Assembly: GCA_002269645.1 (NCBI GenBank)
Contig: NIVC01003794.1
Span: 1-64,000 of the forward strand
Reading direction: 5' to 3'
DNA: 64,000 nucleotides
Source: Macrostomum lignano
Taxonomy: Eukaryota
Shown: positions 1 to 64,000 of the stretch, piece by piece
Position numbering within the stretch: the stretch's first letter is position 1
Layout: every line of letters begins with the position of its first letter
Notes under the pieces: model-generated
Database searches by the model: none
The model's input: the letters and a program-made list of their open reading frames with translations, nothing else
Told to the model about the DNA's origin: nothing
Made by a program: the position numbers and the translations under genes

Positions 1-1432
1 GACAGGGAGAAGGACAGGAGAGAAGGACAGGGAGGGACAGGGAGAAGGACAGGGAAGGCAGGAGGAGACAGGGAGAAGGACAGGAAAGAAGGACAGGAGA
101 AGGACAGGGAGAAGGGCAGGGAGGACAGGGAGAAGGACAGGGAGAAGGACAGGGAGAAGGACAGGGAGAAGGACAGAGAAGGGCAGGGAGGAGACAGGGA
201 GAAGGACAGGGAGAAGGGCAGGAGAAGGACAGGGAGGGACAGGGAGAGGACAGGGAGAAGGGCAGGGAGGAGGACAGGGAGAAGGACAGGAAGAAGGACA
301 GAGAGAAGACAGGGAGAAGGGTAGGAGAAGGGTAGGGAGGAGGACAAGGAGACAGGGAGAAGGACAGGGAGAAGGACATGGAGAAGGACAGGGAGAGGAC
401 AGGGAGGACAGGGAGAAGGACAGGGAGGAGGACAGGGAGGAGGACAGGGAGAAGGGCAGGGAGAAGGGCAGGAGAAGGACAGGGAGGAGGACAGGGAGGA
501 GACAGGGGGGACAGGGAGAAGGGCAGGGAGAGGACAGGGAGAAGGGCAGGAGGAGGACAGGAGAAGGGGAGGAGGGAGGAGGACAGGGAGGAGGACAGGG
601 AGGAGGACAGGAGAGGAGGAGAGAGGAGAGGACACGGGAGAAGGACAGGAGAAGGACAGGGAAAGGGCAGGGAGAAGACAGAGGGGGGACAGGGAGGAGA
701 CAGGGAGGAGGACAGGGAGAAGGACAGGGAGAAGACAGGGAGAGGACAGGGAGAAGGGCAGGGAGAAGGACAGGGAGGAGGACAGGGAGGGGACAGAGGA
801 GACAGGGAGGGACAGGGAGAAGGACAGGGAGGAGGACAGGGAGAAGGACAGGGAGGAGGACAGGAGGAGGACAGGGAGGAGGACAGGGAGAAGACAGGAG
901 GAGGACAGGGAGAAGGACAGGGAGGAGGACAGGGAGGAGGACAGGGAGGACAGGGAGGGGACAGGGAGGAGGAAGGGAGGAGGACAGGGGAGGACAGGGA
1001 GGAGGACAGGGAGAGGACAGGGAGAAGGACAGGGAGAAGACAGGGAGAAGGACAGGGAGGAGGACAGGAGAGACAGGGAGAAGGCAGGGAGAAGGACAGG
1101 GAGAAGGACAGGGAGAAGGGCAGGAGAAGGACAGGGAGGAGGACAGGGAGAAGGCAGGGAGAAGGACAGGGAGAAGGACAGGGAGGGGACAGGAGGAGGA
1201 CAGGGAGGACAGGGAGAAGGACAGGAGGAGCAGGAGAAGGACAGGGAGGAGGACAGGAGGAGGAAGGGAGGACAGGGAGAAGGACAGGGAGGAGGACAGG
1301 GAGGAGGACAGGGAGACAGGGAGAAGGACAGGGAGGAGGACAGGGAGGAGGACAGGGAGGAGGACAGGGAGGACAGGGAGAAGGACAGGGAGGAAGACAG
1401 GGAGGAGAACAGGGAGGGGGAAGGGAGGAGAG
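1..1432. repeat. Purine-rich compound repeat (GGACAG/GGAGAA, ~12-13 bp)
   Basis: Direct inspection. Confidence 0.95.
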
Positions 1433-2155
1433 GGTGGTATTGCGAGCAGCAGAAGCAGATAGACAGGGGCGGAAGAAGTGTGATGGCAAGGTTTTCACTT
1501 GAAGCCCCGCATAAAAAGTGATCAGTCGCCCGAGTGTTCAAAGCAGACGCGGAGAAAACGCTGGCAGAAATTATCCCGGCAATGACTTCCTGTCGGGCAA
1601 TTTTTTCAGCTTTAAAATTCGTCCAATCTTGCTGTCAATTCTGCCGCTTCCGCGTCCCCTCAACTCTCCGGTTTGCCGGGCTCGCCTCTCGCTAATCAGA
1701 TTCCAGCCTCATAGGTGAACGTCGGCTGCCTTCAATTAACCTGAATTGAGGCCGCCTGCGCCGGAGGCGCCCAGTAATGGATAATTATATCAATGGGGGA
1801 AGGGGCAGCCTTGGCGGACGGGGGGGGGCTCTGGAGTGCAGCTGCGCCTGCCTTCCTGCGCGTCCAAATAATTAATAATTAATTAGGGCCCGAGCGCATA
1901 GGAAATTCCCGGATGAGCGTCTGCTCCGTAGCACCATCTTATAAGCACGGATATCCGCTTTATCGCAGTCGGTGTTGAACAAGAGTTTTCGCAAATTATT
2001 TCAAATTGAGTAGATTAATTGCACAATGAGCTTGAAACTGATTAGAGTAGAACTGTCAAGCTGTTTCAGCCAACTTGCAGCCTCCTAATCAGTCAATCAG
2101 TCAAGTGTCAGAAAGAAAGAAATAATCAAAAAAGGCAACCTAGCGCAACGCAACA

Positions 2156-2665
2156 AATCAGCCTGTCAATCAAACTGCCAACAAACCAGTCAGCCTGTCA
2201 ATCAAACTGCCAACAAACCAATCAGCCTGTCAATCAAACTGCCAACAAACCAGTCAGCTGTCAATCAACTGCCAAAACCAGTCAGCCTGTCAATCAAACT
2301 GCCAAAAAACCAGTCAGCCTGTCAATCAAACTGCCAAAAACCAGTCAGCCTGTCAATCAAAACTGCCAATGAACTAATCAGCCTGTCAATCAAACTGCCA
2401 TCTAATAAATCAGCCTGTCAATCAAACTGCCAACAAACCAATCAGCCTGTCAATCAAACTGCCAATGAACTAAATCAGTCTGTCAATCAAACTGCCAACA
2501 AACCAATCAGTCTGTCAATCAAACTGCCAATGAACCAATCAGTCTGTCAATCAAACTGCCAACAAACCAGTCAGCCTGTCAATCAACTGCCATCTAATAA
2601 ATCAACCTGTCAATCAAACTGCCATCTAATAAATCAACCTGTCAATCAAACTGTCAATAAATCAA
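2156..2665. repeat. ~32-bp minisatellite (AATCAGCCTGTCAATCAAACTGCCAACAAACC)
   Basis: About 16 tandem units. Confidence 0.92.
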
Positions 2666-3014
2666 TGTGCCTGTCACTCAGCAGCTCTTGTTCAGTAAGA
2701 CTGCTCACAGCTCCTTTACCTACAAAAGACTCATAATTGGATTCCGCCTGGCTCACAAGGGCCAGTTTGTGGCGGGTCAGGTTGACAGACACTGCTATGA
2801 ATTCCCCAGGGTACCTCAGGCGCCTCAGTGGGGATTTTAGTCGGCAGACTTTTGAAATTCGCCAAAAGCTTTGAAACCAGACTGATTTGATGACGGAAGC
2901 CGCTTGAGAGCGTTTAGGATAGAAAATTTCCGTAAAAGTCTAATTATTCGACAGGAAATGGTTTACTGGGAAGACGGGGCAGAAACAGAAGGAAAGAAAG
3001 GAGATGTTGAGGAA

Positions 3015-3960
3015 AAAGGAGAAGGAAAAGGAGAGGGAGATGGAGAGGGGGATGGAGAGGGAGAGGGAGAGGGAGAGGGAGCTGGAGAGGGAGATGGAGA
3101 GGGAGATGGAGAGGAGAGGGAGAGGGAGAGGAGAGGGAGAGGGAGATGGAGAGGGAGATGGAGAGGAGATGGAGAGGGAGATGGAGAGGGAGATGGAGAG
3201 GGAGAGGGAAGGGAGAGGGAGATGGAGAGGGAGAGGGAGGGAGATGGAGAGGGAGAGGGAGAGGGAGAGGGAGATGGAGAGGGAGATGAGAGGGAGATGG
3301 AGAGGGAGATGGAGAGGGAGAGGGAGAGGGAGATGGAGAGGGAGATGGAGAGGGAGATGGAGAGGGAGAGGGAGATGGAGATGGAGAGGGAGATGGAGAT
3401 GGAGAGGGAGAGGGAGAGGGAGATGGAGAGGGAAATGGAGAGGGAGATGGAGAGGGAGATGGAGAGGGAGATGGAGAGAGATGGAGAGGAGATGGAGAGG
3501 AGATGGAGAGGGAGATGGAGAGGGAGATGGAGAGGGAGATGGAGAGGGAGATGGAGAGGGAGATGGAGAGGGAGATGGAGAGGGAGATGGAGAGGGAGAT
3601 GGAGAGGAGAGAGAGGAGATGGAGAGGGAGAGGGAGAAAAGGAGAGAGGAGAGGAGAGGGTGAAGTAGAGGGTGGTGGTGAGGAGAAGGAGGATGATAGT
3701 GGGGAGAGGGAGAAAAGGAGAGAGAAGGAGGGGGAGAGGGAGAAGGAGAGGGAGAGGGAGAGGGAGAGAAGATGTAGAGTGAGACGAAGAATGAGTAGAG
3801 AGGGAGAGGGAGAGGGTGATGCCAAGAGAGGGAGATGGAGAGGGGTAGAGAGAGGGAGAAGATGAGATGAAGAAGCAGATAGAGAAGCCGGGGAGAAGGG
3901 AGAATAGAAATGAGAGATAATGAGAGAAGTAGTGGAACATTAGTAGGGCGCAGGAGGGAG
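3015..3960. repeat. 12-bp GAGAGGGAGATG array decaying into GA-rich low complexity
   Basis: Direct inspection. Confidence 0.92.
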
Positions 3961-4709
3961 GCAGGGTTCTCCCAAATGTCAGACTGTCAGTGAAGCCACA
4001 GTTAATACTAAGCTGCCCAATTGATAGCAATATATGAAAAGGTGCCGTGTGGGCAGTCGGGGGAGCTGGGCTACACAGAGTGTTTCGCGAGTGTTTATCG
4101 CCCCCAAACTGCAGCTAACCGCAGCCTGACAGGCACGGCAAGGGCAGGCAAACTCGAAGCCCGTTTTCACTATCTTTCCGGCATAGCAACAGCGCAGGCA
4201 GCAGGTGACTGAGGGGGGCCACCCCTCTGTTTCTCTCATTGAAATTGGCATCGCAGCGAGGATTCCAAAACTGGAAAGTCCGACCGGGCCAATCTAGGCC
4301 AAAAGTACACTGAGATCAGGCGAATTCGGCCGGCGAATTCGTGTCCGAGTCCGAGATGGGCAAAGAATTTCTGCTGCGCTCAAAGTGTCGCTAAATGCTG
4401 CTCGGTCTGGGCTCGGGGTCTCGGATTTGCAGACTTTCTTCATTCCACAGGAAAATCGATGCCCAGAGGCAGAAGCGAGGGCGACATGAATTGATTTGTT
4501 GGACTGCCCGGACTGACAAAGCGAAATCTTTTCTTAAGCTGGTCGAAAAAAATACATTTTCGTGCATTAGAATTTGATGGGCCCAGCTGGAAATCTCTTT
4601 TCGAATTATCCCTGGCGAGAAGGCGAAGAAGGAGAAGCGATAATGGGAGAGTTGAAAGTTGGAACTGATGACAAACAGAAACTTAGGAGATGGAATAGGA
4701 TGACATCGC

Positions 4710-5140
4710 ACTCTCGCGTCTCACTCTCCGTCTCACTCTCCGTCTCACTCTCCGTCTCACTTTCCGTCTCACTCTCCGTCTCACTTTCCGTCTCACTCTC
4801 CGTCTCACTCTCCGTCTCACTCTCCGTCTCACTCGTCTCACTTTCCGTCTCACTCCCCGTCTCACTCTCCGTCTCACTCTCCGTCTCACTCTCCGTCTCA
4901 CTCTCCGTCTCACTCTCCGTCTCACTCTCCGTCTCACTCTCCGTCTCACTCTCCGTCTCACTCTCCGTCTCACTCTCCGTCTCACTCCCCGTCTCACTCC
5001 CGTCTCACTCTCCGTCTCACTCTCCGTCTCACTCTCCGTCTCACTCTCCGTCTCACTCTCCGTCTCACTCTCCGTCTCACTCTCCGTCTCACTCCCCGTC
5101 TCACTCTCCGTCTCACTCTCCGTCTCACTCTCCGTCTCAC
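4710..5140. repeat. 12-bp TCTCACTCTCCG array
   Basis: Direct inspection. Confidence 0.95.
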
Positions 5141-5234
5141 TTTGCGTCCATTCTCCGCATCACTCTGCAAATCACTACATCTCGATTTCTATTATATCTG
5201 AGATAGAGAGACTGGGAGGCAAAAAGAAAGTTAG

Positions 5235-5670
5235 AGTAGCAGAGTGAGAGGCAGAGTGAGAGGCCGAGTGAGAGGCGGAGTGAGAGGCGGAATGAGTGGC
5301 AGATTGGAGGGAGGTCGCGATGGCAGATTCGAGGGAGATCTGCAGTGGCAGAGTGGAGGGAGATCTGCAGTGGCAGAGAGGAGGGAGATCTGCAGTGCAG
5401 AGTGGAGGGAGATCTGCAGTGGCAGAGTAGAGGGAGATCTGCGGTGGCAGAGTGGAGGGAGATCTGCAGTGGCAGAGTGAGGGAGATCTGCAGTGCAGAG
5501 TGGAGGGAGATCTGCAGTGGCAGAGTGGAGGGAGATCTGCAGTGGCAGAGTGGAGGGAGATCTGCAGTGCAGAGTGGAGGGAGATCTGCAGTGCAGAGTG
5601 GAGGGAGATCTGCAGTGCAGAGTGGAGGGAGATCTGCAGTGGCAGAGTGGAGGGAGATCTGCAGTGGCAG
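5235..5670. repeat. 24-25-bp GAGGGAGATCTGCAGTGGCAGAGTG array
   Basis: Direct inspection. Confidence 0.92.
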
Positions 5671-8600
5671 TGGGATCAGGCCGCAAAAGAGGATGGTGGG
5701 GCAGCCGGCCCCGCCAGGAACACACGACCAGTCGCTGGGGCAGTGGGCGGCCTCTCAGAGGATCAGAGCAGGAAAAGCTCCTCGGCTTGGCTGGGGACAG
5801 CAGATCCCCTCAGCGTCCGGCTGGCCATTTTCCTCTTTTGATCGAGTCCCATGCGATACGCCCGAACTTAAACAGAAAGAGGAGGCTGGGAGCGGCTCAG
5901 CCACTTCATCTTTGGGTGGTCCCCACTGACCTTGCTGTGTCTCTTTCCACTTCTGTTTCGGGGCTGGGGATCGCGCTTCCCTTTTATCTTCTCCTTTTAT
6001 CGTGCGAGGAGAAGGCGGGGGCTGCGGCGAAGGTGGCCGGCTGACTGGAGACGCAGCCAGCTGAGGAGGCCCGAAGGAGGCGCGGAGTCAGTCATGGGGG
6101 TGCAGCAGAGCGCCATAAATGATGCATGCTCCATCCATCAGCATGGAAGTGAAGGGCATAATGCAACTGGGCGATGCAGTGGCCACCGCGTGCAGCTATT
6201 AGAATTTCGGAGGAGGATCAGCGTCTCTGGCCTGTCGCTAAGAGTGAAAATCGAGAGCTAGTAAGACAGAAGTTGAGCAATTCATTTGGGCTCAGCCGTG
6301 AGCTCACGGCAAAACTTTCTGCTCGAGGCCGGCAGGACCAGTTAAGAAACCTGAGTCCCAATTAGTGCAAGGTTTATTAAAACAAAAATATAATGACAGG
6401 GAAGATTGCTTTGGCTGCTGCTGCAGGTCGAAGGAAATATTATATTTTATTGCATTATTGGTCTGAAAGGCTGCTGAATAATTCACTGACTTGTTCGCCC
6501 TGCTGCACGGGCTAATCTTCATCCCAAGGATCGGGAGGCTGGAGGAAAAGTCTAACTGGTCCCAGCTTCTCTGACGCCTCATCTAGCGGCTTTCTCTCCC
6601 TTTCTCCAACCGCCTGGCCGCTCCGTGAGAAGGGCGGCATCTGCGCGGGGATGTGGAAAGCGAAAGCAAAATAAGAAAAGGGAAAAAAGGGCAAAATTTG
6701 CTTTCGTGGCTGTTTGCTCTTCTCATTTTATCCCCCCCCCCTACTCCGGAGGCCGCCCTCCCAGTCTCCGGCGGGTCCGGGACCCTCAGATCGTGCCTTG
6801 CGGCTTGCGCTGCACCGCCGCAGCCCCGTATCGCCCGCCTTCTTAGCAACCAAATAGGCACCGAACTCGACAAAACGGCAAAACATTGGCTTATTTTCTC
6901 TAATATCCGAGGCCTGCTGGCAGAATTCGCGGGAAAGTGGAGATGAAGCTGTTGCCAGTTGCTTAATTAACTCCAGTTCCCAGCGCGCGGCCTGAAGCTT
7001 AGCAGGGCCGGGCTCGGCAGGGGGGGGGGCGGCCCGGGCCACCCCAAGCCTGGAGATGGACGACTTTTTTCTAAGAAACCAACCGAGAAGGGGAGACGGG
7101 CTGGAGAGGCTGGGGGGGGGACTCCGCTTGAGGCGTTCCCAGCTGGCGAGGTGCGCCGGGCCTCCAGCTGTTCAGCGGCATCAGAGTGGCCACGCGCACT
7201 TTGATTTGACCATTCTAGCCAGCATCGGCTAGCCAGGCGCTTCTTTCTTTCCCTACTCGCCATGCACTCGGCCCCAAGCTGCTCGGGGCCGGCCTGTTTC
7301 CAAGTGCGAATACCAGCCAGCCCAGGCTTCTCAATTTACAGCTGGTTGAGTCAACAGTCTCGAGGTTGAAGAAAATTCCTGTGTAGAAATCCCACCGCTG
7401 GGCACCGCTCGGCCGCCCGACCCGGTGAGCTCAGCGGCTCGGGTCAAGCTAAGCGGATTAGCACAATCCCACCTCATTGGTTACGCTGCGATCACCGGAG
7501 ATTTCCCAGCACTTCCAAGTCTTTCCCACAGCTTTGGGAGAAAAGTATCCGGGCAGCTCACGTGTCCTGAGCCAGCCAGATTGACAGGACTGAGGCCAGC
7601 GCTACTGGAGAAGGCTTAACCCGGGTAAGGTGCTTCCGCCAGAAATAATTAATAACGGATTGAATTGGGTGAGTCGATGGTAATGTAAAACATAAAATAA
7701 ATATTCGCTGGAGGTCTGCGGTTGGCGACATCGTCCGCTGAGGTAATTCACAGGGTGTACGGCGGCTCTGGGTTTCCAAATTGTTGTCAATCATGCGATA
7801 GTCAAATTTGCTCCGCACATCCGGACTTCGCCAGACATCAGACGTCAAGGCCATCCTTCAGCCACCTCATCATCTGTACGGTCTCCCTCCCGAATAATAA
7901 CCTGTAGCGGCGTCTGCGCAGTCGCATGTCGCCGCCATTTACCCGATGATCCCCGCAGCCCATTTTCGCCCACCCGCCTCCATCCCCTCAGCCGCTCCTG
8001 TCGCTTCTCATACGCCCAGATGTCACGCTGAGAAAATAACGGGCTGGCGCGGGGACAACTGTCAGCAGTCAGTCTCTCCGCGCGGCCCGCCTTTCTCCGG
8101 ATTTAACGAGGGGCGAATCCGGGACGGGAGCGAAGGAGACGCGGGCGGGGACGCCGCTGCAGGTAAGGGGATTTGGATTGGGAAAAAAGAATATTGCATC
8201 TAGTAGAGATCCCCAGCAAGATGTAGGGATCTCCCCTCAAGTCCTCCATTCACTTTTCCAGTCCCGCCGCTATCCCTGTGCCAAACACCGCCTCCGCGCT
8301 TCAATGATGAAGAAAGCCGCGGAGTTCGGAGAGGCCCGGGAGCCCGGCAGAGTGGCGTGGTGAAATGGGCGCAGGCGGCCCCGAATCCGGGCGCACAGGA
8401 ACACAAATACACTGGTACGAGCCCCGGCCCACTGCCCATTAAAAAACTGGATTGCAACCGGAGACGCTGCGCTGCCGGAAGCCGACACCCGCTGCTGCAG
8501 ACAGCCTCATCGGGCCGGGGCAGGGGACAGCCTGTCTGTGGGCAAACCCGCTGTCGATGCAAGAAAAATATTTTAGATGCCCTGGCGGGGCAAAGGTCAA

Positions 8601-9071
8601 ATTAGTTTTGCGTAAAGATTGTTAGCGCAGATTAATTGCGCAGCTGGCATTTGGCGTAACAAGATAAAAAATGGGGGACGCGAAGTTCCTTTTTAAGGCT
8701 TGGTCTGTTCCCCATCCCTAAAAATATTGTTTCAGATCACTAATCAATTGTCGGAGTAAAGTCTGGGGGGGGGGTAGCTGGCTAGTTGGAAAGGTTGCTG
8801 TGAGCGCAGTCGAGGATTAAGACGACAAGGTTGCCTGAGAGAAGACAAGCAGTCGTCACGCCCACTCTCATGCCTGACCTGTGAGCTCTTACGCTCTCAC
8901 GGTAGCGTACAGGTACATAAGGCCAACAGTCACTTAGTGTGTACCGCCTCAGACTGTACACAGTCACAGAGGGCAGCGGAAATCTTTGCTCACTCTCTCG
9001 CTTTACTGTAATTTACTGTAAACTTCTCACAAGACCACTTAGCAAACTCTCTATGAGCGAGCAGTTCTCAC

Positions 9072-9909
9072 GATTTTCGCATCTGCCGCCATCGAACTCC
9101 TCCTGGCAGCGGCAGCGCCGATCGTCGGGGTCGTCGTCAGCGAGACAGACGCCGCCATTCCGGCAGGGGTCGCCGCTGCAGGCAGCTGGGTGTTGAAGGA
9201 AGCCGGCACCGGCGCTCGACAGCGGCTGCGGCGCCCGAGCGACGCGATTCGACATCGAAGTCGAAGCCGCGGCGGTCTCAGCGTCGGGGCAGTCGGCGTA
9301 CACGATGTTCCTCAGCTGGCCCTGCAGCGCCTTCTCGAAGGCTGCCATGAAGACGGTCCGCTGGGTGGCGTCCACCCGGAGCTGCGGCGGCAGGCCTCCG
9401 AAGTGCACGGGGCTGGCGGCCGCCCAGACGCGGGGAGGCCGCCGCGAACCGGCAGTCCGCAGCGTCTCCGTGCGGTTGCCGAAGTCGACTCGGACGAAGC
9501 CGTCGCCGACACGAATGCCGACCCGGGCGAACTTGCCGGCGCCGCCCGCGGCCTTGGCGAAGCTGCCCAGGCTGACAATATCTGGCCGATGCAGCGGGAG
9601 GCCGCCGGAGGCTTCGGCGGGGCTCAGGCGCAGGCTGACCTTGAGCCTGCCCTTGGCCAGTCTCGCGTGCAGGAACATGGCGGCCTTGCGGCTGAGGTTG
9701 GCGCCCGGCTCGCGCAGCTCGGCGTACAGCAGCAGTGCGGAGTGGCTGGCGGTGCGGAACTCGAACTCCAGGCTGGCGCTGGGGCAGGGCTGCCAGGCCG
9801 GCAGGGCCAGGTAGGAGCCGTTGCCGCTGAGAGCGGCGGAGAAGCCGGTCCGGTCCGCGGCGGTCGAGGCGACGGAGGCGGCAGCGGCGGCGAGAAACCA
9901 CAGCAGCAT
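9072..9909 (-). CDS. nrxn: Alpha-neurexin-like protein, first coding exon (signal peptide + laminin G/LNS1 + EGF1); gene continues beyond left edge
   Basis: ATG at 9909 in gccATG context after acceptor ctcccttacag (exon begins 9983). MLLWFLAAAAAS signal peptide. LNS motifs PAWQPCPSASLEFEFRT, FGGLP and LRNIVYAD resemble neurexin LNS1. EGF CSGDPCRNGGVC...CRC...GGRC. Phase-1 donor c|gtgaga at 9071. Confidence 0.85.
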
Positions 9910-10983
9910 GGCGGGTTGGCAGCTGCTCTGCTGTGCCGCTGGTCGTCTGGGAGTTGAAATCCCGTTGTAGGTTTCGGAATTTTCTGTAAGGGAGAACTTC
10001 TCAGCGGCGGCTGCACCTGCGCAGGTCGGGATTCTCCGCCGCTTGATTTTTAGTTGCAGCCAGAAGAAGCCCAAGCCAGTCGGACATTGGCTGGAGCCGC
10101 GAGAACCAATGACCATGCGGTTTCCAGTTGGGGGAAAAGTCAGTTGATTGCGCCGAGATCTATCAGTATTCACGGTGACAGCTATGCTCGGACTGCTGGA
10201 TCAGCAGATCAAAAAATATATATGAGAAGCCGATGCAGAGGATGGACTAGAACCAGATGAAAACTATCAGAGAAGCAGGTTAAAAGTACTTTAGAAGTGG
10301 ACTCGTTGAGAAGCAGATGAGAAATAGATAGGGAAAAGGTTTGAAACACTAAGCAGAGTGTAGGAGAGCAAGTGGCTGGACTTTGCAACTCGCGAGATCT
10401 TCGCCAGAGTTAGAAAGGCTGTCTCTGCCTGTCTGCGTCGCCTCCTCCTCCTGTCTCAACCGGCGGCACGACTGCACGCTTAGCCGGCGAGTCAGGCTGG
10501 CTGCTGGGGCTGAGACTGAGACTGGGGGGGGGGGGCGCCTTTCTTCCTCGCGTGTTGATTGCATTTGCCAACGAGCTTGTTTGTGTGAGGATTCCGCTGT
10601 GCTGCCTTGTGGCGTGGGTGGGGGCTGGCGGGATGCGCGGCTCCCAGCTTCGCCTGACTGATTGGTGAAATTACACGCTTGCCGGAGCAAGTGTGCCAAA
10701 ATCGGGAGCTCCACTTTTGCTTAGAGTTGAGCTCCTCAGCCACCCGAACCAAGAGAAGAGAAGTGGGATGAAAAGGAAGGAGGAGCGGAGAGTGGGAGCG
10801 AGCGAGACAAATGGCCGTATAAGTACTGCTCGTTAGGCAGTGCGAATCGTTGACTCGGCTGCTTGCTCAGGAAACTTCCAACGAGCCGTCCTGTTTTGGT
10901 TTCGGTGACTGCCAGATTTGAATTGCGAGACTCGATGGCACCGAGGACCGAGAGCCTGGGTTGTTAGTGGTGACAGCCTGCTC

Positions 10984-11400
10984 TTATCTAATCTTATCTA
11001 AGCGTACCGAGAACCGAAGGCCTGAGTTGCTGGTGGTAGCGAATGGTCTGGTCCTGATCAAGAAGCAAGGACGCTGAAAACCGTTACTACTAAGGGCCCC
11101 CGTTGGACCGATTTTTAAAGGTGAGGTGGGTGTCAACCCACCTCGGCTCTCATTGGCTGACGATGCTCGGCACCGATCACCACAGTTGCTCGATGCCAAG
11201 GGGCCCTTAGTAGTACCATTGTCCTCAGTTGCAGCCTAAAAATCCAGCCATCCCTATCTGCTCTCAACTTCCCTGCTCAAAGCTGCTCCGGCCGCACGCT
11301 GAGCCCATTGGCACCCCAGACTTCCGCATAGTAGAGGATGCATATGTAGACAGGCAACTGAAGAGAATTGGCATTAGGTTTTGAGTTGTGAGACTTGAGA
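10984..11400 (-). mobile_element. Possible decayed non-LTR retrotransposon 3' end
   Basis: VYICILYYAEVWG resembles the LLYGAExW motif after LINE RT; (TTAGATAAG)-like tail at 10984-11002; stops present. Confidence 0.3.
11085..11215. mobile_element. 131-bp TA-flanked MITE
   Basis: Perfect 16-bp inverted repeat TACTACTAAGGGCCCC / GGGGCCCTTAGTAGTA, read as TA TSD + 14-bp TIR. Confidence 0.6.
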
Positions 11401-11691
11401 GTAGGGTACCCCAGTGCCAGCAACAGGCGATGCATCCATAAATACTGCAATTTCTAATTCCGGCTCCGCCAGTGTTTCAGCCGCATCGCACGCCCCGGTG
11501 CGTAACTTCAAGCGGACGGAGTGGGTGGAATGAATGAGGCTCAGAGTGAATGCGGATTGCCTCACGTCTGATTGAGCCACGCTCTCAGCCTATCTGGCTG
11601 ACTGATTGCCTGCGGAATCAAAACTTCATTGAAATTGTCTGCCGCATTTGGCGTAGGAAATTCATTGCGTTATTTTAGGCAAAATTCTGAG

Positions 11692-12900
11692 GGAAGAGGA
11701 GAGAGAGAGGAGAGAGGAGAAAGGAGAGATGAGAGGGGAGAGAGGAGAGAGAAGAGAGGAGAGAGGAGAGAGGAGAGAGGAGAAAGAAGAGATGAGAGGG
11801 GAGAGAGGAGAGAGGAGAGAGGAGAGAGGAGAAAGGAGAGATGAGAGATGAGAGAGGAGAGGGGAGAGAGGAGAGGGGAGAGAGGAGAGAGGAGAGAGGA
11901 GAGAGGAGAGAGGAGAGAGAAGAGAGGAGAGAGGAGAGAGGAGAGAGGAGAAAGGAGAGATGAGAGGGGAGAGAGGAGAGAGGAGAGAGGAGAGAGGAGA
12001 GAGGAGAGAGGAGAGAGGAGAGAGGAGAGAGGAGAGAGGAGAGAGGAGAGAGGAGAGAGGAGAGAGGAGAAAGGAGAGATGAGAGGGAGAGAGGAGAGGG
12101 GAGAGAGGAGAGAGGAGAGAGGAGAGAGGAGAGAGGAGAGAGGAGAGAGGAGAGAGGAGAGAGGAGAAAGGAGAGAGGAGAGAGGAGAGATGAGAGAGGA
12201 GAGAGGAGAGATGAGAGGGGAGAGAGGAGAGAGGAGAGAGGAGAGAGGAGAGAGGAGAGAGGAGAGAGGAGAGAGGAGAGAGGAGAGAGGAGAGAGGAGA
12301 AAGAAGAGATGAGAGGGGAGAGAGGAGAAAGGAGAGATGGGAGAGGAGAGAGGAGAGAGGAGAGAGGAGAGAGGAGAAAGGAGAGATGGGAGAGGAGAGA
12401 GGAGAGAGGAGAAAGGAGAGAGGAGAGAGGAGAGATGGGAGAGGAGAGAGGAGAGAGGAGAAAGGAGAGATGGGAGAGGAGAGAGGAGAGAGGAGAGAGG
12501 AGAGAGGAGAGAGGAGAGAGGAGAGAGGAGAGAGGAGAAAGGAGAGATGGGAGAAGAGACAGGAGAGATGGGAGAGGAGAGAGGAGAAAGGAGAGAGGGG
12601 AGAGGAGAGATGAGAGAGGAGAGAGGAGAGAGGAGAAAGGAGAGATGGGAGAGGAGAGAGGAGAGAGGAGAGAGGAGAGAGGAGAGAGGAGAGAGGAGAG
12701 AGGAGAAAGGAGAGATGGGAGAGGAGAGAGGAGAGAGGAGAGAGGAGAGAGGAGAGAGTAGAGAGGAGAGAGAAGAGACAGGAGAGATGGGAGAGGAGAG
12801 GAGATATTATAAAGAAGAGATAAGAAAGGAGAGATGAGAAAAGAGAGGAGAGAAGACAGCAGAGAGGAGATGAAGTGAGAGAGGGAGAGGAGATCAGATA
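11692..12900. repeat. 7-bp GAGAGGA array
   Basis: Direct inspection. Confidence 0.95.
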
Positions 12901-13462
12901 AAGTGGGAGAGGGGAGACAGAAGAGTTCAGAAAGTTCAGCCAGAAGAAGCAGAGGAAGGACAGGAGAACAGACAGAACCGGGAAAGTTTCTGTCGACTCG
13001 GGTTCCGGTTCTCAAAAAATCGTATTTTCGTGTCAAGCGCCGATATGTAGCGCATTCGCTAGCACCCAGTTCCTTAGGCTAAGCGGAATCGCCACTGAAG
13101 TTCAAAAAACGATGCGCGGAGAAGAAAGCAACGCAGTTTACCTCTGAACAGATGATAGAATTTCGGGCCAGGAGGCGGCAGGTTAAACAGGTGAAGAACA
13201 AGCGGAGCTGAAACAGGGCGATTCAGTCTGGGACTTTCATTCATCATCTGGCAGCGAAAGAGGCAGCGGAGGCGGCTGCTGCTGTCGGCAAAACAAAAAA
13301 ATGCCGCTGGGAATGAGGGATTCATGAAGGCTGCGGCACCCTGTTCCCATTTTACTGAACCTTCCCGCCTCCTATGGGGGATGCACAGAAATGCAGACGT
13401 GAAAAGGCGGCAAACAATTTGAAACTTTTACCTGCTGCAATTCATCGGGATAGTGTTGGGGG

Positions 13463-13634
<172 letters not shown>

Positions 13635-14212
13635 GGACTTCCCACGACAGCAAAAAGGACAGGATGCATTGGAGGTTCCCGGAGACCAAGGACTAAGCAT
13701 TGCTTAAGAATAACATTAAGTATGGAAGCCCACTGATGAGATGAGGCTGCGTGGAGGCTGGAATCATGTCTAACTAACGACCGACCTGATGCTGGGGGAA
13801 ACGAGCTCTTCTGAGTAGGTGGGGGAGATGGGTGTGTGGCAATTTCCGATCGATCCCAGGTAATGAGATGAAGTTGAGAGGCTGAATTGCTCAACGAGGA
13901 ACGCTGTAGCATAGGCGGGCAAAGGGGAGCAGCAGTGCTGATCCGATGGTCTGGGACTCGTCTCGGGAGTCGGGAGGGTATGGGGGGTAAATCCTGGAGC
14001 GCCATCGAAATGGCCAGTCGATTGTGACAAATCCGCTTTGTGTGTCATCGCATTACAGAAGTCCACACTGAGAGAGCTTCAATTCTCGATGATCATGGGT
14101 TTTCAATGCCTCTAGAACTAAGAGCGTTGACCAAATAGAAAGATGATATCCTCATAAAGCATATTATACGCGTAATAAATTTAGAAATGATTTAGATTCA
14201 ATTTATTTATAG

Positions 14213-14476
14213 TATTCGCTAAGGCTGTCAAAATCAAAGATTTGTTTGCTCGTATCTTTCAAGGTCGGTGATTGGTTACGCCCAATCGTGACGTGATCGC
14301 GTGACCGGATGGACATACAATCGTTTCCTCTCCCTGAACGAACGCTGATTGGTTGGCTCAAGGTCAGCATTCTTGCAAGGATAGCTCACGCGCTACAAGC
14401 ATGTAAGCGAGTGAAATAAGTTGGGGGGACGAATCACGTGACCTTGACGTGAACAGATCTTTTTATGCCTTGAATA
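14213..14476. mobile_element. Degenerate foldback/MITE-like element
   Basis: Imperfect ~55-bp inverted termini (tattc..aaggc..aaa.agat.tgtt...caaggtc..gtgatt). Confidence 0.35.
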
Positions 14477-15500
14477 TTGTTCCTCGCTTTCCCATTTGCA
14501 GTTCGTGTTTAGTTAAAGATTTTAAAGATCTGGGAGACATCACTAGGGGCCCCGCCTAGTACAGCGTTTCAATAGCCTAATTTTAGCCTTCAGAGCACCC
14601 TTAATTAAAATTCTAGACTTGCCTAAAAGAAGGAAAAAGAAGACAAATACAGCAAATCTGATAATTGGAACTCGGCTTAGAAAATCCTCCAAGATGTTCG
14701 CTTCAGCGAATGCCATCGTGACAGAGTGGAACTGAAACTCAGCCTATTCAAGCAGACTGGAGTGTCTCCGGCCTGCTGCTGTTAGTTTGAGAACAGCCTC
14801 ACAGCTTCTCAAGAGTCGTTGATTTAATAGAGGCGTCCTCGCATTGAATTCATTGTGAAACTAGGCAGAAATTAGTTAATCACAGGCTGGCTACAGAATC
14901 GAAAGTTCGGAACAAGGACTGCTGACACGGACATCTGAAAATATCGCTGTGCGTATCAGCCAACGATGGTCTTTATCAACTCAGACTATTTTCTGCCAAT
15001 GATTGTCTTTAGAAACCCCAATCGGATTTCTATAAGATTTTAAGTGAATTTCAGGTATATAGTTATTTTTCCCTTCAAATGAAACATATTCTCATTGCAC
15101 TACTGATCGCTGCAACAGACCAGTAGTATTAAATGAAAGCGTGGCAGGGGTTGTGTTTTGATTAGCAGCATCGCTTTGCCATCAACAGGAAATTATGTTT
15201 ACAGGCAGATACCTGATTCAGTGCACTGGCTTTCGCCTTGGGTGGCAGGTTTGTAAATCAAACGAGGCTTTTATTGCTGATGCGGAGGCGGCATTGACTG
15301 GCTTGGATAACATCTGGCGAGTACTTTTCTTCTGTCACGCCCTGCCAGTAGCTATGAGAGGGGGACAGCTGCTACCGGCACCTCATACTCCAGGACTCAC
15401 TGACAGCGCCAGCGACTCAAGCCAATTATGCTGGATGGAGAAGGACATCCAGTTGGAGGTGTCCATATAAAGACATTCATAATTTACATTCACATTCATT

Positions 15501-16507
15501 CAGCTTGTGTCTCAGCTGTGTTTCAGCTTGTGACTCAACTTGTGTCTCAGATTGTGTCTCAGCTTGTGTCTCAGCTTGTGTCTCAGCTTGTGTCTCAGCT
15601 TGTGTCTCAGCTTGTGTCTCAGTGTGTATCAGCTTGTGTCTCAGCTTGTGTCTCAGCTTGTGTCTCAGCTTGTGTCTCAGCTTGTGTCTCAGCTGTGTTT
15701 CAGCTTGTGACTCAACTTGTGTCTCAGCTGTGTCTCAGCTTGTGTCTCAGCTTGTGTCTCAGCTTGTTTATCAGCTTGTGTCTCAGCTTTTTTATCAGCT
15801 TGTGTCTCAACTTGTGTCTCAGCTGTGTCTCAGCTTGTGTCTCAGTGTGTCTCAGCTTGTGTCTCAGTGTGTATCAGCTTGTGTCTCAGCTTGTGTCTCA
15901 GCTTGTGTCTCAGCTGTGTTTCAGCTTGTGACTCAACTTGTGTCTCAGCTGTGTCTCAGCTTGTGTCTCAGCTTGTGTCTCAGCTTGTTTATCAGCTTGT
16001 GTCTCAGCTTTTTTATCAGCTTGTGTCTCAACTTGTGTCTCAGCTGTGTCTCAGCTTGTGTCTCAGTGTGTCTCAGCTTGTGTCTCAGTGTGTATCAGCT
16101 TGTGTCTCAGCTTGTGTCTCAGCTTGTGTCTCAGCTTGTGTCTCAGCTTGTGTCTCAGCTGTGTCTCAGCTTTTTTATCAGCTTGTGTCTCAGCTTGTGT
16201 CTCAGCTTGTGTCTCAGCTTGTGTCTCAGCTTGTGTCTCAGCTTGTGTCTCAGCTTGTTTATCAGCTTGTGTCTCAGCTTGTGTCTCGGTTTGTGTTTCA
16301 ATTTGTGTCTCAGCTTGTGTCTCAGCTTGTGTCTCAGCTTGTGTCTCAGCTTGTGTCTCAGCTTGTGTCTCAGCTTGTGTCTCAGCTTGTGTCTCAGCTT
16401 GTGTCTCAGCTTGTGTCTCAGCTTGTGTCTCAGTTTGTGTCTCAGATTGTGTCTCAGCTTGTGTCTCAGCTTGTGTCTCAGCTTGTGTCTCAGCTTGTGT
16501 CTCAGCT
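15501..16507. repeat. 12-bp CAGCTTGTGTCT array with internal 221-bp block duplication
   Basis: Identical variant order starting at 15717 and 15938. Confidence 0.95.
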
Positions 16508-16987
16508 CAAAAATGTTTGCAGTTTTTAACAAGCTGGACCCTTAGGAGCTAGGTCCAATTTAATTTTTGCTTGCCACCTGGCATGGAGTAGCAGTTTTAC
16601 GGGCGGCAAAATCCAATTGAATTTTAAACAAAACCGGATTTAAAAAAACAGTGATGGCGGATTCGAGAGGCTGCAGGCGGATAAGCAGGCCAAGAAATAA
16701 TGAAAATGTCGGGAGTGCAAAGCTCTGTTCAAAAACACACGGTCCATAGTTGTTAGGGAAACAACAAAAGCAAAGTCATCGCTCGCTAGACAGAGAGGTG
16801 AAAAAATAAATGGGCGACTCACTGCTAAGCTGCAAGTCGTGGCTGTGGGTGAAAAGTTTTTATCAAAAAAGTTCTGAAAGGATTTTTATACCATGAAGTA
16901 TAATTTAGATAGTATGAAGCTCGACCGTGTGCCTGTAAAATGTCTCTTCCCGTCACAGAATAATAATGGCATGCTCGTCTCAGAATC

Positions 16988-17387
16988 ATCCTGTCTCTCC
17001 TTCACATCCTGCCTGTCTCTCCTTCACATCCTGCCTGTCTCTCCTTCACATCCTGCCTGTCTCTCCTTCATATCCTACCTGTCTCTCCTTCACATCCTGC
17101 CTGTCTCCCCTTCACATCCTGCCTGTCTCTCCTTCACATCCTGCCTGTCTCTCCTTCACATCCTGCCTGTCTCTCCTTCACACCCTACCTGTCTCTCCTT
17201 CACATCCTGCCTGTCTCTCCTTCACATCCTGCCTGTCTCTCCTTCACATCCTGCCTGTCTCTCCTTCACATCCTGCCTGTCTCTCCCTCATGTCCTGCCT
17301 GTCTCTCCCTCATGTCCTGCCTGTCTCTCCCTCATGTCCTGCCTGTCTCTCCCTCATGTCTCCCTAACGTCCTGCCTGTCTCTCCCG
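16988..17387. repeat. 22-bp TCCTGCCTGTCTCTCCTTCACA array overlapping the GPCR stop codon
   Basis: Direct inspection. Confidence 0.93.
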
Positions 17388-18488
17388 CCCGCAACGATCG
17401 CAGCGCCGGAGCACCCGGCTGACCCCGTCGCGAATGCCGCGGTTGAAGACGATGGTGATGCAGGGCACCGCGGCGGAGTTCACGTACAGGATGTAGTAGC
17501 AGCTGATCTCCAGGTGCAGCAGGCCCATGTTGTCCAGCACCATGGGCAGCAGGCTGAAGAACTGCACCAGATTCCCCACGATCAGCGCCATCAGCGGGCG
17601 CAGCATTTGCTCTCCGCCACCGGCCTGCTGCGACAGTCGCTGCGACGGCCGCTGCTCCGGTTTCTCAGCGCTGTTCGAAGCCGCCGCGCCAGCCGCCGGA
17701 GCGGGCCCAGCCTGGCGCCGTTTCTGCCACCACCGGCCAACCAGGAGAGCCCCGGTGCCCAGGTAGCTGGCCAGGGACACCGAGTAGTTCAGCACCGCCA
17801 GGGCCGCCTTGACTAGCGCGTTCGCGCTCTGGTGCTCTGTTAGGAATCGGCAGACCGTCTCGCTGCCGTCCGGGTCCGCCGCCAGCCCCAGCATCAACCA
17901 GACCTGCAGGCCGGCCTCGCCCAGCACGGCGACCGCCACAACGCAGCAGGCGATGCCGCGGACGGCCGCCAGGCTCCAGCGCCGGCTGAGCGGCGCGGCC
18001 ACCGCCAGCAGCCGGTCGACGGCCAGCAGGCAGTAGGCGTTCGCCTCCAAGCCAATGGTGACGTCGCGCAGGCTGGTGAGGAACTTCGGCAGCGAGTAGC
18101 CCCTGGTCAGGTAGGGGTTCTCGTCCTCGGACGGCCAGCCCGGCCAGACGCGGTCGCCGCCGGAGGTGCGGTTGTGGTAGCCGATGCCCAGATAGAACAG
18201 CATGAGCAGCAGCACGCAGCCGGCCAGCAGCTCGTAGCAGCTGAGCAGCAGCGTCAGGAAGCGGAAGGTCCTCCTGGCGCCAGCGGGGAAGCCGCCGCCG
18301 ATGGTGACGGCGGAGACGATGAAGGAGTTGCCGAGGATGGCGAACAGGGCCAGGCAGGCGTACACGATGAAGAAGTGCAACCCGCTGGCCTGGCGCGGCT
18401 TGTACAGCTCGGCGAAGTCTCGGCACTGCGCACCCGCCAGCAGCAAGCCGGTCGAATTAGCGTCGCTCGACTCATTGGCGGTTGTCAT
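17364..18488 (-). CDS. Intronless orphan rhodopsin-like (class A) GPCR, 374 aa
   Basis: Seven hydrophobic segments, N-terminal NES/NST glycosylation sites, GN in TM1, AVDRL at end of TM3, NSAAVPCI in TM7, GC3-rich codons. Confidence 0.88.
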   Translation of the reverse strand: MTTANESSDANSTGLLLAGAQCRDFAELYKPRQASGLHFFIVYACLALFAILGNSFIVSAVTIGGGFPAGARRTFRFLTLLLSCYELLAGCVLLLMLFYLGIGYHNRTSGGDRVWPGWPSEDENPYLTRGYSLPKFLTSLRDVTIGLEANAYCLLAVDRLLAVAAPLSRRWSLAAVRGIACCVVAVAVLGEAGLQVWLMLGLAADPDGSETVCRFLTEHQSANALVKAALAVLNYSVSLASYLGTGALLVGRWWQKRRQAGPAPAAGAAASNSAEKPEQRPSQRLSQQAGGGEQMLRPLMALIVGNLVQFFSLLPMVLDNMGLLHLEISCYYILYVNSAAVPCITIVFNRGIRDGVSRVLRRCDRCGRERQAGR

Positions 18489-19008
18489 GGCAACGTGTAA
18501 GCAGGTAATTTCTTGAAAGACTGGTTAAAGAGGTTTTGCTTTTAGAAGCAGCTCAGCTCAGGAGGCAGTTATAGTGGAGCCAAGACGCTCCCATTGGCTG
18601 GGGGATGGCCCTGCAAGCTGTGGACCTGCTTCCCCAGTCTCTGAGGATATCCCAAAACTCTGGCCTCATCAATTTTCAAAGTTTAAAAAGTAGAAACCTC
18701 TTACAAGGGATACAACTGGATTAACGGATATTCCTATTTTTCAGCTAGAAATTGCTTTCAAGTGCCTGTGACGCGCTCGCAGCAGGCAAAGGCTGTAAGA
18801 GTGCATCCGAATTTCGCTCAGGCGGTCACGCAGCAGCTGCGTGTCAGAGCTGAGAAAAAGGTGGCGCCACTGCGGCTCAGCTTCCTTATCTCCCATGCGG
18901 GGCCGGGGGATGGAGGCAGATCTCGGAGGCTGGAAGCTGCATCAGTCAGCGGGCAAAGTTTTCCCAATCTAAAAGTAAGAACTTAGAAATTGGTTCTTCG
19001 GAAAGAGC

Positions 19009-19560
19009 CAGAGATGTAAACAGCTGTGTCAGAGATGTGATCAGCTGTGTCAGAGATGTAAACAGCTGTGTCAGAGATGTGATCAGCTGTGTCAGAGATG
19101 TAAACAGCTGTGTCAGAGATGTGATCAGCTGTGTCAGAGATGTCAACAGCTGTGTCAGAGATGTCAACAGCTGTGTCAGAGATGTCAACAGCTGTGTCAG
19201 AGATGTCAACAGCTGTGTCAGAGATGTCAACAGCTGTGTCAGAGATGTCAACAGCTGTGTCAGAGATGTCAACAGCTGTGTCAGAGATGTCAACAGCTGT
19301 GTCAGAGATGTCAACAGCTGTGTCAGAGATGTGATCAGCTGTGTCAGAAATGTCAAAAGCTGTGTCAGAGATGTGATATGCTGTGTCAGAAATGTGATCA
19401 GCTGTGTCAGAGATGTGATTAGCTGTGTCAGAGATGTGATCAGCTGTGTCAGAGATGTCAACAGCTGTGTCAGAAATGTCAACAGCTGTGTCAGAGATGT
19501 GATTAGCTGTGTCAGAGATGTAATCAGCTGTGTCAGTAGTGCTATCAGCTGTGCCAGAGG
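19009..19560. repeat. 21-bp AGAGATGTCAACAGCTGTGTC array
   Basis: About 26 units. Confidence 0.95.
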
Positions 19561-20058
19561 CAGTATTAACGGTGTCGATTCGGTGGCATAAAAAATGGCA
19601 CTTATAGCATCCGCAATGCCGGTAGCGCATAAAAATCGCATCCTTCAGACTTCGGTCGCTCAGTCGCTGAGCCAAGTTGTTGATCCCCCCCCAATCGATA
19701 ATTCCCACGGGCGCCATGTGTTGACTCGGCAAATATCGGTAAACAGAAGGCAGGGTTGGATGCTTGAGAAACAGCTGCTGGATTGGCGGCTGCCCCCGTG
19801 CTCCTGCTGGTGCTCAACACAGGCATCTGAATGTCTCTGCATAAAATGAAGCTCACGATGTGCAAAAGTACACGATAGGGTACTCAGGAATTTCTCAGGT
19901 ATCGCAATCAGAAAGAAGAAGGACTCTGAAATTTCATTCTTTGTGATGCATGCTGGAACTTTTCGGGTGCTCAGTTGAAGTGTGCTCAATAGTACTCTAA
20001 CTAACCTTCATGAGGGTTGGAGGATTCGAGCACCAGCCGCAGTTCTGACCATAGACAA

Positions 20059-20260
20059 ATGAAAAGGAAGCTCTCGAAAAAGCGGGGAAAATGTCATCAG
20101 CAGTTCGATATTTTCGAGCACAGCTTCAACCGGAAGGCCATGGCAACCAAAACTGTGACGGCCACCAGGGTGAATTCGCTGGTGCTGCACTTCAGCATCC
20201 CCGTGGCTGAGGAGCGATGCAGCCGGCGAGAAGAGGATCCGGTGGCAACGGCAACTGATG
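20059..20260 (+). CDS. Orphan 308-aa protein, exon 1 of 3
   Basis: ATG MKRKLSKK...ATD, phase-1 donor g|gtgagc at 20261; joins in frame to 21369. Confidence 0.6.
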
Positions 20261-20376
20261 GTGAGCTTTCTGTCTTACTGGGGGACTCGTGACCCCAGAT
20301 CTGCTTCATCCACCTATTGGGGGGGGGGGCAAAGTGGCTCTGTGGGTTCAGGCGTCTGACTCTCAAAAGTCCATGC

Positions 20377-20644
20377 CACGGGTGGGCAAACACTTTCAAC
20401 TCAAAGGGCCTGGTGTAGAAGCTAGCGCTTGGCTGCAGGCCAGAGAGAGGAGATAGGGCAGATGAGAGAGAGAGGGGAGGAGATAGAGGAGATAACGAGA
20501 GGAGAAAAAATAAACGAGGTCTTAGAAGAGGCAAACCTTGAGCGGGCCAGATTGCCATTGTGAAATTTCAAAGGACCGAGGATTGGATAGAGAGGCTTCG
20601 CTATGTGGCCATGTGGCCTGTGGGCCATAGTTTGCCGACCCCTG
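20377..20644. mobile_element. hAT (Charlie-like) MITE in intron 1 of the orphan gene
   Basis: TIRs CACGGGTGGGCAAAC / GTTTGCCGACCCCTG; 8-bp flanks gtccatgc / gtctatgt (6/8 match); internal GA tract. Confidence 0.75.
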
Positions 20645-20654
20645 GTCTATGTGT

Positions 20655-21275
20655 TCCCTCACCCACCCCAACCCTCTTAGCTGCAGGGCGGTCCGAAGAC
20701 GCAGCGGGGAGGCGAGCGTCGCCCATTCCGCTAACCCCCCAACCCTCACCCACCTCAACCCTCACCCACCCCAACCCTCACCCACCCCAACCCTCTTAGC
20801 TGCAGGGCGGTCCGAAGACGCAGCGGGGAGGCGAGCGTCGCCCATTCCGCTAACCCCCCAACCCTCACCCACCTCAACCCTCACCCACCCCAACCCTCAC
20901 CCATCCCAACCCTCACCCACCCCAACCCTCACCCACCCCAACCCTCACCCACCTCAACCCTCACCCACCCCAACCCTCACCCATCCCAACCCTCACCCAT
21001 CCCAACCCTCACCCACCCCAACCCTCACCCACCCCAACCCTCACCCAACCCAACCCTCACCCAACCCAACCCTCACCCACCCCAACCCTCACCCACCCCA
21101 ACCCTCACCCACCCCAACCCTCACCCACCCCAACCCTCACCCACCCCAACCCTCACCCACCCCAACCCTCACCCACCCCAACTCTCACCCATCCCAACCC
21201 TCACCCATCCCAACCCTCACCCACCCCAACCCTCACTCACCTTAACCCTCACCACTCAACCTTCACCCAACCCTA
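20655..21275. repeat. 16-bp CCCTCACCCACCCCAA array containing a 119-bp direct duplication
   Basis: Unique block cttagctgcagggcggtccgaagacgcagc occurs at ~20676 and ~20795. Confidence 0.92.
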
Positions 21276-21368
21276 CCGAGCAGCAATATTATTGTAAAAG
21301 CATCCCACCGCCTCATCAGTATCCCTGCTGAAACTCCAGCCCCACAGAACCTCTTACATCCTCCTCAG

Positions 21369-21819
21369 ACTCGCGGTTCGACCTCAGCTCCGGCCGACAC
21401 AACGTGGCAACCACGGCGACCGCCTCCTCCTCCACCGCCCAGCCGGGGTTCGAGGGCGACAACATCAGCCCGGCGTATTTCAGGCGCATGGCGCCCGCGC
21501 CAGCGATGGCTCGGCGCCGTCTACTGCTGGCTGTGGAGCCGCGCCGGATGGCGCCCCGGCGCCAGTGGGTCCGCGTGGGCGGCACGAGAAGCGCCGACCT
21601 GCCCGCGCCAGTGGTGTCGGACTTCTGCGTCCCGTTCGACCGCGACCTGCTGAAGAAGCTGCGGGCAAATCGTGCGGCTTTGCAAAGCATCGCGGACCGG
21701 ACCTGCAGCCTGCTGTACATCCGGAAGACGCTGCTGCTCAGGGGGACTCACAGGACCAAAACCTGGGCCAAGTACTTCATGTGCCGGTTCTACAGCCTCA
21801 AGCAGCCGCTTCTTAAACG
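21369..21819 (+). CDS. Orphan 308-aa protein, exon 2 (KH-like segment)
   Basis: Acceptor tcctcctcag, GC3-rich frame DSRFDL...FCVPFDRDLLKKLRANRAALQSIADRTCSLLYIRKTLLLRG...PLLK, phase-2 donor cg|gtgcag. Confidence 0.75.
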
Positions 21820-21881
21820 GTGCAGTTCACCTCAGATTTCTTACTGAGCTTGTGAATCAGCTTCAACATTTGTTCTTCATC

Positions 21882-23510
21882 ACCATTCCCCTCCACCATT
21901 CCCCTCCACCATTCCCCTTCAACATTCCTCCTCCACCATTCCCCTCCACCATTCCCCTCCACCATTCCCCTCCACCATTCCCTCTCCACCATTCCCTCTC
22001 CACCATTCCCCTCCACCATTCCCTCTCCACCATTCCCCTCCACCATTCCCCTCCACCATTCCCCTCCACCATTCCCCTCCACCATTCCCCTCCACCATTC
22101 CCCTCCACCATTCCCCCTTCAACATTCCTCCTCCACCATTCCCCTCCACCATTCCCCTCCACCATTCCCCTCCACCATTCCCTCTCCACCATTCCCTCTC
22201 CACCATTCCCCTCCACCATTCCCTCTCCACCATTCCCCTCCACCATTCCCCTCCACCATTCCCCCTTCAACATTCCTCCTCCACCATTCCCCTCCACCAT
22301 TCCCCTCCACCATTCCCCTCCACCATTCCCTCTCCACCATTCCCTCTCCACCATTCCCCTCCACCATTCCCTCTCCACCATTCCCCTCCACCATTCCCCT
22401 CCACCATTCCCCTCCACCATTCCCCTCCACCATTCCCCTCCACCATTCCCCTCCACCATTCCCCCTTCAACATTCCTCCTCCACCATTCCCCTCCACCAT
22501 TCCCCTCCACCATTCCCCTCCACCATTCCCTCTCCACCATTCCCTCTCCACCATTCCCCTCCACCATTCCCTCTCCACCATTCCCCTCCACCATTCCCCT
22601 CCACCATTCCCCTCCACCATTCCCCTCCACCATTCCCCTCCACCATTCCCCTCCACCATTCCCCCTTCAACATTCCTCCTCCACCATTCCCCTCCACCAT
22701 TCCCCTCCACCATTCCCCTCCACCATTCCCTCTCCACCATTCCCTCTCCACCATTCCCCTCCACCATTCCCTCTCCACCATTCCCCTCCACCATTCCCCT
22801 CCACCATTCCCCTCCACCATTCCCCTCCACCATTCCCCTCCACCATTCCCCTCCACCATTCCCCTCCACCATTCCCCTCCACCATTCCCCTCCACCATTC
22901 CCCTCCACCATTCCCCTCCACCATTCCCCTCCACCATTCCCCTCCACCATTCCCCTCCACCATTCCCCTCCACCATTCCCCTCCACCATTCCCCTCCACC
23001 ATTCCCCCTTCAACATTCCTCCTCCACCATTCCCCTCCACCATTCCCCTCCACCATTCCCCTCCACCATTCCCTCTCCACCATTCCCTCTCCACCATTCC
23101 CCTCCACCATTCCCTCTCCACCATTCCCCTCCACCATTCCCCTCCACCATTCCCCTCCACCATTCCCCTCCACCATTCCCCTTCACCATTCCCCCTCCAC
23201 CATTCACCCCACCATTCCCCCTCCACCATTCCCCTCCACCATTCCCCTCCACCATTCCCCCTCCACCATTCCCTCAGCATTCCCCCTCCACCATTCCCCC
23301 CCACATTCCCCCTCCACCATTCCCCCTCCACCATTCCCTCAGCATTCCCCCTCCACCATTCCCCCCCCACATTCCCCCTCCACCATTCCCCTCCACCATT
23401 TACCCTCCATGTCTTACCCTCGACATCTCTCCCCTCCACTTCTCTCCCCTCCACTTCTCACCCCTCCACTTCTCACCCCTCCACTTCTCACCCTCCATAT
23501 CTCACCCTCT
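21882..23510. repeat. 13-bp CCATTCCCCTCCA array with higher-order blocks
   Basis: Marker cccccttcaacattcctcc recurs near 21915, 22113, 22261, 22461, 22661 and 23004. Confidence 0.95.
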
Positions 23511-23552
23511 TTCTCTCTCGAATCGAACCCACCCTCCCGGAACGCCCGCCAG

Positions 23553-23826
23553 CTGCTTCCGCCTGCTGGAGCAGTTCGACGCGGCCTTCTGCACGCGGCA
23601 CCGCTGCCAGCACGAGCGCGACCGCGTCACCCTGCTGCTCAACCGGTCGGTGCCGGAGAACACGTCGCTGCGAGTCAGCCGGCAGCGGCTGCGCAAATCC
23701 GACGACTATTTTGGCAAGATGCCGCTGCTGCCCGACCCGCACCTGGCCAGCATGGCGGCCCGGTTGACCCGGTCCTGCGTGAGCAGCAGCTCGCTGCTGG
23801 CCCAGCTGGTCGCCTGGGAGCCCTAG
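23553..23826 (+). CDS. Orphan 308-aa protein, exon 3
   Basis: Acceptor cccgccag, phase 2 matches; CFRLLEQFDAAFC...AWEP*. The three exons total 927 nt = 309 codons. Confidence 0.75.
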
Positions 23827-24114
23827 CGGATTCTGGCCAACGCGGATGTCAATATGATTATTAATTGAGAGTTGCTAGGCCTCACCTGATAGCGGCTCCA
23901 AGAGCCTGTGTGACCTTGGTACCAGTTGCTTTTCAGGCAGGCTTTTTTAATGCTAAAATTTTGCATTTACCCATTTAAACAAACAAATACCGGTATGTAC
24001 TCACTGATCCGATATGACTCTGATAGAAAACTTTTAAATATAATATTCGGTTATTATTGCAAAATTTTTAACACAGATAACGCAGCAAGGATTGAAATGA
24101 AACCCGTGAATTAT

Positions 24115-24870
24115 AGGAATCCAACACAAAACTGATTGGAATCCAACACAAAACTGATTGGAATCTAACACAAAACTGATTGGAATCCAACACAAAACTG
24201 ATTGGAATCCAACACAAAACTGATTGATTGGAATCCAACACAAAACTGATTGGAATCCAACACAAAACTGATTGGAATCCAACACAAAACTGATTGGAAT
24301 CCAACACAAAACTGATTGGAATCCAACACAAAACTGATTGGAATCCAACACAAAACTGATTGGAATCCAACACAAAACTGATTGGAATCCAACACAAAAC
24401 TGATTGGAATCCAACACAAAACTGATTGATTGGAATCCAACACAAAACTGATTGGAATCCAACACAAAACTGAGTGGAATCCAACACAAAACTGATTGGA
24501 ATCCAACACAAAACTGATTGGAATCCAACACAAAACTGATTGGAATCCAACACAAAACTGATTGGAATCCAATACAAAACTGATTGGAATCCAACACAAA
24601 ACTGATTGGAATCCAACACAAAACTGATTGGAATCCAACACAAAACTGATTGGAATCCAACACAAAACTGATTGGAATCCAACACAAAACTGATTGGAAT
24701 CCAACACAAAACTGATTGATTGGAATCCAACACAAAACTGATTGATTGGAATCCAACACAAAACTGATTGGAATCCAACACAAAACTGATTGGAATCCAA
24801 CACAAAACTGATTGGAATCCAACACAAAACTGATTGGAATCTAACACAAAACTGATTGGAATCCAACACA
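24115..24870. repeat. 22-bp GGAATCCAACACAAAACTGATT array
   Basis: About 34 homogeneous units. Confidence 0.96.
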
Positions 24871-25009
24871 ATACCTGATTTCTTCCGACAGAAAAGTTAT
24901 AAAACAAGTGTTCATTAGATCGACTGTCGCTACTTAAAGTAGGCCAGGAGCGGGCAGAGAGGGATAACGAAGAGGGATCGAAGGAAGAAGAGAGAGGAAG
25001 AGCGGTGAG

Positions 25010-25795
25010 GGGGGAGAGTGGAGTGACGGAGAGTGGAGAGAGGGAGAGTGGAGAGAGGGAGAGTGGAGAGAGGGAGAGTGGAGAGAGGGAGAGTGGAGAG
25101 AGGGAGAGTGGAGAGAGGGAGAGTGGAGAGAGGGAGAGTGGAGAGGGAGAGTGGAGAGAGGCAGAGTGGAGAGAGGGAGAGTGGAGAGAGGCAGAGTGGA
25201 GAGAGGCAGAGTGGAGAGAGGGAGAGTGGAGAGAGGCAGAGTGGAGAGAGGGAGAGTGGAGAGGGAGAGTGGAGAGAGGGAGAGTGGAGAGAGGGAGAGT
25301 GGAGAGAGGGAGAGTGGAGAGAGGGAGAGTGGAGAGAGGGAGAGTGGAGAGAGGGAGAGTGGAGAGAGGGAGAGTGGAGAGAGGGAGAGTGGAGAGAGGG
25401 AGAGTGGAGAGAGGGAGAGTGGAGAGAGGGAGAGTGGAGAGAGGGAGAGTGGAGAGAGGGAGAGTGGAGAGAGGGAGAGTGGAGAGAGGGAGAGTGGAGA
25501 GAGGGAGAGTGGAGAGGGGAGAGTAGAGAGAGGGAGAGTAGAGAGAGGGAGAGTGGAGAGAGGGAGAGTGGAGAGAGGGAGAGTGGAGAGAGGGAGAGTG
25601 GAGAGAGGGAGAGTGGAGAGAGGGAGAGTGGAGAGAGGGAGAGTAGAGAGAGGGAGAGTGGAGAGAGGGAGAGTAGAGAGAGGGAGGGTGGAGAGAGGGA
25701 GAGTGGAGAGAGGGAGAGTAGAGAGAGGGAGAGTGGAGAGAGGGAGAGTAGAGAGAGGGAGGGTGGAGAGAGGGAGAGTGGAGAGAGGGAGATAG
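25010..25795. repeat. 15-bp GGAGAGAGGGAGAGT array
   Basis: Direct inspection. Confidence 0.95.
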
Positions 25796-26236
25796 CTCGT
25801 TGATAAAAGCTTTAAAAATTCAGGATGTCCCGACTTAATAAAAGAACCACAGCCAAGTCTAAAGGCTAAAAAATAGGTAAATGTTAGTCCAAGTTTCCTC
25901 ACAGCACGCTATCACTTACACAATAATAAGCTGTGCATCAGTTCTAAATCGCCCAGTTTTTTGCCACCGCACAGAGATATTGGCTTGTTAACAGCTCGTA
26001 CTAGTCGACAGAGACTCCAGCTAGTGACTCAATGAGCCTGCAGTGCATATCATATTTTTTCTATCTTACTTGCTTTTTATAGCAAAGCTGTCAGAGCCCC
26101 GTGGCGAACGCGGACCCCCCTCCCCCTCAACCCACGCGAACTGATAAGAGCAGCGAACAGTCTTTAAGTGTCTTTCTGGCTCGGCTCTTTATTTTTGCAA
26201 ATTTTGCGCAGGCTGGTCGCGCGGCAGTCACTCAGC

Positions 26237-26305
26237 ATGTCTTCAGTGTGGGCGCCTGCTGTGGTGATTGCAGCAACTCTGCTCCTGGCGGGCCGCGCCC
26301 ACTGC
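26237..26305 (+). CDS. Type I membrane receptor-like protein, signal-peptide exon
   Basis: MSSVWAPAVVIAATLLLAGRAHC, phase-0 donor gtgagt at 26306. Confidence 0.75.
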
Positions 26306-26324
26306 GTGAGTTGCCGCTTTAGAT

Positions 26325-27225
26325 AACCTTCAGGTCCTGAGGAGTAGTGAGGAAGAAGAAGGGATAATCCTGAGAAGTAGTGACAGGGGGAGAGGTAGAG
26401 AGGGTCATGAGAAATAGTGAGAGAGAGAGAGGTAGACAGGTTCTTGAGAAGTAGTGACAGAGAGAGGTAGAGAGGGCCATGAGAAGTAGTGACACAGAGG
26501 TAGAGATGTTCTTGAGAAGTAGTGACAGAGAGAGGTAGAGAGGGCCATGAGAAGTAGTGACACAGAGGTAGAGATGTTCTTGAGAAGTAGTGACAGAGAG
26601 AGGTAGAGAGGGCCATGAGAAGTAGTGACACAGAGGTAGAGATGTTCTTGAGAAGTAGTGACAGAGAGAGGTAGAGAGGGCCATGAGAAGTAGTGATGGA
26701 GAGAGGTAGAGAGGGTCCTGAGAAGTAGTGAGGAAGGAGAAGGGAGGGTCCTGAGAAGTAGTGACAGAGGGGTAGACAGGGCCATGAGAAGTAGTGACAG
26801 AGGGGTAGAGAGGGCCATGAGAAGTAGTGACAGAGGTAGAGATGTTCTTGAGAAGTAGTGACAGAGGGGTAGAGAGGGCCATGAGAAGTAGTGACAGAGG
26901 TAGAGATGTTCTTGAGAAGTAGTGACAGAGAGAGGTAGAGAGGGCCATGAGAAGTAGTGACAGAGAGAGGTAGAGAGGGCCATGAGGACTAGTGACAGAG
27001 AGAGGTAGAGAGGGCCATGAGAAGTAGTGACAGAGAGAGGTAGAGAGGGTCCTGAGGAGTAGTGAGGAAGGAGAAGGGAGGGTCCTGAGAAGTAGTGACA
27101 GAGGGAGAGGTAGAGAGGGTCCTGAGGAGTAGTGAGGAGGGAGAAGGGAGGATCCTGAGAAGTAGTGACAGAGAGGTACCTAGAGGGTGTTATGAGAAGT
27201 AGTGACAGGGGGAGAGGTAGAGAGA
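26325..27225. repeat. ~33-35-bp compound minisatellite (GAGAAGTAGTGACAGAGAGAGGTAGAGAGGGCCAT) filling receptor intron 1
   Basis: Direct inspection. Confidence 0.92.
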
Positions 27226-27281
27226 TTCCCCTGAGCACTGACAACCCATTGTTTTGAAGTCCTGGCCCATCATGATTACAG

Positions 27282-27645
27282 AAGCACCCTTTCGAAGCGC
27301 TACTCAGCGCCGAGTGCTCTGAGGCAGAGCCGGCCTGGAGCGAGCTCACCCTGCAGCTGCCGCTGGAGAATAACCTTCTGGCCGACATCAGTGGTGGGAA
27401 AATTTCTTCGCACAGCGTCTTAGAATACAATTTCCGACAAACCCAGGTGCTAAGTTTCAGGTGCGCTCAGGTGCCCGGGCAGTCCAGGCAGTTGCTGACC
27501 GCGAAATTCCGGAAGGAGCGCGCGGCGGCAATGGTGGATCACCTCGACTTCTTCGCCCATTTCGACTTGGAGCGAAGCGCCGCCATGGAGGTCGGCGAGG
27601 GTGCCGGCCTGTCCATGTGGCTGTACTTTTCATTTGAAGGCTGGG
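27282..27645 (+). CDS. Type I membrane receptor-like protein, ectodomain exon 2
   Basis: Acceptor attacag, open KHPFEALL...FSFEGW, phase-1 donor g|gtgagc. Confidence 0.75.
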
Positions 27646-28114
27646 GTGAGCGCTGGGCTCTGGGAGTTCAGGGGTTGGCGATTAGTTGTCCCAGATCAGG
27701 ATTGCAGAGAACTGGCTATCAAAGGCAATTAGTTATCTAGGTGAGGAGTGCAGGGGGTTGGCCATCAAAGGCAATTAGTTATCCAGGTGAGGAGTGCAGG
27801 GGGCTGGCTATCAAAGGCAATTAGTTATCCAGGTGAGGAGTGCAGGGGGCTGGCTATCAAAGGCAATTAGTTATCCAGGTGAGGAGTGCAGGGGGCTGGC
27901 TATCAAAGGCAATTAGTTATCCAGGTGAGGAGTGCAGGGGGTTGGCCATCAAAGGCAATTAGTTATCCAGGTGAGGAGTGCAGGGGGTTGGCCATCAAAG
28001 GCAATTAGTTAAACAGGTGAGGAGTGCAGGGGGCTGGCCATCAAAGGCAATTAGTTATCCAGGTGAGGAGTGCAGGGGGCTGGCTATTAAAGGCAGTTAT
28101 CCACTTTTCCGCAG
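27646..28114 (+). repeat. 46-bp tandem array of GT...AG units filling receptor intron 2
   Basis: Unit GTGAGGAGTGCAGGGGGCTGGCTATCAAAGGCAATTAGTTATCCAG; ten units. Confidence 0.95.
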
Positions 28115-28326
28115 GCTCATGCAGTCACTGCAACCCCAGCGACCACCTCAACGAGTGCAGAAGGCAGCCAGCAGTTCTCATTGTCGCCAAGAAGCCCAGG
28201 GGCAGCCGCTGGCCGACCCGCTGGCAGCTTCTCGTGGAAAATACGGGTATCGGAGGATTGCGAGACTTTCGCTTGGAGCTCAAGTTCGCCGGGCAGGCTG
28301 CTCCGACTGTTATTGACCGAACTCAG
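28115..28326 (+). CDS. Type I membrane receptor-like protein, ectodomain exon 3
   Basis: Acceptor cttttccgcag, phase 1 in and phase 0 out (cag|gtgact); GSCSHCNP...VIDRTQ. Confidence 0.7.
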
Positions 28327-28420
28327 GTGACTCCAAGTCGGATGCTGTCATTCTTCATCGAATTGAGCTTGCGCTACCTAAATACGCTCTTGATACAATA
28401 CTCTCAAACTTAACACGCAG

Positions 28421-28666
28421 TTCTCCGAGGCCCCGAGCTCCAGGTGGTGGCAGCTCCGCAATCTGACGGGATTCGCCGACAAGATGCGCAGCGACCTGCT
28501 TCAGGTGGGTTCACGCGCTGTCAATTTTGCAGAGCACACCCGAGTTTTAACAGACAACAGCGGTATACTTTTGATAAATTTTCATAACAGATTATATGAT
28601 AATCGCCTTCCATTACCAAATGATTCCAGGCCGTCTATCAAGTGCCAAAGCACAGCAGATCGATAT
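28421..28666 (+). CDS. Type I membrane receptor-like protein, middle exons (probably 28421-28504 and 28630-28666)
   Basis: [18 protein letters not shown]...LLQ|gtgggt, AT-rich 125-nt intron, then [12 protein letters not shown] with phase-1 donor gtaagt. Exact structure uncertain; a further small exon near 28748-28807 is possible. Confidence 0.5.
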
Positions 28667-28851
28667 GTAAGTTCCACCCCCTTGCTGCTGCAGGCGGCTG
28701 GCAGAGGCAGCGGGCGGGTCCTCCGTGACACAAAACAATTTCCGTAGCTCACAGTAACCACCTGTACCATTACTGGCAATTCAACTTTTACCCTGGGCTG
28801 GTACAGGGTCACGTGACATCCGAGAACTCTGCTATTCACCCTGACTGGCAC

Positions 28852-29190
<339 letters not shown>

Positions 29191-29320
29191 CCCATAGGGT
29201 CACGTGATCAAGACTTTCGACCTCTTACTTTTTGTTTTGCCCACTAGCTAGTCAACAAGTAGGTCACATGATCAGCTTAACCAAAAGCTCTCAAATTTCC
29301 CCGCCTTTCCTTCCAATCAG

Positions 29321-29587
29321 TCGAAAGAAATAAACTGCAAGAATCCAAGCTGGACGGAGTCAACTGGACGAGCTGCCCTTGGACCAACGTGGAGGCCGGG
29401 AGTAAGGCGGGCACCATCGAGCAGCAGCACGCCTGGCTGATTGGCGGCCTCAGCAGCTTGTTGGCAGTGATGCTGCTCATCGGCTTTGGTGAGCACTCGG
29501 GCAGCTGCTTATTAGCGATTATTGTTTCCCTTAGGCACCCACCTTTGTTGCAAGAAGCTACCGCGGACAACCCGCTGTACACTCTGT
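29321..29587 (+). CDS. Type I membrane receptor-like protein, transmembrane exons (29321-29488 and 29535-29587)
   Basis: ERNKLQ...AWLIGGLSSLLAVMLLIGF, 46-nt intron 29489-29534 (gtgagc...ccttag), then GTHLCCKK juxtamembrane. Confidence 0.7.
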
Positions 29588-29712
29588 GTGAGCGTGTGGA
29601 TGAGCGCCTGCATGCGTTCAGGAGTCGGCGGAATGGACGGAATTGCTTCAGCGCTGATCGGGGACGATGTCGCTGAAGGGTGCCCGCAACTTTCCTGCCT
29701 GATCTGAGGCAG

Positions 29713-30297
29713 GTTTCCCCGCCGACTCCCGCAGCCGTCTTCAAGCAGCACCGAATTGCCGCTCTGCTGGCCAGCTGCCGCCAGTCGCGGCCCATCCGTG
29801 TGGCCGTCGTCGGCTGCAACCTGCGCGGCGCCGGGCTGCGGCGGCGTCAAAGAAGCGACTGGTGGCGCCGCTTCCAGCGCCAGCTGTCACAGGAGTCGGC
29901 CAGAGGACCCGTCAACCCAGCCGCCGATTTTGAAGTGTTCGACAGCGCAGACATTGCCGAGCTCCGGGAGCGCTCGACCGACTTCGACCTGGTGCTGCTG
30001 TGCCTGGAGCAACCCGGCCAGCAGCTCTCGGAGGCGCAGCTGCAGCTCGCCGAGGCCGAGCGTTGGCGGTTCCGCGTCCTGCTGCTGGCGACCGACTCCG
30101 GCAGTCGGGCGGGCAAGAACGGCATCGAGACGGCGCCCATGATGGGCAGCCTGACCGAGCTTCCGAACCCCGTCAGGCCAGGGGTCAAGGTCGGCGGCTG
30201 CGGCGGCATCGACTGTGGCTTCCCAAACGAGGCCGAGGTCGAGCGGCTGTTCCAGCTGGCGAGACAGGCCTACCAGCGGGCCCTGAGGGACTGCTGA
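29713..30297 (+). CDS. Type I membrane receptor-like protein, last exon: cytoplasmic alpha/beta domain (TIR/SEFIR-like or degenerate small-GTPase fold)
   Basis: GC3-rich ORF to TGA at 30297; strands RVAVVG, FEVFD, DLVLLCL and FRVLLLA alternate with helices. Acceptor choice (29713 vs ~29739) uncertain. Confidence 0.75.
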   Translation, partial: VSPPTPAAVFKQHRIAALLASCRQSRPIRVAVVGCNLRGAGLRRRQRSDWWRRFQRQLSQESARGPVNPAADFEVFDSADIAELRERSTDFDLVLLCLEQPGQQLSEAQLQLAEAERWRFRVLLLATDSGSRAGKNGIETAPMMGSLTELPNPVRPGVKVGGCGGIDCGFPNEAEVERLFQLARQAYQRALRDC

Positions 30298-31387
30298 GCA
30301 GCTGAGCTGAGCCGGGCGAAGACTGTTTTTCAGTGCCTATTTGCATACAAGGACCGCTAGTGGGGTACGCGCGAGTACTGTGATAGCTGAAGAACTATTT
30401 ACATATACGGAGTAGCAAGGCAAGCAAGGCTGATTGCGAAGGTGGGAAGTCACACCGGACCTTAATTGGGACGCAGCAGCGTCCGGGGGCGGTCTGTTGG
30501 CCCGTGCATGCCTCTCTGTGCCATTTATTCTTGCAGGTTAATTGTCGCCGACCATTGCTTCTTTTTACCTTTTTAATTCCTTTTGTACTCAGTTGGTGTG
30601 CTCAGTGTTAACCGGCATTATATCGTGGCTCGATATTTGCCCCCCAATTTTTTCAGTCCTGATTACTCCCGAGCCACGTGATCGAAGTCACGTACTGACT
30701 GGACTGTTCTCAACTGTACTCAATGCATTCATTCTAGATGTAGAACACAGAATCATTTGACTTTTATTTCAGCTGGGGCTGCGATCGGACTCAGCGCTAT
30801 TGTGCAATAAATAATAAATTGGCAACGTCAGTTTTGCGTGCAAATTTCAGTATTAATATCATTACACCTTAAAACTAAAAACTTCTGCTTGAGTGGCCGA
30901 TATTTTTAACCTCTAGTCTAGCGGCAAATACGTTACTTTGTAGACCCGGTAAGCAATTTATCACGGATGTGCCCCCCCCCCCACATAGTGCACTCGCATA
31001 ACTGACAAAATAGATTCCATGTAGGATCTCGAGCTGTCGGGTCTCCGAAGTTCTTCTAACCGAGACGCCCAAACTTCAGAGCAAACAGACTGTTATGAGT
31101 ACAGCGGCGGGCCTGCTCAGACTGAGTGAGGCCTTGCACCGACCCCAGATAACCAGAGCAAATAAAGGGGGCCAAAAAGACCCCGGCTGCAGCCAAGCAA
31201 GCAGCGACTTCGTGCGAGTTGGAAATTGGCGGGCGATTCAAAAGCTCGAAATTAAGTTTGCCCGGTAGAAATCGTGAAGTTTCTGAGCCAGCGAAATTCA
31301 CCCGACTGGCCAGGCGCTTCGTTTAGCACGGCATTTCTCGCTTCTGCAGCTGTGAACACTTTGGGGATTCAACAAGTTACAATAAAA

Positions 31388-32125
31388 CAGGGGTCGGTAA
31401 ACTTTTTACCGCGAAGCTCCAGGTGGAGAACCCAGCGCATGACTGCCGGCCGGAGGAGGGGAGAGAAAAAAGAGTGATAGGAGAAGGGTGAGGCGAGGGG
31501 CGAGGGGCGAGAGGCGAGGTGAGGCGAAAAGAGAAGAGAGGAGAGGAGAGGAGAGGAGAGGAGAGGAGAGAGAAGGGAGAGGAGAGGAGAGAGGAGAGAA
31601 GAACGAGGAGAGGAGAGGAAAGAGGAAGAAGAAAAGAAGGGAGAAGAGACTGGAGAGAAGGAAGAGTAGAATAGAGATGAGAGGAGAGGAGAGGAGAGGA
31701 GAGGAGAGGAGAGAAGAGGAGAGGAGAGGAGAGGAGAAGAGAGGAGAGGAGAGAAGAGAGATGAGAGAAGAGAGAGAAGAGAAGAGGAGAGAATAGAGGA
31801 GAGGAGAGAAGAGAGATGAGAGGAGAGGAGAGAAGAGAGAGGAGAGAAGACAGGAGAGAAGAGAGAGGAGAGGAGAGAGAGGAGAGTAGTAGAGAGGAGA
31901 GAAGAGAGAGGAGAGGAGAGGAAAGAGGAAGAAGAAACTGGAGAGGAGAAGGAAGAGGAGAATAGAGCGGAGAGGAGAGAGGAAAGAGGAAAGGAGAGGA
32001 AAGAGGAGAAGGAAGATGAGAGAGGAGATTCGAAAAGAGAGCTGAGAAGAGACAAACCACGAGACGGTCGAATTTCTGTTGTGAATTTTCAAAGGACTGG
32101 AGGGCCGGATAGAGTCTTGGCGGGC
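31388..32125. mobile_element. Truncated related hAT MITE copy with expanded GA tract
   Basis: CAGGGGTCGGTAAACT terminus; shares tgtgaa.tttcaaaggac...ggatagag with 20560-20592; second TIR not found. Confidence 0.5.
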
Positions 32126-32629
32126 AACTTAAAGCAACTTAAAATGAGGAAGTTACAGGGATGATTTGGCCCAACTTGTCCTTGCTCCAATCGCCAGCTT
32201 TCGCCCCTTTCTGCAACTGCACTTTTGTCTCATTCATAAACTTATTCAAGTAACACAAGCTAAACGCTTGGCATTTCTAAGAAAGACTTAGTCTATATTT
32301 GACGCCACACTGAAGGGCAGGATGGGCCGCGGACAGCAGCATCAACAAGCCGAACACGCGATAATGCGTAGAACAAGGATTCAGTTCAGAAATAACACGG
32401 ACACACTTTGCGCAATCTGCCTACTTACAAACAATCGCTAGCTAGTAGTATAATGCGACTAGTTTCTTTCCAGCGGAAGAGATTAGTGAATAATAATTAA
32501 TAAAAATAATAATATATAAAATTATTACACGTATATAATAATATATTTTGATTCAAATGTAAGGGAATGCTGCCGTATGTCTGCCTGACTACTCATGTAC
32601 CCATCGTGCTGTGACTGCCCCACAATCTA

Positions 32630-32972
32630 CCACACCTACTCTACATCTACAATCTGCCATCCCCCTATGCCACTCTACCAACCAACCTACTCTACAATCT
32701 GCCATCCCCCTATCCCACTCTACCAACCAACCTACTCTACAATCTGCCATCCACCTATCCCACTCTACCAAACAACCTACTCTACAATCTGCCATCCCCC
32801 TATCCCACTCTACCAACCAACCTACTCTACAATCTGCCATCCCCCTATCCCACTCTACCAACCAACCTACTCTACAATCTGCCATCCACCTATCCCACTC
32901 TACCAACCAACCTACTCTACAATCTGCCATCCACCTATCCCACTCTACCAAACAACCTACTCTACAATCTAT
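32630..32972. repeat. 45-bp minisatellite
   Basis: TACTCTACAATCTGCCATCCCCCTATCCCACTCTACCAACCAACC-type units. Confidence 0.93.
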
Positions 32973-33002
32973 GAGTACCTTACATGTACCTCAAAGACTA
33001 AT

Positions 33003-33105
33003 GCCGGACTCCGGTTCGCCACAATCGCCATTGTCATTAACTGGGGGAATTTTCGGTAGCTCTGGAAAAGTGAAAAGTTTTAGAAACTTTTATGAACCAA
33101 ATTAG
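33003..33105 (-). pseudogene. Decayed duplicate of FKBP6 5' UTR and first ~16 codons
   Basis: Aligns by eye to 38293-38395 (ttttcggtagctc...aaaagtttt...aaattagg). ATG mutated to ATT; IPPVNDNGDCGEPESG vs MPSANGNGDGEGPASG, then stop. Confidence 0.7.
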
Positions 33106-33484
33106 GAAATTATAATTTAACTGAAGGCTGAGGTCGACCCTGCCATGCTGAGTTAGAAAACTCATCCTACACTGATTTGTCAGTCTTTCACCTCTTCTGC
33201 AAGTGCACTACTCATCCAATCATAAATTTATTCAAGTAACAAATGTTTGGCATTTCTCAGAAACACGAACAAACATTTCGTTTCAAACGCATAGTGAACT
33301 GTTTGATTAACTAAGTAACTAATTAGGTAATAGTTTATTATTATTAATTAGACACAAAATGTTTTGAATTTTAAAAAAAATGTAAAGAAAAGCATATTAT
33401 AGATTTAAAAAGGTCGGAAATGCAATACAATACCGTTATATGACTGCCTACCATGACTACTTATGTGCCCATTGTGCTGTGCAT

Positions 33485-34625
33485 ACCATCTATCCCACAC
33501 TCTACTGCACCTGCTCTACAATCTGCCACCCATCTATCCCACACTCTACTGCACCTACTTTACAATCTGCCACCCATCTATCCCACACTCTACTGCACCT
33601 ACTCTACAATCTGCCATCAATCCATCCCACTTTACTGCACCTGCTCTACAATCTGCCATCCATCTATCCCACACTCTACTGCACCTACTCTACAATCTGC
33701 CACCCATCTATCCCACACTCTACTGCACCTGCGCTACAATCTGCCATCAATCCATCCCACTTTACTGCACCTACTCTACAATCTGCCACCCATCTATCCC
33801 ACACTCTACTGCACCTGCTCTACAATCTGCCACCCATCTATCCCACACTCTACTGCACCTACTCTACAATCTGCCACCCATCTATCCCACACTCTACTGC
33901 ACCTACTCTACAATCTGCCACCCATCTATCCCACACTCTACTGCACCTACTCTACAATCTGCCATCAATCCATCCCACTTTACTGCACCTACTCTACAAT
34001 CTGCCATCCATCTATCCCACACTCTACTACACCTGCTTTACAATCTGCCACTCATCTATCCCACACTCTACTGCACCTGCTCTACAATCTGCCACTCATC
34101 TATCCCACACTCTACTACACCTACTTTACAATCTGCCACTCATCTATCCCACACTCTACTGCACCTGCTCTACAATCTGCCACTCATCTATCCCACACTC
34201 TACTGCACCTACTCTACAATCTGCCACCCATCTATCCCACACTCTACTGCACCTACTCTACAATCTGCCACCCATCTATCCCACACTCTACTGCACCTAC
34301 TCTACAATCTGCCACCCATCTATCCCACACTCTACTGCACCTACTCTACAATCTGCCACCCATCTATCCAACACTCTACTGCACCTACTCTACAATCTGC
34401 CACCCATCTATCCCACACTCTACTGCACCTGCTCTACAATCTGCCACTCATCTATCCCACACTCTACTGCACCTACTTTACAATCTGCCACCCATCTATC
34501 CCACACTCTACTGCACCTACTTTACAATCTGCCATTCATCTATCCCACACTCTACTGCACCTACTTTACAATCTGCCACCCATCTATCCCACACTCTACT
34601 GCACCTACTTTACAATCTGCCATCC
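33485..34625. repeat. 44-bp minisatellite related to the 45-bp array
   Basis: ATCTATCCCACACTCTACTGCACCTACTCTACAATCTGCCACCC units. Confidence 0.95.
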
Positions 34626-34865
34626 ATTCTACCATTTCCTCTAAATTCTACAAACTACATGTACCCCACAAACTCTAAAACACACTCAGCCACCAGCCGT
34701 GAAACCCACTCGTAATCCCGCTAGTCTGAGACACCCAAAATTTTCATAAACATGAAAACTAGAACTAAAAAACGAGGGAAGCAATAGAGGGTAACAAACG
34801 CACTCGCAACAATCAAGCACGCGGGACAGTTGCTCATCCAGCAGCTGTTGAATGGCCGGCTCCAG

Positions 34866-35468
34866 TCAACCGAAATTCGGCTTGGGCTTCACAATGGTGA
34901 CAGTTCTGGGCGTCTCCTGCACCGTCAGCCTGGGGTCCGCAGCCTTGGCGGCCGCAGTCAGCTGTTTCACATCCGTCTCTGTCAGCACGGCCTTGCTGAC
35001 CACCAAGTTCGGCATGGACGGGTTGGCCAGGAACTCGTCCAGTTTGCGGCGGAGCTCCGGGTTGATCGGCTGCTCATCCCGCTGCTGCTGCTGTTGAGAC
35101 TGCGAGCCGTTGCCGCCGCCGGCAAAGTCGCCGCCCATGCGCCTGTAGAGCCTTCGCTGGTCCTCCCGGTATTTCCGCAGCTCGTCATCGTTTCGTCGGA
35201 TGGCCTTCTCGACTCGGTCGCGAGAATTCGAGCTCAGGCCGACGCCGAGAATCTCGCGGCATCGCTGCAGCGATCTGGCCGCCTCGGCGTGCTGGCCCAT
35301 GGAGCAGAGGGCTTCGCCGCGCCACAACAGCGCCTTGGGGTTGCGCTCGTCCCGCTTCAGGGCCTCGTTGCATTCGCGCACAGCCGACGGGAACTTGCCG
35401 AGGTGGTACAGCGTGATGGCCTTGTTGACACTGATCACCGACAGCTCCCGGTTCATGCGGGCTTCCTC
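34866..35468 (-). CDS. FKBP6: FKBP6/Shutdown exon 3 (TPR2-3 + C-terminal extension)
   Basis: Acceptor cccgcag; SVNKAITLYHL and NPKALLWRGEA TPR motifs; TGA at 34866. Confidence 0.88.
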   Translation of the reverse strand, partial: EEARMNRELSVISVNKAITLYHLGKFPSAVRECNEALKRDERNPKALLWRGEALCSMGQHAEAARSLQRCREILGVGLSSNSRDRVEKAIRRNDDELRKYREDQRRLYRRMGGDFAGGGNGSQSQQQQQRDEQPINPELRRKLDEFLANPSMPNLVVSKAVLTETDVKQLTAAAKAADPRLTVQETPRTVTIVKPKPNFG

Positions 35469-35486
35469 CTGCGGGTTGGCCGGTTT

Positions 35487-36165
35487 GTTTGGGGTCATTC
35501 TCGGGTGAGTTCAGGGCGACTCCCAGAGTGTGTTTGGGGTCATTCTCAGGGTGAGTTCAGGGCGACTCCCAGAGTGTGTTTGGGGTCATTCTCAGGGCGA
35601 GTTCAGGGCGACTCCCAGAGTGTGTTTGGGGTCATTCTCAGGGCGACTCCCAGAGCGTGTTTGGGGTCATTCTCAGGGCGAGTTCAGGGCGACTCCTCCC
35701 AGAGTGTGTTTGGGGTCATTCTCAGGGCGACTCCCAGAGCGTGTTTGGGGTCATTCTCAGGGCGAGTTCAGGGCGACTCCCAGAGTGTGTTTGGGGTCAT
35801 TCTCAGGGCGAGTTCAGGGCGACTCCCAGAGTGTGTTTGGGGTCATTCTCAGGGCAAGTTCAGGGCGACTCCTCCCAGAGTGTGTTTGGGGTCATTCTCA
35901 GGGCGACTCCCAGAGCGTGTTTGGGGTCATTCTCAGGGTGAGTTCAGGGCGACTCCCAGAGTGTGTTTGGGGTCATTCTCAGGGTGAGTTTAAGGCGATT
36001 CCCAGAGCGTGTTTGGGGTCATTCTCAGGGTGAGTTCAGGGCGACTCCCAGAGTGTGTTTGGGGTCATTCTCAGGGCGAGTTTAAGGCGACTCACAGAGC
36101 GTGTTTGGGGTCATTCTCAGGGTGAGTTTAAGGCGACTCCCAGAGTGTGTTTGGGGTCATTCTCA
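35487..36165. repeat. 46-bp minisatellite with shorter deletion variants in FKBP6 intron 2
   Basis: GGGTCATTCTCAGGGCGAGTTCAGGGCGACTCCCAGAGTGTGTTTG. Confidence 0.95.
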
Positions 36166-36297
36166 GGGGGCGATTGTGTGAACTACATTAGGATGATTCT
36201 CGGGGCGATACTCGTACATATATGGGCAACTTTTTAAGACTGACAACGGCAGCTCTCGAAAATAAATCAGGGCTTCTTGTAGGGAGAAGATTACAGT

Positions 36298-36575
36298 GAT
36301 GTCTGCGCTTTTAGATGTCTATGGCTTAACAAACCTACATATGTCTATGGCCTAACACACCTACGTATGTCTATGGCCTAACACACCTACATTTGTCTGT
36401 GGCTTAACAGACCTACATATATCTGTGGCCTAACACATCTACATATGTCTGTGGCCTAACACATCTACATTTGTCTGTGGCCTAACACACCCACATGTCT
36501 ATGGCCTAACACACCCACATGTCTATGGCCTAACACGGCCCATTATATGTCTATGGTCAAGACATAGACTTTGAC
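36298..36575. repeat. Dispersed element with ~9 internal 26-bp units (ATGTCTATGGCCTAACACACCTACAT)
   Basis: Same element in reverse orientation with ~2 units at 61240-61333. Confidence 0.75.
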
Positions 36576-36633
36576 ACTGGCTTAGGCCCCAGAGCGACAG
36601 CTGGAGTAGCCGCAGGCGCGCCAGCCAACTAAC

Positions 36634-37284
36634 CTCTTCGCTGGTGACGTTCATGCTCGTGAGCACCTGCTCAGCGGCTCGGTATTTTTGATAGGCTTGC
36701 ACGTGCAGGCGGCGGCCGAACAGGTCCTTGGCGGTGTGTCGCAGGTTCTGCACAACGCCCAGCTGTACCCGGAATGGCACCTTCCGGCGCTCGTCCTCGT
36801 CCCGGGAATAGAACGCGTCCACCGAGTGGCTGTCGCAGAAGCTGACCAACTCGACGTCGGCCAGGATCGGCTCGCCGCCGGGGATGCGCGGAGCGGCGCC
36901 CTGCTCGCCAAGGAAGGCGTCGGGGTGGATGTGGAACACGGCCCGCTCGCCCTTGCACATGCTGGCCAGGGCCCAGTCGATGCCGGGGATCATGTCGGAG
37001 TTCAGCCGCTTCGTGTACGGCTTGGCGTCCAGGTGCTGCCTGGTGGAGTCGAAAGGCTCGACTAGCGACTCGGCGAACAGGGTATAGTGGAAGGTCACCA
37101 TGGCGTCCGGGGGCGGCGGGCTGCCCGAGCCGAACTTCTTCACCCGCTTGTGCAGCAGGCCGTGCCGCTCCGAGCCGGGGTCCGGGAACACGTCGGTCAT
37201 CGTGCGCCGCTTGCGCTCGAATCGGGAGACGCCGCTAGCGTCGTCCTCGGCATCGTCGTCATCTTCATCGTCGCTGATGCCCAC
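36634..37284 (-). CDS. FKBP6: FKBP6/Shutdown exon 2 (FKBP domain + TPR1)
   Basis: VTFHY..EPFDS..MCKGE..PRIP..DVELVSF FKBP signature, followed by SVDAFY...QKYRAA as in FKBP6; phase 0/0, 651 nt. Confidence 0.9.
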
Positions 37285-37369
37285 CTGCGGGAGCAGTGGG
37301 CCGGGCTCGGGTCAGGTCTCACCGATTGAGGCCAAGAGGCTTGCCTGGGAAATCTAGGACCCACTTGGG

Positions 37370-38005
37370 AATATGGGGTTTGGGAGCTGGGAATCAACAT
37401 GGGGATCTGGGAATCAACAATGGGATCTGGGATTAAGCAGGAATCAACATAGGGATTTAGAAATCAACAATGGGGATCTGGGAGTCAACATGGGGATCTG
37501 GGAGTCAACATGGGGATCTGGAAATCAACATGAGGGTCTGGGAATCAACATGGGGATCTAGAAATCAACACGAGGGTCTGGGAGTCAACATGGGGATCTG
37601 GGAGTCAACATGGGGATCTGGAAATCAACATGAGGGTCTGGGAATCAACATGGGGATCTAGAAATCAACATGAGGGTCTGGGAATCAACATGGGGATCTG
37701 GAAATCAACATGAGGGTCCGGGAATCAACATGGGGATCTAGAAATCAACATGGGAATCTGGAAATCAACATAGGGATCTGGAGATGAGCACAGGGGATCT
37801 GGGAATCAACATGGGGATCTGGGAGTCAGCATGGGGATCTGGGAATCAACATGGGGATCTGGGAGTCAACATGGGGATCTGGGAGTCAGCATGGGGATCT
37901 GGGAATCAGCATGGGGATCTGGGAATCAACATGGGGATCTGGGAGTCAGCATGGGGATCTGGGAGTCAGCATGGGGATCTGGGCCGAATCAACATGGGGA
38001 TCTGG
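37370..38005. repeat. 20-bp ATGGGGATCTGGGAATCAAC array in FKBP6 intron 1
   Basis: Direct inspection. Confidence 0.95.
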
Positions 38006-38052
38006 GAGCAACCAACTCAGAAACAGTGGATTATGTTCTGCAATGCACTCAC

Positions 38053-38340
38053 CTGCTCCATGCGCCTGAGATACTCCCTATCGCGGAACAAGCCCTGAAC
38101 CAGTTCAATTTCCGGATCCTCCTCGGTCTCGGGCACGCTGAACTCGACTCCATCGTTGCTGAGCACATCTCTGCGGTGGATTGGCTGGTTCAGCCGGGTA
38201 CTCGGCGCTTCAATGGCGCCTCCCTCGGACGGCATCTGGCTGACGATGCGATTGATGCGGTCCCGCTCCTCCTGGGTGAACTGCAGGTCCTGGCCGGACG
38301 CCGGGCCCTCACCATCACCGTTGCCATTGGCGGAAGGCAT
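38053..38340 (-). CDS. FKBP6: FKBP6/Shutdown exon 1 (acidic N-terminus)
   Basis: ATG 38340, 288 nt, donor cag|gtgagt. Full CDS 1542 nt = 513 aa. Confidence 0.82.
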
Positions 38341-38509
38341 TTTCGGTAGCTCCCGACAAGTCAAAAGTTTTCAAAACTTGTACAAACTAAATTAGGGCAC
38401 GGAAGTTTAGCAGAAGGTCAAGGATTGGATATTGAGCGATTTAATTACCCTGTGACAGCAAACACAGTTTATCAGATTTGATTGGCTGTTGGGGACTGAA
38501 CCCGAACTC

Positions 38510-40046
38510 GCTGACTGACTGACTGTCCGACTGACTGACTGACTGACTGTTCGACTGACTGACTGACTGACTGACTGACTGACTGACTGACTGACTGACT
38601 GACTGACTCACTGACTGACTGACTGACTCACTCACTGACTCACTCACTCACTGACTGACTGTCCGACTGACTGACTCACTGACTGACTGTCTGTCTGTCT
38701 GACTGACTCACTCACTGGCTGACTGACTGACTGACTGACTGGCTGACTGACTGACTGACTGACTGACTGACTGACTGACTGACTGACTGTCCGACTGATT
38801 CACTCACTGACTGTCCGACTGACTGACTGACTGTCCGACTGACTGACTGTCTGTCTGACTGACTGACTGACTGACTGACTGACTGACTGTCCGACTGACT
38901 GACTGACTGTCCGACTGACTGACTGTCTGTCTGACTGACTCACTCGCTGACTGACTGACTGTCTGACTGACTGTTCGACTGACTGTCTGACTGATTCAAT
39001 CGCTCGCTGACTGACTGACTGTCTGACTGACTGACTGACTGACTGTCTGACTGACTGACTGTCCGACTGACTATCTGACTGACTGTCTGACTGACTCACT
39101 CGCTGACCGACTGACTGTCTGACTGACTGACTGACTGTCTGTCTGTCTGACTGACTGACTGACTGACTGACTGACTGTCGATCTGACTGACTGACTGACT
39201 GTCTGTCTGACTGACTGACTGACTGACTGACTGACTAGCTGACTGACTGGCTGACTAGCTGACTGACTGGCTGACTGACTAGCTGACTGAATAGCTGACT
39301 GACTGTCCGACTGACTGACTCACTCACTGACTGTCCGACTGACTCACTCACTGACTGTCCGACTAACTGACTGACTGACTGTCTGTCTGACTCACTCGCT
39401 GACCGACTGACTGTCTGACTGACTGACTGACTGTCTGACTGACTGGCTGTCTGACTGACTGACTGACTGACTGTCTGTCTGTCTGACTGACTCACTCGCT
39501 GACCGACTGACTGTCTGACTGACTGGCTGTCTGACTGACTGGCTGTCTGACTGACTGGCTGTCTGACTGACTGGCTGTCTGACTGATTGGCTGACTGTCG
39601 ATCTGACTGACTGACTGACTGTCTGTCTGACTGACTGACTGACTGACTAACTGACTGACTAGCTGACTGACTGGCTGACTAGCTGACTGACTGGCTGACT
39701 GACTAGCTGACTGAATAGCTGACTGACTGTCCGACTGACTGACTCACTCACTGACTGTCCGACTGACTCACTCACTGACTGTCCGACTAACTGACTGACT
39801 GACTGTCTGTCTGACTCACTCGCTGACCGACTGACTGTCTGACTGACTGACTGACTGTCTGACTGACTGGCTGTCTGACTGACTGACTGACTGACTGACT
39901 GTCTGTCTGTCTGACTGACTCACTCGCTGACCGACTGACTGTCTGACTGACTGGCTGTCTGACTGACTGGCTGTCTGACTGACTGGCTGTCTGACTGACT
40001 GGCTGTCTGACTGACTGGCTGTCTGACTGACTGACTGACTGACTGA
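38510..40046. repeat. Compound (TGAC)n microsatellite with internal block duplication
   Basis: Direct inspection; the 39.1-39.55 kb and 39.6-40.0 kb blocks are near-duplicates. Confidence 0.95.
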
Positions 40047-40487
40047 AACAGCATCAAAGGATTTGTCGCAAGCTGTTCAAAGCAAGTATATTTATAATTT
40101 AGTAGATCAAACAAATTGTTTTGAAGTATCGTTGCGGTTAAATTATTGCAAAAGAATTCTATGCAAAAAATGACAGGAAAATTACAATTAGACTACAAGA
40201 GATTCACAAGCAGCTTGCGTGAAGCAATGGGTTTACAAGAACAGTTCTGTTGCGAAATTCCAAGAAACATGGGTCTGGGGAACGAATATATTAATTACAA
40301 AATTCTGCCAAACTTACATGGGAAATTGCAAGAAAGAATCGCGCATCACACTACTGACAAAAATGTGACTAGTAGAGTACAGTGTTTCATTTGCGACACA
40401 AAAATATCCGCACAATTTGTGACCAGACAAAACTACAGTGGGGACACGAGTGAAATAAAATATTGCGGAATGCTAATATCTGCCTCT

Positions 40488-41330
40488 CCGCTCTCCCTCA
40501 GCTACTGAATCTGCCTCTCCGCTCTCCCTCAGCTACTGAATCTGCCTCTCCGCTCTCCCTCAGCTACTGAATCTGCCTCTCCGCTCTCCCTCAGCTACTG
40601 AATCTGCCTCTCCGCTCCCCCTCAGCTACTGAATCTGCCTCTCCGCTCCCCCTCAGCTACTGAATCTGCCTCTCCGCTCTCCCTCAGCTACTGAATCTGC
40701 CTCTCCGCTCTCCCTCAGCTACTGAATCTGCCTCTCCGCTCCCCCTCAGCTACTGAATCTGCCTCTCCGCTCTCCCTCAGCTACTGAATCTGCCTCTCCG
40801 CTCTCCCTCAGCTACTGAATCTGCCTCTCCGCTCTCCCTCAGCTACTGAATCTGCCTCTCCGCTCTCCCTCAGCTACTGAATCTGCCTCTCCGCTCTCCC
40901 TCAGCTACTGAATCTGCCTCTCCGCTCTCCCTCAGCTACTGAATCTGCCTCTCCGCTCTCCCTCAGCTACTGAATCTGCCTCTCCGCTCCCCCTCAGCTA
41001 CTGAATCTGCCTCTCCGCTCCCCCTCAGCTACTGAATCTGCCTCTCCGCTCTCCCTCAGCTACTGAATCTGCCTCTCCGCTCTCCCTCAGCTACTGAATC
41101 TGCCTCTCCGCTCCCCCTCAGCTACTGAATCTGCCTCTCCGCTCTCCCTCAGCTACTGAATCTGCCTCTCCGCTCTCCCTCAGCTACTGAATCTGCCTCT
41201 CCGCTCTCCCTCAGCTACTGAATCTGCCTCTCCGCTCTCCCTCAGCTACTGAATCTGCCTCTCCGCTCTCCCTCAGCTACTGAATCTGCCTCTCCGCTCT
41301 CCCTCAGCTACTGAATCTGCATCTCCGCTC
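40488..41330. repeat. 31-bp AATCTGCCTCTCCGCTCTCCCTCAGCTACTG array
   Basis: About 27 near-identical units. Confidence 0.97.
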
Positions 41331-41669
41331 CAGAGCCAAAGGAATCTGTAACTATCTTTTTAGTTTCTAAGGTCAACTCAAACCGGACTAACAAATACGC
41401 TCGTAAATAATCATTCATGCGATTTGGTAAAGCCAAATGAAAACGAATATCTCGAATTTTTTAAAAAGATATTGCACAAAAACTGGATCAGAGACAGGGG
41501 GGACAGTACTAATGTCAGATGACGACAGGCATTTTAACTGTAAACTTGCAGACACGGAAATGTGGAAGGGCAAATCAATGGCTGTGTTAAAATTAGTATG
41601 ATTAATTTTTAATAAAGATTTGCGAATCATTTTTCTCACACCAGCTAAAGTCAGGCGCATCAGCGATGG

Positions 41670-41732
41670 CTACTTGAGCATCTTGTTTGCCCGATCGTTC
41701 GCCTCCTGGATGCGCTTGTCGTTGGACTCCGC
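41670..41732 (-). CDS. SNAP25: SNAP-25 last exon
   Basis: AESNDKRIQEANDRANKMLK*, acceptor cccgcag. Confidence 0.92.
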   Translation of the reverse strand, partial: AESNDKRIQEANDRANKMLK

Positions 41733-41754
41733 CTGCGGGTTGTGCGGGATCGGA

Positions 41755-43290
41755 GGTGGACAAATATTGGCAGGCCTAATCCTACTCGAGTAATCACAGC
41801 TTAGCAACCAGGTGGACAAATATTGGCATGCCTAATCCTACTCGAGTAATCACAGCTTAGCAACCAGGTGGACAAATATTGGCAGGCCTAATCCTACTCG
41901 AGTAATCACAGCTTAGCAACCAGGTGGACAAATATTGGCATGCCTAATCCTACTCGAGTAATCACAGCTTAGCAACCAGGTGGACAAATATTGGCAGGCC
42001 TAATCCTACTCGAGTAATCACAGCTTAGCAACCAGGTGGACAAATATTGGCATGCCTAATCCTACTCGAGTAATCACAGCTTAGCAACCAGGTGGACAAA
42101 TATTGGCAGGCCTAATCCTACTCGAGTAATCACAGCTTAGCAACCAGGTGGACAAATATTGGCATGCCTAATCCTACTCGAGTAATCACAGCTTAGCAAC
42201 CAGGTGGACAAATATTGGCAAGCCTAATCCTACTCGAGTAATCACAGCTTAGCAACCAGGTGGACAAATATTGGCAAGCCTAATCCTACTCGAGTAATCA
42301 CAGCTTAGCAACCAGGTGGACAAATATTGGCATGCCTAATCCTACTCGAGTAATCACAGCTTAGCAACCAGGTGGACAAATATTGGCATGCCTAATCCTA
42401 CTCGAGTAATCACAGCTTAGCAACCAGGTGGACAAATATTGGCAGGCCTAATCCTACTCGAGTAATTGGAGCTTAGCAATCAGGTGGACAAATATTGACA
42501 GGCCCAATCCTACTCGAGTAATCACAGCTTAGCAACCGGGTGGACAAATATTGGCAGGCCCAATCCTACTCGAGTAATTGGAGCTTAGCAACCAGGTGGA
42601 CAAATATTGACAGGCCTTATCCTACTCGAGTAATCACAGCTTAGCAACCGGGTGGACAAATATTGGCAGGCCCAATCCTACTCGAGTAATTGGAGCTTAG
42701 CAACCAGGTGGACAAATATTGACAGGCCCAATCCTACTCGAGTAATCACAGCTTAGCAACCAGGTGGACAAATATTGACAGGCCTGATCTTACTCGAGTA
42801 ATCACAGCTTAGCAACCCGGTGGACAAATATTGGCAGGCCTGATCTTACTCGAGTAATCACAGCTTAGCAACCAGGTGGACAAATATTGGCATGCTCAAT
42901 CCTACTCGAGTAATTGGAGCTTAGCAACCGGGTGGACAAATATTGGCAGGCCCAATCCTACTCGAGTAATTGGAGCTTAGCAACCAGGTGGACAAATATT
43001 GGCATGCCTAATCCTACTCGAGTAATCACAGCCTAGCAACCCGGTGGACAAATATTGGCATGCCTGATCCTACTCGAGTAATTGGAGCTTAGCAACCAAG
43101 TGGACAAATATTGGCAGGCCTAATCCTACTCGAGTAATCACAGCTTAGCAACCAGGTGGACAAATATTGGCAGGCCTAATCCTACTCGAGTAATCACAGC
43201 CTAGCAACCCGGTGGACAAATATTGGCAGGCCTAATTCTACTCGAGTAATTGGAGCTTAGCAACCAGATGGACCAATATTAGCATGCTCA
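41755..43290. repeat. 56-bp minisatellite in SNAP-25 last intron
   Basis: GGTGGACAAATATTGGCAGGCCTAATCCTACTCGAGTAATCACAGCTTAGCAACCA, about 27 units. Confidence 0.97.
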
Positions 43291-43989
43291 ATCCTACCCA
43301 AGTCCTACTGCACGTCTGCACAGGGAAATCTGATAGCCTAGAGCCATGGAAGCCTCCTCCCCCCCTCGGTGCGCCCAGAATCTCGAATTTCATTAACCCC
43401 GACTGCCTATGCAACGGCACCACTCATGCACATGCGGCCGAGTGATGATGCCCCCCATCCCCAGGAGTGTCTCCCAGCAAGCTTTGCATCCGGATGGGGA
43501 ACTTCATTTATGATTTATTAATGCCAAAACCCCTATCGATTGAGACATTGCGAGTTCGTACACTGAGAGATGGCATAAAAGAATAAGAACTGCTCAGCTT
43601 TGAACTGTGAAGCCGCCTATTGCTCTGACAGACTGATGGGAAATGTAATAGGGAAGCTTTACTAACATATGCATATTTAATACATAATATATTAGTAAAT
43701 ATAGCGGGCTTAGTCTATCTGGTAGGCAGGCGGGTCCCGAGGCAGCGGAGGAATCCGCCAGCGCAATCTCAGGCCAGTTTAGCACTGAAGTGGCTACTAT
43801 TTGCCAGGCTGAATTATCCCCCACCCCCGCATTTATCCCCTTCTGCCCAGGCACAAACAGCCTGTTTTACTCTTTATTTGATTGAGTCTTATCAACCACT
43901 GCCACACTGCTGCAGCAAACACTCGCTGACTGGGAACAAAAGTGAATAAATCCGCGATACGGAGTGTGACAGCTGTAGGCGGACTGGGC

Positions 43990-45085
43990 ATTGCTAATCT
44001 AGCCTGTCTGAGATGCAGGAATAGAGTGGATTGCTAATCTAGCCTGTCTGAGATGCAGGAATAGAATGGATTGCTAATCTAGCCTATCATGGGTGCGTAA
44101 TAGAATGGATTGCTAATCTAGCCTATCATGGATGCAGGAATAGAATGGATTGCTAATCTAGCCTATCATGGATGCAGGAATAGAATGGATTGCTAATCTA
44201 GCCTATCATGGGTGCAGGAATAGAATGGATTGCTAATCTAGCCTATCATGGGTGCAGGATTAGAATGGATTGCTAATCTAGCCTATCATGGATGCAGGAA
44301 TAGAATGGATTGCTAATCTAGCCTATCATGGGTGCAGGAATAGAATGGATTGATAATCTAGCCTATCATAGTTGCAGGAATAGAATGGATTGCTAATCTA
44401 GCCTATCATGGGTGCAGGAATAGAATGGATTGCTAATCTAGCCTATCATGGATGCAGGAATAGAATGGATTGCTAATCTAGCCTATCATGGGTACAGGAA
44501 TAGAATGGATTGCTAATCTAGCCTATCATGCGTGCAGGATTAGAATGGATTGCTAATCTAGCCTATCATGGATGCAGGAATAGAATGGATTGCTAATCTA
44601 GCCTATCATGGGTGCAGGAATACAATGGATTGCTAATCTAGCCTATCATGGGTGCAGGAATAGAATGGATTGCTAATCTAGCCTATCATGGATGCAGGAA
44701 TAGAATGGATTGCTAATCTAGCCTATCATGGGTGCAGGAATAGAATGGATTGCTAATCTAGCCTATCATGGGTGCAGGAATAGAATGGATTGCTAATTTA
44801 GCCTATCATGGGTGCAGGAATAGAATGGATTGCTAATCTAGCCTATCATGGATGCAGGAATAGAATGGATTGCTAATCTAGCCTATCACGGATGCAGGAA
44901 TAGAATGGATTGCTAATCTAGCCTATCACGGATGCAGGAATAGAATGGATTGCTAATCTAGCCTATCATGGGTGCAGGATTAGAATGGATTGCTAATCTA
45001 GCCTATTATGGATGCAGGAATAGAATGGATTGCTAATTTAGCCTATCATGGGTGCAGGAATAGAATGGATTGCTAGTCTAGCCTG
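43990..45085. repeat. 40-bp minisatellite
   Basis: TAGAATGGATTGCTAATCTAGCCTATCATGGGTGCAGGAA. Confidence 0.97.
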
Positions 45086-45552
45086 CACGGATGCTGTATA
45101 ATTGAATAGACAACAGTAAGACACCAGTCTCCCCCCTAGGCAGTGCGCATGCAGCACCAGAGGCATTCCAAGCCAAGCAATAGGCGGGGAATCCATGAAT
45201 CGAGCAGGTAAAAATCTCAGTGAGAGCGCCAGCAGACTCGCGCAGAAAGAAGATCAATAGCAGGCTCTCCGGGTCGCCATCAGCGGGTGATTGATGTGAG
45301 GTGCGGAATGCCGCATTACCTGTATTAAGCCGAGCACTCCCAGCCTCTCTGCTTCATCCTTTCTAGTCTATCAATATCGCAGACGTGAGATGCTGAGCAA
45401 ACTCTCTTAAGCCTTTAGTAACGAGCAGAGCCTTCTTAGAAAGCCAGAGGCGGAGCAGATGCTCAGATTTGCAATCAATGTTAACACAAGCTGTTTGCTC
45501 AATACTAGCACAAACACAGACTGTCCCGGCATACGGCTGCGAGAATGCTCAC

Positions 45553-45697
45553 CTTGACTTTGATGCGGTCCAGTTGTCTATTCTGCGAATCGATCTCGCT
45601 GCCCATGTCTACTGCCATGTTGCGCAAGTTTCCAACCATGTTGCCGACCTCCTGGATGTTGTTGTCCATCTCGTCCTCCCGGGCGTCCTTGGTGATT
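45553..45697 (-). CDS. SNAP25: SNAP-25 exon (Qc SNARE motif)
   Basis: [48 protein letters not shown]; phase 2 in, phase 0 out. Confidence 0.95.
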
Positions 45698-45764
45698 CTG
45701 AGGGGCGCGACAGAGGGCACGGCGGGTGAAAAATAGATTTATTTAGCAGTTTTAGCTAGTGGCA

Positions 45765-46625
45765 AGAGTGGAACTACAGCTAGAGTGACACAAGAGTGAA
45801 GCTACAGCCAGAGTGACGCAAGAGTGAAGCTACAGCTAGAGTGACACAAGAGTAAAGCTACAGCCAGAGTGACACAAGAGTGAAGCTACAGCCAGAGTGA
45901 CACAAGAGTGAAGCTACAGCCAGAGTGACACAAAAGTGAAGCTACAGCCAGAGTGACACAAGAGTACAGCTACAGCCAGAGTGACACAAGAGTGAAGCTA
46001 CAGTCAGAGTGACACAAGAGTGAAGCTACAGCTAGAGTGACACAAGAGTGAAGCTATACAGCCAAAGTGACACAAGAGTGAAGCTACAGCTAGAGTGACA
46101 CAAGAGTGAAGCTACAGCCAGAGTGACACAAGAGTGAAGCTACAGCTAGAGTGACACAAGAGTGAAGCTACAGCTAGAGTGACACAAGAGTGAAGCTACA
46201 GCTAGAGTGACACAAGAGTGAAGCTACAGCTAGAGTGACACAAGAGTGAAGCTACAGTCAGAGTGACACAAGAGTGAAGCTACAGCCAGAGTGACACAAG
46301 AGTGAAGCTACAGCCAGAGTGACACAAGAGTGAAGCTACAGCCAGAGTGACACAAGAGTAAAGCTACAGCCAGAGTGACACAAGAGTACAGCTACAGCCA
46401 GAGTGACACAAGAGTGAAGCTACAGTCAGAGTGACACAAGAGTGAAGCTACAGCTAGAGTGACACAAGAGTGAAGCTATACAGCCAGAGTGACACAAGAG
46501 TAAAGCTACAGCCAGAGTGACACAAGAGTGAAACTATATAGCCAGAGTGACACAAGAGTGAAGCTACAGCCAGAGTGACACAAGAGTGAAGCTACAGCTA
46601 GAGTGACACAAGAGTGAAGCAATAG
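45765..46625. repeat. 28-bp minisatellite
   Basis: AGAGTGACACAAGAGTGAAGCTACAGCC. Confidence 0.96.
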
Positions 46626-46653
46626 CCCTAGCAAAGTGCGCAGCCGCTCTCAC

Positions 46654-46776
46654 CGAGTGACATATCCGCCTTGTATAGCCATGCCATTCTGGTCCACCAC
46701 CACCCGCGGCCCGTTGGTGTTGACGGCTCCGTCGTCGTCCTTTTTGAATTTTTTGTCAAAGTCGCCCTTGCCGGCT
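46654..46776 (-). CDS. SNAP25: SNAP-25 exon (linker)
   Basis: AGKGDFDKKFKKDDDGAVNTNGPRVVVDQNGMAIQGGYVT; phase 2/2. Confidence 0.92.
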
Positions 46777-47474
46777 CTGCGAAGTGGAGGAAAGTGCAGG
46801 CCTGACAGTCCTGTGCGCGGCTGAGTAGCAGGAGATACATCAGGCTGAACAGATAAAGCAGTAATGAAATACGCAGTTAGTAAGTCATCTCTGAAATTGC
46901 CACTCCCAAAAGCAAGCAGCTTAAGCGCAGATCGATAGGAAAATGGGAAATGGGAATGAGGGGCGGCGGCGGCCGGCTTAGGGAAGAGGAAATAAATATT
47001 GGGATGCTGGGAGCGATTACTTACTGTGACGGGAACGGAGCCACAGCAACTCAGTCAGGCAGTGGCGCCCTAATCTTTGAGCAGGGAGGATAATTAATGC
47101 CACAGAAAATGAGATCGCTTCCCCTAGAAGCAGCAGCGGAAGCAGAGGCAGCTGAGATTTTCATATTTCAGTTCCAGTATTTCGGTGGGATTTTTTTAAC
47201 CAACAAAATCCCCAGCGCCATCTCTATCCCACTCGTGTTCTCCCCCGGGATTCAGTGAGTTCTTGCGAGTCCAGACTTGCAATTTTCCGGCCTGGAAGTT
47301 GGGATAACTTCTCTATGCCGGCTCTGAGCTCCAACTCTCTGGGGCCTTCGCGAACCGGAGCAAACAGAGAGGGGGGGCATCGGACTGCCCACCCGACGCA
47401 TTCAAGGCTGAAATGTAATTCTCGGCTGGATAAGAGGCTTCAGCCATCCGATGTCCAGCGGAGAACCGCCTTTG

Positions 47475-47652
<178 letters not shown>

Positions 47653-47805
47653 ATGAGAGGCGGAGAAAGCGGAGAGCCAAAATGAGAAAAGAAAGTCCAA
47701 AGCCTTTGAGTCACCAGCGACAAAGGGCTGCCAAGGAACGGAAAGGAGCTTAGTGAGACACTCTACAGGAAATCAGCGGAAACTGGTAAGGTAAGGGTGA
47801 GAATG

Positions 47806-47899
47806 GGACAGGCAGACAGACACTGATTGGGACGGGCAGACAGACAGAACGACAGGCAGACAGACACTAAGACAGACAGACAGACAGACAGACAGGCAT

Positions 47900-47950
<51 letters not shown>

Positions 47951-48007
47951 CACAGGCACACAGACAGACAGACAGGCAGACAGACAGACAGACAGACAGA
48001 CAGGCAT

Positions 48008-48054
<47 letters not shown>

Positions 48055-48123
48055 CAGGCATACAGACAGACGGGCAGACAGACAGACGGGCAGACAGACA
48101 GACATACAGACAGACAGACGGGC

Positions 48124-48156
<33 letters not shown>

Positions 48157-48161
48157 GGCAT

Positions 48162-48212
<51 letters not shown>

Positions 48213-48237
48213 GGCAGACAGACAGACAGACAGGCAT

Positions 48238-48292
<55 letters not shown>

Positions 48293-48357
48293 CAGGCATA
48301 CAGACAGACGGGCAGACAGACAGACAGGCAGACAGACAGACAGACAGACAGACGGGC

Positions 48358-48389
<32 letters not shown>

Positions 48390-48510
48390 GGGCAGACAGA
48401 CAGACAGACAGACATACAGACAGACAGACAGGCATACAGACAGGCATACAGACAGACAGACAGACAGACAGATAGGCATACAGGCATACAGACAGACAGA
48501 CAGACAGACA
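47806..48510. repeat. Compound (GACA)n
   Basis: Direct inspection. Confidence 0.95.
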
Positions 48511-49311
48511 GCCAGCCTCATAAGCTTATTGAAAAATAAATGAAAATTAATCAGAAATCAGATGTCAGGCACACAGACACACTCAGATACAGAGAGGTAG
48601 ACGCCAATGCAGATTCCCATAAGCAAGAGTACAACTGCTTAGTAGAGAAACAGAGAACAGGTAAGTAGGTGCGGGAGCCACACTCAGGCGGTAAATAATA
48701 GTACAGCTCCGGTGTCGGGGTGCAGTAAGAATTTGCAACAATAGCATCAGAACAGGGATGCAGGTAATTCTACCGAGGCGGGGAAGAAGGAAGAGAGAGA
48801 GCAGCGAAGGACCCGCCGGTGGATGCGGAACTGGAGTGGCTGAAGGCAGAATGAGTGCACCAGTAGCGGATGTGAGGGAAAATGGAGCCGCCTGCAGTGA
48901 AGGATAGGCGGCGGCAGCGGTTGAATAATTCAGCGCGCCTGTTTGGAAGCTGGCTGGCCGCCGGGGGGCGCTAAAACTGAGGCGCAGGCCAGGGGGAACT
49001 GAAGGAAAGGCGAGTCGCTGGGCGCGTCAGTCTCTTTTCCCGGGTAATTTTTGTCTCCCCGGCACTAGAATGTGTTAACAGCTAAAAGTATTCGGTAATG
49101 AAAACTGAGGGCTAATTACTAATGGCATCCGATTTCTCATTTCTCTTATCCCTGCTCAACTGACAGCCATGGCGATGCGAGAGTGGATGATTGCAATCCA
49201 CTCCACTGAGCTAATAGTGCCCACGCTAGCTGACGTCGCAGCTCTGCTGACTGTTTGCTCTTTATACTTTTATCTTCTTGAGCAAAACAAAATTAATTCG
49301 TCGAAGAACTG

Positions 49312-49765
49312 TCTGTCTGTCTGTTCTCCCTCCCTCCCTCCCTCCCTCCCTCCCTGTCTGTCTGTCTGTCTGCCTGTCTGCTCGTCTGTCTGTCCGTCTG
49401 TCTGTCTGTCCGTCTGTCTGCCCGTCTGTCTGTCTGTCTGCCCGCCTGTCTGTCTGTCTGTCTGTCTGCCTGTCTGCTCGTCTGTCTGTCCGTCTGTCTG
49501 TCTGCCCGCCTGTCTGTCTGTCTGTCTGTCTGTCTGTCTGCCTGTCTGTCTGCCTGTCTGTCTGCCTGTCTGTCTGCCCGTCTGTCTGCCTGTCTGTCTG
49601 CCCGTCCGTCTGTCTGTCTGTCTGTCTGCCCGTCTGTCTGCCCGTCTGTCTGTCTGCCCGTCTGTCTGCCTGTCTGTCTGCCCGTCTGTCTGTCTGCCCG
49701 TCTGTCTGTCTGTCTGTCTGCCCGTCTGTCTGTCTGCCCGTCTGTCTGCCCGTCTGTCTCTGTCT
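49312..49765. repeat. Compound (TGTC)n
   Basis: Direct inspection. Confidence 0.95.
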
Positions 49766-50264
49766 AGCCTCTAAATCTAGTAACTCGCCCCTTCGGCAGC
49801 TCACCCACATACTGTATAATGTCTGAAATGCATTAGAGATAGCAGATTAGCTGAAAACGAATTGCCAGCTCCCGAAATAGATGGGCAATTAAGTCGCAAT
49901 ATCCCCCATACACCAAGCAGACCTTTTATTGCGCAGATGCCTGAATCTACTTTCCGCAATCCGCATTAACCAGTTACAGCCTGGGGGAAGAGCGACAAGA
50001 GAGGTCGGAATAGGAAGCAACGGAGTCAGAAGTCTGCAGCACAGTCTGCTTTTAGCTTATTTTTATCATCCATTAATCAGCCAATCTGCTAAGCGTCTCT
50101 CTCTTTCTCTCTTAAATTGTTACAAAAGCAGGCAGACGACTCGATTTCGCGGCGCATCGGCTTAGCGACTGCTGGCTGGCTCCGAGGCCGAAAAGTTACA
50201 GCCAGCGTAAGAATTTTAGCCAGCTCCACGGCTCCCAACCGCATCCTCAGCTTATCTGGGCAAA

Positions 50265-50712
50265 CCAATCCCCATCCCTATTACCATCCGAATCCCCATC
50301 CCTATTACCATCCGAATCCCCATCCCTATTACCATCCGAATCCCCATCCCTATTACCATCCGAATCCCCATCCCTATTACCATCCGAATCCCCATCCCTA
50401 TTACCATCCGAATCCCCATCCCTATTACCATCCGAATCCCCATCCCAATGCCAATCCCAATCCCATCCGAATCCCCATCCCAATGCCAATCCCAATCCCA
50501 TCCGAATCCCCATCCCAATCCTGTCCGAATCCCCATCCCAATCCCATCCGAATCCCCATCCGAATCCCATCCTAATTCCAATCCCATCCCAATCCCATCC
50601 CAATCCCATCCCAATCCTATCCGAATTCCATCCGAATCCCATCCGAATCCCATCCCAATCCCATCCTAATTCCAATCCCATTTCAATCCCAATCCCATCC
50701 CAATCCCATCCG
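50265..50712. repeat. 24-bp CCCATCCCTATTACCATCCGAATC array decaying to (ATCCCA)n
   Basis: Direct inspection. Confidence 0.92.
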
Positions 50713-51184
50713 AAGCCCTCTGCTGTTGCACCAGCGCCGGGCATTTCAGCGAATCGCATGACAAATGCCCCCTACCGGGTTCGATCCCCCGTCTTTCTTA
50801 AATCATTAGCAGGCCAAACAGGAGTCGCGTGATAAATCTTGCGAGAAGCAATTTCGAGAAGAGCCGGAGACGAATTCGAACTGGGCAAAGAGAGACAGGA
50901 AGCAATCAAGGGAAGTGAGCCACCTCTCAGTGGGGCTAAAAAAAGGGGGCTGCAACAGCTAGCTGACTCATCAATTCGAGAACCTCCTGCTAGTTTTGTT
51001 GGTCTTGCACTTTTAACACGCGCCAGTTGCACAAATAAATTAGCAATATTGGACAGGCAGCTGCACTCTGAGCAAGCCATTAATTAATAAGGGTAAAGCA
51101 TGCACTGACTTTGACTGAGTGTGATTTTTCAGTCTGAGATTTAGGGGCGTTAATGTATCAGCGTCAGAAGCCTACTGAATGAGG

Positions 51185-52220
51185 CGACAATCTATCAGTG
51201 TCAGGAGGTGCCAATCTAGCGCCAATCTATCAATGTCAGGAGGCGCCAATCTATCAGTGTCAGGAGGCGCTAATCTAACAGTGTCAGGAGGCGCCAATCT
51301 ATCAGTGTCAGGAGGCGCCAATCTATCAGTGTCAGGAGGCGCCAATCTATCAGTGTCAGGAGGCGCTAATCTAACAGTGTCAGGAGGCGCCAATCTATCA
51401 GTGTCAGGAGGCGCCAATCTATCAGTGTCAGGAGGCGCCAATCTATCAGTGTAAGGAGGCGCCAATCTATCAGTGTCAGGAGGCGCCAATCTATCAGTGT
51501 CAGGAGGTGCCAATCTAGCGCCAATCTATCAATGTCAGGAGGCGCCAATCTATCAGTGTAAGGAGGCGCCAATCTATCAATGTCAGGAGGCGCCAATCTA
51601 ACAGTGTCAGGAGGCGCTAATCTAACAGTGTCAGGAGGCGCCAATCTATCAGTGTCAGGAGGCGCCAATCTATCAGTGTCAGGAGGCGCCAATCTATCAG
51701 TGTCAGGAGGCGCTAATCTAACAGTGTCAGGAGGCGCCAATCTATCAGTGTCAGGAGGCGCCAATCTATCAGTGTAAGGAGGCGCCAATCTATCAGTGTC
51801 AGGAGGCGCCAATCTATCAGTGTCAGGAGGTGCCAATCTAGCGCCAATCTATCAATGTCAGGAGGCGCCAATCTATCAGTGTCAGGAGGCGCTAATCTAA
51901 CAGTGTCAGGAGGCGCCAATCTATCAGTGTCAGGAGGCGCCAATCTATCAGTGTCAGGAGGCGCCAATCTATCAGTGTCAGGAGGCGCCAATCTATCAGT
52001 GTAAGGAGGCGCCAATCTATCAGTGTCAGGAGGCGCCAATCTATCAGTGTCAGGAGGCGCCAATCTATCAGTGTCAGGAGGCGCCAATCTATCAGTGTCA
52101 GGAGGTGCCAATCTATCAGTGTCAGGAGGTGCTAATCTATCAGTGTCAGGAGGTGCCAATCTATCAGTGTCAGGAGGCGCCAATCTATCAGTGTCAGGAG
52201 GTGCTAATCTATTAGTGTCA
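51185..52220. repeat. 24-bp TCAGTGTCAGGAGGCGCCAATCTA array
   Basis: Direct inspection; variant gtgccaatctagcgccaatc recurs three times. Confidence 0.96.
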
Positions 52221-52301
52221 GGGAGTGGCACATTCTACACGTGGCAAAATATGCAAGTGAGCACTAATTATTAATATCAAGGCACAATAAAAGCCGCTTA
52301 C

Positions 52302-52419
52302 TTATTCCAGGGCAAGATGCAGAGGCCGCAGCATTTGTTAAGATCGTCCAGATTCTTCTCGGCATCTTTCATGTCCTGGTTGATGTGGTCCATGCCCTCC
52401 TCAACGCGGTCCAGTTGCT
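52302..52419 (-). CDS. SNAP25: SNAP-25 exon (end of Qb motif + palmitoylation Cys cluster)
   Basis: [39 protein letters not shown]; phase 1/2. Confidence 0.95.
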
Positions 52420-52527
52420 CTGGAGTTGAATCAATCAATGAAAATTAGTTTTTATAAAAGCTTCATAACACAGCGATTGGGGGTATTTAGTATTCAGTTA
52501 TAATTAAGACTCATGCACTTGAATTAT

Positions 52528-53795
52528 TGACATGGCTGTGAGTCATGGCTGTGAGACATGACTATGAGACATGTCTGTGAGACATGTCTATGAGACATGG
52601 CTGTGAGACATGTCTGTGAGACATGGCTGTGAGACATGTATGTGAGACATGGCTGTGAGACATGTCTGTGAGACATGGCTGTGAGACATGACTATGAGAC
52701 ATGGCTGTGAGCCATGGCTATGAGACATGGCTGTGAGACATGGCTGTGAGACATGGCTGTGAGTCATGGCTATGAGACATGGCTGTGAGACATGGCTGTG
52801 AGACATGGCTGTGAGTCATGGCTGTGAGACATGTCTGTGAGACATGGCTGTGAGACATGGCTATGAGACATGGCTGTGAGTCATGGCTGTGAGACATGGC
52901 TGTGAGACATGGCTGTGAGTCATGGCTGTGAGACATGTCTGTGAGTCATGGCCGTGAGACATGGCTGTGAGACATGGCTGTGAGACATGGCTGTGAGACA
53001 TGGCTGTGAGACATGACTGTGAGACATGGCTGTGAGACATGGCTGTGAGACATGTCTGTGAGTCATGGCCGTGAGACATGTCTGTGAGTCATGGCTGTGA
53101 GACATGTCTGTGATACATGGCTGTGAGACATGACTGTGAGACATGGCTGTGAGACATGGCTGTGAGACGTGTCTGTGAGTCATGGCCGTGAGACATGTCT
53201 GTGAGTCATGGCTGTGAGACATGTCTGTGATACATGGCTGTGAGTCATGGCTATGAGACATGGCTGTGAGACATGGCTGTGAGACATGGCTGTGAGTCAT
53301 GGCTGTGAGACATGTCTGTGAGTCATGGCCGTGAGACATGTCTGTGAGTCATGGCTGTGAGACATGGCTGTGAGACATGGCTGTGAGACATGGCTGTGAG
53401 ACATGTCTGTGAGTCATGGCTGTGAGACATGGCTGTGAGACATGTCTGTGAGACATGGCTGTGAGTCATGGCTATGAGACATGGCTGTGAGACATGTCTG
53501 TGAGACATGGCTGTGAGACATGGCTGTGAGACATGGCTGTGAGACATGGCTGTGAGTCATGGCTGTGAGACATGTCTGTGAGACATGTCTGTGAGACATG
53601 TCTGTGAGACATGGCTGTGAGAAATGTCTGTGAGACATGGCTGTGAGACATGGCTGTGAGACATGGCTGTGAGTCATGGCTGTGAGACATGTCTGTGAGA
53701 CATGTCTGTGAGACATGGCTGTGAGACATGGCTGTGAGACATGGCTGTGAGACATGGCTGTGGGACATGGCTGTGAGACATGGCTGTGGGACATG
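52528..53795. repeat. 13-bp GAGACATGGCTGT array
   Basis: Direct inspection. Confidence 0.96.
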
Positions 53796-54084
53796 CCGCC
53801 TAAGAATATTGATTTCCTTAAATAAATTTACAATGGTTCAGGTCTAAGAGGAGTCAGAAGGGCATGTGCTGTAAAAAATGACGTGAGACTACACTAAAAT
53901 AAATTTATATATAAATTAAATTTGTTAAATCAAAACACTAAAGGTCAGTTGGTAAAGAGACCAAACGTAGTTATTAGTGAGCTAAATGTAGCATATATTA
54001 AGACCGATTACGACATCAACAAGCGCTTGCATAGCAAAGCCAAAACAACGAATTTCGTGTATAAAGGATGATTGCAATTCTTAC

Positions 54085-54133
54085 CGCCCTGATCGTCTAA
54101 CATGACGAGGGTTGAAATGCCGGCCTCCTTTGC
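54085..54133 (-). CDS. SNAP25: SNAP-25 exon
   Basis: AKEAGISTLVMLDDQG; acceptor tgtgcag, donor gtaaga. Confidence 0.93.
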
Positions 54134-54182
54134 CTGCACAGTTTGGTCATTGGGTGCGATTGAGAACGATGCATTGAATTCT

Positions 54183-54720
54183 GGGTAGTGTCTGGGTAGG
54201 TGTGACAGGGGTGACCTTGGTGTCTGGGTAGGTGTGACAGGGGTGAACTTGGTGTCTGGGTAGGTGTGACAGGGGTGACCTTGGTGTCTGGGTAGGTATG
54301 ACAGGGGTGACCTTGGTGTCTGGGTAGGTGTGACAGGGGTGACCTTGGTGTATGGGTAGGTGTGACAGGGGTGACCTTGGTGTCTGGGTAGGTGTGACAG
54401 GGGTGACCTTGGTGTCTGGGTAGGTGTGACAGTGTGACTTTGGTGTCTGGGTAGGTGTGACAAGGGTGATATTTGTGTCTGGGTAGGTGTGACAGGGGTG
54501 ACCTTGGTGTCTGGGTAGGCGTGACAGGGGTGACCTTAGTGTCTGGCTAGGTGTGACAGGGTTACCTTGGTGTCTGGGTAGATGTGACAGTGTGACAGGG
54601 GTGACCTTGGTGTATGGGTAGGTGTGACAGGGGTGACCTTAGTGTCTGGGTAGGTGTGACAGGGGTGATCTTTGTGTCTGGGTAGGTGTGACAGGGGTGA
54701 CCTTGGTGTCTGAGTAGGTG
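54183..54720. repeat. 32-bp GTGTCTGGGTAGGTGTGACAGGGGTGACCTTG array
   Basis: Direct inspection. Confidence 0.95.
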
Positions 54721-55604
54721 TTTTAGAGTGAGGCTGTTGTGATCTGGGAGTGAGACTGTCTGGGGGAGTGAATGGTCTGGGAGTTAAATCTAATTTCTGA
54801 GAGTAGACTTATAAGCAAACGACTATTAGCAAGGACTTCAATAAGTCCATGGACTCAAGTGAGAGGTCGGGCACCCTGAACAGAGTTGTCTGCAGTTGTC
54901 ACGCATGGTTTCCCTGCCAAGCAGGATGAAGCGGACTCTGCTGCTGAAAGGAACTCAGTGGCTGGCGGAGCACTAAACCGAGGCTGAGAAGAAGAAAATT
55001 AATTAAATTTCTTGCCCAAAACTCCTGGGATGCTCACTAATTTGCCAGCTTTTTGCGCACTCCAGCAGTTACCTTGCGCTCCCCTTAGTCTGTCAATTCA
55101 AGCTTTTCTTGCCCGAGGGAAAGAAGGAGCAGCCGCAGGCTGATGACAGGCCAAAATTGGGGGCGTTGAAGGCTTGGAGACTAATGGTAAGGCATGTCTG
55201 AGCCAGACAGACTCCGATCGACTTTTGTTGTTTATGCATTTACCATAGCGATCAAGAGGGCTGCCTCGAGTGCAATTCAAATACAGCCGAGAGAAGCTGA
55301 ATGGAACAGATGAGGCAAGAAAAATTCTGGAAACTTGGGGACCCAAAAAATTGCAATTTTTTTCATCTCCGATCCAGCGCTGGCCCAAAGTTGGAAATTG
55401 TACGCTCGTAGCTGATGAAGATGAAGAGCCGTGGGAGGCTGAGAATTGGTTTGAAGAGTTTTCGAATCCGCAGGCTGCCACCTGATGCTGTTCAGCCAGG
55501 ATGGCCACTCCAGTGCAAGGGAGGCCACTTGAGGCCCGAATATAATAAACAGAGAATCAATATTCCTAGTTACCGGGACTTTACAAATAAATAACAAAGC
55601 TTAC

Positions 55605-55646
55605 GTCTTCGCACAGTGCGACCATTCTCCTTGTGGACTCCAGAGA
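55605..55646 (-). CDS. SNAP25: SNAP-25 exon
   Basis: SLESTRRMVALCED; acceptor cgtttcag, donor gtaagc. Confidence 0.93.
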
Positions 55647-56704
55647 CTGAAACGGTGCAGTGGAAGGGTTTGCCAGTAATGAGGGATTAATATTGAGTCA
55701 GTGATTGCGCCTAAGTGCATTCAATAAATTCAGCATTGTACTAAAGTAAAAAATTAGCTTATGAAGATCACCTGCAGCAAGCACGTGTTTGATCTCAAGT
55801 GGCTTGTCAAGGATATTTCCCATAGTATAATGCTCAACAGGGAGTTGCTCAGATGCTAATGCTCAATGGGGGAGCTGCTGAGATGCTAATTCTTGAAATG
55901 ATGATACAGATATTGTAGGACAGACAGTTTGAGCTTGCAAGTTTAGTGCTAAAGAAACATAAAAATCCCCATCAACTCACTAATGCGTTGACGCAAAATC
56001 GGGCCTTCAAATAAACTTAAGGATTGGTCCTTGCATCCCAAAAAACTGATGAAAAAATTAATCTCGTGTTCCAATTTCCATTTTCCTCTGTTTGTTCTTC
56101 ATCTTACTGTCCTGTCTGCGCGTCACCTCGAGCAGTAAGCGGATTATCCCAGCTTCAGCAATGCTGGCAATCAGCTGCGCCAAACAGGGATTAGGGGGGG
56201 GGGGGGGGGGGTGGAGGCAGATCAAGCAAGGCGCCCAGGCCGGCCAAGAATAAAGGGCGGGGCCGCGGCCGCCAACCCCGGCCCGAGGGCGGATACAAGC
56301 GATCTGTCCGGTCAGCGTAAGCAGAGATGCCGCAGCACGGGCGGTCAACGAGCATATCGAGCGAGGGGAACGAGTCGTGTAGGGGAGACTGGAGGCTGGG
56401 TTGCTGAGGAAAGAGAATAATAAATGCGAGACGCGCACAGGCAGTGAATAGCGGGGAGTCGTCCTGCTCCTCCTAGCCGGGGGGGGGGGGGGGGGCTGTC
56501 GGAATGATGATGGGGTACAGGAGAAATAAAACAGATTGAGCGCCCCGCTTGCTCAAACGCGCGCGACACCGCGGCGAATATATCGGCTGGAGATTTTTAT
56601 GACACGCCCACCGATAAGCCGCCGCCGCATTGTTCTGAGCCAGATTATGCGGGATCGTTAATTGCCTTCCGTCACTGCAGGCACCGCCTGTGCGCCTGCC
56701 TTGG

Positions 56705-57135
56705 TGCCTGCCTGTCTGCCAACCTGTCTGTTTAACTGTCTGCCTGTCTGCCAACCTGTCTGTTTAACTGTCTGCCTGTCTGCCAACCTACCTGTCCAAC
56801 TGTCTGCCTAACTGTCTGCCAACCTGCCTGTTTAACTGTCTGCCTAACTGTCTGCCAACCTGCCTGTTTAACTGTCTGCCTAACTGTCTGCCAACCTGCC
56901 TCTCTAACTGTCTGCCTAACTGTCTGCCAACCTGCCTGTTTAACTGTCTGCCTAACTGTCTGCCAACCTGCCTGTTTAACTGTCTGCCTAACTGTCTGCC
57001 AACCTGCCTGTTTAACTGTCTGCCTGTCTTTCCAACCTGCCTGTCTGCCTACCTGCCTGTCTGTTTGTCTGTCTGTCTGCCTGTCTGTCTGTCTGCTAAC
57101 CTGCCTGCCTGTCTGTCTATCTGTCTGTCTGTTTA
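56705..57135. repeat. ~36-bp CTGTCTGCCAACCTGCCTGTTTAACTGTCTGCCTAA array
   Basis: Direct inspection. Confidence 0.9.
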
Positions 57136-57458
57136 CCTATCTGCTAGTCTTTTTTTCTGTCTGCAATGTCTTAGCCCGGTTATTCTTCCCACCAGTCCGT
57201 CCAACTGCACTTCACTGCCTGTCTCCTCAGCGCTGCTTTGTCAAGCCTAGTCCCTTCAAACTCGCGCACAGCCTTTCTCTCCAATAGAAGTTCATTCAAT
57301 CGTGGAAATGGAGAGAGAAGCTGGAAATGCGGAAGTTCATACAATAATTAAGCAATGAGAACTGAGCAGTGACCCCCTGGCAGAAAGGGGGACAAAGACG
57401 GCTGTCAAAGGAGGATTCCGATTGGCGGGGGGAGGTGCAAATGAGCAATGAAACGCAC

Positions 57459-57581
57459 TTCATTCTGAGCCCGGTCGATCTCCATCATGAGCTCCTCGGC
57501 CTCGGTGAGCGGACGCGGCTCGCCATTCTCGTCCAGATGGACGCCCCCGACATCAGCGGGCTGGTTTCGCCGATTAGACAT
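57459..57581 (-). CDS. SNAP25: SNAP-25 proximal first coding exon (41 aa; gives 220-aa isoform)
   Basis: MSNRRNQPADVGGVHLDENGEPRPLTEAEELMMEIDRAQNE, phase-0 donor gtgcgt; ends at the homologous E before SLESTRRM. Confidence 0.75.
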
Positions 57582-58704
57582 CCTGGGCGCCTCGACAATT
57601 ATTTTTATTCAGACGGTTACCGGGAAAACTGATGGGCTCACTAGAATAAACAGACACCCACGGAGCCGCTCCGACCTGCCGCCTCATTCATATCCTAGTA
57701 TTGTCACTTTTATTTCAAGCCCGGTCGATAGTAACCGGGTAGACAGAGAGAGACAGGGGAGGAGTGCCAGGAATAACTGGGAGCCGAGCCCGCGGGTTGG
57801 CTGGCAGGCTCGGGGAAAGAGTTTGCATAGCCCGCCAGGCTCAGCCTGAGGCTGGAGCGGGGGAGTTGAGAGGGCGAGTTTTCTAGAGGCAGACTGGGAT
57901 TGGGGAGAATGAGGACGGCTCAATGCGAGGCAGACCCCGAGCCATAGACACTGTGGCTGAGACGGCGGGCCACTGAGGTGGGATAACTGCGGTAGGCTGA
58001 ATGGCTCTGCCGACAATTCCTCTTCTTCTCTTTCAAAGTAAGCAAGTAGTTGCAGCAGCAGCAGCCGGCTCGCACCAATAGTCAAGGCAGAAATGGAAAG
58101 GATGGAATGGGGGAGGTTGGAGACTGGGACGGAAAAGTAGTCCAGCTGGAGCTGCAGAAGGGGAGGATAACTGCTCTAGATCTCAAGGTCGCATGCCTGA
58201 CAACTAGCAGCTTGCCACTTGCCCACGGCGGATCCACCCAACCTTTAGCCTCCTCAGCTAAAGCTCCATCAGCATCAGCCAGGGAAGAAAGAAAAGTCGA
58301 TTTTTACAACTAGAAGCCCCGTTGCTCCGTGCATGCACTATGCCGTGGGGTTTAATTTTCTAGCGTGTAACACCCAGCACAGTCTGAGACATTCAGCAGA
58401 GGAAATTGAGAAAGGGAGGCGGCAGACGGCTACCTTTGCCACTTTCCGCACACGCACGCGGATCAATAAAGCTCAGGACGAGGAGATTGTAAAAATTAAA
58501 GTTAAGTTAAACCGTTAAACGAATTCAGACCTGGAGTCTGCAGAGTCCCAACTTCCAAAGCCACGCACCGATAGCCACACAGCACATTAGGGTTCGGCCG
58601 AGCTTGATGTTTTTTGGTGATTTGGTACAGCAGTTATTGTTAGTTTCTTAACGAAAATGATGTACAAAAGAAAAAGCTAAAAAGCCAAAAAGACGATTCT
58701 TTGA

Positions 58705-59115
58705 TGGTTGACATGGCGATTGTTTTATGGCTGACATGGCGATTGTTTTATGGCTGACATGGCGATTGTTTTATGGCTGACATGGCGATTGTTTTATGGC
58801 TGACATGGCGATTGTTTTATGGCTGACATGGCGATTATTTTATGGTTGACATGGCGATTGTTTTATGGTTGACATGGCGATTGTTTTATGGCTGACATGG
58901 CGAATGTTTTATGGCTGACATGGCGATTGTTTCATGGCTGACATGGCGATTGTTTTATGGCTGACATGGCGATTGTTTTATGGCTGACATGGCGATTGTT
59001 TTATGGCTGACATTGCGATTGTTTTATGGCTGACATTGCGATTGTTTTATGGCTGACATGGCGATTGTTTTATGGCTGACATGGCGATTGTTTTATGGCT
59101 GACATGAGGCTTTTT
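58705..59115. repeat. 23-bp GACATGGCGATTGTTTTATGGCT array
   Basis: Direct inspection. Confidence 0.95.
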
Positions 59116-60177
59116 ATAGTTGACATGGTGAATCTTTTATTTTAATTCCTTTTCGTTAAATCTGCCTCAGTTTAAAAAGATTTTAATTAATAAAGTCAAA
59201 CCCGGTAGCTACATTAGCAGTTCAGTCTGTTCATATCTATGCTAGCTTTCATGAAATCGATGGGCTTTGTTTAAGGAAAATCATGTCTAATTGAACTTCT
59301 ACTGGATGCCGATACTCAAAAGATACTCAATGGTGACCGTACATACAGACCAGACTATAGCGGGTAAAACAACAATAATAAAGTTGTTAAGCGAAGCAAT
59401 CGTTAGGCCCGATGGACAAACTCAGAGCTGACCGGTACCCCGAGATTCTCATCTCTCTCATTTCCTTTCCTTTCCTCGACTGGACAAGGGAGGCAGGCAG
59501 AATCCGAGCAGGGCAAGCGGAAGCTTCGGCAGCGGCGGCGGGGGACGCAAGACAGCCGCCTGTCTGTACTTCCCGCCTGTCTGCTCCATCGTTGGATATT
59601 TGATTTGATGGGACAGCGCAGGCGGGCCAGAGGCATAAGCAGCAGCAGTGAGATAGCCAAGAGGAAGAGAATGAGTCTGATTTGCCAGTGTCAGCCAGCA
59701 GGGAAATTAACCCAATCAAGGCCACACGAAGCCTCTCAAATGAGTGTAATAAAAAACGCACACATCAGCACGCGCGAACTCAGCGAAGCCAGGCGGGCCA
59801 CAACTTCCCGCATCCCCTATCTATCCAATGGGATGATAACTGCTCGAATTTTTGCATGACATTCAGTTGCCAGCCAGAGGCGACTATTTATATAAAGAGA
59901 CCCTGTCCTAAATCCACGGGGAGCTCAGGCGCTTAAGGCTTTGCAGAAGCAGATGCTGCAGAGCAAATCGCCTGCGGAAGAAGTCAGAAAGATGGGCCTT
60001 GCTAAGTGTTTAGCCGACAAGCGGCGAGTCGCTTCAATTTCTGCTTTCGAAGAAGCACGCACTTTTGCCTACATGCATGGTTGCTACAGCCGTACGCAGC
60101 CTTCAGATGCGCCGCGCAATAGCTGCGGCTGAGCTGTCGGTTGCACATCTGCCCATTAGGGCACGTGTAATCAATTA

Positions 60178-61091
60178 TAGGATTTTTCGTTTGATTTCAT
60201 AAAATTGTCATTTGATTTCGTCCATAGAAGTTGGCAGCGCGGCCATAGAATCTATGGCAATAAAGTGCGCTGTTTTCCAATTGAATTCATAACTTTGCCA
60301 CTTCATTTCGACATACCCAGTAGAAAGGCAACAGAAAAGTCAATGCGCTTGTCCAGTACAGAAAGAACTGTTAAAAACAGAAAGCTGTGTATTTAAGTCA
60401 CATGAGGAAGTAGGCAGTTGCAACAGTGAAATCAGTTATGTCCGCCAAAGTTAATGCTCGTTCGCTGCAACAAGCTACAAATTTCACATTATCTGCTGCT
60501 CATTGATGCACAGGGGCAGAAACCGCATCACATGTCGTTCCCAGGCAAGGCACTTCGCGGCGGAAATTTCCTCTGGTGCAACGTAGCCGCAGCGGAAAAG
60601 CACCATGAGTCTCCACTGCGTTAGGTTGATGCCATCAGGCGGATTGCTAAGTTCCTGTTGAAGCTCAGGTGTTGCTAGCTGGCGTTTAAGCGAAGCATTG
60701 AGACAACTGTGTGCCTGCTCCGCGGCGTTAAGAAATGGAGAGTACGGTGGCAGAGCTCGCAGTTGAATACGATTGGCCGCGTTTATACGTTTCCAATGGA
60801 TGCAGCCATTTTTAGGCACACAAGGAAGGTGACTCTTGCCCAAGAAGAGGACACGTTCATATAGGCTTTTCATTTCTATGAGAGGTTTGGCCATAGATAT
60901 TCACCCACTGATATCCCAGCCCCCTCTGGCAGTGTTTGAGTCACTCCGCGCGTCAAGTCGAAATGAAGTGGCAAAGCTATGAATTCAATCGGAAAACAGC
61001 GCACTTTATTGCCATAGATTTTATGGCCGCGCTGCCAACTTCTATGGACGAAATCAAATGACAATTTTATGAAATCAAACGAAAAATCCTA
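60178..61091 (-). mobile_element. Internally deleted IS630-Tc1-mariner DNA transposon
   Basis: 135-bp TIRs (60178-60312 and 60957-61091, 3 mismatches seen) with TA at both ends; remnant ORF 60484-60894 contains LPPYSPFLNAAE (DDE_3 C-terminal motif). Confidence 0.9.
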
Positions 61092-61239
61092 TATTAATTA
61101 TTATAATTATTATGGTTGCTAGCAATCATTAATAACCCAAAACCACGATAGTTCAACGCGCAGATGTACTATTGCTAATTGTTTCCAAAACAATTTAACT
61201 ACCTTTTTGGGGAGTAAGAGGGTGGAGGAACAACTCAAA

Positions 61240-61333
61240 GTCAAAGCTCTGTCTAGGCCATAGACATGCTTGGGTGTGTTAGGCCATAGACATATTTGGG
61301 TGTGTTAGATAGACATCTAAAAGTGCAGACATC
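61240..61333. repeat. Short inverted copy of the 36298-36575 element
   Basis: Reverse complement gatgtctgcacttttagatgtctat...ctatggcctagacagagctttgac matches both ends of the 36.3-kb copy. Confidence 0.7.
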
Positions 61334-61902
61334 CCAAACTGTCTTTCTTTTCATGAAATAGCTTACACATTCTTCATTACTACTGAACTCAAAGTAGAGA
61401 AGCAGTAATATCTAAGTGGCCCATGCTAAAAGCTTTCCAAGACTGTACGACCTTTGCGTCCAGATCTTTCAGCAATGCTGAACTATTGAATGGCACTCAA
61501 GCAACAAAATCAGCTGATTAAGGATATAAAAAATCAGCTTAAAGGGCACAGCAATCGTCAATAACAACCAAGAAAAGAAAGGTGAAGTAAGTAAAGTAAA
61601 GAAAAAATGATAGAAAAATGTAAAATACTTCCTTTAGACGAAATAAAAATTTGATTAAAAAACCAAAATAATAACTGAAAGAACTGATCAGAGATCAACT
61701 GTAAATAGATCTAGCACTAACTTACAAGCCAATATGCACTTACCAGGCATTTCCAGTAGACTATGCAATCTATAAAACAAGTATATACACTGATCACTCT
61801 ACTGGTAAGTAGCATACCTAAAAAACAGTGCTTTGAATGCTACAAATTTTGTACTACCTAGAAGTGCAATAAATTAAAAATGAAACAGTCAATAAAGCAT
61901 AC

Positions 61903-61983
61903 CTCATCCGTTTTTTGATTCATTAGAAGTTGAATTTCTTCCAATTCTGTTTTGGGAACTGGTTGGTCATTGCTTTCTGCCAT
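61903..61983 (-). CDS. SNAP25: SNAP-25 distal first coding exon (27 aa; gives 206-aa isoform)
   Basis: MAESNDQPVPKTELEEIQLLMNQKTDE, acceptor gcacag 1 nt before ATG, phase-0 donor gag|gtatgc. PKTELEE motif is typical of invertebrate SNAP-25 N-termini. Not in the ORF track. Confidence 0.85.
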
Positions 61984-64000
61984 TCTGTGCACAGATGTGA
62001 ATGCATGAAGTCAATATTTTTCCATAGTTCTATAATATAACTCAAACAAAATGCATCAAAGACATGGCGAATTCCAAATAACTGCCTTAAGGCAAAAATA
62101 TGCTTCAGTTTATTCTTGAATGCTCTGTTTGCATAAAAAAACTTTATTTAACTCCTATTATGTCAAAAAATAATATAGTGAATCATATTTATGAAATTAT
62201 TCATTACCTTTTTTTAAGTTTCATATCAACTATACTCTGACAATTTAATATTTAATAATATAAGGCTAAAGCAATTAAGACTAATTGCATAGTTTCAATT
62301 TCTGAATGCCATATTATTGACTTTATTGTTTAATATTCTGTGTTATCAATAGCAAATCCAGATAAGGCCAACTTTATAAAAGCATTTTTATCCTTTTAAG
62401 AATGGGGATAGTTTTTCCTATTTTAACAAAGATAAGTTTCCTGACTATGGAAGTGTGTCTATAGGGGGCACAATCTATATCAAATGTGAAATCTATAAGA
62501 AATGATGCTTAATAGAAAAAGACCTATATTATTATACACATATTTGGCCAGTTGAAAAATACTACATATGAGATGGTTTAACTTATCAATATATAACTAG
62601 AACTAAACTATAAAAAAAGAATACAATTTTCAAAATACAATATGCTAAACTTGCCATGGTTGCTAGTTAGATTATTATATTCTATTTTATCATATTATAT
62701 AATGAAGTGACAAGGAGCAAAGTAGCCATTAATAATAAATAAAATTGCATTGAATATAGATAACAATATATACAAAGCTATTTAACTAGAAATTTAAACA
62801 CTGTAATAATCTTCTAGTGAGAAAGTCACTAATAATAAAAAATGGATATCAAGTCTCAAATATTAAAATTTTTATCCAAAATCTAAACATTTCAAACTTT
62901 TACTTTATTTATAATTTTTCTGACTATAATTTGCTTAGAATAGACATGCTTAGTAGATAATGAAAATACTTCCTCAGTTAGGTTAGTATATGCTACTTAA
63001 GATAACAAAGTGACTAAAACAAAGGAGGAGAAGACAAGAGAGAAGAAGAAAGAAAAGGATAAGAAAGAATAAAATAAGAGAGGAAAAAGTAGAATATAGG
63101 AAAGGAGAGAAAAAAGAAAGGATAAAAGAAAAAAGAGGATAGGAAAAGAAAGGACAAAAGAGAAGAAGACAGAAAAAAAGAGAAGGAAAAGGGAAAAATA
63201 AATGGGATAAGAGAAAAGAAAAGAGAAGAGACATAAACCTAAATTAGGCCAGATTGCTACTATAAAGTTTCAAAGGGCTAAAGGACCCCTGCCCTAGATA
63301 ATAAAATGACAAATGGCAAAATGATAAAGAACCATTGCCTCTATATCTTGCCATGTATCAATTTACAATTAGTTTCCTCTATTAAGAACCTTATAGAGCT
63401 GACTAGGCCTAATATTAATGTCAATGATCATTTGTAACAAATAAAATATATTTATTCTTTTATTAATTAAATAAAGCATGTTAATATTAGAATTGAATTA
63501 AGCCTTTGCTACCCAGTGATGCAACTAAGGGAGGGTCACGGAGGGCCTGTTAGGCCATAGGTTCTCTACTATTTTAAGGCCTACTTTGGATTTTTAAAAA
63601 AAGAATTTGAAAAACCCTTTTTTCTTTTTAACAATTTTAATTTTAGAAACAATAGTTTACTATTAAATTTGAAGCCATACTCAAACAAAAACTTGTTAGG
63701 CCTTAGGGCCTAATCATTAGGATAGAGATGAATATAAATAGAATAAATTGTATAAAATTAAGATTAGAAGCAAGCATTGATCTTGTTGACTAGGTGCTCT
63801 GGCCTTTGTCTCTACCTTGCTTTATTCTTCTTAGATCCTTTGAAACTTATATCTTCTTTTTTGTTTCTTCTATTTTCTTTTTCTTATGTATTTTTTCCCT
63901 ATCTTTTCTCTCTCCATTCTCTTGTCAATATTCCTTCATTTTTTCTGTCTTATCTTTGCTCTCTTATCTTTCTTTTTTTCTACTCTTTGATAGTATTATA

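What the first reader, a model, noticed from the sequence alone, without database searches (positions are those of the whole stretch)
57459..61984. SNAP-25 with two mutually exclusive first coding exons
Seen: two phase-0 exons each start with ATG and end at the Glu preceding SLESTRRM. Distal (61903-61983) is MAESNDQPVPKTELEEIQLLMNQKTDE and gives 206 aa. Proximal (57459-57581) is MSNRRNQPADVGGVHLDENGEPRPLTEAEELMMEIDRAQNE and gives 220 aa. They cannot simply be chained, since joining via the cccag before the proximal ATG reads GAT GTC TAA. Known: vertebrate SNAP-25a/b arise from a duplicated internal exon, not the first. Inference: exon duplication plus alternative promoters change the N-terminal layers of the Qb SNARE helix, possibly giving neuronal vs non-neuronal (SNAP-23-like) forms from one gene.
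Basis: partly seen in the sequence, partly recalled or inferred. Interest (0 to 1): 0.7.

Follow-up and report, generated by a model that had tools for sequence, protein, structure and literature searches.

The report
Flatworm SNAP-25 gene, two alternative starts
This is the SNAP-25 (synaptic fusion protein) gene of the flatworm Macrostomum lignano, and it really has two alternative first coding exons, but nematodes, blood flukes and snails have the same layout, so it is an unannotated isoform of a known kind, not a new kind of gene structure.

Summary
On the minus strand lies an 8-exon SNAP-25 gene of Macrostomum lignano. It has two ATG-initiated, phase-0 first coding exons: 1a at 61903-61983 and 1b at 57459-57581. 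Each has a GT donor and each ends just before SLESTRRM. They give proteins of 206 and 220 aa.

The 206-aa form is already in UniProt and NCBI. The 220-aa form is not in the collection searched.

Exon 1b is not a chance ORF:
- It is intact in all three near-identical genomic copies.
- An older M. lignano paralogue has its own 1b exon, while the surrounding intron no longer aligns.
- A monogenean, schistosomes and cestodes have 1b-type exons. Where the locus could be read, the order is 1a, 1b, exon 2.

Schistosoma japonicum is annotated with both isoforms, and a spliced Schistosoma mRNA contig starts just upstream of 1b. C. elegans ric-4a/b and Biomphalaria have the same layout, with the canonical exon distal and the longer exon proximal. 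In C. elegans the two first exons are used differentially between neuron types.

The alternative exons end five residues before SNARE layer -7, so the canonical layers do not change. A neuronal versus non-neuronal split has no support.

Novelty: new member of a known kind. Interest is low to moderate.

The parts
61903..61983 (-). Exon 1a, the distal first coding exon: 27 aa, MAESNDQPVPKTELEEIQLLMNQKTDE, donor gtatgc. It encodes the canonical SNAP-25 N-terminus.
   Evidence: Translation and splice sites. The 206-aa product is exactly UniRef100_A0A1I8GVE2 and is contained in PAA49761.1. A type-a HMM built from non-flatworm sequences scores it 31.8 bits.
57459..57581 (-). Exon 1b, the proximal alternative first coding exon: 41 aa, MSNRRNQPADVGGVHLDENGEPRPLTEAEELMMEIDRAQNE, donor gtgcgt. 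It is not annotated in the protein collection.
   Evidence: Translation. There is an in-frame TGA 10 codons upstream. The amino-acid sequence is identical in three genomic copies, with one synonymous change. 1b-type exons exist in the M. lignano paralogue, Cichlidogyrus, Schistosoma and Hymenolepis. The 220-aa product is not in the collection.
57583..57584 (-). The AG of the cccag|G site one base before the 1b ATG. It could be a cis or spliced-leader acceptor, or it could be incidental.
   Evidence: Sequence. Cis-splicing of 1a to this site gives GAT GTC TAA. The AG is not conserved in the paralogue or in S. japonicum. Whether it is used is not known.
57599..57609 (-). An A/T-rich, TATA-like stretch (AATAAAAATAA) 18-28 nt upstream of the 1b ATG. 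It is only a candidate core-promoter element.
   Evidence: Read directly from the sequence. This is inference only and was not tested.
55605..55646 (-). Common exon 2 (42 nt, SLESTRRMVALCED). It contains SNARE layer -7 (the T of ESTRRM) and layer -6 (M).
   Evidence: Layer positions were counted back from the zero-layer Gln using the standard 3/4 spacing. That step rests on established knowledge, not on a tool result.
54085..54133 (-). Common exon 3 (49 nt, AKEAGISTLVMLDDQG).
52302..52419 (-). Common exon 4 (118 nt, EQLDRVEEG...[10 protein letters not shown]). It holds the zero-layer region and the palmitoylation Cys cluster. From my own knowledge, it corresponds to the alternatively spliced vertebrate exon 5.
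   Evidence: The window holds only one copy.
46654..46776 (-). Common exon 5 (123 nt), the linker region.
   Evidence: PF00835 matches residues 108-158 of the 220-aa form.
45553..45697 (-). Common exon 6 (145 nt), the main part of the second (Qc) SNARE motif.
41670..41732 (-). Common exon 7, the last coding exon (AESNDKRIQEANDRANKMLK followed by TAG).
   Evidence: The window has no second last-exon copy.

Best explanation
The window carries one of three near-identical copies of a Macrostomum lignano SNAP-25 gene. The gene has two alternative first coding exons that are never joined to each other.

Transcripts that start at the distal exon 1a encode the canonical 206-aa protein. Transcripts that start inside intron 1, just upstream of exon 1b, encode a 220-aa protein. 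Both first exons splice in phase 0 to the same exon 2.

The last 16 residues of each first exon are the same structural segment: the N-terminal extension of the first SNARE helix, upstream of layer -7. Exon 1b adds a tail of about 25 residues that contains a conserved D-x-N/D-G-x-x-R-P turn motif.

So the 16 core layers, the Cys cluster, the linker and the second SNARE motif are identical in both forms. Only the N-terminal tip differs. The likely consequences are different partner binding or different nucleation of the t-SNARE, together with different cell-type expression set by the two promoters.

Shown here: the exon anatomy, conservation of 1b, and the same layout in other flatworms, C. elegans and a snail. 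Inferred: use of 1b in M. lignano itself, an internal promoter for it, and any functional difference between the two proteins.
For: Gene model and splice sites.

Organism and the annotated 206-aa form.

Exon 1b within M. lignano:
- It is intact in loci L002, L003 and L004.
- The paralogue Mlig003741 carries a 1b' exon (L012:12424-12516, MAGAEEPADATAPPLTEADEIMLLVDRAQTE) with an ATG, a GT donor and an upstream stop.
- Nucleotide similarity to the window copy is confined to the last 59 nt of the exon; the flanking intron does not align.

Other flatworms:
- Cichlidogyrus: the annotated protein starts with a 1b-type exon, and an unannotated, intact 1a-type exon lies 3 kb upstream.
- S. japonicum: isoform 4 (1a type, 202 aa) and isoform 3 (1b type, 218 aa) come from one gene, with exon order 1a, 1b, exon 2.
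- Schistosoma RNA contigs join 1b to exon 2. Their 5' UTR is colinear with the genomic DNA upstream of 1b.

Other phyla:
- C. elegans: the a exon is distal, the b exon is proximal, and the boundary is the same. The two are used differentially between neuron types.
- Biomphalaria: same order and same boundary.

Structure:
- Residues 26-111 of the 220-aa form align to human SNAP-25 residues 9-94.
- The AlphaFold2 model has residues 1-13 at low confidence, a weak hairpin at 14-23, and a helix from residue 27 onward.
Against: - There is no M. lignano RNA evidence. The 220-aa protein is absent from a collection of 15 billion proteins, and no M. lignano protein with a 1b-exon 2 junction was found.
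- The three genomic copies are about 97% identical, so exon conservation among them is not significant. One substitution was seen in the 123 nt, against about 3.6 expected.
- The paralogue's 1b' exon lacks the D-x-N-G motif.
- The promoter is inferred from other species and from a TATA-like stretch only.
- Both Schistosoma RNA contigs that carry 1b skip exon 3 and are frameshifted. Part of the 1b transcription in that genus may therefore be non-productive.
Confidence: 0.82

Rival explanations
1. Exon 1b is transcribed from the distal promoter, not from a promoter of its own. It would then reach mature mRNA either by spliced-leader trans-splicing at the cccag|G site just before its ATG, or as an internal exon in non-productive transcripts.
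For: [quoted passage not shown] An AG lies one base before the 1b ATG.
Against: The site matches the published trans-splice motif [T/C]TNCAG only in its CAG. The AG is not conserved in the paralogue or in S. japonicum. An SL ATG joined at this site would open a 3-codon out-of-frame uORF that overlaps the real ATG. An acceptor with a donor upstream in cis is normally cis-spliced (Conrad rule, cited), and that would give a stop codon. The Schistosoma mRNA contigs carry about 200 nt of genomic 5' UTR and lack the TTGCATG 3' end of the SL.
Confidence: 0.12
2. In M. lignano, exon 1b is a decaying relic or a chance ORF in intron 1, and only the annotated 206-aa isoform is made.
For: Only the 206-aa form is in the databases. 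ATG-to-GT, phase-0 stretches are common in this intron: 20 candidates. The three copies are too similar to each other to show constraint.
Against: The ATG, reading frame, GT donor and phase are intact in five M. lignano loci, including an old paralogue whose introns no longer align. The Cichlidogyrus 1b peptide finds this exact exon by tblastn (E=0.002). Trematodes, cestodes and a monogenean share the motif R-P-(L/M)-T-E-x-E...I-D.
Confidence: 0.05
3. One reading: 1a gives a neuronal SNAP-25 and 1b gives a ubiquitous, SNAP-23-like form.
For: This is not a tool result. From my own knowledge, invertebrates lack a separate SNAP-23 gene. Two promoters would allow different tissue expression.
Against: In C. 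elegans both first exons are used in neurons and differ by neuron type. The two proteins are identical from layer -7 to the C-terminus, whereas, from my own knowledge, vertebrate SNAP-23 differs from SNAP-25 along its whole length. M. lignano has a second paralogue with its own a/b pair.
Confidence: 0.15

Closest known systems
C. elegans ric-4 (SNAP-25) isoforms ric-4a and ric-4b (Hwang and Lee 2003, J Mol Biol 333:237; Nat Commun 2025, PMC12084653)
   Same: There are two mutually exclusive first coding exons. The short canonical one (MSGDDDIPEGLEAINLKMNATTDD) is distal. The longer one (51 aa...VDINGLVLPADMSDELKGLNVGIDEKTIE) is proximal. Both end in phase 0 directly before SLESTRRM. Use differs between neuron types.
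   Different: Sequence similarity between the nematode and flatworm b exons is not significant (hhalign P=0.075; HMM). In the worm the b exon lies only about 100 nt from exon 2; here the distance is 1.8 kb.
Schistosoma japonicum synaptosomal-associated protein isoform 3 (KAH8853157.1, CAX73240.1) and isoform 4 (KAH8853158.1)
   Same: The exon order is the same: 1a, 1b, exon 2. The 1b exon is clearly homologous (DDGIIRPMTEVELLRRKIDETTSD against DENGEPRPLTEAEELMMEIDRAQNE). Both isoforms are annotated from one gene.
   Different: Neodermatan 1b exons carry a conserved C-G-x-D-E-V motif that M. lignano lacks. The introns are much shorter.
Mollusc SNAP-25 RefSeq isoforms, for example Biomphalaria glabrata X5 (type a) and X1 (type b), and also Physella and Haliotis
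   Same: The a exon is distal, the b exon is proximal, and the boundary is the same. The flatworm-b and mollusc-b profiles align end to end in the correct register (P=0.004).
   Different: The Biomphalaria locus also has a duplicated exon 3 and a duplicated last exon. This window has neither. The mollusc b exons have no D-x-N-G motif.
Vertebrate SNAP-25a and SNAP-25b (mutually exclusive exons 5a and 5b)
   Same: A duplicated exon is used in a mutually exclusive way within a SNAP-25 gene. The exon sizes 42, 49 and 118 nt found here match, from my own knowledge, vertebrate exons 3, 4 and 5.
   Different: The vertebrate pair is internal, is chosen by splicing, and changes core-helix residues and the spacing of the Cys cluster. 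The pair here is the first coding exon, is probably chosen by promoter, and lies outside the 16 layers.

Membership tests
SNAP-25 family (Qbc t-SNARE) | SNAP-25 family linker domain (Pfam PF00835) above the curated cut-off | tested here: met
   45.9 bits against a cut-off of 25, residues 108-158.
SNAP-25 family (Qbc t-SNARE) | Two SNARE motifs, each with a zero-layer Gln, flanking a linker with a Cys cluster | tested here: met
   Residues 26-111 align to solved SNAP-25 SN1 chains at E=2.5e-32, including DDQGEQ and CCGLC. The second motif aligns to human residues 136-185. The AlphaFold2 model has helices at 27-101 and 157-219.
SNAP-25 genes with a/b alternative first coding exons (ric-4a/b type) | Two ATG-initiated exons, each splicing in phase 0 to the exon that begins with SLESTRRM | tested here: met
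SNAP-25 genes with a/b alternative first coding exons (ric-4a/b type) | The canonical (type a) exon is distal and the longer divergent (type b) exon is proximal | tested here: met
   The window has 1a at 61983 and 1b at 57581 on the minus strand. The order is the same in L001, L005, L012, L014 and L015.
SNAP-25 genes with a/b alternative first coding exons (ric-4a/b type) | Both first exons are found in mature mRNA of the same organism | not testable with these tools
   No M. lignano RNA data can be reached. Only the 1a form is on record. RNA support exists for Schistosoma and C. elegans.
SNAP-25 genes with a/b alternative first coding exons (ric-4a/b type) | The b exons of different phyla are orthologous, descending from one ancestral exon | tested here: inconclusive
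   Within flatworms this is clear. Flatworm against mollusc gives P=0.004, flatworm against nematode P=0.075, and nematode against mollusc gives no alignment. The leave-out HMM tests are weak.
Vertebrate-type SNAP-25a/b (exon 5 pair) | A duplicated 118-nt exon covering the end of SN1 and the Cys cluster | tested here: not met
   The window holds a single exon 4 copy.

The most novel reading that the evidence does not exclude
The pair of alternative first coding exons (canonical a distal, longer b proximal, both ending before SLESTRRM) may be a single ancestral feature of protostome SNAP-25 genes, and perhaps of bilaterian ones. It would then have been kept for more than 500 million years in flatworms, nematodes and molluscs, with a b-specific N-terminal tail (D-x-N-G-x-x-x-P in flatworms, nematodes and an acoel) serving a still unknown binding function. 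Four full-text searches of the held library that paired SNAP-25 with flatworm, ric-4, alternative-first-exon or Schistosoma terms found no paper describing this cross-phylum conservation.
Probability: 0.45. Interest if true: 0.45.

Novelty: new member of a known kind. Interest (0 to 1): 0.3.

Why it matters
For M. lignano, it adds a missing isoform to a core synaptic gene in a regeneration model, and probably a missing internal promoter as well. That promoter is a candidate neuron-subtype driver for transgenesis.

More broadly, four phylogenetically distant flatworm groups, C. elegans and a snail share the same two-start layout. This suggests that the N-terminal tip of SNAP-25, which lies outside the well-studied 16 layers, carries an old, isoform-specific function that has not been examined. 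It does not change how SNARE core assembly is understood.

Tried and rejected
1. Constraint on 1b among the three M. lignano copies. The copies are about 97% identical and the test has no power: one substitution against 3.6 expected.
2. A search for an M. lignano protein spanning the 1b-exon 2 junction. Neither the exact look-up nor the homology searches found one.
3. A type-a exon upstream of the Lamellibrachia gene. None was found within 10 kb, so that annelid N-terminus may simply be divergent.
4. Cross-phylum orthology of the b exons, tested with leave-out HMMs and hhalign. The result was weak or inconclusive.
5. The antisense 120-aa ORF at 57487-57849. It has no Pfam match and I treat it as chance.
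6. The bacterial-type promoter scan. It is not applicable to a eukaryote and I ignored it.
7. A literature search for residue-level layer assignments. It gave nothing usable, so the layer positions rest on standard knowledge.
8. Extra alternative exon 3 or last-exon copies in the window. None was found.
Full report
**What is at the coordinates.** The gene lies on the minus strand. A tblastn search with human and fly SNAP-25, followed by inspection of the splice sites, gives a complete model:
- exon 1a at 61903-61983
- exon 1b at 57459-57581
- exon 2 at 55605-55646 (SLESTRRMVALCED)
- exon 3 at 54085-54133
- exon 4 at 52302-52419
- exon 5 at 46654-46776
- exon 6 at 45553-45697
- exon 7 at 41670-41732, ending in TAG

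All introns are GT-AG. Pfam PF00835 (SNAP-25) scores above its cut-off. Residues 26-111 of the long form align to human SNAP-25 residues 9-94 in solved SNARE complexes.

**Organism and annotation status.** The 206-aa protein is exactly UniRef100_A0A1I8GVE2, and it is contained in PAA49761.1, PAA86586.1 and PAA54787.1 of Macrostomum lignano. The 220-aa protein is not in the collection. The window is identical to NIVC01003794.1 (locus L002). Two further copies, L003 and L004, are about 97.7% identical over this region.

**Is exon 1b more than chance?** The bare pattern is not. Intron 1 holds 20 ATG-to-GT, phase-0 stretches of at least 25 codons. The three near-identical copies cannot show constraint either: one synonymous change was seen in the 123 nt, against about 3.6 expected.

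The decisive evidence is comparative.

- Within M. lignano, an older paralogue (Mlig003741, P0348, loci L012 and L013) has its own 1b' exon between its 1a and its exon 2. It reads MAGAEEPADATAPPLTEADEIMLLVDRAQTE. It has an ATG, a gtaaac donor and an in-frame TGA five codons upstream. Nucleotide similarity to the window is confined to the last 59 nt of the exon (77% identity), and the flanking intron does not align.
- In the monogenean Cichlidogyrus casuarinus, the annotated SNAP-25 starts with a 1b-type exon (…DADGTVRPMTEKEIIMREVDFVAVE). An intact, unannotated 1a-type exon (MADPRATEEPPVPMTEFEMIKFKMNQTTDE followed by gtgagt) lies 3 kb upstream.
- Schistosoma japonicum is annotated with both forms from one gene: isoform 4 (202 aa, 1a type) and isoform 3 (218 aa, 1b type). 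The exon order is 1a, 1b, exon 2.
- Cestodes (Hymenolepis) and other trematodes have 1b-type exons.
- In M. lignano, Cichlidogyrus and S. japonicum, an in-frame stop precedes the 1b ATG. So 1b is a translation-start exon, not a cassette exon.

**Transcript evidence, in another flatworm only.** Two Logan RNA contigs from Schistosoma runs (L010 and L011) join 1b directly to exon 2. Their 5' UTR is colinear with about 200 nt of genomic DNA immediately upstream of 1b. Neither 1a nor the TTGCATG 3' end of the spliced leader is present. This fits a transcription start inside intron 1. Both contigs skip the 49-nt exon 3 and are therefore frameshifted, which I cannot explain. From my own knowledge, the S. 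japonicum accession CAX73240.1 is cDNA-derived.

**Beyond flatworms.**
- C. elegans RIC-4 (234 aa, P0264) begins with a 51-aa exon that ends …IDEKTIE before SLESTRRM. In the genome, the canonical a exon is distal (L014:10001-10072) and this b exon is proximal (17622-17774), about 100 nt from exon 2.
- Published work shows that ric-4a (distal) and ric-4b (proximal) are used differentially between neuron types. About 90% of ric-4 expression in NSM is ric-4a, and about 80% in PVM is ric-4b (PMC12084653, citing Hwang and Lee 2003).
- Diploscapter is annotated with isoforms A and B of the same two kinds.
- Biomphalaria glabrata has the a exon at L015:10001, the b exon at 26481 and exon 2 at 46355. 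Physella and Haliotis RefSeq isoforms show the same two N-terminus types.

**Are the b exons of different phyla one ancestral exon?** This is not proven.
- Flatworm b exons are clearly homologous to each other.
- Flatworm against mollusc profiles align in register at P=0.004.
- Flatworm against nematode gives P=0.075.
- Nematode against mollusc gives no alignment.
- The leave-out HMM tests discriminate only weakly.
- A D-x-N-G-x-x-x-P motif is seen in M. lignano, nematodes, an acoel protein (P0040) and an unidentified organism (P0013).
- The shared boundary is simply the conserved intron position, so it carries little weight on its own.

**Are 1a and 1b duplicates?** They encode the same segment, end at the same phase-0 boundary, and share P-x-P-x-T-E-x-E-E (32% identity, E about 0.03). 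The flatworm-b HMM hits flatworm a exons at 12-14 bits. Duplication is the simplest origin, but the sequence evidence for it is weak.

**What changes in the protein.**
- The zero-layer Gln is Q70 in the long form, within DDQGEQ.
- Counting back with the standard 3/4 spacing puts layer -7 at T46 and layer -6 at M49. Both lie in common exon 2. This step rests on established knowledge of the neuronal SNARE complex, and an error of one position would still leave layer -7 inside exon 2.
- Exon 1b ends at E41 and exon 1a at E27.
- The 16 canonical layers are therefore identical in the two isoforms. The alternative exons supply the helix extension N-terminal to layer -7, equivalent to human residues 9-24, plus a tail.
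- The AlphaFold2 model (mean pLDDT 69) has residues 1-13 at low confidence, a weak hairpin at 14-23 around DENG, a P-L-T cap, and a continuous helix over residues 27-101.
- The hydrophobic positions at 8, 11, 15 and 18 residues before the layer -7 Thr are A, I, L, A in 1b and K, M, I, L in 1a. This was read directly from the sequence.

**Mechanism, best estimate.** Two promoters each drive one first exon, and both exons splice to exon 2.
- It matches the published SL trans-splice motif only in its CAG, and it is not conserved in the paralogue or in S. japonicum.
- A second AG nine bases upstream of the ATG would chain the exons in frame, but it lacks a pyrimidine tract.
- A TATA-like AATAAAAATAA lies at 57599-57609. 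This is inference only.

**Verdict.** The structural interpretation is supported by strong comparative evidence, but it has not been shown at the RNA level in M. lignano. The claims about changed layers and about a neuronal versus non-neuronal split are not supported. This is an unannotated isoform of a known, conserved kind. The residual point of interest is the possible common ancestry of the a/b pair across protostomes.

Noticed in passing
L012:10001-17496 and L013:10001-16086 (M. lignano NIVC01001883.1 and NIVC01003103.1): There is a second, older M. lignano SNAP-25 paralogue (Mlig003741, 208 aa) with much shorter introns. It has its own pair of alternative first exons, and its 1b' exon lacks the D-x-N-G motif.
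   Followed up: yes
L010 and L011 (Logan ERR5727254 and ERR5727054, Schistosoma RNA contigs): Both 1b-initiated mRNA contigs skip the 49-nt exon 3. This causes a frameshift and a 60-aa ORF, followed by a separate 139-aa ORF that starts in exon 4. It could be a regulated non-productive isoform or an assembly path artefact.
   Followed up: partly
L015:47144-47191 and 74558-74605; L015:91982-92047 and 94703-94768; L007:16189-16236 and 22722-22769: Biomphalaria has two exon 3-type exons and two alternative last exons. Lamellibrachia has two exon 3-type exons. Insect fragments with variant exon 3 peptides also turned up in the searches. The M. lignano window has only single copies.
   Followed up: partly
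window 58694-59106 and 56705-57163: Intron 1 holds tandem arrays: a 23-bp unit repeated 18 times, and a 12/36-bp unit in about 37 or 10 copies. These are the stretches where the three genomic copies differ most, by copy number or indels.
   Followed up: partly
window 60484-60894 (minus strand): A 136-aa ORF in intron 1 contains ...LPPYSPFLNAAEQ.... From my own knowledge this resembles the DDE transposase motif of Tc1/mariner-type elements, so it is probably a transposon remnant.
   Followed up: no
window about 34866-38340 (minus strand): The next gene downstream of SNAP-25 is annotated in L002 and L004 as a 513-aa FKBP_C and TPR protein.
   Followed up: no
window 1-4000, 12001-14000, 22001-26000: These blocks have extreme GC and AT skew (up to +/-0.77) and many overlapping ORFs on both strands. 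That is typical of strand-asymmetric simple or low-complexity repeats.
   Followed up: no
L008:2117-2395 (Logan SRR22388065, organism unknown): A 1b-type N-terminus (…LDANGNPILTEAEQLQLEIKNATLE) is contiguous with exons 2 and 3 in a single ORF, so this organism has no introns at these positions. Among sequences not identified as flatworm, it and its close relative P0014 score highest on the flatworm-1b HMM (16.8 and 17.7 bits).
   Followed up: partly
window 57487-57849 (plus strand): A 120-aa ATG ORF lies antisense to exon 1b. It has no Pfam match and is probably a chance ORF in GC-rich sequence.
   Followed up: yes
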